Source of the DNA: Phyllosticta citribraziliensis
Taxonomy: Eukaryota
Assembly (NCBI RefSeq): GCF_038025025.1
Contig: NW_027117339.1
Coordinates: forward strand, 2,728,001 to 2,776,568
Reading direction: 5' to 3'
Length of the DNA: 48,568 bases
Shown here: positions 1 through 48,568 of the stretch, piece by piece
How the letters are laid out: each line of letters opens with the position of its first letter
Position numbering within the stretch: the first letter of the stretch is position 1
Notes under the pieces: generated by a model
Told to the model about the DNA's origin: nothing
Databases searched by the model: none
Seen by the model: the letters and a program-made list of their open reading frames with translations, nothing else
Translations under genes and position numbers: made by a program

Positions 1-3000
1 ATTAGCTAGGTAATAGATTATTACTAGTAATAATAAGATAAGAGATATTAAACTTATTATAGGTTTAAGACCTAATAGGGAGCTATAATATAGCCTAATT
101 ACTATATATATCTAGTATATAGTATAGGCTATTATTATAGTAATCTAGGGTAGCTAGCTAGCTATAAAGTATATAAGTATACTTAGTATAGATAAAAATA
201 TACTTACCTAGCTCTACTATATAACTCTAATAATATTAGTTTACTTATATAGCTATTTACTATTATATAACTAATAGGCTTTATCTTATCTCCTCCTAAA
301 CTTATTAGATAGTTTAGGTAAGGGCCTATATAGTTTATAACTAGAGGGAATAAGTATCTATAATTAGCCTATAAATACTATAGATAGCTACTTTAGTATT
401 AAAATTAAATTATAGTTTATAGCTATAGTAGATATAGAAGGGAGAGTAGCTATTAAGGCTCTCTTATAGTATACTATTAGTAGTAAACTATATAATAGAT
501 AATAGTAGTTTCTAATTATCCTAATAGAACCTAATAAATTATCTTAAGTAGTTCTTAAGGTCCTAGTTAGCTTATTTAGTTTATCTATTAGTTTAGGGAT
601 AATAGCTAGTAGATAGCTTTATACTAATACTAATAATATAAGTAAGGCCCTCCTATAAGTAAGAGATAAACTAGTTACTATAGTCTAAGATAATAGAGAG
701 AGGGAAACTATAAATAGTAAAGATATAGTCTATAAGTATATAAGCTATAGCTTTAGCTATAGTTCTATTATCTAAGGTATTTATAGTAATAAAGTAATAT
801 ACTTTACTAAAGTAGTTATATACTACTAGGATTATATCTATATCCTTACTATAGGATAGTAGACCTATAAAATCTATAGTAATATATTACTAGGGATATA
901 ATAGAATAGGTAGAGGCTATAGCTAGCTAGAGATTACTAGGTAAGTTTTATAGATCTAGATATATAAGGGATAGTTATGAATAACTTAGGTAATTAACTA
1001 GGTAAGATATAGAAACTAAAAATAGGGTATAAGTAGGTTATATAGCTAATTATAGCTAGGGTAGCTAGTAAGTAGCTACTTATAGATATAATAAATAAAG
1101 AGAGGTCTTAATTTAGTTAGGATAATAAGATAGCTATCTATAAAGATATTTCTATACCTATTAACTAAGAAGGGTAAGTCTAGCTTACCTACTTATCTTC
1201 TCTACTTATTTATCTTATTATTATTAGTAGCATTAGCTATAATTAAATAATATATAAGGAATAGCTCATTATTAGGGGTAATATCTATAGGAGTAAGCTC
1301 CTAAACCTTATATATATAAACTAAAAGTTTACTATCTAGTAGTAGGATTTAGTATTATTATTAGTACTAGGGGTTATTAGTACTAGGAGTATCCTATAGA
1401 TAGTAGGTAAGAGTATTAGCCTTAATATTAGTATAGCTAGGATAGTATATAATCTTAAAATTATATTTAGAGAAGAGTTTAGCCTAGTAGACTTATTAGT
1501 ATATTAGCTACTTAGTTATAGTAAAGTAGTATAGTATCTAGTAGTTAGTAAATACTATAAATAGTACCTAATAAGCCTTAAGATCTAGCTTCTATAGTTC
1601 TAAGGTATAAATAATAGCTAGGAGCTCCTTATTATAGATAGTATAGTTAAGCTCTACTAGGGCTATAGTCTTAGAGTAGTAGGTAATAGGGTATAGTTAG
1701 TTATTATTACTATACTATAAGAGTAAGCTACTATTTATCTAGTTAGATAAGTCTATTTTAACTACTATCTTATAAATAGGGTTAAAATAAGTAAGGACTA
1801 GTATAGTTAAGAGAGCCTTCTTAAGACTATTAAATAACTATTATTTAGTATTAGTCTAATACTATAGAATATCCTTATAAGTAAGCTAGATAAGTAGTCT
1901 TATAATCTTACTATAGTCCTTTATAAATTACTAGTAGAAATTAGTAGTACTAAGGAAGGACTAAACCTATTTTACTATTATAGGAAGTTCCTATAATATA
2001 ATTATATTAACTTTAGTAGGGTCTATATAGATACTATTAGTTAAGATAATAACTCCTAAAAACTTAGTCTTCTAGATATAGAACTTATACTTATTTATAT
2101 TAACTTATAAACTATACTCCTAAAGATAAGAAAGGACTTCCTAGATATAGTAATAGTACTCCTTAAGTATTTAGCTATAAATAAGGATATTATTAAGGTA
2201 TATAGTAGTATACTTACTAAGATAGTAAAATAAATACTTATTAATTAAGTACTACTAGGTACTAGGCCTATTAGCTATACTAAAGGGTATTACTAAGTAC
2301 TTATAGGTACTATATTAAGTATAGAATATAAGTAGGTCCTTAGTCTAAGAGTCTACTATATAGATATAGTAAAAAGCTTACTTAATATTAAGCTTAGTAA
2401 TATACTTAGTACCTTATATCTAGCTAATTATCTTATTAAGTAATAGTAAGGGATAGTAGTCCTTTTTTATAAGTTTATTAAGCTTCTAGTAATTAATATA
2501 GAAATAAATACTACTATTAGGCTTAGCTACTAATAAAATAGGTAAGGCTATACCTACCTTACTATACTCTAAGATACTAAGATTAAGACCCTCCTAGATA
2601 TAATACTTAATCTCTACTAATTAGATATTATTAGTATAGTAGAGGGGTATATAGTTAAGGTCTTTAAATTTAGTACTATCCTTTAGCTTAATCTTAAAGT
2701 CTATCTAAGGATAAGTATAGGGGAGTAGGTTATTATTATAGAATATACCTAATAGGTTATAGTACTTATAGGGGATAATATAATATAGGTAAAGCTTATT
2801 ACTACTAACTAGGGTATAAGTAGTTAGCTCTACTAAATAAAGTTTAGTATACTCTAGTTTATTAATAGGAGTAAATATATAGACTAAGTAGACTTTATAG
2901 CTATACTATTAATAAAGGATAGTAGTATTAAAGGTATTAATTAAAGTAATATTAGTTAAAGAGCTAGCCTAGCCCTAACTCTACTTATTAAGGTAACTAG

Positions 3001-3950
3001 TAGTCTCCTTAATAGAAGTAGAAACTAGTTTAAATAGCCCTTAGTACTAATAATAATATCTTAGCTAATAGAGGTACTCTAAGGGATAAGATTTATAGTA
3101 GTAGAGGTATTATAGCTTACTAACTTAATCTAAGCTAACTAAGAGGTATAGTAAGGCTAGTACTAGGATAGAGTTAAGAGGTTTATCTTAATATAGAATC
3201 TTAAATAGAGTTATAGTAGTAAGTAAAGATAGTAATATTAATAAGATAGGAGTTATAAATAACTAGGTATTATCCTAAGGGAAGGTTATACTTATAGTTA
3301 ATATTAGTAGTATTAAGGTTAACTTAGAAGAGTCTAAGGATAAAGATAAAGTCTAAGATACTATAGTAGTAGATAGTAAAGACTTAATTAGCTTATAGGC
3401 TATCTAAGGTTCTACTAATAAGATACCTCCTAACCTTAAGTAGTTCTAGTAAGTCTTCTTAGACTTTACCCCTCTAATACTTATTACTATATATCCTAAG
3501 TCTAGGATAAATCTAAACTGGTATATATAATCTAAGCTAATAAATAAATTATATATAGGACTAATCTAGGTAATTACTAGGAAAGTAAGTAGATTAAATA
3601 ATATAGTAGTACTATAATCTACTAAACTAAATAATAGACTAGTAATAAGCTTATAAGTAAGCTATTAGGTCTAGCTATAGGTATAGTTACTAATTATCTA
3701 GGGCTTATATAGCTACTACTTCTAAGTACTAGTAGAAATAAGTTTATACTTAAAGGACTAACTTATATATAGGCTACTAGTATAGCCTTAATTAATAAGG
3801 ATATAGACTAGCTATAGGGGTATATTAGGATATATATAAATATATATAGTATAAGAATAGTAAGAAGGACTAGTAACTCTATTCTTTAATTATATTAAAT
3901 AATTAATAGCTATCTTATAGGTACTACCTTCTATTATAGTTTTATAGGAG
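1..3950 (-). pseudogene. E1 pol relic (protease, RT, RNase H, integrase)
   Basis: De-RIP readings: protease ILVDxGC (~3776-3802); RT 'FCIDYRKLN...DRYPLP' (~2450-2510); YLDD as tac ctt aat aat (2189-2200); integrase 'LQPLPIP..PWQHITMDF' (~865-930) and 'HGFPLSIISDRG.QF' (~665-712). Confidence 0.9.
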
Positions 3951-3951
3951 G

Positions 3952-5650
3952 CTACCTATTTCCTAATATCTTATCTAAGGCTATAATATTACCTTTACTA
4001 ATAATAGTAAATTCTAGCTCTTTAATTATATCTATAAACTCCTTAGTAACCTCCTCTATAACTACTATACTATGAGTAAAGGTATATAGTTAGCTAATAG
4101 GGTCTAGGTATAGATAATCCTTAATCTAGTAGTCTAGATTATTATAATACTAATAACTATAGGAGCTAGGGGTTACTTCCTACTTTATAATAGTAGCTAG
4201 GACTACTACTAGGGTTACCTAATATAATAAACTAACTAATAGGCTATAAACTATAGCCTTATTTCTAACTAATTAGGAACTTAAACCTAGGTCTACTATT
4301 ACCTTACTAATATTAGCTACTTACTCTAAGTTACCTAGGAGCTTATTATAGTTAGTTATAATTTAGGCTATAGTAACTAACTAAAGTAGTCTAGTTAGCC
4401 TCTAGAGTAGCTAGTCCTTACTTATTTTAGTATCCTAGCTAGCCTAGTGTAGGCGGGACCAGCTACTTACTAATATACTTACTTAGCTAGCTAAGGTGCT
4501 AGCGCTAGAAGAGGTATAAGAGATAGTAACTAGTAGTAAATAAGTAGGCTCTATAGGATAGGAATAAAATAACTACTAAACTAACTAAAATAAGCTACTA
4601 TCTAGCCATCGCTTTACTATCTAAGTAGTATAAGATTTAGGTATAAATAATAAGTATAAATAAATAAATAACTAAGTATTTAGTAGATAATAGTTTAACT
4701 AAGTATAAAAGACTTTATTTATATAAGTAGTGCCTCTTAATAAGCAGCTATAAAAGGGGGTATATAACTAGCTAATCTACTACTAAAAATACTAATAGTA
4801 TAAAACCTCCTATTACTACTAAAGATACTAAATTTACCTATACTTTTATTAGCTATTATTATTACTACTAAACTATATAGAACTATACCTTCCTAGTATC
4901 CTAGAGCTACCTATAGTCTTATTTTCTTACTAGCCTAATCTTCTACTCATATCTAAGCTAAAACTATAGCCAAGAATGAGGACTATAATTACTAAAAGTA
5001 ACTATTAAAAGCCGTAAAAACCGTGCCGGCCAGCAGTGCTATACTAGTAAGTAAGGATCTAGTATATATAGAGATCCTATTTAAAACTAGTACTAGAGCT
5101 AGAGATTAAATATAGCTAGGTAAGCTATAAGAGGGTATAGCTATATATATTAGTAATACTAAATAGGCTATCTAATATAGCCTAGATCTTAAGAGGATTA
5201 GTCTTATTATAGTTACTAATAATAATAGTATATATAGCTATATCTAAGAGGTATAATTAGATATATATAGCCTTTACTATATTATCTAGAAAGTAGGCCT
5301 TATTAAATAATAGCTTATTAAGAATATTTTAATACTAGATATAATAGTCCTCTAGTATGCCCTTACTATTAAAATATTTAGGATTAGTAAGTTAGTACTA
5401 GACCTTATAGACTAGTATCTTACTATAGTTAACTAGTTTACTATAAGTAGTAAGTACCTATATAAGCTCTACTAGAAGCTTATAAGTTAATAATTTAGGG
5501 TTATTAATTCTTAGGGGTAGGTTATTATCCCTAGTAGAGCTAGAAATAACTAGAGGGCTAGATAATAGACTAGTAGCTAAAGACTATTAGCTAGCTATTA
5601 GTAAGATTTAGGGAGTAGCTAATAGTACTATACTACTAATAGAGATTTAG
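3952..5650 (-). pseudogene. E1 gag relic, interrupted by solo LTR-A copy 1
   Basis: CX2CX4HX4C knuckle (CWHCNNPDHWIKDC, ~4110-4155). Gag-like segment 'LPDPEHFDGK...W...ILDKL' (~5310-5395). Slippery-site-like ttaggaaataggtag (GGGAAAT then stop) at 3952-3966. The start is approximate. Confidence 0.75.
4448..5043 (-). mobile_element. Solo LTR-A copy 1 (596 bp) with CTAG 4-bp TSD
   Basis: Reverse-complement match to 7606-8201 and 25321-25916, same length. Flanked by ctag at 4444-4447 and 5044-5047. Host gag continues on both sides. Confidence 0.92.
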
Positions 5651-5925
5651 CTACTCTTAGCTATTATATAGCTTACTAACTATATAATATAATAAGATAA
5701 GCTATCTCTATTACCTTTAGAACTATCTAGGCCTAAAATCTTACTTATATACCTTATTAGAGGCTATAGAGTATAAACTTAATAATACCTAGAGCTTCTA
5801 GTATACCTATTAATATAGTATTTTATCCTAATACCTTATAGGGTAGGATAGAAGTAAGAGAACTTATTAGTAAGGAGTAGATAGAAAATCTATACCCTCT
5901 ATAAGTAAAATTAACCTATTAATAG

Positions 5926-6145
5926 TATTATAGTACCTAGTAGAGTAAATTAATACTAACTACTAATAATTAATAGGTAAGGAGTAAGAGTAGTTATTAT
6001 AAAGCCTATATAGGAAGACTATCTACTCCTTATAGCTAATACTAACTATATATAGCTAGTATATAGGAGAAAGGTATTACTAAAACCTAGAAATACTAGA
6101 GGTGTGCTAGTATATATAATACTAGATATACTAGTATATATAATA
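5926..6145 (-). repeat. Putative 5' LTR of E1 (~220 bp)
   Basis: Bounded by inverted termini tattata...tataata, consistent with RIP-mutated TGT...ACA. Lies between E1 gag and the break in E2 integrase. The partner LTR is not in the window. Confidence 0.5.
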
Positions 6146-9077
6146 GTAGTAGCTTAATACTAATCTATAGGTTATAGCTATAGTTAGTAAAGAATAGGGA
6201 TATACTAATAGAAGAGTTAATATAATTATTAAGTATAAACTCTATATAGGGAAGCTAGAATATCTAGTTATTTTAATAGTAGTTAATAAAGGTATAGAGG
6301 ATATTTTTAATAGACTTATTAGTCACCTTAGTCTAGCTATTAGTCTTAGGGTATTAGGTAGAAGAGTACTTAATCTTAATACTATAGTAGTTATAGATAT
6401 ACCTCTAGACCTAGGCTAATATAATACTTCTATAGTTATTAATAAACTCCTTATAAAAGCTATATATATAGAAGAGGTACTAGGTAATTACTTTATATAA
6501 GGAATTAATACTATTATCTAGTAACCCTTCTAGAATAATAGCCTCTATAAGATAGTTAACTATAATAAGGATATAGGAGTAGTCTTAGTTATAGAAGTAG
6601 AAACTAGAAAGGTACTTAATAAAGTTAAAGCTAATACTAGTCTAGTAGTAGACTAGTAGGTTAAGTAGTTAAAGAAACCCCTACTTCTTCTAGTTACTAG
6701 TAGAGGAATAGTAGTAATAGGTATAGGTATAAGTAAAGATTAGATAGTTATTCTTTAAATTAGACTAGTAGTAAGAATAACTAATAAGTTTACTTATTAA
6801 CTTATAGCTAGGGTAGCTAAGGTATAGTAGAAGATAATAAGCTTATATAACTCTTAGATAGAGCTCTATATTATTAGGGATAAAGAGCTAGTTCTTTATA
6901 AATAGCTAGCTATTCTCTACTTTTAAGTATCTTATATAGAAATAGTAGCCCTTCTTAATAAGGAGTATAGGGATTTTTAGATCCTAGTTCTATATAGCTA
7001 TAATAAGGTACTATATATCCTTATTAGCCTTATAGGCCTTAGTAATAAGTTCTTATAGATAGGTAGTACTAGGTACCCTATAGCCCTTCTCTAATAGAGT
7101 AGGGGGTATAGCTAGAGAGCTCTAGTAAGGAGAAATAGGGGTAGGATAGCTTATAGTATAAGGTATTATAGAGAGGTAGGAGATAGTAGGTAGTAAGGCT
7201 AGGTTAAAGTAGTATTATTTTAGGACTATTTAGTATTAGTATAACTAGTAGGTATTTAAATTATCTTAGAGAAGGTTCTAGAAGTACCTAATAAGAAAAT
7301 TAGGCTTCTTATCTTACTTACCTAGGTAGTATATAATCTTAAAGTTAAATTTAGATAGGAACTTAGCCTAATAGGCTTACTAGTAGTTAAGATTCTTAGT
7401 TATTATAAATTATTCTAGGTTTTTATAGTTAGAGAAGATCTTTACTAAGTTATTAGGTTCTATACTAATAGCCTTAGGGTACTAGGCCTCTAGTACTTTA
7501 ATAATAGTAAAGAGCTCTTTATTATAGATCTTATAGTTATACTCTATAGGGGATATCTTCTTAGAGAAGAAGGCTACTAGATAGAGCTATTTATTAATAA
7601 CCTAGTGTAGCACTACTAGCCGGCACGGTTTTCGCGGCTTTTAATAGGTACTTTTAGTAATTGTAGTTCTTATTCTTAGCTGCGGTTTTAGCTTAGATAC
7701 AAGTAGAAGATTAGGCTAGTAAGAAAATAAGACTATAGGCAGCTCTAGAATACTAGGAAGGTATAGTTCTATACAGTTTAGTAGTAATAATAATGGCTAA
7801 TAAAAGTATAAGTAAATTTAGTATCTTTAGTAGTAATAGGAGGTTTTACACTATTAGTATTTTTAGTAGTAGATTAGCTAGTTATATACCCCCTTTTATA
7901 GCTACTTATTAAGAGGCACCACTTATATAAATGAAGTCTTTTATACTTAGTTAAACTATTATCTACTAAATACTTAGTTATTTATTTATTTATACTTATT
8001 ATTTACATCTAAATCTTGTACTACTTAGATAGTAAAGTAATAGCTAGATAGTAGCTTATTTTAGTTAGTTTAGTAGTTATTTTATTCCTATCCTATAGAG
8101 CCTACTTATTTACTACTAGTTACTATCTCTTATACCTCTTCTAGTGCTGGCATCTTGGCCGGCTAAGCAAGTATATTAGTAAGTAGCTAGTCCCGCCCAC
8201 ACTAGGATAGTATACTAGTAGTAATAAAGTTAGAGGTATTTATTTTAATCTAGGTTTCTTACTTAGGGTTAAAGTAGGTAAGAGTTAAGGTAGAGGTAAA
8301 TATAGTCTTAAAGGCCTAGAAGGTATATTTATACTTAGGGGTCTAATCTAGGGTAGTATAGATATAGTACTTCTTTCCTAAAGGAGTAGTCTTTAGCTCT
8401 CCCTTTATAAGTTCTATAAAAGGGTAGGTAAGTAAAGAGAAGTCCTTAATAAAGTAGTAATAGAAGTTAGTAAAACTAAGAAAAGTTTAAATATCCTTAA
8501 TAGACTTTAGAGTATACTAGTTTAGTACTACCTTTATCTTCTTAAGGTCTATATAGATACTATTAATACTAATAAGAAGGCTAAGGTATTTAACTTCTTC
8601 TATATAGAACTTATACTTATAGATATTAATAAAGAGTTTCCTATTAAGGAGGTAGGTAATAACTTTCTAGATATACTCTCTATATTCTTCTAGTATCTTA
8701 TTAAAGATAAGAATATTATTAAGGTAGGCTATAGCCTAAAGGTTAAGGTAGTTTTTAAGGGAGTTATTAATATAGCTTTAAAAGGTTCTAGGGGTATTAT
8801 AGAGTCTAAAAGGTATAATAAGGTATTTAAACTATCTATAGTAAGTAGTAAAGGCTATCTTCTACTTATCTCCTATAGTAATTTAGATATAGTTAAATAT
8901 AGTAATAATATTAAGCTTTATAAAGTACTTATAGCCTTAGAGGTACTAGAGAGTTTTATTTATATTAGGGATTAGGTACTAGTTCTTAATAGTAATCTTA
9001 TTAAGACCCCTATAGTTAATATAAACCTAGAGGCCTCTATTAGGCTTCTAAATAATAAGTATTAGGGCTATAGCTAG
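6146..9077 (-). pseudogene. E2 pol relic, distal part (RT, RNase H, integrase core)
   Basis: YLDD at 8715-8726; RNase H 'ETDASD' (~8228-8248) and 'ECNYEIYDKELLA' (~7505-7545); integrase 'SSAQHPETDGQTEVTNK' (~6315-6370). Confidence 0.9.
7606..8201 (+). mobile_element. Solo LTR-A copy 2 (596 bp) with CTAG 4-bp TSD
   Basis: Intact TGT...ACA termini (tgtagcac...cgcccaca). ctag at 7602-7605 and 8202-8205. Removing the LTR plus one ctag restores the RNase H frame of E2. Confidence 0.95.
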
Positions 9078-9663
9078 TATTATAGGCTAATAGGTCACCT
9101 GATTAGTAGGCTGGTTCTAAGTAACTATCTAGTTAATAATAAGGTATATAAGTATAGGAGATAAAGCTAAGTAAGAAGGGTATATAATAAGGTATAAGTT
9201 AAGTTAGTAGGGAGTCTACTTAGGAGTATTAATTATAAGAAAATAAAGATGGCTATCTATAGTATTTATATAATAAAATCCTTTTTATATTCTATTACCT
9301 AACTTACCTTAGGAATTATAACTAAAGGAAGGTAGGTACTATAAGAGAAGAGACCTTATCTTAATTCTAAATTATATAGTAGTTTACTAGCTTATTAATA
9401 GTAATATACTTCTTAAAACTAACTACTTAACTAAGTCCCTACTATAGGTATAGGAGGTTCTATTCTTATTTCTATTATTATATTAGTAATATATATATAG
9501 GTACTAGGGTTAAATTATCTAAGTAGCTATAGCTCTTAAGGAGTTAGGTAACTTTAGTATATATAGCTTATAGTTATAGCTAGTAGTTATAGTATAGGTA
9601 TACCTAGTACTTAATACTAAGTAGTATTTAATATAATTATAGGTTTTTAGCTAACCTATAATA
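9078..9663 (-). repeat. E3 3' LTR
   Basis: Direct repeat of 17387-17972, adjacent to the polypurine tract. Confidence 0.95.
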
Positions 9664-9674
9664 TTACCCCCCTC
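9664..9674 (-). other. E3 polypurine tract
   Basis: Reads gaggggggtaa on the minus strand immediately before the 3' LTR. Confidence 0.85.
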
Positions 9675-10151
9675 TAGGTTTAGCCTAAGGTATACCTATA
9701 GGTAAGAATAGTTATCTTATTTAGGTATTATACCTTAGTACCTTAGTAGGTATAGATTAGGTTTAAGTATTTAGCTCTATATAGGGAGTTAGTTTATCTT
9801 AAAGCTTCTATATACCTAGAATACTAGAGTAGGTACTCTAGTAGGTATACCTATAGCTATACCTATAGGTATAAGTCTAGTATAAAGGCTTTCTACCCCT
9901 ATCTCTAGCTCTAATCTTTATTACTATACTTATTATACCCTACCTCTTATCTTCTTTAGTAAGTTTACCCTTAGCCTATAGTATAGCCTTAACTAACTAA
10001 TAATCTAAGGCCTTTATTATAACTAGCTTTACCCTAATTAATTATCCTATAAGTTCTAATAGTTCTAGTTATTCTAGTAGTATAGATAGTAGTTTATAAG
10101 ATAAGTAAAGCCTTATTCTTAAGGTTTAAGTATTTAGTACTAATAACTTAT

Positions 10152-11789
10152 ATAGCTAGTAGTAATAGTTCCTCTAGTAGATCTTTAGAGTTTATACCTT
10201 TATATTCTTTAATACCTACTCTTACTAGCTAGCCTTATACTACTAGTCCTATATATACTCCTACCTATTTAGTTACTTTATCTATATATACTATATTATA
10301 TAGCTATACTACTCCTTCTAATAGTACTTCTACTATTACTTACTATTATACTTAGGCTTACTAATCTAAATATATATATCCTAGTATTAGTCCTTCTTAT
10401 AGCTCTATTAATCTAATTATAGGCCCTTCTAACTATCTACCTTTACCTTATTACCTTTACTAGTAGCCCTTACCTATATATAAAGGAAAGGGAAGAGCTA
10501 AGGAAGAGTCTAGTTCTAAGAGTTCTAGTAGGGGTTCTTTAGGCTTATCTTTACTAGAACCTAAACCTAAAGGATTTAATAAAGGTGGTATATATATCCT
10601 ATACTTAGGGGAGGTTTAGGCTACTTTAAGTAGGGTAAATAATCTATCTATTCTTTAGCTTAGAATTATACTAATAGAATCCTAGGCTCTAGGAAGTAAT
10701 ATTACCTATAGTATATATAAGGAGCTCCTATTATTACCCTATAGCTATATAGGTATTCTTATAGTTCCCTCTATTTTAGTAAATAACCTAGTATATTATT
10801 ATTCTTAAGCTTCTACTATAGCTATCTAGTTTACTAGTATCCTATAGGTAATAGGTTATAAGTACTATATATATATAGTACTACTAGGTAGTATTTACTA
10901 TCTATTTATTAGTTATTACTAGGTCCTAGGTTCCTTTAGTAGTAGCTATAGTAACTATAAGTAAGATAATAGTACTTCCTCTTATAGTATATATAACCCT
11001 AATAACTATATTTATAATAACTAGTATAATCTATTAGGTAAGGTCCCTAATTATTTAGATAACTTTATAGCTAGTCTTAGTAGTTTATCCTTAGAGAATA
11101 AGCCTATACTAGATACTAGAGCTTCTTTATCTAGGGAGACTAAGGCTAGCCCTACTAGTCTATTTATTAATATACCTTTACCTATATATATACTAGCTAT
11201 TCTATCTACTAGTTCTACTTCTACTACTTCTACTATATCTACTACTTCTTTACCTAGTAGTACTACTCTTTCTAAGTAGGAGGTAATAGTTCTATATATA
11301 CCTATAGGTTATCCTAGTTATATAGTTCCTATAGTCCCCTTAATAGCCTACTCTTCTTTATCCTTACCTATACCTAATAAGTATATTCCTTCTAATAAGC
11401 TAGGTCCTTCTTCCTTATCTAAGGAGTCTAGCCCTTCTTCTTTATCTAGTATATCTAGCTATAGTAGTACTAGCCTACTAGTATATATAGCTTCTCTACC
11501 TATTCCTAGTTCCTCTACTACTATACTATTATTAGTTTCTAGTCCTAAGATATCCTCCTTATCTTCCTTATTATTACTATTACCTACTCCTATAGTGCCT
11601 ATCTATACCTATACCTAAATTATTACCCCTTAGGGTTCCCTAGTTAGTTTCTTTAGTAATAATACCTTTATAGACTACTAGGGTATACCTCTACTACTAT
11701 ATAGTCTAGGTAATTAGCTTTAGGCTAAGGCTCTTACCTATTAGTCTAAGGCTAAGGGTTTATAGGAGGGAGAGGAGGAAGAGCCTTAA
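10152..11789 (+). pseudogene. E3 accessory ORF relic, antisense to gag-pol; Ser/Pro-rich protein with a DUF3716-like Cys cluster
   Basis: One continuous frame in which every stop is a RIP-type TAA/TAG. Unmutated KGKGRA at 10482-10499. De-RIP 'AMAIQFTG....GCEHC.........PFVGCRRVPGSFGGSCGNCK......SCS' at ~10815-10988. Acidic C-terminus EGEEEEP. The start is approximate. Confidence 0.7.
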
Positions 11790-11849
11790 TAGTCTACTTT
11801 CTTAGTATATAGTAGGTTTTTCCTAGGGGTATCCTACTTTTTCTAATAG

Positions 11850-14800
11850 TATTAGAGGGTATAGTTTTAGTTAGTAGCTTAGAGAGTAGGCTTATTATCC
11901 TTTATAGTACCTTTATAATTTAGCTTATATACTACTATATTCTTCTAGTCTTATAAGTATTTTAGTAGTCCTAGTACCTTAGGGAACTTAGTATAGTACT
12001 CCTTAATTTAATTAGGGATACTAACTATATCTAGGGCCTTATACTATATATTATCTTAGTTATATCCCTTCTACTAAACTTAGTACTTTAGGGTGCCTTA
12101 TTCTACCTTACTATTATATATAAAGTTAACTTTATATTCTTCTTAGTTCTAGTAGATAGTTAGAGGTTTAGGAATAGGGACCTAGCCTAGTAGAGGGGGA
12201 TAAGCCTTCTATAAGTAGTCTATATAGAAGAGGTTTATAACCTTAGTATATACTAGGAGGTCTAGCTTATAGGAGTATCCCTTTTTCTTAATAATATAGT
12301 AGGGCCCTTAGTTCTAGGTATTAAGCTTAGTACTAGATTAGTTAGTACTTATACCTTATATAGAGATATATACCTTATTACCTTCCTTAAAGTTAGGTTC
12401 CTACTAAAATTAGTTTATAGCTTATACTATTTATTCCTAGGTAAGACCTAGCTATTATTTAGCCTACTATATACTTTCTTATATATATTTAGTAAATCTT
12501 TATATAGTAATATAAGATAGTTTCTCTATAGGTTCTAGATATATAGTATATTTCTCCTAATTAAATAGAAAACTAGGCTAGTAGCTAAAGATTAATTTAT
12601 AGGGGGATATACCTATAGATTTATATAGGAGTATAACTTATATAAAGTCTAGTACTAGGAGCCTTTCTACCTAGTTATCCTAAAAATAGTTAATATATAG
12701 TTATAGATATAGGTTAATAACCTAGTTTATAATTTTAATAGTACTATTTATCTAGGAGTAGTAGGCTAAGGTAAGCTTCTACTTAACTCCTATAATTATA
12801 TATAGCTTATTCTAGAAATCTAAAATAAATTAGGGTCCTTAGTTAGAAACTACTAATTTAGGTATACTATATATTCTCTAGATATACTAGTAGTATAGTT
12901 AAGTAATGCCCTTAGTATTAATTACCTTATAGTAGGGAAGGCTAAAGGTTTACTTACTTAGCTAGTCTATAAATACTAAAATTATATTATACCTAGATTT
13001 ATCCTTAGGTATCTCCTTAAAGTCTATAGTAATATACTACTATACCTAGTCTAGGATTAGGAGGGGTTAGAGTAGTCCTAGTTTCTTATTATAGAAGTTT
13101 ATATTCCTTTAGTATATATAGCATACTTTTATAATATTATTAATCTACTAGGAGATACCTAGCTAGTAGTAGTATCTTCTTACTACTTCCTAAGTTTTAT
13201 TTTATCTAGTATATATAATTAAGGGTAATAAGTAAATTTTATTTATAAGTTCTATATATAGTATATCTTACTTAGGAATAAGTAGTTACTCTTTAAAGAA
13301 GAGGTAGTTATTATAGAAGGTCTAATTCTTCTTATTAGGTTTATAGGCTTATATATACTATTCTTCTAATAAGGTAGACTTTTTATTTACTTCTAGTACT
13401 CTATCTAGGATTAGGAATAAGCTACTAAAAGTAATATTAAGAGTATTTAGGTTAAGGATCTAGTCTTTAGCTACTAGTTATATTATATACCTAGTAATAC
13501 TCTTATTCTTCTAGGTTTATAGCTCTTCTTATTTTTAAGTAAGAGTATTAGTAATAATATTATCTCTTCCTAGCCTATATATAAATTTAATATGGTATTT
13601 AGTAAGTTTCTCTAACTATTAGGCTTATTAAGTATTAAGTTAGTATTTAGTAGAGAAGTATTTAAGTACCTAGTAATTAGTAATAGCTATAAATAGCTAA
13701 TATAGGCCTAGGAGTATACTTCTCTATTCTTTAAATCTATATATAATAGTAAGGAACTCCTTATTATAGATTTTATACTAGAGTTCTATATCTAATATTA
13801 ACTTAGAGTAAAAAGCTATAGGCCTCTATTCTCTAGTTTCTTAATACTATAATAGGACTCTAGCTATTACTCTATTACTTATATCTATTTCTATATATAT
13901 AACTAGTCTAGGATTATAATATACTATTACTAGGGAGCTAGTTATTATCTTCTTTAGTTATTAGAATATCTAGACCTTAAAATTATTAAGGATATAAAAT
14001 TTCTATTTAGAGTAGAGTTTCTCTAGTAGTCTAGCTATTCTACTATATTTAGGGATAAAGTTTTAGTAGAAATTATAAAACCCTAGGAAGGCTTAAAGTC
14101 CTTAAGGGTTATTAGTAGGTTCTATTTATATATAGTAGATATCTTATCTAGATCTATAGAGATTCTATTAGTAGAGATAATATATCTTAAAAACTTTATA
14201 TAGGTAATAGAGAATTTAGACTTCTTAATATCTACCTATAAGTTAGTATATTATAGTTATTTAAGTACCTTCTTAACCTACTACTTATACTTCTAAGGGT
14301 TCTCTAAGATAATAAGTAGGTTATCTATAAAAGTAATAATAAAATTATCTAGGTATAATATAAGTTCTTTATTAATAAAGTACTAGAATAAGGTGGGACT
14401 ATTATAGAGTCTAAAGGAGAATATAGTATACTTAAAATATCTATACTATATATAGAAGGTTATTAGGTCCTAGGATTCTAGGTCTATAAGAATTTAGTAA
14501 AATACTTATTAGATATCTAGCTTTATATATACTTTACCCTTAGTAATTCTTTAGAGAATTTCTTAGATAAGAGGTAGAGGGTATAGGTCTTTCTTAGTAT
14601 AGGTATTAAGATATTAGTAGTCTATATAGAATCTCTAGTTACTACTACCCTTCTAGACTATAAGAATTAGTAATATATATAGTATAGTACTTTTAACTAT
14701 AAAGCCTTTTTTAAGGTTTTTAAGGATGTACTTCTTTATAGCTTATAGTTATTTAATTATTATTCTATATAAGGGACTTAGAGGGAGGGAAAAGGGTTTA

Positions 14801-15650
14801 TTTCTATTAATAGTAATCTTATAATTAATACCTAGCTAGTATAGGGGTAGGGTATCTAATTATTATTTAGAAAAGATATCTTAGTATTCCTTATACTATA
14901 GTAGGAGGTATTTATTAAGGAGTTATATAATTTCTTTATCTTCTTTAAGTAAAGTAAGTTCTTAAATTCTTATATTAACTTCTTAGAGAGTAATAACTTA
15001 GACTTCTAAGCTTTTATCCTATATAAAAAGAGAGTTTAAAGGAATAAATAAAGAGTTAGTCCCTAAATTATCTATTTTCTCTTCTATATCTTTTTAGGCT
15101 TTTTCTCTTCTTTCTAGGTCTTCTTAGTATATTTCTAAGATTTTTCCTTATTAGTATACTACTAAGTAAACTAGGGGAAGTATTTTTTTATATATAGGTA
15201 GAGCTTTATTATCCTAGTTAAGAAGCTTATATTTTTTATAATCTAGTAAAAGGTTATTCTAAGAAAAGAAATATTTCCTAAGTATAAGATTATTATAACT
15301 AATTATTATAATAAAGGCCTATATTTTATATATTTTTTAGTAAAGGGTAAGAGTAAGGAAATAGGTATACTTTAGTTTAGTAGCTACTTATTTATTAAAT
15401 CCTAAGGCCTTAAGTATACCCTTAGTAATTTTATATTTATATATACTAAGAGTATTAAGGTATTATATAAGTTATAGGTAGATAAAGTAGGTCCTAAGAG
15501 TACTAGTATTAACTAGTACCTTAGTATAAAGAGCTTTTCTATCTTTATAGATCTTAGTAGGTATAGTAAAGGCTTATCCTTCTATAAAATTATTAATTCT
15601 AATATCTATACCTTTAAACTAGAGGGTCCTAATTATTATCTCTAGGGTAG
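11850..15650 (-). pseudogene. E3 pol relic (protease, RT, RNase H, integrase, chromodomain)
   Basis: LVDTGA (~15500-15520); F(V/I)DD at 14320-14331; ETDASD (~13874-13892); integrase core (~12600-13100); GPY (~12300); chromodomain 'EEYEVDFIHDSK.....LKYQVQWKGY..DDTWY' (~12040-12145). Confidence 0.92.
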
Positions 15651-15659
15651 GCCTAGAGC

Positions 15660-17050
15660 CTAGAGAAGGGAGTTTTCTAAGTTACTACTCTTAAAGGATT
15701 CTTCTAGTTTAAGTATTAGCTTATCTTCTTTAGGCTATATATCTATTTCCTTAATAGGAACTATATAGTCTTATATCTAGTATCTTTCTTTCCTATAATT
15801 ATAGTAGGTATCCTTTCTATTATTACCTATAGATTTCTTAGATTCCTTAGATTTAGTAGTATATAAAGAAGTACTAATATAACTAGGTTTCTTAGGAGTA
15901 GTAGAGCTAATACTAGCTTTCTTTCTAGAATATTCCTCCTACTATTATTTAGCTTTAGATTTACTTACTTATATATAAGAAGCTTAGTAATCCTTTAGGT
16001 TATATATAATAGTAGATACCTTATTAATATAGTCCTAGAACTTAATATAGTTATTATCTTTATAGAGTATTATATATATTTTTAATTAAAGGTTTAAAGA
16101 GGTATAAAACTCTTCCTTCTATTAGGACTAGGGTAGGTCTATATCTAGGACTAGAGCTATAAATTTAGTAATATATAATTAGAAATTATTACTAATATAG
16201 AAGTATAGGTACTAGAGACTATCCTTAACTTCCTTTCTTTTAAAGGGATTATTAAACTTATCCCCTAGAAAGGTATATAAATTAGTATTAGTAATAAGTA
16301 ATTCTTTTTTTTCTTTAGTATTAAGGAATAGAAGAAGGTAATTAGCTACTTTACTATTTATTCTAGATATAATATATACTATAATTACTACCTTAGTATC
16401 TATAGGGTTATCTAAGATAAATTAGTTATAGTTAGTCTAAATTTTATTCTTAACCTAGTAGAGCTAGACCTAGTACTTAGGTACTTTTCTATTTATAAGG
16501 AGAGGTAGATCTAGGATCTTAATATAGTACTTTTAGATAGGCTAGCTAGTAGTAGTATAAGCTAAATTATAGGAGAATATAGTTCCTTTATAAGATAAGT
16601 ATTTATAGTAGGTTTATTCTTTAGTAATTTTATCTATTATATAGACTAGTAGGATTACTAAAATCTTATTCCTATAGTAGTTTATAAACTATCTATAGTA
16701 GGAGATTACTCCTTTTATAGTAGCTACTTAGTACTTCTTATTAAGGAGTAACTTAATAATCTCTATTTTATAAGTCTTATTATACTAACTCTTACTAGGT
16801 ATCTCCTTAGATCTTAAGAGTTTATTAAAGAGCTTAGGAATAATTTCTATATAGGGCCCCTATTCTATTACTACCTTAAGTAGCTTTAGATTCTCTAAAC
16901 TAATTTTATAAATTTATAGGGGGATAGGATTCTCCTCTAGTTCTAGAGGAGAGTTATTAGGGTTTCCTTCTATTTATATAAAAGGGATTAGAGGAGCTAT
17001 AGAAGTTAACCTTATTACTCTACCTTCTTAGCTAGATTCTAGATTAGCTA
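15660..17050 (-). pseudogene. E3 gag relic
   Basis: Zinc knuckle CYNCGKEGHWMRDC (~15765-15806). GGAAAAC-like frameshift site at ~15670-15682. The start is approximate. Confidence 0.8.
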
Positions 17051-17386
17051 TAATTAACTAGTTCTTAACTTAGTCTAATCTATATAATATAACCTTATTA
17101 CTTATAGGGGTTTTAGAGTAGGAGACTACCTATATTCTCTTTATATACTAATCTCTACTTCTTATATAAAGTAGCTCTAGCTATATACCTAGAGGTCCTC
17201 TAGGCTTATAGGGGTATCTACTAGTACTTATACTATAAGACTTAGAGTAGGGCTTAGCTAACTAGTATAGGTATTATTCCTAGAATATATACCTAGTATT
17301 CTTAGTAGGGGATATTTTAGACCTTCCTAGGTATTAGGAGAATTAGTATAAGGAAAGATATAGTAACTTAATAATCTTTATTTTTC

Positions 17387-17972
17387 TATTATAGGCTAAT
17401 AGGTCACCTAATTAGTAGGCTAGTTCTAAGTAACTATCTAGTTAATAATAAGGTATATAAGTATAGGAGATAAAGCTAAGTAAGAAGGGTATATAATAAG
17501 GTATAAGTTAAGTTAGTAGGGAGTCTACTTAGGAGTATTAATTATAAGAAAATAAAGATAGCTATTTATAGTATTTATATAATAAGATCCTTTTTATATT
17601 CTATTATCTAATTTACCTTAGGAATTATAACTAAAGAAAGATAGGTACTATAAGAGAAGAGACCTTATCTTAATCCTAAATTATATAGTAGTTTACTAGC
17701 TTATTAGTAGTAATATACTTCTTAAAACTAACTACTTAGCTAAGTCCCTACTATAGGTATAGGAGGTTCTATTCTTATTTCTATTATTATATTAGTAATA
17801 TATATATAGGTACTAGGGTTAAATTATCTAAGTAGCTATAGCTCTTAAGGAGTTAGGTAACTTTAGTATATATAGCTTATAGTTATAGCTAGTAGTTATA
17901 GTATAGGTGCGCCTAGCGCTTAATACTAAGTAGTATTTAATATAATCATGGGTTTTTAGCCAACCTATAATA
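17387..17972 (-). repeat. E3 5' LTR
   Basis: Direct repeat of 9078-9663, followed by the TSD gctag. Confidence 0.95.
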
Positions 17973-19950
17973 GCTAGAGAGGTACTAGGTTAGATATACC
18001 CCTTATAGATAAGGTTATTAATATAGTAGTAGACTACTTCTATCTCCTAAGGGTTAAAGGGTCTATAATTATAAGTAAATAGGGGATCCTTTCTAGCTTC
18101 TAGGGTAATCTTATAGTCTTTAGGTAAATAGTTAGGGAGAGATTTAGTATACTCCTAGTTAAAGATAGAGATAAGGTTATAGAGGTAGCTAGGGACTTAG
18201 GACTTTAGTTTAGAGAGTAAGAGTTTAGATTTCCTCTTTTTAAACTTCTTAAAGTCTTCTAGAGTAATAGTATTAGTTATAGTAGAATAGAGTTAGATAA
18301 TAGAGTTAATAGGGAAGAGGAGATTAGAGTTATAGTTATATTAATAGGTAAGTTAGTAGAAGGAGGTAGTACTAATAAACTTTATATTAAAAATAGACTA
18401 CTCCTTATCCTTCTATAGTAGAGGAGTATCTATAGTAAAGACTTAGACTAGTTTTCCTTTAGTAAAGTAACTAGTATAGAGATAATTCTTAAAGGAGAGG
18501 GTAATAGAGTACTATTTATAGTTAATAGTAGTATTATATTTAGAGAGCTAAGAGTCTCTAAGGATAAGGGAGAGTTATAGAATAGTTATAATATAGTAGA
18601 AGACCTAGCTAATATAGTTACTAAGGGCTAAGTTTACTAGTATAGTATATTTAAGAATAGAGTTAACTAATCTATTAGTATTAAGGAGCTTTATAGGTAA
18701 CTAGAGTAGAAAAGTATTAATATAATATTTATATATATAACTCTTATTAATTATATTTACTTTAGTACTACTATTAAGTAGGATCTTTATAGGGGAACTA
18801 TCTATTAAGGAGTAAAAGACTAGGTAGCCCCTAACTTAGGGTTAGGTAATATCTAATATTAAAATCTTATAAGATAGTAAACTATAAGTTAAATCTTATT
18901 TAATAGAGAAGGAATAAAGAGTTATAAGCTATACTAGCTAAGAATCTAAAGAGTAACTATCCTCTAGGTTTAACCTTTTAACTTAGGGTTAGTAGTAATC
19001 TTCTTATTAGTAAAGGAATTATTAAAAGAGCTAATATCTATAAGGTTTAGATAAGTAGGGTAAGGGTTAAGGTCTTAAATAGAGTAGACTAGGTTACTAG
19101 TATAGTATCTAGAGCTCTAATAATAGAAGTAATAGTCCTAAGTAGTAAGCTTTATATAACTAGTTAAGTTAAGCTTCTTAGAGGATAGCTTAGGCTTATA
19201 CTAGACTCTAGTCTAACCTAGAGATTTTATAGTAGTAGGCCTCTATTTAGGGCTAGAGAAGCTATTAGTAGTTAGAACTAAGGAGTAAATTATAAGATAA
19301 GAGGAGTTATTTCTAGCTAGCTAGCTTTACTAGTATAAGGACTAGGAGTAAGGTTAGTAGGTATTAATACTAAGTATATTTCTTTTAATATTTTAGAAGA
19401 TCTTAAGGATATTAAAAGTCTAGGTAAAGGTTAGATAAAGGATATAATAAGAGAGAGAGAGATAAAGAGAGTAAATAAAACTTTAGAGATACTTATCCTC
19501 TATATACCTAGCTTAGGACTAAAGGGTAAGAAGCCTTATATAGAACTAGAAGGTATTCTTATCTCCTCTCTAATAGATAGAGTAGAGTTCTATATAGGCT
19601 CTCTTAACTAGGTTAGAGGTACCTAATTAGTATTTAATCTTATAAAAGAAGTTAGAGAGGGAAATAAAGTAGCCCTTATAATTATAGTAAGAGAACTATT
19701 CTTATATAGAGGTAAAGAGGGGGTTATTAAGGAAGTAGAGGGTATAGAGTATTTTTCTCTTCTCTATAGGATAGAGGGGGGTATCTATTTTTAGTTTTAT
19801 TTTAATAGTAAAGTACTATTAGATATACTTATTAGGGTTAGTACTATTAAACTTCTCTAATAGGTTTATACTAGATTTCTAGAAGGACTTTAATAGGATA
19901 ACCTAAGTAGTAATAGAGTCCTTATAAAGAAAAGGGGTTTCTTTATAGTT
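17973..19950 (-). pseudogene. E2 gag-protease and N-terminal pol relic
   Basis: Zinc-knuckle-like CFRCQSSGH (~19090-19125); LLDSGA at 18764-18781; ggaaaactag slippery site plus stop at 18448-18457; RT N-terminus at 17973-18070. Confidence 0.8.
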
Positions 19951-20092
19951 CTAGTTAAGGGTATAGGTAGTAGTTACTTAACTAGTAGGGGCTTAGTTTA
20001 TAGGTTTTTAAGAGGTAGTAAAGTAAGGTACTTAGGTTAAATAGCTAGAAGGAAGGTCTTTATTATTACTAATAGCTTTAATATAGGGAATA

Positions 20093-20328
20093 TATTATAA
20101 AGTAGCTAAACTAGTACCTAAGTAAGGCGTATTAATTAGCTAATAGTTAATAATTATAAGGTAGAGTAGTAGGGAGGATATAGAGCTATAGCTAACTTAG
20201 CCTATAGCTTACTTAGATATATATACTACTATATAACTAAGGTTTAGCTAACCCTATACCTTAGTATTCTTATAGGCCTTATACCTACTCTACTACCTAT
20301 CTATTCTATCTATATTAATTTATCTTAC
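20093..20328 (-). repeat. LTR-like segment between the E4 polypurine tract and the E2 leader (assignment unresolved)
   Basis: Ends ...ctttataata on the minus strand, consistent with a RIP-mutated ...ACA terminus. It directly follows the E4 polypurine tract. No second copy in the window. Confidence 0.4.
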
Positions 20329-20349
20329 TACCCCCCTCCCCTTTAGGTC

Positions 20350-23300
20350 CTTAACCTAAGGACTAGCTATTAGGTAGGTATAGTCCCTTTTTATTATTTA
20401 TCTAATACTAATTTAGGATAGTCTTAGCTACTCTATTAAATAAGCTATTATTAGTATCCTACTAGGTTATATTAGGTAGATATCCTATCTAATAAACCTA
20501 AAACTATAGTATACCTCCCCTTTACTTATTTATCTAGGTATCTAGGACCTCCTATATATACTACTCCTCTTTACTCTTATTATTTAGCTCTAGTAGTAGG
20601 AGTAGCTCCTATTAACTAGATAATAGCCTATTATTATATTAATATAACTACTCTATATTAAATTAGTTAGTAATATAAGAGCCTTATAGTAGGTCTAATA
20701 TTACCTAGTTACCTCTTATAGAGTCTACTTAATATAGCCCTAGATTAGGCTATCTAAGCTTCTAGGGGTATCTAGTATCTATATACTTTACTTTAATAAA
20801 GATAAGGTTATTCTCTTAAATATTATAAGTATATTAGTACTTATTAGCTTAGTATACTTATCTCTCCTTTATAAGTATAAGTACTAACTAAGTCTTTAAC
20901 TAGATATCCTCTATTAGTTTTACCTATTCTATAGCTAATATCTTAGCTCTTAACTTTAGTTTTACTTTACTATAATTAAAGTTTATATATAGTTTAAAGC
21001 TATAATATATAAAGAAGGGGGATATACCTATAGATATATTAACTAATATATTAATTATAAGTTTAGTAATTAGTAGCTATATATCCTAGTTATCTTATCT
21101 CTAGTTAATAAAGCTATATAAGTACTTCTTAAGCTCTTAGTTAGCTTACTCTATTTAGCTATCTAACTATAGGTAATAGGGAGTTATTAGCTTAGCTATT
21201 ATCTTTAGTTACTATAGTACCTCCTTCTATAAGTTAGTAATAAACTATAGGCTATAGTCTAAAATAATAGTCCTTAGTAGGCTATAGAGGCTAAAGACCT
21301 ACTTAATTATTATTTTAGCTATCTTAGCTACTCCTATCCTACTATCTTCTATACTATACTTAATATAGTACTTAGACTTACTAAACTAGTTATATACTAT
21401 AAGGATAGTATTATAACCCTATTTAGTCTTCTTAAGGCTAGTTATAAAGTCTATAGTAAGGTCCTCCTATAGGTACTCTCCTACTAGTAATAGCTATAAT
21501 AGGCTATTTATTTTATTATATTTCTAGCTATAGCTATAAAGTATATAGTTCTTTATAAGTTAGGTAATTAGTTCTCTTATCTTTAGAAAGTAATACTAGC
21601 TTAATACTATAGGGTATATTCTAGCTATACCTAGATATCCTATTACTAGCTAATTATAGATATACCTAAGTAAGTAGATATATAGGCTATTCTCCTCTAG
21701 TATATATAACCTATTAGCTATATATAGTAAGCTATTATAGAGTATATATACTTTATACTCTCCTACTTACTTATAGAGAGAGTCTATTTCTAGTATTATC
21801 TTATAGTTATACTATTTAATCACTTTAATAATATCCTCTAGGTCTATTAGGTCTAGTTAGCTAGTAATAGCTTTAGGGTCCTTTATCTAAATATTACTAT
21901 TATCTTTCTTTCTACTAGTTATTAGGTTTACTATACTAGTAGAAGGTAAAGTAGGTAGGGAAGGAGTATTATAGTCTACTCCTCTTAGTCTTAACCTATT
22001 AACTAAGGTCTACTCTTCCTATTTATAGTTACTATTATTACTTATAAATTATATTAGGAGAGGGGGAAGTATAGAGCTAATAAGTAGTATTAGCTACTTA
22101 TTCTCTAGCTTTACCTTAGTATACTCTAGGTCATCTTTAATAATATTATCCTTATACTCCTCTAGAGGGGCGTAGAAGGGAGTATACTTATTAGATTTAT
22201 TTATAATAGAATTAGCCTAGTCTAGGAGTAGGTCCTACTATTTATAGGACTTATCTAATCTCTTAGGGGGGAGTAGTACTTAATACTAGTACTAGTTATA
22301 ATTATTATTTTTAGTTACTTAGTCTTATATTTAGTAGGTAAGAGTGTCAGCTTTACTATTTACTTTTCTAGGTTAGTAGATAATCTTAAAATAGTATCCT
22401 ACTAGTTCTTTATTCTACTAAATCTAATACTATTAGAGCTTCTTAGTTATTATAAACTACTATAGTATCTAGTAATTAGTATATATAGTAAATAGTTCTA
22501 GGTCTACTAACTTTAGTTCTAGCTCCTAGGCTTTAAGCACTATAATAATAGCTAATAACTCCTTATTATAGATTATATAGTTTATTTTAGCTAGAGTTAT
22601 AGTATATAAGAAGAAGGCTACTAGGTATATTTATCTATTAATCTTCTAAGAGAGAACCCTACTAATATTAATATTAGATATATTAGTCTCTATAATAGTC
22701 TTAAGCTTTAGGTTAAAGTAGTATAAGATAGGTATACTTATTATAGTATCCTTAAGAGCCTTAAATACTTACTACTATTCTAGTCCCTATATAAATAGGA
22801 TATCCTTCCTTATTAGCTATATTAGTAGCTTAGCTTTACTACTAAATCTATAGATAAAATACCTATAAAAGTTTATAAATCCTAAGAATAACTAGATATT
22901 ATATATAGAGTAGGGGGCTTACTAGCCTATAATTACCTTAATCTTTATAGGGTCTATCCTTAGCCCCTAGGTAGTAATAATTACTCCTAAAAACTTTATT
23001 TCTTATATATAGAAATTATACTTATTAATATCTACTTATAAACTCTAGTTATATAGGTATTTTAGTACTTTATAGATATATTACTAGTACTCTTTAAGTA
23101 TCTTACTATAGATTAGTATATTATTAAGATATACTATATAGAACTTATTTAGGAACTCTATAAGATACTAATTAATAAGTAATTACTATATAGCAGGCCT
23201 ATTTACTATACTAAAAGGTATTACCTTATAGTAGTGAGTACTAAACTTAGTTTAGAATATTATAAGATTATATAAATCTTTATTAACTAGGATATAGTTA

Positions 23301-24745
23301 AAAGCTTATCTAATATCTACTTTTATAAGATATTTAGCTCCCTAGATAAGGGTAATAATTTTTATTAATTAGTAAGATAGCATACCTATCCTTCTTTATT
23401 ATATTATTAAGTTATTAGTAGTCTATATAGAACTATACTCCTCCTCTAGGCTTATAGACTAATAAGATAGGGGATAAGATAGATAAATAGCTCTTCTTAA
23501 TAAAGTCTTTAGCTTTATTCTCTTAGATATACTATTTCACCTTACTAGCTATTACCTTAGATATATATAATAGCTATCTATACCTAATACTATTAGTATT
23601 ACTACTTAGTTTAATCTTAAAGTCTAAGCTAGGGTAAGAGGGCAGTAACTTATTAGATACCTCTTTAGAAAATACCTTAAGTAAATTATAATACTCTTTT
23701 AGCACCTTAGTCTTTAGGTCTATAGCCTCCTTAGAGTACTTATCTTACTAAAGATTAAGGTCCTTCTAGCTAATATAGTTTATACCTTATACCTAATTAA
23801 TAGCTTTAGGGTAGTTAGTATTAATAAGGCAGTAGACTATTATCTCTACCCCTTTCTCTTTATCTATAAGTATAAATATGGTACTATAGGCCTTTAGGCC
23901 ATACTTCTTAACTATCTTCTTATATATAGACTATAAGATAGGGGTAATATCTTTAGTACTATCCTACTTTACCTATATCTTATATAGTAACAGCAATAGA
24001 GCCTTATATCTAATTATTACTATAATTAATTCTTTACTATAAGTATACTTAGTTTAGGTTATTTCTATTAGGGAATCTCTACTTTTATCTTAAGTCTTTT
24101 AGTTATCTAGTCCTATTAGTAGAACTGTCTAGCTTGGTAACTTACTCTCTAATTAGTCTAATTCTACTAGTAGAATTAGTTAGTAAGCCTCTTTATTATT
24201 TAATTAGCTAGATTCTACTAGTAGAATCCTCTTTAGGATTTTAGGTATTATCTATAATTTACTATTTTTATAGAGTAATCCTATATTTATATTTACTAGT
24301 TATTAAATCTCTAGGGTACTAGCTCCTATATTAATTATAAAGCTATACTACTTTTAGTACTCCTAGCTAATATATATATTATAATCCTTACTAAGTAGTA
24401 TAATTATAAATAGTATAGAAAGGTTATAATATAGTCCTACCTATAGGTAGAAGTTTAATTAGTATATAAATTAGTAGTAGTCTTTTTTAGTAAAACCTAT
24501 TATAATATAAGGCTTTTCTAGAGGCTACTTATATACTCTATACTAGTAGAGATAGTTTACTAATAAAGTATTAATATATATATACCCTCTATAGCTAGTA
24601 TCTACTAGGGCTTAAAGAGGGATAACTTATCCTATAATATATATATAGATAATATAAGAGTAGGATAAAGAGAGTCTATTACTACTTAATCTATCCTTAT
24701 CTAAACTATTATCTTATATACCCTACTCTATAACTTTAAGTAAGG
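20350..24745 (-). pseudogene. E4 pol relic
   Basis: ALVDTG at 24594-24611; YLDD at 23120-23131; RNase H 'HPVAFFS......EINYEIYDKELLA' (~22550-22630); chromodomain 'EEWYVQEVLD.......LQFQVHWTGYPPDTTW' (~20460-20570). Confidence 0.92.
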
Positions 24746-24746
24746 C

Positions 24747-25320
24747 TACTTATTTTCTAAGTTAGTATTAATAATATAAATAGACTAAACCTTATCCTTA
24801 TTTTTATCTAGGTAGTTATAGGAGATATAGCCTATCTTATTATAGTTATAATACTTTACTATAGATATATTATATTTACTAGTAATATTCTTATCCTTCT
24901 CTATATCCTTATTATCTATATAAGTAGTATTAGTATTAGTACTATTACTACCTTAACTACTATAGAATCCTCTATATCTACTATATCCTCTATAGGAGGT
25001 ATATCTACTAGTATATATATTATTATCTCTATCCTTATAAGTCTTAGTACTAAAGGTATAGTTATAGGTAGCCTAAGTATTAGTAGTCTCTATAAGAAAT
25101 AAGATTATATTATTAAGAGAGTTATTATATTAAGTAAGTATAAGATAGTAGTTACTTTATAAAAGCTTAACTAATAGACTTTCCTTTATAGTTATATAAT
25201 CCTAGCTAGTAGCTATAATAAGGGACTAGAACTTAATAAGGAATTCTTTTAGTAGGGTAGTACTTTATATAAGAGTACTAAGCTTAGTAATAGTATTACC
25301 CTACTTATTATTAATACTAT
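24747..25320 (-). pseudogene. E4 gag relic, C-terminal part
   Basis: CYNCNKMGHISRNC knuckle (~24812-24853). ttagaaaataagtag frameshift site plus stop (~24747-24760). Retrotransposon-gag-like helix region up to 25320. Confidence 0.8.
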
Positions 25321-25916
25321 TGTGGCACTGCTAGCCGGCACGGTTTTCGCGGCTTTTAATAGTTACTTTTAGTAATTGTAGTCCTTATTCTTAGCTGCAG
25401 TTTTAGCTTAGATATAAGTAGAAGATTAGGCTAGTAAGAAAATAAGACTATAGGTAGCTCTAGGATACTAGGAAGGTATAGTTCTGCGCGGTTTAGTAGT
25501 AATAATAATGGCTAATAAAAGTATAGGTGAATTTAGCATCTTTAGTAGTAATAGGAGGTTTTATACTATTAGTATTTTTAGTAGTAGATTAGCTGGTTAT
25601 ATACCCCCTTTTATAGCTGCTTATTAAGAGGTACTACTTATATAAATAAAGTCTTTTATACTTAGTTAAACTATTATCTACTAAATACTTAGTTATTTAT
25701 TTATTTACACTTATTATTTATACCTGAATCTTATACTACTTAGATAGTAAAGTAATAGCTAGATAGTAGCTTATTTTAGTTAGTTTAGTAGTTATTTTAT
25801 TCCTATCCTATAGAGCCTACTTATTTACTACTAGTTACTATCTCTTATACCTCTTCTAGTACTAGTACCTTAGCTGGCTAAGTAAGTATATTAGTAAGTA
25901 GCTAGTCCTACCTATA
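25321..25916 (+). repeat. LTR-A copy 3, probable 5' LTR of E5
   Basis: 596-bp match to the two solo LTRs, but flanks differ (ctat / tttt) so there is no TSD. A plus-strand gag-pol follows. Confidence 0.88.
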
Positions 25917-26476
25917 TTTTATAGTATAGCTTCTATAGATTAGGAGCTTACTATTACCTAATTATATAAATATATAAGAGTAGTAGAAATTAGGTAAGTA
26001 AAAGGCTTTAGGACATCTCTAATAAGTACTATTAATTTTACCCTCCCCTACCTAGCCTATTATTAGATATTTACTATACTAGTTATTACTATTGTACTAA
26101 AGATTATTTATTTAATTATTTTAAGTACTATTTTATAGATACTATATAAGCTATAAGATTAATACTTATAATTTTATAGCAGGATAGTATATACTCTATA
26201 GAACTATAATACCATACTATTTAACTTTAGCTAGTTCTATTTTTATTAAGTATAATATTATTCTAGGTATTTCTACCTATAAAGTATAGGGGATAAGCCT
26301 AGATAGTTAATACTATAGTTTTTATATAATTATATTATAGATATTAGATTATTAAGGTCTATTAAGTTTCTAGGACTATTCTATTATATTATAAGGTTAG
26401 TAGTTTATATAATAAGTTATAAAGGTAGATTTAGATATAATTATATAATAAATTTAATAGCTAGCCTATAAGAATT

Positions 26477-29400
26477 ATAAGTTCTTCTAGTAGATTAGGA
26501 AGAAATAGAAGAGGAGGAAGAGGTATATTAAGAGGAGATAAAGGGAAAGGATAATAATCTAGCTCTTATAATAGAGGGTACTCTCCTAGAGGCCAGCTAT
26601 AGAGGCCTATAATTACTTAAGAAGGACTATCTATAGTACCTCTATTACTAGTAATTAGTACTTAAGCTCCCTTATAAGGTATAGGGCTAGCTTTAGGTTT
26701 ATTTAGACCTTTTACTAGACTAGGTACACCTCCTATAATTATACTACTACTAGGGATAGATAATAATAAAATAATATAGCTAAGCTAAGCTACTTAGCTA
26801 ATACTAGATACTATAGAAATAACTCTCCCCTAGCCTAGGGGGGAGTTATTATTACTAATAGAAGCTAACTAATATTATATAAGAATAGCTTCCCTAATAT
26901 AGATAATCCTAATAAGCTAGATACTAGTACTAAAGTAAAGGCTATAGTTTAGGGGAGATAATATATTATTATTCCTTAAGATATATAAATACTTCTATAC
27001 TATAGCTAGGAGTCTCTTAGAAGAGTTTATACTAAAGCTAGTTTAGTATTATAAAACCCTAATAGGCCTAGAAATCTACTATACTATTAAGTTCTAGATT
27101 AGAGATTAGAAAGGTCTAAAAGTCTAGATACTAGTATAATATAAGAACTAAGATATTAGTATAATTAATAGGCACTAAAGCTATATTAAGAACTTAGCTA
27201 AGAGATATAAGGACCTCTATTACCCTTCTAAAGTAGATAAGTTTTTTAGGCTTTATAGGATACTTAGTAATAAGGTAGTAGAAGAAGGATATATTAATAA
27301 AAGCCTATAAGAGATATAGTTCCTTAATACCCTATATATAGATATATAAACTAGGTTCTTATAAAAGGGGTATTTAGCCTATAGAGCTAGGAATATTTAG
27401 TATCTCTAGTTATATATTAAGGCCTAGCTAGAATATAAGTAGTATATATTATTATACTCTATAGACTTACTAGAGGTTATAAATATAGTTATATACTATA
27501 TTAAGGGGCTAGACTATATTATAGACCCTATACTAGTAGGGAGAGGATACCTTCTATAGTCTCCTTTACTACTTATAGTATTATCCTCTAATAGCTCTTC
27601 CTCTATAACTATAGCCTTAAATAGATAATTAACCTCTAAGACTAGAACCCCTTTAGTAAAGAGTAATAATACTATAATTAGAGACCTAGTAGATAAGCTA
27701 GCTAAGATATATATTAAATTAATCTAGGAGGCTACTAGTTATATCTATAAATAGCTAGTAGATAGTAAGAAGTATAGGTATATTATAAATAATAGGGACC
27801 TATATATAAGAGTTATCTAGTTATTATTTCCCTATAATAGCTCTATTAGGATAGGCTAGCTAGCTAAGTAGTATATACTACTACTAGGATAATATACTCT
27901 ATAAGCAGGTCCTAGTCTTCTACTAATTAGGCTACTACTACCTAGGATAGCTCCTATAGGCTAACTATAGTATAACCCTAACTCCTATAACTAGATAGGA
28001 CCTACCAGTTTAAATATAAACTAAAGTATAGAAATAGGAGAATACTAGAGTTATAATAAGATAGGCTATATAGTTAGGAGTTATCCTATTCTATTACTAT
28101 TTATATATACTAGCCTTATATCTATTAGTTAAAATAGATATATCTAGGACTTTAATAGCTAGCTAATATTAACTTATAAGTAGAATAAATAGCTAGATAT
28201 TAAGAAGTACTTATAATATTAGGGGTAGATAAATAATAATAATTTACTAAAAATACTACTAGTACTAGAATAATAAGTAACTCCCTACTAGACTAGTAGA
28301 GAGTTATTATCTTAATCTATAATAAATAAAGAACTATAAGGATATTAGCCCCTACTATAAATTAATACTAGATATAATATACCTTTAGACTATAGCTAAT
28401 ATAATTAAGACTAATATAACTAAGACTAGGGCTAATATACTTAGATTAACTATACTTAGGCTAATATAGAGGATAGTAGGCCTTATTTCTATTAGATTTA
28501 CTATTATAATAAAGGAATAATATATAGTATATACTATTTTAAGGGTAAAGTATCTCTTAGAAATATAATCTTTATAAACCTAATAAAGATTATAAAATAT
28601 ATAAGGAAGCTAAAGAAGCTAGCTAGGAGAAGAGGAGCTAAAATCTTATAAGTAGTAGTTAATAAAATAGCTATTAATAAATAAGTTAGGAATATAGCTA
28701 AGTAGGTAATAATTAATAAGACTAGGAATATATCTAATAAGGATATCCTAGGTATAACCCTACTAGTAAATATACCTTAATAGCTAAGATAACTAGCTAT
28801 TACTAATCTACTAGGTAATAATATTAAAGAACCTACTATCTCTAGTAAAGAGCCTACTTAGGAGCCTAATATAGATAAACCTTAAAGGGTAATAGTAGAG
28901 GATACTAATAAGGATATATCTAATATTAAAGAGATCCTATAAAATAAGCTAAGTATTATACTAAAGGGATTAGAGAATAATAAGCTAGAGCTACTTAGTA
29001 AAGGGGCCCCCCTTAAGTAGTACTAGGTTAAAACTATTATATTTAGAGACCTATTCTATTATAAATAGTATAAACTAGGCCTAAATAGCTAGAGATATAG
29101 AGATATCTTTAATAAGGAGACTATTAGGTATATAAAAGGAATCCTTAGCCTATATAATAATATATAGAAGTTATTTCATACTCCTATTAGTACTAAGATT
29201 ATAGAAGAGGTCTAAGAAATACTTTATAATAACCTATAGGTACTAAATAAATACCTATATATAATAGAGGACCTATAGAAGCTAATATATATTATATATA
29301 TAGAACTAGTTAATAATATTAAAGGGTACTAGTTTAACTCCTCTAATAAGCCTATAAAATTTAACTTCTCTTAGTATTACCTATTTAAGTAAGAGGATTA

Positions 29401-30241
29401 TTTCCTAGATAGGATCTTTATATATTTAAATATACTAACTAATATATTAGTTACTAAGGGTAAAACTATCTCTAGAGTTTTTAACTATATATATACTAGC
29501 CTAGCTTATACTATAAAGTATATACCTACTTAGAGCTTTATTTTATATAGGCCTAATAGTAAGCCCCTATAGGATAGTAAGCCTATAGACCTATTAATAT
29601 ATAAGATATACTTTAGTATAGAAATACTAGAAGGTTAGGAGGATTCTATAATTATTAAAGGAGACTATAAACTAAAGCTAATAACTTATAAGGAGGTTAT
29701 AATACTAGCTAAATAATAGGGCCTTATTATCTACTAGGTCCTATTACCCTTTATCCTAGTATCCTTTAGTAGCTATATAGTATAAGTACTAGTAGATATA
29801 GGAGTAAATATAAATAGTATTTCTAAGGCCCTTATAGCTAAACTTAGTATCCTAGTATAAGATATACTACCTAATAGTTTTAATATAACTATAGGATTTA
29901 TAAATAGTTTAAAGTATAAAATTAAATAATAGATCCTAAGTTTAACTATTTAAATAGGAGATTAGTCCTAGAGTACTTATTTCCTAGTATATAACTAAAC
30001 TACCATCCCTATTATATTAGAAATACCCTAGATTATCTTAGTAGGTAGTAAATTTAAAACTATACCTACTAGGGTAGTTAAGCTATAGTTTACCTACCCT
30101 ATTAACCCTTACTACTATATAGAAATTATTACCTACTAGGTATTCCTATTTATTAAAGGTATTAAAGATACTACATACTATATAGGTCCTATTAGAATCT
30201 AAAGTAATAATAGTATATAAGTAGCTAGGCTAGGAAACTAG
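26477..30241 (+). pseudogene. E5 ORF1 relic (gag plus aspartic protease)
   Basis: RG-rich N-terminus from ~26477; Cys/His knuckle-like segment at ~28390-28455; ALVDTGA at 29786-29806; aggaaactag slippery site plus stop at 30232-30241. Confidence 0.72.
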
Positions 30242-33200
30242 CTAGTATAATAATTTAGGGGCTAATTAGTATATAATTACTATATTAACTAGTAGGAGGC
30301 CTATTTAATTAAAATAAATAAAATACTAAAAATATTAATTTAGTATTAGATAATATATTTTTAACTATATATATAATAGGAGAATAGAGTATTATTTAAT
30401 ATAGGGTATCTTAGTATAATATATTCCCTAATTATCTTAATACTACTAGATAATAAAACCTATACTAGTATATAGTATATAAATAAAAAGGTATAAAAAT
30501 AGAGCCTATAGATAACTTAATACTATAGAAGGAGTTATTAAATATAATTAAGGGATAGAAAACTAAAGAAACTATAATTATTAAGTAGACTATTATACTA
30601 GTAAGGGACCTCTAGGGCTAGGGATAATTTACCTACTTATTTTATTTAAGGATTACTATCTTTTAACTAGGTATATACCTTATATAGGAAAGGCTAGCTA
30701 GCCTTATTATTAGAGATAACCTCTAGCTAAGAGAGTAAGAACTAATACTAGAGATACTATATAGTAGAGAGGGTGCTATCTTATTTAATCTTTTAGAAAT
30801 AGAATGAGTTAAGCTAATAGTAATATATAGGTTCCCTATTAGGATAATACTATATAAGGCCTAGAGAGTTAGAGTATTATATATTTTATAAGCTAAAATA
30901 TAGTATATATTTAACTTACTTACTACCTAGTAAGATATAGGGATTATTAAGTACTACTCTAGTTAATATTATAATCCCTAGATAGTCTTACCTAAGAAGA
31001 ATAGTATATATAGGTAGATTAATAACTTATAAATACTAAATAATATTACTATTTAAGATGCTAGTATACTAGGACTAATAGATAATTATATAGAGTACTA
31101 GGGAGGCCTTATAATATATACCCTTATAGACCTATACTCTAGTTTTAATTAGTTTATAGTTACTAAAAAGTATTAGGATCTTACTAGATTTATTACTCCT
31201 TAGGGATACTAGTATAACTATATACTTTCCTAAGGTATAACTAATTCTCTAGGATAAGTAGTTTATAGCCTAAGATATATATTAGATAACTAATAAGATA
31301 AGGCTAACCTCTTTATAGATAATATTATAGAAGGCTAATAAAGGAGCTAATATAATAATATAGAAAGTATAGTAGTAGGAGTTAGGTAATTTATACTTAA
31401 GTATATCTAGGATATTAATAATATACTATAGAACCTAGAACTAGCTAGACTTATAATCTTAGGAGAGAAGTTCTTCTTTAGTATACTAGAAGTAGAAATT
31501 ATTAGGTTTAAATATAGAGAATTTAGATACCTACCTATTAAGTCTAAAGTAGGTAAGATTAATAACTAGGATACTTCCTAAGACCTTAAATTATTAAGGG
31601 GCTTCCTAGGAGTAACTACCTATTTTTACTACTAGGTTAAGGAGTACTTATATAAGGTAGTACTACTATATACTCTAATAAGGAAGAATATATCTTTTAC
31701 TTAGGAAAATAAGTATAATAAGGCTATAGCTAATATTAAGGAAGCTATTATAATAGTACCTACCTTAGTATCTATTATATATAGAGAGAAATCTACTAGA
31801 GATATTATTATAGCTATAGATAGTAGTAGTATAGGATAGGGAGTAGTTTTAATATAAGAGATAGATAGTACTAGGTATCTAGTAAGGTATAAGAGTAGTA
31901 TTTAGTCTAGGATAGAATTATTTTATAACTTTAAAAAGCTAGAATACTAAGTACTAGTATATATAATTACTAGATTTAAACTATAGCTATTTAGATAGGA
32001 CTTCTTTATTAAAATAGATTATTATATCCTATAAGATTACCTAAATAGTAGGACTAAATTTATAATAGATAGAGTCCTTAAGTAGTAGCTTAGCTAGCTA
32101 TTTATATAGGATTTTAAGATACTATATATTACTAGGATAAAGAATAGGGTAGTAGATATACTATTAAGAAGGCTAAATTTTAAAGAGTTAAGTAAGAAAG
32201 ATCTATAGAAATAAGTAGAGAAGATAGAAGATAAAATTAATAAGTTATTATTATCCCTATAGCTAAGTATATATATAGTTAGTTCTATAGACCTCCTACT
32301 AATTATCTACTAGGCTAGAGGAGAGTTAATATTAGCTAATTAAATACTAGTACTAGGCCCCTCTAGCCTACTAGGAGAGGTCATTCTATATAGAGTATTA
32401 TATAAGGAGTACTCCTAAGAATCTAAGGACCTAGCTAAATTTATTACCTATAGCCTACTCCTACCTAAAGTTATATAATTAGAGGCCTAGAAATAGTAAT
32501 AGAAGGCCTATAAGTACTAGGTCTATAACTAGTACCTATTCTAGTAATTATTAAAGAATATACTACTAAAATAAGTAGTAGATAATTCTATAGCTTAAAG
32601 ATAAATAGTATAATAACTATACTATAAGTTTAGCTATTATATTAAAGAAGGAATATTTAGGAAAGTCTTAAATTAGTACTTTTAAGAAGGGCTATAGACT
32701 AAGTATAAGTAAGAATACTAAGACTATTAGACCTATATATTTTATAGTTTATTATAAGATAAGGAGGCCCTCTATCTATCCTTTAAGATACTAATCCTAG
32801 GTAATAAATAGTATATAGATATTATCTATATACCTAGAGGATTCTATATTAATATATAAGAAGTAGTTTCTAATTAGATTAAAGAATAGATCCTATATTT
32901 ATTAAAAGCTATCCTAGTAGCTAACTTCTTATATAAAGAGCTAATTTATTACTATAGTACCTTTTAATATCTTATTATAGATAGAGGTAGTAAGAACCTA
33001 AGCTATACTAAACTTATTATAGAATTATACTATATATCTAAGGTTAATATTTTAGTATACTACCTAGAGTTAAATAGTATAGTTAAAAGAGGGTATAGGT
33101 AAATTAATAATATACTAGCTAAGCTATCTACTAGTAGTACTAAACCTTAGAGGCTATACTTCTATAGTATCCTATAGGCTAATAGGACTATAATTTATAG

Positions 33201-33915
33201 AATAACTAGAATAACTCTTATAAAGGTCTTATATAGGAGGGACTATATACTCCCTATTAAAATAGAGATACCTATATAGTAGCTTATACTATAATAAGAT
33301 ATAAAGAGTACTAGAGACCTACTAGCCTTATAAGTAAAGTAAATTAATCTATATAATAAGAAGCTCTAGGAGATTATATTATAAGTATATTACTTATAGG
33401 AGTAGAATAAGGAATAGTTTAATAGCTACTATCTATAAATTAGAGAAGTAATAGATAAGGGATTTAATAAAGGAGATTAGGTACTACTCTACTATACTAA
33501 GCTTAAGGATAAGTATAATATAAAGCTCTACTTCTTTTAGAAAGGGCTATTTAAGATCTATAAGGCTAATAGGGAAACTAGTACTTACTAGCTTAAAGAA
33601 CTTAGTAGAGAGAAGGCTATAAATCCTATTATAGGAGATAGGCTTAAGAAGTTTACTAATAAGGATAAGGACCTAGCTAAGATAGTCTATTAATAGGTTA
33701 ACCTACTACTAAGGACTAGTAGGAGCTAGTAGGACTAATTATTATACCTATTATACCTATTAAATAGACCCTAGCCTAAAACTAGGATTATATACTTTAA
33801 GACCCTAAAGGGTATATATATCCTATAGTATTCTAAGTAAGTATTAGACTAGTATAAAGCTATTAATAATAGCTAGGATAGTAAGGGTAAAAACCTAGAT
33901 AAATTAAGTAAATAA
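30240..33915 (+). pseudogene. E5 ORF2 relic (RT, RNase H, integrase)
   Basis: F(I/V)DD at 31312-31323; 'LRGFLG' (~31594-31611); RNase H (~31810-32170); integrase 'VDGGSEN' (~32977-32997) and 'AYHPESNGMVERGH' (~33055-33096); KGPF (33541-33552). The end is approximate. Confidence 0.9.
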
Positions 33916-34488
33916 AACTTCTAGATCCTTAGAGTTTTAGTATTTTAAGGTAAAGTTTATATATTTAAGGGAGGTAATAGCATTAAGAGAGTTTAAATTA
34001 ATAAGGGTATAGTAAGTTTAGTACTAATAGGCTAATAGTAATATTTACTAATTATAGCTTAGTATACTACTAATAACTCTCCTCTAGACTAGGGGATAGT
34101 TATTAGGCTAATTAGGAGCTATAAAATAACCCTATACAATACCTATAAGCTTATATATCCCTAAAAATCCTTAGGACCCTAATAACTAAACTATTAGGTC
34201 CTAAGCTAAAAATATTTCTTTATTAATACTATAAGTAGGAATAGAGTTTTAGTATTATTATTAAGTATACTAAGTTAATAAGGATATAGTATATAATTAT
34301 AAGCTAGCCCTTATATTAGGACTACTCCTTACTAAGTATTTTACTCTTAAGTAGTTATTTCTCTTACTTATAGTAAGATACCTTAGAATTTTCCTAATTA
34401 GGCCTAGCACAGGTAGTACTCTTACTAAAGAATTACTACTTAACTATTATAACTACCACCCCTATAATAATTCCCCCCTACTATTATA

Positions 34489-37220
34489 ATAGAGGACATA
34501 CTTACTAACCCTACTATAGATATTACCTCTACTAAAGATACTAATAATACTATTATCTTAGCTAATTATAATATTATCTATCTTTATAAAGCTTCTATTA
34601 CTAATATTATCTAATATATCTATAAGGCTAATCCTATAGGGCTATAAAGGAGCTTATTTATTACTAGTATATTCCTAGTACTATTACCTAGGATAACTAG
34701 AAAACTATACTAGACTATATTAGTACCTACCTATCTAGTAAAGATTACCTAGATAAGTACTATAATTTTATTTACTAGCTATATAACTTCTATAAATTAT
34801 AGTAGGAGGGCCTAGTTAGACTAGGTATAGTTATTAATAATACTATTAATTAGGGTACCTTATTCTAAGATCTTAAGAGCTATAGCTATAATATAGCCTA
34901 AGACTTCTAGATCTTTAAGAGGGACTATAATTTACTAAAGGAGAATTAGTAGTATAAAGATAAGTACTACTAGGATATATAAAATATAATTAATAGTAAC
35001 TTTAACTTTACTAAGCTTAATCTAGATAAGAATAGTAAAACTAGTATATATAATACTAAGGTAGGCTTATAAAAGTATATTAGTAGCTTTATAAAGATTA
35101 TAGGTCCTTAGAGGGGTATTATCTATATAGATTTTCTTAAGAAAGAGCTAGCTAAGATTATACTACTAGAGCTAGCTATTAAGGATAGAGGCTATAAGGC
35201 TCTACTACTAAAGTTAGCTTCCTAGACTATATTAGATAAGCTAATCTACTATATTAATTAGTATATTACTATTATAAAGCTATCTTATAACCCTAATATT
35301 ATAGGTGCCTAGCTAGTCTTTAATAAGTATAGAATACCTTACCTTTACCTAGACCTTATAATATAATAAGGGTCTCTATAGTAAGGATATATATATTATA
35401 TAGCTATTATTACCCTAGAGCTTATAGAGATACTACTAGAATAGGCTATATACTATAATTCTCTAATAAATACCCCTATAGAAATAGATACTAGCTAGTT
35501 TACTACCTTATTTAGAGAGTACTTAGGTAAGGGAGATTTTATTAGGGTAGTAACTATAGGCCTTAATAAGGATATAGATAAAGCTTTCTATTACTCTACT
35601 TATAAATTAGGAGTAATATTTAGTAAGTCTACTAGTATACTATCTATATAACTAAGTACTAGTATAGTAACTCTCCTCTAGGCTAGTAGTAAGTTATCTA
35701 CTACCTAAGCTAATAGTAATATTAACCTAGTACTTTCTATAAATAATTCTACTATTAGTTTTACTAGTCCTAGTAATAATTTAGTAGATATCCTTAATAT
35801 ATTAAGGCTATCTAATAATATTATTAATATAGCCCTAAGCTATAACTTCTCTAGTAATAATATCTAGAATACTTTAAAGTAATAGAGGTCCCCTCTCTAG
35901 GAGGAAGAGCCTAGTAAATACTACTATCTTAATATCCCTCCTATTACCCCTAATATATACTAGTAAATTATACTAACTATTAAAAGTTCTATTTATAGAA
36001 GTAATAATAATAATACTATTCTCCTAATAAATAAGGATGATAAGGAAGAGGTCTATAGTAATAAAGAGGTAGACTTAGACCTAGAGGTTATTATTATATC
36101 TTTAACTAATAGTACTAAGAAGATTTATATAGCTAAGTACTATACCTATACTAGAACTAATAGATAGATCTTATCTATTAAATTTTATAAGAAGTTTCCT
36201 ACTAAGGCTATCCCTATTTCTAAGGAGTCCTAGTAAAAGAAGCTTTATAAGCTTAATAAGGCTAGAGACTAGTATAATCTAAATAACTATTATAATTCTT
36301 ATATCTATAGAATTAGTAAATACTTAGGTCTTTAGACTAAGTAGGAAATAGATAACCTTATTTACCTCTACTTAGAATATATTTAGTATAACTATAAGAG
36401 ATTATCTAATATCCTATCCTATAAGGATAGGTATTATTAGTTTATACTATCCTTCTACCTAGTTTACCCTACTAATACTATAGGCCTATATATATTTAGC
36501 TATAACTATAATACCTAGTTTAAGGCTATTATAGCTATAGTTTAGAATATAATTCCTACCCTTAATAAGAGTCTTACTACTCTATTTAGTATAGGCTATA
36601 GCTAGTATCTAGACCTTATTAATACTCTACTTAGTAAGTTTAAGGCTACTAGTAATTTAGTTACTAATAGCTCTCTCTTTAGCTTTCTAGATAGTATATA
36701 CCCTAGAATTAATAAGGAGTTTAGCTACTACCTCTAGTACTAGTAGGAGATTAATACTTACTAAAACCTAGGCTAGAACTATATAATATTCTACTCTCTA
36801 GTATAGTAGCTTATTTACTAGTACCTAGTATACTAGCTCCTATATATTTTACTTAGGCCTAATTATACTTATTAGCTCTATATGATACTATACTATATAA
36901 AGGACTAGAAGAAGGGCAACTATATTAAGTTCTACTACTTTAATATTAACCTAAATAACTATACTAATACTAATAGGGGTATTAATATGATTTAGGGCAC
37001 TATCTCCCTTAATAGTAAGACTAATATAGACTATATAATTTTAGTAGAGGGCTTTATACCTTATTTTAAGGATTATAGGGATAGTACTATTACTAAGAAG
37101 GTATATAACCCTATAAATACTACTAGTATTACTAATATTAAGAAGGGTCCTATTCTTAACTACCTTACTAAGTTTACTAAAGATAGAGGCCTAAGCTAGA
37201 CTAATAGTAAGGTAGTAGCC
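34489..37220 (+). pseudogene. Accessory ORF relic with a C-terminal PhyH-like 2OG-Fe(II) dioxygenase domain, truncated
   Basis: Single protein-like frame from ~34640 to 37220, with a probable frameshift near 34640. De-RIP 'FRHFDVN' (36930-36950), 'RGVNMIQGTISLD' (36975-37013) and 'DCTILVEG'. NLS-like KRQRSP...SKRRRL (~35877-35930) and an acidic tract (~36000-36085). Confidence 0.68.
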
Positions 37221-38530
37221 TATAGTACCCCTGCTAAACTAGATAATTTTCTAGGAGATAGTTTTTATTAAGGAGTCTTTACTAGTAGAGTTATTTTCCT
37301 AAGGTCCCTCCCTAGGCTAATAAAATTAGTAACTATACTAGGGGGATAGTATACTAGGTACCCTACTTAGTATATCTAAAGGGGTAAATCTAGACTAGAA
37401 AACTATACTAAAAATATTAAGGAATTTTAGCCTTACTTATAACCTTAATAATATCCTTTTTTAAAAATACTATAAATAGTAATCTTTACTATAAAAATAG
37501 AAGTATAATAAAGATTAAGGGTAACTTTAAATATTAGGACCCTCTAAATAAAAACTAAGTATATAATAAGACCTTTATAACTAAGCTTAACCCTTTCTTT
37601 AAGAAGGAAAAAAGGGATTAGCTATATTAATAATTAATATAAGTAGAAAAATATCTAAGATAGACTTAATCTAGAGTAGTTATAAGGAAACTACTAGTAG
37701 TCTAAGATAGACTTTAACTAAGAAGGTTATAATCTAGAGTAGTTATATAAAGAGAAGGAGTACTAAAGGAAGAGAAAGAAATAACTATATATAAAAGGGA
37801 TAAGTAAAGTATATAAGGTTATAATAGCTATATATAATAGAAGTAAATATATAAGAGATAAGAGTAAGTAATAGTTAGAAGGAGGATATTAAATAGTAAG
37901 TAAGATATAAGATATAAAAAAGATTAATTAAATAATGCCCTTAAGGTAAACTTAGTTTAATCTACTTTAGTTAACTATCCTTATCTTTTAGTTCTTTTAT
38001 CCTTTATTAAAGAAAACTTAGAGTAAAGTAAGAAGCTTTTAGGGTTTAGAGTAACCTTACCTCTAGTTTCTAAGACCTTATTATTTCTAGCTAGAGTACT
38101 AACTATATTATATCTTTAGTTAGGTTATTATATTCTATTAAGTTCTTTAAATCTTAGATAAAATTACTAAAAATATATCTTATTTACTTAGAACTAGTTC
38201 TAAGTAATATCTTTATATTACCTTATTTAAACCCTACCTATTTAAACCCTTATTATTTAACCTTAAAGAACCTAAGATCTTTTACTAATACTTAAATTTA
38301 ACTAAGACTTATAGGAACTTAAGAAGATTACTAAAAGTACCTAAATTAGATAAGTTAAATTATTCCTTAAAAAGATTACTCTTAAATAAACCCTTTAAAA
38401 CCTTAAAACTAACTTTAAACTCATCTTCTACCCTCTCTCTAAAGAATATTATTACTACTTTTTAATAATAATAGGATATAACTTAACTTATTATTAAAAG
38501 ATTAGATAAGAAGAGCTAAGACTCTATAAT

Positions 38531-41500
38531 ATAATACTAGAACTATAGGACCCCCTCTAGTTATTAGCTATATCTTTACCCCTAACTAGTTCTAGGTACT
38601 TCTTAGCTATATTAATATCTATTAAACCCTAACCTCTAGTAGAGAAATATCCCTACTTTAATAAGCTATTATAATTAAATAACTACTCTTAAAGTATAGA
38701 ACTACTACCTACCTACTCTTTATTAAGAAATAAGCTATAAAGTAGATATATAATTTTAAATATCTTCTTAACTCTTATAGATATAATAACTAGGCTAAAT
38801 ATATAGAATTAGTTTAATATTTTAAAGGAAGGGATAACTATTAAGTAGTTAAAACTAAGAAGATAGGGAAGGAGGGGAATTAAAAAGCCTTTAAAGAATA
38901 GTTCCTTATTAACTACTCTAAAGGAGATCTAGAAAAAGATAAAGGAACTCTAAAGTAGCTTTACTACTTTATAAAGGAAAAGAAAAATCTTTAGAATAAT
39001 TAGAAGTACTTTTATTAGTACTAGTAAGTATATAAAATAGACTCTAAACTAATTAAGAAAAAGGGATTTATAATAGAAACCTAATAGATTAAATTATTCT
39101 TTAAGGGCTATTTAGATAAAGATATAGTATAGATTCTTAAGAAATATAATTTTATATAAAGTAAAAGAGATAACTAGTCCTAGGATAAACTAGTTAAGAA
39201 TATAAATAGAGCTAAAGAAATTACTAAAATATTAGAATAAGTCTAGGCTAATAACTTAACTTATTAATCTAAGTATTTACTCTTATAATATCTTAAGCTA
39301 GACCTTAAACTATATAAAAAGATTATTCTAGATTCTAAATTAAATAAATATATTAAACCTTTTACCTTTATAAAACTTATAGCCTTTAAAGAAGGACCCT
39401 CTAGTAAGGTAGTTATTAATAGTTTTAGAAACTTATTATACTAAGAATTAAACCCTAGTATAAAGGATATAGAAGAACTCTATAAATAGTTTTCCTATCT
39501 TAATATTAATATAGCTAAAGCCTAATATACTCTTAAATTTAATCCTTACTTTACTTATATATATACTAATAAGGATCTTTATTACTATTACCTTACTTAT
39601 ATATACCCTTAATTATATAAATATAATCCTTTAACTAGGCCTTATTAAAATAATTAGAACTTCTTAGCTCTCCTAAATAATTAATAATATCTAGTAAATA
39701 ATTATATAGAGGTACTATCTAATAGGTAGAATAGATAACCTATCTATTTTATATATAAAGAGGGTAGATATCTTATTTAGGATTATCTAAAAATTAAATT
39801 CTATAAAGATTAAGGCTAGATATATAAATATAAGAATAACTATTTCTTTATTAAAAAAGCTAAGGACTATACTCTATTAATACCCTTAATTATTATTCTA
39901 AGAGAGTTTAGTATAAAAAAGCTAGAAGCTATTAGGTAGGAGTTAAAATAATATAGTTATCTAATTTATAAATATTAAAAGCTACCTATAAAGAATATTT
40001 AAAGTAATATTACCTACTTCTATAACCCCTATTATAAACTAGATTAAGAAATAGATATCTTCTTCTTAGATAACCTAAGAATTATAAGAGACTTTAAAGT
40101 TAACTATTTTAAGGTAAATACTATAGATATAGATAAAAATATTTATAGCCCCTAATATCTTTAGCCTAATAAGATCTAGAAGGGAAGAATTAAATAATTA
40201 ATAAAGGCTTTAGATCTAAAGATAGGTATTAAATTAGCCTTTAAAAGAGTTAAGGTATATAGAAATCCTTATTTTAAAGAGCTTAAAGAAGAATAGGAGG
40301 TAATTCTAGCTTTTTAATTATAAAATAGACTACTAATAATAGACTAAATTAATTAACTAATCTTTTACTAGACTTTTAGAGTTATCCTACCCTAGATATA
40401 AGGTAATAATATAGATATATAAGATATAAAAGTAGCCCCTAAAAAGGGATCCTCTAGTAATAAGGATACTTAGCCTAATACCTATCCTCTACTTCTTATT
40501 AACTCTCTCTTCTAATTATTATAGAGGGAGATAGTAATTAACTTCTTTAATTAATCTAAAAGCTTTTTAGAATAGAATAAGCTTAAACCTATTATAGATA
40601 AGCTTCTATATTTAAGATTTAATATTAAAGGAATTCTAATAAGGACTATTAGAAATACTATTAGTACTATTTAAATTAGCCTAAGATAGAGTAAAACCCC
40701 TATTAAAATAGATATAGACCTAATTAAAATATGTACTACCCTAATTAATAAAGAAAAAGTTAGTATTAAGGTAATAACTCTAGTTAATAATAGAAGAACT
40801 AAATTAGATAAAAAGAGTAGACTCTATAATAACTATATAATCTCTATAGCTAAGTACTTTATTAAGTTTATAGAAAGAATTATAAATAATTAAGTAAAAG
40901 AAAAAGAATAAGCTACCTATTAGAATAAGATTTTTAGTAAACTAGAAAAGGAATTTAATACTATAAAATTATATCTACTAGGTCTAGGAAGATTATTCTA
41001 TCTAATCTTTCTAAGAATTATTCTAAGATACTACTAGAAAGGGGAAGACTTATTAGATAATAATAATATATAAGAAGTCCTAAGCTATATAGAATAGTTA
41101 AGAATAAGGTAATACTAGTATAAAAGAAAAATTATTAAGAATAGATAGATTAGGCTTTATATACTAGAAAGAATTATTTAATATCTTAAATATTAGCTTA
41201 ATTATACTTAAAAGTAGATTTAAGAATCCTCTAACTAGATTAATAAAAATATATATAGGTATTTTAAACTAAATCTACCCTTAATATTAACTAGACTACC
41301 TAAAGCTATACTATAATCTAAAAACTCTAAACTAGTTTAGAGTAATTAAATAGAGGAAGAAAAAGCTAGTTTAGAAGCTCTCTTATAGCTTATAAAGGAA
41401 TAGGGTTATTAATACTCCTATATAGAGAAAGAGTTTTAAAAGAGGCTAAATAGCTTTATCTTTAATAGAGGAGTCTATAAAGAAGTAAATATTATTTATA

Positions 41501-42420
41501 AAAAGAAATAGATAGGTTATATTATTAACTTAGATAAACCCTTAGAAATTACCTACTAAGAAAGGGGTTAGGTAGTAGAAGTTAGGTAGCTAGAATAAGT
41601 TCTTATATAAGTTATAAAGTATAACTATATTTAGCTCTATCTAGAAGGTCTAGATTTTAACTACCTAGTATTAAGTATAGAACTAAGGATCTAAGAATTT
41701 AATTAAAATTAATAACTACTTCTAGAACCTATCCTAACTACCTTACTAGTTAGATTTAGAAAGATTTATAATAAGAGTTCTACTCCTATAAAACTAAAAA
41801 AAAAGAAATAAAAATTCTATATTAATACTTTTACCTATAGGCTAGAGTAGTACCTAGGTAAAATCTACTATAACTATACTCCTAGCCCTATAAGTACTAA
41901 GATCTTTAAAGAATAGTAGAATACTAATTATATTCTATTCTATTATAATCTTCTATATATTCTAATTAGTATTAGAATACTTTATAATATAAAAGCTCTT
42001 CTAGATACTAGAGCTAAGATTAATATAATTTAATAAGATATTATAGAAATAAGTAGTATTATAACTATAGATATACCTAATAAACTTTAGGATAATATAA
42101 TAGTTAGTATAAGTAGATAAAAGGGAGAACCTTTTAAATAGTAGATACTAGATTTAGCTATTTTAGTCTAAGGAGTACCCTTTAAAAGAGTATTCTTTAT
42201 TAGCTAGGAGATAACTTAGCTAATTCTTCTTAAATTACCCTAGCTCTACTAAATAGGTTTTATATTAAATCTTTTCCTAAATAAACTTACTAAAGGATAA
42301 TTTACCTACTCTAATAATAAGAGCTATATTAATTTCTATCTCTCCTTTCCTAATAGATAATTAACTTAAGGAATTAAGTATAGCTTAAGCTATTATTTAA
42401 AAGTTTAACCTAGAGTCTAA
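38531..42420 (+). pseudogene. E6 ORF1 relic (gag plus protease)
   Basis: Zinc knuckle CLFC.EGGHLIRDC with an apparent 4-nt TA slippage (~39741-39790); ALLDTGAEIN at 41995-42024. Ends approximate. Confidence 0.68.
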
Positions 42421-45400
42421 AGTTTATACCTTTCTTATCTTTTCCTATATTAGTAATCCCTTTACTAAATTAAAATAAACTACCTTCCTTCTTTAATTCT
42501 AAGTTTAAAAAATTTAGCTTATTACCTAAAGAATAGGATAGAATTTTTATAGTTATACCTAACTCTCTTATTATAGAAAAGAATTATTTTAAAATTAAAT
42601 AAAAAGAAGCTAAAGATAATTAAGAATAGCCTTTTAATACCTTACTATCTACTAGATAATAAGAGGAAAATAAAGAATTTAAAGTAGAATAATAGCTACC
42701 TAATAAGATTTATAAACCTTTTATCCCTTAAAGTTAAGGAGTTAATACTACCTATAAAAATAAAGTAAATAAAATAAAACTAGTTAATAATACTAGACCT
42801 TCTACCTAAGTACTAGAAGTTAATTTAGAATAGAGGGTAAAAGTATAGGAAAAAGTACTTATAATAATACCTATAGTATTAAGTCCTTATAGCTATCTTA
42901 GATTTATCCCCTAATTTATAACTACTTAGACTAGATCTTATCTTACTAAAGAATAACTATATAAACTATATATATAGAATAGTTTATAGGAATAAGAAAA
43001 AGTAATCCTACTTAAAATCCTATTTAATTAAGAAGAAACCCTAGCCTAGACCTTTTAAGAAATAGGTAAAGTTAATAAAGTAGTAGTACCTCTATAAAAG
43101 ATTAAGATAATTCCTTATAAAGCTTAATAAATAAAGGGATACTATATTCCCTAAGCTCTCTAAAGTATTTTTAAAGAAATAGTATATAAATATTATATAA
43201 AAGGAATACTTAAATATAGCTAAGCTAGCTACTAAAATAGGGTTTTCCTAATAGAAAAGAAATCTTTAAGGATCTATAGAATAATTAATAATATATAATA
43301 AGTTAATACCTAAACTATCTATAATATATACTAACCCCTAATAATAGATAAATATTCTAAATAGTTTATAGGTATATAACTACTTAGTATCCTTAACTTC
43401 CTCTCTAGCTATAATTAAATAGGTCTCTATATTAACTCCTAAGACTTAATAACTTTCTAGATAAGCCTTAACCTTTTCTAATAAATAATACTTCCTTAAG
43501 GAGTAACTAACTTACTAGGCTAATTTTAAAGGGTTATAGAATTTATTCTTTACTAGATCTTTAAGAAAGTAGCTAGACCTTATCTTAATAATATTAGAGT
43601 AGCTAAACTAAAGACTAAGTATAATAATAAGATAGTAATCCTTAGAGTTTAATAATATATTCTTAAGTACCTACTAAACCTAGATACTACTCTATTAGAA
43701 CTTAAACTTACTAGATATACTATTTTAGTACTAAAGTATTAGTTCTATTACCTAAAGGTTATAATTATTAAATATATCTATAGAGAAAATAGAAGGGAGC
43801 CCTACTAATTAAAAATTACTACTATTATAGACTAGCTAAAATATAAAAATAAATACTATATTAGAATATTTTTAGGAATATATACCTACTATTATATTTA
43901 GATTAAAAACTATACTATAGTAGCTACTCTATTATTTAATCTCCTTTACTAATTAGTAGAATTTACTTAGGGCCTTAAAGAATAAGACTTAATAGATTCT
44001 CTAAAGAGAAGCCTAATAAGGGCCTTAGTACTTAGATTAATTAACTATAGTAAAGGAGCTAGAGAAATTATTTTAATAGTTAATACTTCTAATATTAGCT
44101 AGGGAGGCTACCTCCTCTAGATAGGAGATAATAATAAAAGATACCCTTATTATTATAAGAGTAGAATATAGAATTCTATAGAATAAAACTATAACTCTAG
44201 AAAACTTAAATATAAGGCTCTCCTTAATAGCCTAAAGAAATTTAAGTCTTAGCTATATATAATAAAATTTACTATTAAGACTAATTATACTATCTTAATA
44301 GCCTAAATTAATAAAATAATAATAGATCTCCTTAAAGTACTTATAACCTATTAGCTTACCTAGATCTAATTAATAGACTTTAATATTTATTATATCCCTA
44401 GAAGAAAGAACCTAGTAGTAGATAGACTCTCTTAAAATCTAACTTTTAAGTAACTACTAGATAAAGAGGAGGACCCTATACCCCTATAAGATATAGATAA
44501 CTAGATATAGAATTAATTATTTATATATAATATTAAAGTATGCCCTATCTAGCTTAATAATAATAATAAAGAAAATAGGGATATATTAAATATTACTATA
44601 AACTAGTTTAGAGTATTATTACTAGAAATTCCTATAATTTAATCCCTACTTAATAAGTTATATTTAAGTAAAAAATATCTTATAATTACTAGATAGCTTA
44701 TAATACTTTAGTATCCTCCTTATTTAGATTAAGCTAAATTTAAATCCTTTAAGAAGTAGGCCCTTAAATTTATTATTTATAACTAGATATTATTTAAAAA
44801 GGTAATCTAAAACTTACTACTCTAAAGGGTTATTAATAGCCCTAAATAATAATAAGCTATTTAGGAAAGTATTTATAATAAAAATAGTTACTAAGGCCTA
44901 GAAGCTACTTTAGCTAAGGTCTTAAAACTCTACTTTTAAGATACTCTTTATAAAGATATCTATTAATTTATTAAATCCTATCTAGAATATTAGTAATAAG
45001 TATCCTATTATATTAAAGAATCTCTTAAAGTCTCCTATATAACTACTTTAATATCTTAATAGGTAATTAATATAACCTATATTACTAAAAGTAATAGAAA
45101 ATTAAAATATATTATTATTTAGGAAAAAGTCTTAGAATAGGTTAAGGTAGCTATTATAAAAATAGCTAACTCTTCTAAAATAGTAAAATTTATCTATAAA
45201 GATATTATCTACTAATATAGATACCTAACCTAGATTACCTAAAATAGAGGCCCTAAAAATAAAGTAGTAGTAGAAGCCCTTTAAATTAAATATAGTATTA
45301 ATATCTACTTAATAAGTACTTACTACCTAATAGCTAATAGCTTTATTAAATAAGGTTATTAGCCTATCCTTAATACCCTTTTAAAACTTACCTAGGGTAG

Positions 45401-46110
45401 TAGTAGATATTAGATATTCTATTTACTAACTATTATTTAGGTAGACTATACTACTACTTAAAGAACTACTAGTCTAATACCTATAGAATTAATATATAGG
45501 TATAATATAATTCTCCTAATTAAGCTAGAAATCCTTTCTTAGTAGGCTCTATCTTAGTCTTTAGTATAGAATAATACTAACCTCCTTACCCTTTAGACCT
45601 AACAGATTAAATAATAAGACTAGTAACTATTTAAAGTTACTTTATATACCTATTAATAAAGAATTATAGCTATAAAATACTAGGATAATATTTATAATAT
45701 CTATCCTAGTATTAATATTCTAAATAAAGGAGATATAGTACTCTTAAAAAACTTAGTACTAGAAATAGCCTATAATAAAAAGATATAGTTTTAGTAGTAA
45801 GGCCCCTATAAGATCTTTTAAATTAACTATTATATAGATACTTATTATCTTAAGGAGCTAGAAAGAAGAGGGGCTTAGCTTTAAGGTACCTACCTAAAAT
45901 AATAGCTTAAAAGATTCCTATAATAAGAGGATAACCTTTAAGAAGAACCTATTATACCTATAAAAGACCTAATTCTAAAAGAGTAACCTATAGCTAAGGA
46001 ACCTCTAGTATTAATCTATAAAAGGTACCCTCCTCTATAATAAAGGGGATATAATATCTAGACTCTTATACCCCTATTTAAAGAGAGGCTTTACTTTAGT
46101 TATAGACTTA
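42420..46110 (+). pseudogene. E6 ORF2 relic (RT, RNase H, integrase)
   Basis: 'LPQG.TNS' (~43491-43514); YLDD at 43581-43592; RNase H 'VDASDIGWGG.L.Q.....KRYPCRYESGIWN..EQNYDSGKLECKAL' (~44078-44225); integrase 'DGGPENK' (~45243-45263); GPY at 45801-45809. Ends approximate. Confidence 0.9.
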
Positions 46111-46417
46111 ATTAAATTATAAAATTAGACTCTAACTCTAAAGACCCCCTTAAGGACTACTATAAGGTACTACTATACCTTAGATCTTTTTCTCTAAGGA
46201 TTATTATTCTATTATATTACCTACTATTAGCCCTTTAGTACTAGCTATTTCTCTCTAAAATATATAGGATCTCTAATTCTATAACCTAAATTTATAAAGA
46301 TACCCCCCTAAATTAATATCCTTTAGTATTTAAAAAATACTATAGTCTAGCTTAGTTTTTTATTTCTATACCTAATTTCCCTTATCTAGTTTTATTAGTA
46401 GTATCCCTACCTATACT

Positions 46418-46717
46418 ATAGATTATATCTACCTTAAAATTATAGTTCCTAAAGCCCCTAGGATACCCTATATAGTCTATAGCTATAGTCCCTAATATAC
46501 CTAGGACTATATACCTACCCTACCTACTAGTAACTATAGTTACTACCCTAATTTTTAAAGTAAATATACTAGAATCCCTATTTCCTATTAGCTAAAATCT
46601 TAGAGATCCCCTTATTATAGCCCTAGAAAAATAACTAAAAAAGTAATAGTAAATAGTTCCTAAGGCCCTCTCTATTACTACCCTTAACTTAAAAAACTAA
46701 GAAAATTAAAAAATTAA
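46418..46717 (+). pseudogene. Possible short accessory ORF with a Zn2Cys6-like cluster and basic tail
   Basis: TAT/TAC codons at 46469-46567 are spaced as CX2C-X5-C-X3-C-X8-CX2C-X6-C if read as RIP-mutated Cys codons. K/R-rich sequence follows. Confidence 0.4.
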
Positions 46718-47101
46718 ATCTTACTAAGATCCCTATTACCCTTATTTTAAAATTCCTAGTTAAAAAACTAGAAATTTAGTATTTTTTATTTTCTCTATAA
46801 ATTCCTAGGAGGTCTCCTACTTATTTATTAAGTATAAAAAGAACCTAGAAAAATCTTACTCTTTAGTTCCCTCTTTATCCTATCTAGTAATATAATAACC
46901 TAGGTACCTAGTCTAAAGTTATACTACCTAATATTAAACTTAATAACCTTATTATTATATATTTTTATATATAAAAATTAGGTTAGAAACTTAGATTATA
47001 GTAGGATTTTAGTAATAAACCCTTATATTAGTTACCTTAATACTAGCTTAAAATATTAATTAAAAAATAGAAAACCTAACTTACTAATTTCCTATAGCCT
47101 A

Positions 47102-48295
47102 TTATACTTTAAAGGTATAAAGGGCTCCCTTTAAGTTATCTTCCTTAAATAACTAAGCTTTTAAAAGGGCCTCCTAATATTATTAGCTAACTTTAGTAAC
47201 TCTATTAACTACTATATAGACCCTCTCCTCTTTAAGAAGTATAAAATAATAAATAAAGTTATCTACTATATCTATTAAATAATAACTTATAAAAAGCTAC
47301 TAGAACTCTAATAAATTAAGTCTCCTAGAATAAGAAAAGTAGGGCCTAGTATTAAGCTATAAACTCCTAGAAGGATTAGCTAAAAACCCCTTAAAACTAA
47401 GATAAGTAGAGTTAATATATTCCCTATTAAAAATCCTAGGAATTAAGTAATAATTAATAAATAGAATAAAAAGACTATCCTTATTATAGCCCTAGGTATA
47501 GAGAGTATAAGGGACCTCTATTAAAATAGCTAAAATCTAAAGAGTATTAAAGATACTAATATACTCCTCTTCTAGGCTAGTAGTTATAGAATAGTTAATA
47601 AGAGCCTAATCCTAAAACCTAGATAAATTAAAATAGATCTAATTAATCTATTACTACTAATTATTTAGTAAAGATAAAAGCTATAAGTTTTAAGAACTTA
47701 TACTATAAAGTAATAGGATAATATAATCTTAAAGTACTAGGCCTAGGCCCTACTTCTTAGAAGGTATAAAGATACTAGTACTATTATAAAAGTCTTAATA
47801 GATATCCTTTATAAAATTAAAGATAAAAGGCCTATCTTTACTACTAGACTATAGGAGTAAATAAAAGGGAGTACCTATAGACTTCTTAATAAAGGATAAA
47901 GGTAAGAAGTTAAGCTACTTATAGTTTAACTAGGTATTAGGATTTAGAGTAGAGATAATTACTTTAAGAATTAGTAAAAGACTAAAAATAGTATTTAATA
48001 AATAGATAACTTACTTAATTCTAGAGAGGTAGCTATAAGGGTAGATTATAAGAGAAGGATAGAATAGAGTTAAAGAGATAAAGAGGCCTTATCTAGATAA
48101 AGTAGATCTTTTATCTTAAGCTAAATCTAGCCTAATAACTATATATAGAAGGAGTATAATTATAATTACTCTTTTTAACTTTAGTAGGTACTAACCTAAT
48201 ACTACTACCTACTATAAAATATATTTATCCTCCTTTAAATAACTAACCCTCTCTATCTCTACTATATCTACCTATCCTCCCTCTACACCTATTAT
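47102..48295 (-). pseudogene. Antisense accessory ORF relic (~398 codons) in the E6 3' region, unknown function
   Basis: Continuous protein-like frame with only RIP-type stops. An unmutated in-frame TGA at 48296-48298 bounds it upstream. Helical, coiled-coil-like C-terminus 'LLEEERVRAAVD.V.EVSQRYQEALLKA'. Confidence 0.55.
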
Positions 48296-48568
48296 TCATC
48301 CTTTATACCTTTACTTTATCTCTCTATAGCTTATCTTAAGTCTATTTTTACTAGATTATACTATTTAGTAAGCTTTAGCTTATTAGTAAAGGTTAGAACC
48401 TTACTAGCTTACTCCTATTACCCTATTTTAGTTACTTTTACTTACTTAATCAACTCTTAGCTTAAGCTTATAGCCTTATTTTTACCTATATATCTTTAAT
48501 TAGGCGCGCCTATTATTATACCTTTATATTACTAGTACCTACTACTCCTACCTAGATACTACCTATAT

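Follow-up and report, generated by a model that had tools for sequence, protein, structure and literature searches.

Zhao et al. 2011 are said to have described an extra antisense gene, brtn, in the Boty-like elements of Botrytis cinerea and Sclerotinia; we take brtn to be a multi-exon gene, whereas the gene analysed here, carried by a retrotransposon that we call E3, looks like one long frame. The sections of PMC7264820, PMC8365987 and PMC4227169 dealing with brtn place it in antisense orientation in the interval from pol to the 3' LTR of Boty-like (BcGypsy1) elements, so that an earlier note on the DNA studied here went too far in stating that chromoviruses encode only gag and pol. As described there, brtn is like the E3 gene in being an additional antisense gene of a fungal Gypsy element, with a chromodomain in the Boty-like elements and a putative one in E3, in lying in the gap between pol and the 3' LTR and in having no known function. 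The two differ in that DUF3716 does not figure in those sections, a comparison made by description and not by sequence.

DUF3716 genes have themselves been found within fungal transposons, as in E3. In Zymoseptoria tritici, the class II transposon REP9 carries two such genes, REP9-1 and REP9-2, which are expressed (PMC8232023); Styx, probably the same element, since a description with four genes in 7.9 kb agrees with this, likewise bears DUF3716 (PMC10853768). REP9 differs from E3 in being an IS3EU-like DNA transposon; the effect tested was on pycnidia, and the account of REP9 consulted in PMC8232023 describes no lattice of sites and no role in self-recognition. Both the antisense layout (brtn) and the presence of DUF3716 on a transposon (REP9) are already known. 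For a DUF3716 gene paired with a lattice of short sites, no description was found in the literature searched, supplements and subscription papers aside.

The third comparison is with VANC of the Arabidopsis VANDAL elements, presented in the relevant parts of PMC5735166 as an anti-silencing accessory protein encoded by an element that is itself enriched in a short word paired with the protein. VANC carries DUF1985/DUF287 domains and belongs to a single Mutator-like lineage, and it binds non-coding tandem repeats, the words of which differ between families (PMC5735166). The putative DUF3716 system has instead a six-cysteine domain and one palindrome that is shared across transposon classes and evenly dispersed within coding sequence. 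The DUF3716 proteins scanned are not members of the VANC family, as they lack DUF1985/DUF287 and do not lie in a VANDAL element, and no Mutator-type domain was found among 55 neighbouring ORFs scanned.

Results

The window, by which we mean the whole stretch of 48,568 nucleotides of Phyllosticta citribraziliensis DNA that was analysed, is a block of fungal repeats mutated by RIP (TpA/ApT 1.86, (CA+TG)/(AC+GT) 0.03 and 25 CG dinucleotides across 48.6 kb). E3, a dead Ty3/Gypsy LTR retrotransposon destroyed by RIP, occupies 9078-17972 on the minus strand. Its 3' LTR (9078-9663, 586 bp) and 5' LTR (17387-17972) are 96.6% identical and are bordered by the target-site duplication GCTAG on the left (9073-9077) and on the right (17973-17977), and a polypurine tract lies just inside the 3' LTR at 9664-9680, the position that it has in the intact elements L022 and L050. 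The pol relic (11951-15750, minus strand, boundaries approximate) contains a protease region, RT, RNase H, integrase, an SH3-like region and a chromodomain-like end, in the RT, RNase H, integrase order of Ty3/Gypsy elements. With stops read as X, Pfam called RVT_1 (E 7.5e-11) and RT_RNaseH_2 (E 1.7e-15), SH3_Tf2-1 was seen at E 1.8e-4, under the Pfam cut-off, and the protease and integrase were identified by eye. The gag relic (15751-17150, minus strand, boundaries likewise approximate) is defined by a frame with few stops only.

The earlier note had described E3 as a full-length, TSD-bounded chromovirus. The LTR pair, the duplication on both sides, the polypurine tract and the gag-pol order agree with this description, but Pfam called no Chromo domain in E3 as it reads now. 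E3 pol aligns to the pol of L050 and L022 through the integrase region, and the chromodomain region of L022 pol was reached by local alignment together with reading by eye. The distance from the chromodomain-like end of pol to the polypurine tract, previously given as about 2.1 kb, measures approximately 2.27 kb, as pol stops near 11951. A protein search found no close unmutated relatives of E3 pol at E 1e-30.

Other repeats surround E3. Using L050 and L018 pol as tblastn queries, we located further minus-strand Gypsy pol relics at 383-2776, 6168-9074 and 20996-23732, none of which yielded a DUF3716 block; the second of these is the host into which E3 inserted. A second LTR family of about 600 bp is present in three copies (4439-5049, 7602-8210 and 25315-25914) which are 93-94% alike, one being inverted, and which hold most of the residual CG sites of the window. 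The regions 25915-34500 and 38000-48500 contain plus-strand relics in which protease, RT, RNase H and integrase of other LTR elements can be read by eye, and were matched by none of the tblastn queries used, including L050 and L018 pol. A plus-strand frame with few stops is also found at 34489-37220.

The gap between E3 pol and the polypurine tract holds the relic of an accessory gene, antisense to pol on the plus strand at 10152-11789 (546 codons including the stop). It was previously taken for one continuous opposite-strand frame; with 22 internal stops in 545 codons, every one TAA or TAG, it is not open. Nevertheless, the other five frames of the same DNA contain 46-106 stops each, the window median is 67 per 545 codons, and the five lowest stretches of the window all overlap this frame; for comparison, the coding frames of E3 itself have 33 stops in 467 codons (gag), 29 in 300 (RT) and 65 in 530 (integrase). 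The start at 10152 was inferred from an ATA codon and from the indels of other copies, which immediately before this point do not come in multiples of three. A basic stretch, KGKGRA, reported as unmutated, was indeed found in frame at 10482-10499 on the plus strand; it is missing from the consensus of the small DUF3716 relatives described below.

A single database protein, P0002 of Phyllosticta citribraziliensis, matches along the frame (E 1.2e-37). The two share 168 of 292 aligned residues, and RIP in the window accounts for 51 of the 124 mismatches; the alignment has a gap where KGKGRA lies. An Atlas look-up of P0002 gave no usable match. A search of 1.84 billion protein sequences used a profile without the cysteine block and was therefore unable to find DUF3716 proteins; its second match, P0003, a repetitive fish SEA-domain protein, was discarded as a low-complexity hit with no real alignment.

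Contigs from four of 11 listed sequencing runs were aligned on positions 9000-12600. Runs X3 and X5 span this interval in full (30 of 30 bins); coverage of the frame by X1 and X2 has gaps, from which its absence should not be concluded. A>G or T>C accounts for 306 of the 426 listed changes in X3. Of 45 indels 12 were shown; the frame itself contains one of +15, one of -9 and a +1 and a -1 that compensate each other at a distance of five bases, and those just upstream (-1, +2, -1) include none that is a multiple of three. Two X3 joints were seen, one skipping 246 bases (in frame) and one with a net loss of 55 (out of frame). Position 10964 is G in all covering X3 contigs, as predicted from a conserved Trp codon. 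The possibility, raised in the earlier note, that other E3 copies lack the region was not borne out; since X3 covers every bin and intact L022 has the same layout, the comparison supports the region being a property of the E3 family rather than of a single copy.

At 10857-10985 on the plus strand, within the frame that starts at 10152, lies a six-cysteine block, C-x2-C-x15-C-x10-C-x2-C-x8-C. The pattern previously reported for 10857-10988 (CX2C, PFxxC, FGGSCxNC, CS) is present there, but only after allowing for RIP: all six cysteine codons are now TAT, and the uncorrected letters read L-F and F-S-S-S-Y. Pfam found no DUF3716 and no other family in the frame as it stands, and a DUF3716 profile gave no match on the six frames of the window. 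We used a RIP-aware score, in which each TA may be read as CA, TG or CG, with a 28-column profile built from 42 distinct natural blocks. The 28-codon block at 10902 scored 40.5 bits and ranked first of 96,958 positions, the runner-up scoring -11.3, and it was still first without the 10 columns of the scan pattern (21.3 vs 8.5). A gapped profile over 648 bins gave 56.5 for the E3 block and 23.5 for the next. Furthermore, the cysteine spacing of E3 agrees with that of natural domains (x2-x(9-17)-x10-x2-x8 in 41 of 43), and the PF-x2-C...FGG-x-C-x-NCKW block of DUF3716 (PF12511) is present under the RIP-aware reading. The proposed resemblance to DUF3716 thus holds, and the E3 cysteine block, read through RIP, is identified as this domain.

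The part of the profile before PF, corresponding to the N-terminal part of small DUF3716 proteins, gave no signal at E3, so that the predicted E3 protein appears to be a longer, divergent form with the same cysteine block; its frame has 546 codons, compared with about 170-200 residues in the small subfamily. Neutral origins, whether as a captured fragment of a host gene, as a nested remnant or with the motif as a chance product of RIP, are very improbable. They would suit a frame that finds no Pfam or profile match as it stands and whose one close protein match, P0002, comes from a gene model that leaves out the cysteine block. However, the rank of the block among 96,958 positions excludes chance, and the frame has the lowest stop density of the window, with mostly in-frame indels among copies; intact carriers of the Gypsy and Copia kinds have the gene placed and oriented likewise. 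E3 carried a real third gene, encoding a DUF3716 protein and lying in antisense orientation in the gap from pol to the polypurine tract.

A scan of metagenome contigs with the back-translated motif yielded 52 DUF3716 loci; the same scan on viral contigs yielded none. PF12511 was matched by all 10 whole ORFs and all 43 trimmed domains tested, and DUF3716 was the only Pfam family common to both sets. Named relatives of this small form come from Blastomyces, Histoplasma, Helicocarpus, Villophora, Usnea, Nemania, Penicillium and Trichoderma, and its Atlas clusters are ascomycete-dominated throughout. One Blastomyces protein (P0052) combines DUF3716 and PF12550 (GCR1-like) in a single chain.

Carriers were assigned from Pfam domains of the 55 neighbouring ORFs and from tblastn among loci. 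Transposon genes adjoin 32 of the 52 loci, namely hAT (16), OrsD/RecQ-type (6), Copia (5), Gypsy (3) and Crypton-like NDC10_II (2), a count that includes three duplicates and some assignments on short matches, the other 20 loci being short or unassigned. L022 shows the E3 layout intact, with pol ending in a chromodomain followed by the antisense DUF3716 gene, the polypurine tract and the LTR, and in L050, a tandem arrangement, the gene again precedes the polypurine tract and LTR. In the hAT elements L001, L005 and L015 and in Crypton-like L014 it is enclosed by terminal inverted repeats. A pogo element (L024) was rejected as a carrier, as its TIRs (905-2989) exclude the DUF3716 gene; it has one CGTACG site. 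The Copia unit at L025:1-7266 (7139 bp) was assembled as a circle, with an antisense DUF3716 gene just past the end of the polyprotein. The DUF3716 gene family is thus common to unrelated transposon classes and not peculiar to chromoviruses. On a FastTree of 26 domains, whose backbone is weakly supported, carrier class changes nine times, where the minimum is 4 and the mean after shuffling 12.2; between carrier classes, identity reaches 72%. This pattern fits repeated exchange of the gene among carriers.

The same loci are studded with the palindrome CGTACG, observed 832 times against 93.5 expected under an order-2 model and among the top five of 4096 hexamers in 39 of the 52 loci, most commonly in the context TCGTACGA. 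The median spacing is 134 bp, and in nine of 12 elements the sites are more evenly placed than at random. Where borders could be checked, the lattice is confined to the element: in L014, 25 of 26 sites are inside the TIRs, and in L050 the Gypsy part has 44 sites and the adjacent LINE two. In 13 carrier coding regions, CGTACG occupies 260 of the 396 sites at which the coding sequence permits it (41.7 expected), compared with four of 39 (1.6 expected) in seven control genes, a small set in which L053 and L054 are CG-poor. The residue pairs R-T and V-R reach up to about 3.8-fold over expectation in carrier coding regions. Intact DUF3716 carriers of the small-protein subfamily are thus marked along their length by YCGTACGR roughly every 134 bp, and the joint occurrence of palindromes and DUF3716 in unrelated elements hints at a self-marking system.

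OrsD (PF12013) and RecQ-type helicase genes that bear the CGTACG lattice adjoin DUF3716 genes in L007, L028, L029, L047 and L052, an arrangement suggesting that the helicase units are mobile in their own right. L052, whose DUF3716 domain is the most divergent on the tree, is enriched in a second word, CGGACG/CGTCCG (600-1060 and 8113-8415), as are L009 and L046; the second word and the divergent domain may possibly reflect a change of specificity.

The reader of these sites could also be a host transcription factor, such as a Zn2Cys6 activator of the sterol pathway, on which the elements converged, with DUF3716 acting as a cofactor or in a separate job. Presumably the sites of yeast Upc2 resemble the CGTACG word. 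In the portion of PMC6637983 on the Pfcyp51 promoter of Pseudocercospora fijiensis, TCGTACGA lies within a 19-bp repeat, and promoters with extra copies of this repeat raised expression in swap experiments (PMC6637983). The sequence upstream of Cercospora beticola CYP51 has the same word, C/T-CGTACGA (part of bioRxiv 10.1101/2020.11.12.379818), and its presence in two fungal cyp51 promoters makes a link to host gene control possible. A host reader would also suit a word that is constant across classes, whereas the motifs of VANC, as presented in PMC5735166, diverge. However, neighbouring elements that lack DUF3716 (the LINE of L050, a Tc1 in L014 and the pogo of L024) also lack the lattice, and a host factor gives no clear reason for even spacing through coding sequence at the cost in amino acids represented by R-T and V-R. 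We consider this explanation unlikely.

We then asked whether a trace of the lattice survives in E3, where full RIP converts CGTACG to TATATA. TATATA is enriched in E3 (14.05 vs 7.94 per kb; 85 vs 247 runs, p 6e-4), yet the window region 25915-34500 is equally rich (9.2/kb), its (TA)3+ runs being as dense as those of E3. TATATA had been set beforehand as the expected word. In simulated RIP, carriers retained 11.5-18.1 runs/kb and controls 5.6-12.9, ranges which overlap, E3 having 9.56; codon phases do not match. At 10589, one X3 contig has CGTACA where the window reads TATATA. Site positions common to E3 and L050/L022 were set aside as lattice evidence, as they follow conserved residues; a word specific to E3 (of the AGGTAT and GGTATA types) was likewise rejected, being unevenly spaced and not exceeding in strength the leading words of other segments.

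These data bear on whether the E3 gene belongs to a brtn-like branch of DUF3716 that never used a lattice and that acts on the host, for example on its development, or through antisense RNA. Its length of 546 rather than about 170-200 codons, the lack of a match to the small proteins before the cysteine block and the equivocal lattice signal of E3 would agree with such a branch. In addition, the transposon-borne DUF3716 gene REP9-1 lowers the number of pycnidia of Zymoseptoria, going by the part of PMC8232023 consulted, and roles for antisense RNA are discussed for plant elements in the corresponding part of PMC7264820. On the other hand, the 28-codon E3 block aligns without gaps to the lattice-associated small subfamily, 18 of 28 consensus residues being identical or reachable by undoing RIP, and TATATA is the most enriched hexamer of E3 in one count and the fourth in a non-overlapping count. 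We regard a lattice-free branch as doubtful.

Discussion

The likeliest role of the E3 gene is regulatory, its product being a putative DNA-binding protein. In the hypothesis of the earlier note, this protein would be nuclear, would be transcribed from the 3' LTR side and might act as a transactivator or silencing suppressor. An AlphaFold model of the trimmed DUF3716 domain is confident (pLDDT 87.5), and all eight Foldseek rows are HAP1 Zn2Cys6 chains, at E 2-5 (not significant). A VIA search with the domain model found nothing, so that a Zn2Cys6-like fold is a lead only; a PDB sequence search with the domain likewise found no entry. DUF3716 resembles the Zn(II)2Cys6 clusters of Gal4 and HAP1 in having two C-x2-C pairs within six cysteines, and differs in its longer spacers (9-17 and 10), in the lack of a Zn_clus match among the 43 trimmed domains scanned with Pfam and in fold scores that do not reach significance. 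We assume that the CGTACG palindrome resembles the paired CG-purine half sites of Zn2Cys6 proteins. In small DUF3716 proteins the acidic tail terminates in a short hydrophobic stretch, and such tails may be SUMO-interacting or activation motifs. Part of PMC10776026 describes a DUF3716 gene of Fusarium as an orthologue of Neurospora NCU05718, and the passage of PMC4650311 on NCU05718 presents it as a direct binder of double-stranded TTAGGG with no annotated domain.

From these observations we propose that a DUF3716 protein binds the palindromes of its own element and keeps that element active, a reading for which we see an even balance of chances. The six-cysteine block would form a stretched Zn2Cys6-like cluster on the element's own sites, each made up of two CG-purine half sites around TA, and the protein might thereby coat the element at roughly nucleosome spacing. 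Such coating could keep the element open and transcribed against host silencing, both in cis and on sister copies, in a mode similar to that of VANC in plant VANDAL elements and unrelated to it by descent. The longer, divergent E3 protein probably did the same kind of job, through the same or another word, before RIP destroyed its gene and would have blurred any sites.

Taken more broadly, five or more unrelated kinds of ascomycete transposon may share a swappable DUF3716 gene and a lattice of its own sites, set along the entire element at the scale of nucleosomes, as a cross-class system of anti-silencing or self-activation, in which any carrier could help any marked element. E3 would then represent a longer branch of the protein, at the service of a chromovirus until RIP did away with both gene and lattice. 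This we advance tentatively, with a little less than even confidence.

Fungal transposons manage to remain active in the face of heterochromatin, DNA methylation and RIP, and a small protein paired with a candidate 8-bp site opens the question of how they do so to direct testing. It would be unusual for DNA transposons and retrotransposons to have a gene and a site in common, VANC being restricted to a single plant lineage. E3 itself is dead, and adds mainly a long, divergent form of the DUF3716 gene. If the model is true, it would provide the first molecular function for DUF3716.

Follow-up and report, generated by a model that had tools for sequence, protein, structure and literature searches.

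A RIP-mutated remnant of a putative PhyH-like dioxygenase gene behind a Gypsy pol of Phyllosticta citribraziliensis, and related genes in fungal Ty3/Gypsy elements

Did a Ty3/Gypsy retrotransposon of Phyllosticta citribraziliensis carry its own dioxygenase gene? The question is raised by a heavily mutated reading frame downstream of the pol region of an element called E5. We analysed the whole 48,568-nucleotide stretch of DNA that contains this element, hereafter the window. A preliminary description had placed the open reading frame (ORF) at 34489-37220 and read it as a gene for a PhyH-like Fe(II)/2-oxoglutarate (2OG) dioxygenase. Below, ORF3 denotes this third gene behind gag and pol. The features of the window are as follows.

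25308-25914, + strand: LTR-A copy, candidate 5' LTR of E5 by its position, with ~94% identity to two other copies in the window
27000-29900, + strand: probable gag-protease region of E5, inferred from a frame (coordinate mod 3 = 2) with 10-18 stops per 200 codons
30622-33654, + strand: RIP-mutated E5 pol (reverse transcriptase, RNase H, integrase), from tblastn and Pfam RT_RNaseH
34489-36308, + strand: putative, poorly conserved N-terminal half of ORF3, with an open-like frame 0 from ~34900; start uncertain, probably at 34550-35400
36309-37142, + strand: conserved ORF3 segment, matching the Cys/His helical domain and the first half of the dioxygenase beta-helix (profile E 5.5e-23)
36936-36944, + strand: putative remnant of the H-x-D iron-binding motif, now Y-F-N, from alignment to the family H-x-D and changes in RIP context
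37143-37260, + strand: 3' truncation zone, in which homology ends; profile positions 640-880 are absent and stop density rises

The reading frame behind the E5 pol

Over ~34900-37200, the + frame with coordinate mod 3 = 0 (frame 0) contained 10-17 stops per 200 codons, and the remaining two + frames contained 17-52. Tiles of 1200 nt at 35101-36600 had 21-23 stops per 400 codons, which places them among the lowest 5% of the 158 tiles (median 34). The antisense frame was also low in stops (97 per 1066 codons). A phmmer search with the window translation against 1.84 billion representative proteins gave 189 matches at E <= 1e-3, of which 13 at E <= 1e-10, and all of them fell on query residues ~600-890. 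From 51 long matches, fungal proteins of about 900 aa, we built a local family profile of 880 positions. Its match in the window, at 36309-37142 (+), covered profile positions 375-639, and RIP-aware scoring of this segment yielded 327 bits versus 85 bits for plain scoring. When only the RIP-type reversions T<-C (preceding A) and A<-G (following T) were permitted, with the relative P0003 as reference, the identities over 242 aligned positions increased from 54 to 103. This is more than 15 sd above 500 shuffled controls (28.7 +/- 4.7, maximum 46). Hence, the last ~280 codons of the ORF are truly homologous to this family. Pfam searches of the window translation, in which stops were replaced by X or Q, yielded no useful match, PhyH (PF05721) included. 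A RIP-aware scan of the window detected a single dioxygenase copy (score 214, next best 54.5) and none behind the second Gypsy pol of the window.

The N-terminal half left no detectable homology, as RIP-aware profile scoring of 34488-36308 gave 98 versus 93.5 +/- 17 in controls. The + coding frame of the preliminary description was retained, but 34489 is not secure as a 5' boundary, since frame 0 becomes clearly open only at ~34900 and N-terminal homology is undetectable.

The ORF was mutated by RIP to the same degree as pol, as had been proposed: the index (CA+TG)/(AC+GT) was 0.03 in the ORF versus 0.02 in pol, both saturated. The index was also 0.03 across the entire 48.5-kb window. Because the window is saturated throughout, RIP alone does not prove that the ORF was multicopy, and the earlier argument to that effect did not hold. 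The H-x-D remnant reads TAC (36936-36938) TTT AAT (36942-36944) and aligns with the family H-x-D column. The suggested reconstruction of its His and Asp codons (TAC<-CAC and AAT<-GAT) agrees with this position, and both changes lie in RIP context. No part of the window matched profile positions 640-880, in which the second His and the Arg lie. Across 37143-38644, RIP-aware scoring of three frames gave 36-45, not above controls (51.7 +/- 12), so that the C-terminal third is absent, and past 37200 the stop density of frame 0 climbed to 24-29 per 200 codons. The window gene is therefore truncated at its 3' side, ending near 37200-37260. Because the truncation removes the second His and the Arg, the window copy itself lacks the complete H-x-D...H plus Arg signature; it is a RIP-saturated, 3'-cut relic of a dioxygenase gene.

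Upstream on the same strand, tblastn with intact pol of two relatives (L017 and L023; residues 173-1148) located the E5 pol with E ~1e-57, and Pfam placed RT_RNaseH at 31795-32043 (E 1.6e-5). The candidate 5' LTR resembles the LTR-A copies at 7591-8193 (+) and 4450-5049 (-). Pfam gave no match on 28202-30301 and gag queries gave no tblastn match in the window. Self-comparison of the window by blastn and by purine/pyrimidine 22-mers revealed neither an LTR-A copy downstream of 25914 nor a 3' LTR, and detected the ORF only once. In the blastn comparison, the flanks of the ORF did not recur elsewhere in the window in direct or inverted orientation, and purine/pyrimidine Smith-Waterman self-search gave scores no higher than shuffles. 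The gap between pol and the ORF, about 0.6-1.2 kb, was taken as too short for the 600-bp LTR-A, and contained no LTR-A-like sequence or other repeat detectable by self-comparison. Strand and spacing of the ORF behind pol match those of Gypsy-linked loci in relatives. Since the window has neither a 3' LTR nor a second ORF copy, we infer the place of this copy within an LTR pair from those relatives.

Fold and active site of the family

The fold was modelled on the C-terminus of ORF3 from the intact relative L017, in place of the window copy. The AF2 model (pLDDT 82.5) predicted a double-stranded beta-helix with confidence. Foldseek matched it to PhyH-clan hydroxylases at E ~2e-7 (proline hydroxylase H11, GriE, SnoN, EctD). 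The best structural matches in VIA were two DUF1479 proteins of the PhyH clan, YbiU (4rgk; Z 20.4, rmsd 2.9, 266 aligned) and Gig2 (6akz; Z 19.8, rmsd 3.1, 265 aligned), while other PhyH-clan enzymes had Z 13-15. AlkB homologues scored far lower, with Z ~8 versus ~20 (ALKBH3 8.2, ALKBH6 8.0), and the 50 VIA matches listed included neither TET/JBP nor JmjC. Unlike ORF3, YbiU and Gig2 are stand-alone cellular proteins without its N-terminal domains, and their sequence identity to ORF3 is only ~12%. YbiU figures in papers on E. coli genes without experimental evidence of function.

The residues H-x-D, H and R were all kept in 33 of the 34 aligned members; in the exception, L078, the two His are replaced by Q and Y. 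They were kept in all six Gypsy-linked rows of the alignment (L017, L023, L040, L039, L061, L069) and in L041. Together with the modelled beta-helix, this conservation supports the earlier identification of the ORF as a putative PhyH-like Fe(II)/2OG dioxygenase gene. Pfam PhyH was matched by 19 of the 34 members at E <= 0.1 (best 1.5e-6). Among 18 relatives, the 22-bit cut-off of PF05721 was reached by P0001 (35.5) and P0009 (22.4), with P0091 below it at 21.0. The family thus appears to be a remote member of the PhyH clan, outside the Pfam PhyH family proper. None of the 34 members matched Gig2-like/DUF1479 (PF07350) at E <= 0.1, and the family profile had no match among PDB sequences; the kinship with DUF1479/Gig2 is in fold only, not in sequence. 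The nearest ESM Atlas clusters bear PhyH, and one bears Gig2-like.

In intact relatives, the ORF3 protein is about 850-1150 aa long. From the N-terminus, it consists of a helical domain, a long acidic/basic linker that is disordered, a second, small helical domain with Cys/His (CxC...C..H) and the C-terminal dioxygenase, and the part up to profile position 500 spans 430-709 aa. The N-terminal half was predicted to fold as two helical domains, for which there was no meaningful fold match (Foldseek best E 2.7, VIA best Z 6.8).

Genomic setting of the relatives

Family members were surveyed at 80 metagenome loci, of which 27 had at least 3 kb of upstream flank. Gag/pol lay directly upstream on the same strand in 15 of these 27 loci, and in 18 of all 80 the family gene had gag/pol as a direct same-strand neighbour on one side or the other. 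According to Pfam, a gag/aspartyl protease ORF and a reverse transcriptase/RNase H/integrase ORF directly precede the gene on the same strand in L017, L023 and L040, and the integrase end of a pol precedes it in L043. In L039, L061 and also L043, gag-pol follows directly downstream, which fits tandem or collapsed repeats. LTR pairs enclosed gag, pol and the dioxygenase gene in all seven loci tested (L033, L037, L055, L060, L068, L075, L077), as direct repeats of 149-357 bp with 91-96% identity, and a purine-rich tract immediately preceded the 3' LTR. At least five separate RIP-like copies with a common layout occurred on different contigs of one metagenome, so that the gene has multiplied together with the element. 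Many database members of the family are fragments or occur on several contigs. For L017 versus L023, dN/dS was 0.20 in gag, 0.093 in pol and 0.071 in ORF3; hence, in this only close pair measured, purifying selection acts on ORF3 as strongly as on pol. These observations support the view that such dioxygenase genes travel inside Ty3/Gypsy elements as cargo, downstream of integrase and upstream of the polypurine tract and 3' LTR, in intact as well as RIP-damaged relatives, a position that the preliminary description had proposed to check in homologs of other fungi.

The family is not Gypsy-specific. Upstream Gypsy sequences were missing in 12 of the 27 loci with enough flank. Neighbours at non-Gypsy loci included Helitron, Plavaka, DDE (DDE_3) and integrase-core (rva_4) genes as well as ordinary host genes, and inverted repeats of 63 nt and 290 nt enclosed the gene in L001 and L029, respectively, so that part of the family occurs in TIR-bounded settings. 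The RIP-compatible identity of the window copy was 96-105 of ~240 positions to Gypsy-linked and unlinked members alike. Gypsy-linked copies were scattered over the dioxygenase tree, with six label changes, at least four of them forced by starred branches. A count as low was obtained in 51 of 500 shuffles, and the tree points to no single origin and to no direction of transfer. In the pol tree, the two window pols joined on long RIP-biased branches. Because of these lengthened branches and the lack of an outgroup, E5 cannot be placed among the dioxygenase-carrying pol lineages.

Alternative readings and possible role

We consider it likely that 34.5-37.26 kb is the RIP-destroyed, 3'-truncated ORF3 remnant of the Ty3/Gypsy element with pol at 30.6-33.7 kb, and the window copy would thus have belonged to E5. 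Because the family also occurs without Gypsy neighbours, the window copy could have a non-Gypsy origin, as a same-family copy foreign to E5, whether part of a TIR-type DNA transposon or an independent gene, that came to lie beside a 3'-deleted Gypsy in this repeat-rich, RIP-saturated region. The loci without upstream Gypsy, the inverted repeats in L001 and L029 and the transposon genes among the neighbours are in line with such a copy, as are the missing 3' LTR of the window and the equal distance of the window copy to linked and unlinked members. We nevertheless regard it as unlikely, since strand and spacing behind pol are those of Gypsy-linked loci, the interval between pol and the ORF contains neither LTR-A nor another detectable repeat, and the flanks of the ORF are not repeated in the window.

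An ordinary single-copy PhyH-family gene, for example of secondary metabolism, that is unlinked to mobile elements and was ruined by RIP leaking from nearby repeats is very improbable. To judge by the titles under which the PDB matches are deposited, most PhyH-clan enzymes have small-molecule substrates, and the window-wide RIP saturation provides no proof of duplication. However, this ~900-aa family with its Cys/His domain lies inside LTR pairs wherever these were tested, adjoins gag/pol on the same strand in the metagenome loci noted above, and has many fragmentary or multi-contig members. The low stop density of the antisense frame and the blank Pfam result would also suit a frame with few stops by mere chance in AT-rich, RIP-mutated DNA, a reading that is refuted by the phmmer matches, the profile match and the shuffle control and has virtually no probability left.

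With the ORF read as the ORF3 remnant of E5, a role can be sketched. In intact relatives, ORF3 is oriented in sense, lies downstream of integrase and upstream of the polypurine tract and 3' LTR, and is copied along with the element. Its enzyme might oxidise a nuclear macromolecular target, that is, a nucleic-acid or chromatin-associated substrate, and this oxidation might aid the replication of the element or its escape from genome defence. We put forward this role tentatively, as a possibility with a less than even chance. The anti-silencing function of the preliminary description is not supported by the fold comparison: the nearest folds are the uncharacterised YbiU and Gig2 and small-molecule PhyH enzymes, ahead of AlkB, with TET/JBP and JmjC not among the matches listed. 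It is rather doubtful whether the proposal extends further, such that a conserved PhyH/DUF1479-like dioxygenase with its own N-terminal targeting domains would be an accessory gene common to mobile elements of Pezizomycotina, as ORF3 of several deep Gypsy lineages and in TIR-bounded DNA elements, and would remove or block a nuclear defence mark on DNA, RNA or chromatin.

The env-like ORF3 of Athila and errantiviruses is likewise an extra gene between pol and the 3' LTR. Additional ORFs at this position that are conserved with the element are described, in the available excerpt of PMC7264820, for Boty of Botrytis (brtn) and for plant elements (aORFs), and ORF3 resembles them in both respects. 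However, brtn is antisense and, in that excerpt, has no enzyme described, whereas ORF3 runs in sense and encodes a putative dioxygenase; brtn was therefore rejected as an earlier description of this cargo. Transposon-borne 2OG dioxygenases as such are already known from fungal DNA transposons and some plant Gypsy elements. According to the available excerpt of PMC12730594, TET/JBP genes ride on fungal KDZ, Plavaka, hAT, Harbinger, Helitron and other DNA transposons, for which a part in countering silencing or hypermutation has been suggested. The ORF3 family shares with that system an Fe(II)/2OG dioxygenase as accessory gene of several types of fungal mobile element. It differs in its PhyH/DUF1479-like lineage and its LTR retrotransposon carrier; its hosts are Pezizomycotina in general. 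Orchid Ty3/Gypsy elements have acquired an ALKBH (m6A RNA demethylase) domain, as stated in the available excerpt of PMC9289625, and thus also combine a 2OG dioxygenase with a Ty3/Gypsy LTR retrotransposon. In contrast to that AlkB-family domain, ORF3 is a separate ORF of ~900 aa, fungal, and of the PhyH clan.

The preliminary description knew of no characterised cargo of this kind in fungal gypsy elements, and our literature search found no description of it either. In the present case, the third gene that fungal Gypsy elements conserve comes from a different dioxygenase family, as yet uncharacterised. This gives a context to proteins of many ascomycetes labelled hypothetical, uncharacterised or PhyH (158 matches at E <= 1e-10 and, in the representative set, 189 clusters at E <= 1e-3). 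If the wider proposal above is true, the ORF3 dioxygenase would be a counterpart of the TET/JBP transposon system that is borne by retroelements of ascomycetes. The family provides a concrete candidate for how retroelements handle RIP, DNA methylation and heterochromatin in fungi.

A RIP-mutated dioxygenase relic downstream of pol

The whole 48.5-kb window has a GC content of about 0.26 and nearly lacks CpA and TpG. The (CA+TG)/(AC+GT) ratio is 0.03 in the whole window, 0.02 in pol and 0.03 in the ORF, the candidate dioxygenase gene. Saturated RIP is a property of the entire window and does not single out the ORF. The pol gene of the Ty3/Gypsy element E5 lies on the + strand, with a Pfam RT_RNaseH match at 31795-32043, and tblastn with intact pol proteins of related elements aligned over 30622-33654. 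Copies of LTR-A, the candidate 5' LTR repeat of E5, are about 94% identical to each other:

25308-25914, + strand, LTR-A (LTR-like repeat)
7591-8193, + strand, LTR-A (LTR-like repeat)
4450-5049, - strand, LTR-A (LTR-like repeat)

No copy of LTR-A was found within the window downstream of 25914. Direct repeats at 9078-9663 and 17387-17972 (ca. 97% identical, 8.3 kb apart) are probably the LTRs of another element. The stretch at 34065-34121, between pol and the ORF, can be aligned with 26818-26867 on either strand (40-51 nt at 82-85%) and so is palindrome-like.

Downstream of pol, the frame with coordinate modulo 3 equal to 0 contains 10-17 stops per 200 codons from about 34900 to 37200, versus 17-52 in the other + frames, and ranks in the lowest 5% of 158 tiles across the window. 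The window's most open frame, with 13-15 stops per 400 codons, is frame 0 of the + strand at 10201-11700; this part of the window is the least AT-rich (GC 0.32 at 11-12 kb). Pfam gave no match to the raw translation of the ORF. A phmmer search against 1.84 billion representative proteins yielded 189 matches at E ≤ 1e-3 and 13 at E ≤ 1e-10, all confined to the last ~290 codons. We built a local profile of 880 positions from the 51 phmmer matches of at least 700 aa; its positions 375-639 matched 36309-37142 (E 5.5e-23).

For RIP-aware scoring, each codon was given the best amino acid reachable by T<-C before A and A<-G after T only. With these reversions the profile score of the ORF core increased from 85 to 327 bits, and the identity to the protein relative P0003 increased from 54 to 103 of 242 positions (shuffled-column control: 28.7 ± 4.7, maximum 46 in 500). 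The de-RIP reading in the preliminary description is therefore sound. A remnant of H-x-D at 36936-36944 (TAC TTT AAT) aligns with the invariant H-x-D of the family, with both substitutions in RIP context. The conserved core is single-copy in the window (214 versus 54.5 for the next best).

hmmsearch did not detect profile positions 640-880, which contain the second iron-binding His and the 2OG-binding Arg, anywhere in the window, and the C-terminal third was not detected in the 1.5 kb downstream of the core (RIP-aware 36-45 versus 51.7 ± 12 in controls). Homology to the family stops near 37200-37260, and therefore the copy is 3'-truncated besides being killed by RIP; it is a dead, truncated relic. 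The N-terminal 1.8 kb showed no detectable homology (98 versus 93.5 ± 17 in controls), so that the earlier proposed start at 34489 is not established. This null result is unsurprising, because conservation of the N-terminal half is low across the family: members are 15-27% identical to the first alignment row, leaving aside L023, a close relative of that row. Judging from relatives, we would expect the start between ~34550 and 35400.

Just 3' of the ORF begins a second, RIP-mutated Gypsy element: its low-stop frames start at ~38400, and its pol occupies 42741-45815 (+). The 3' LTR and the end of ORF3, as we call this third gene of the Gypsy elements, may have been lost through insertion of this element or through a deletion. 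No matching LTRs were found. Compared with E5, the second pol gives a slightly better match to the pols of dioxygenase-carrying elements (273 versus 210 bits). It is followed by a low-stop frame at 46500-47100, and no dioxygenase core was detectable after it up to the window end.

The ORF probably belongs to E5. It shares the strand of E5 pol and follows it at the spacing seen in relatives, and neither an LTR nor another repeat was found in between. Against this assignment count the lack of a detected 3' LTR of E5 in the window, the truncation of the ORF, and the existence of family copies outside Gypsy elements. The window copy is about equidistant from Gypsy-linked and unlinked members. The pol tree leaves E5 unplaced, because both window pols are on long RIP-biased branches and the tree has no outgroup.

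Related Gypsy elements with a third gene

A scan of metagenome contigs gave 80 loci with family members. In L017, L023 and L040, ORFs for gag/aspartyl protease and RT/RNase H/integrase lie directly upstream on the same strand (Pfam on flanking ORFs), and in L043 the ORF directly upstream gave a tblastn match to the C-terminal portion of pol. Gag-pol lies directly downstream in L039, L061 and also L043, which fits tandem or collapsed repeats. Eight gag/pol queries were run by tblastn against the loci. Where the flank 5' of the dioxygenase match is 3 kb or longer, 15 of 27 loci have gag/pol in it, in the same orientation as the dioxygenase; where it is 1.5 kb or longer, 17 of 35 do.

Direct repeats of 149-357 bp (91-96% identity) enclose gag-pol-dioxygenase in all seven long loci tested (L033, L037, L055, L060, L068, L075 and L077), with a purine-rich tract just 5' of the 3' repeat. 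Five RIP-like copies with such repeats are on different contigs of one metagenome; hence, the element spread with ORF3 aboard. The dN/dS ratios between L017 and L023 were 0.20 for gag, 0.093 for pol and 0.071 for ORF3, showing that ORF3 is kept under selection on the retroelement in this pair. The carriers represent two or more deeply divergent Gypsy lineages; the pol of L040 aligns to that of L017 over only 266 residues. L061 and L069 have close pols (path length ~0.28), ORF3 proteins only 41% identical and C-terminal domains ~1.0 apart, indicating either much faster evolution of ORF3 there or exchange.

An AlkB-type domain has been reported in orchid Ty3/Gypsy elements (PMC9289625), and the extra gene brtn of Boty is antisense (PMC7264820, Botrytis preprint). 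We found no description of PhyH-like dioxygenase cargo on Gypsy elements in a literature search that had most subscription journals and Repbase outside its scope, where an earlier mention is possible.

Fold and domains of the protein family

The family consists of 700-1150-aa proteins from Pezizomycotina, including Peziza, Coleophoma, Venustampulla, Xylona, Sclerotinia borealis, Rhinocladiella, Coccidioides, Penicillium and several lichen fungi. Where annotated, they are called 'hypothetical', 'uncharacterized' or, rarely, 'PhyH'; one row, labelled Sphagnum balticum, is an 'unnamed protein product'. Pfam PhyH matched 19 of 34 members at E ≤ 0.1, Pfam Gig2-like matched none of the 34 at this threshold, and the family profile matched none of the PDB chains searched. 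The nearest ESM Atlas clusters carry PhyH, and one carries Gig2-like. By sequence the family is thus remote.

The predicted fold of the C-terminal 451 aa of the intact, Gypsy-borne L017 member (mean pLDDT 82.5) matched the PhyH-clan hydroxylases proline hydroxylase H11, GriE, SnoN, EvdO1 and EctD in Foldseek (E ~2e-7). In VIA-align, the model was closest to YbiU (4rgk; Z 20.4, rmsd 2.9, 266 aligned) and Candida Gig2/DUF1479 (6akz; Z 19.8, rmsd 3.1, 265 aligned), well above other PhyH-clan enzymes (Z 13-15) and AlkB homologues (Z ~8). The earlier observation is confirmed, and its reading as a Gypsy element that carries a PhyH-like dioxygenase gene of its own has good support from intact relatives.

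Of 34 aligned members, 33 retain H-x-D, the distal His and the Arg; the exception is L078, in which Q and Y replace the two His. The lineage of L078 and L079, with these replacements of both iron-binding His and yet a long open frame, is probably catalytically dead. In the N-terminal half, a helical domain (residues 5-211) is joined through a disordered linker (212-358) to a second helical domain with conserved CxC...C..H residues; none of these parts gave an informative structural match. The acidic tract and basic motif noted previously lie upstream of the Cys/His domain and correspond to the disordered linker.

Copies outside Gypsy elements and possible role

In 12 of the 27 loci that have 3 kb or more of upstream sequence, no Gypsy was found there. 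Neighbours of non-Gypsy loci include Helitron helicases, Plavaka transposase, DDE_3, DUF6589, SNF2/DEAD helicases and rva_4 integrase-core ORFs; L027 has ordinary host-gene neighbours and only a fragment of the family. Helitron helicases, DUF6589 and a Plavaka transposase, which stand for element types that bear TET/JBP genes in other fungi, lie near the following copies:

L051 1016-2281, - strand, non-Gypsy family copy
L047 12847-14355, + strand, non-Gypsy family copy
L038 1442-4159, - strand, non-Gypsy family copy
L048 7610-10642, - strand, non-Gypsy family copy

Inverted repeats of 63 nt (94%; L001 6410-6472 and 12754-12816) surround an rva_4 integrase-core ORF and a dioxygenase, and inverted repeats of 290 nt (92%; L029 2245-2534 and 12962-13251) surround two divergent paralogues. 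The family may be cargo of TIR-type DNA elements as well. In the C-terminal-domain tree the Gypsy-linked copies are scattered, requiring six label changes, of which the starred branches force at least four; shuffled labels were as low in 51 of 500 cases.

Intact ORF3 combines a predicted enzyme fold with a complete catalytic set. The nearest structures are small-molecule enzymes or have no assigned function, as in YbiU, which features in papers on E. coli genes without experimental evidence of function. Demethylation of 5mC or H3K9me, or anti-RIP action, is a hypothetical role put forward in the preliminary description. Because the gene is spread over several mobile-element classes and the protein has extra conserved N-terminal domains and a long charged linker, we tentatively suggest that its target might be macromolecular and nuclear, and that the enzyme might help replication or escape from genome defence.
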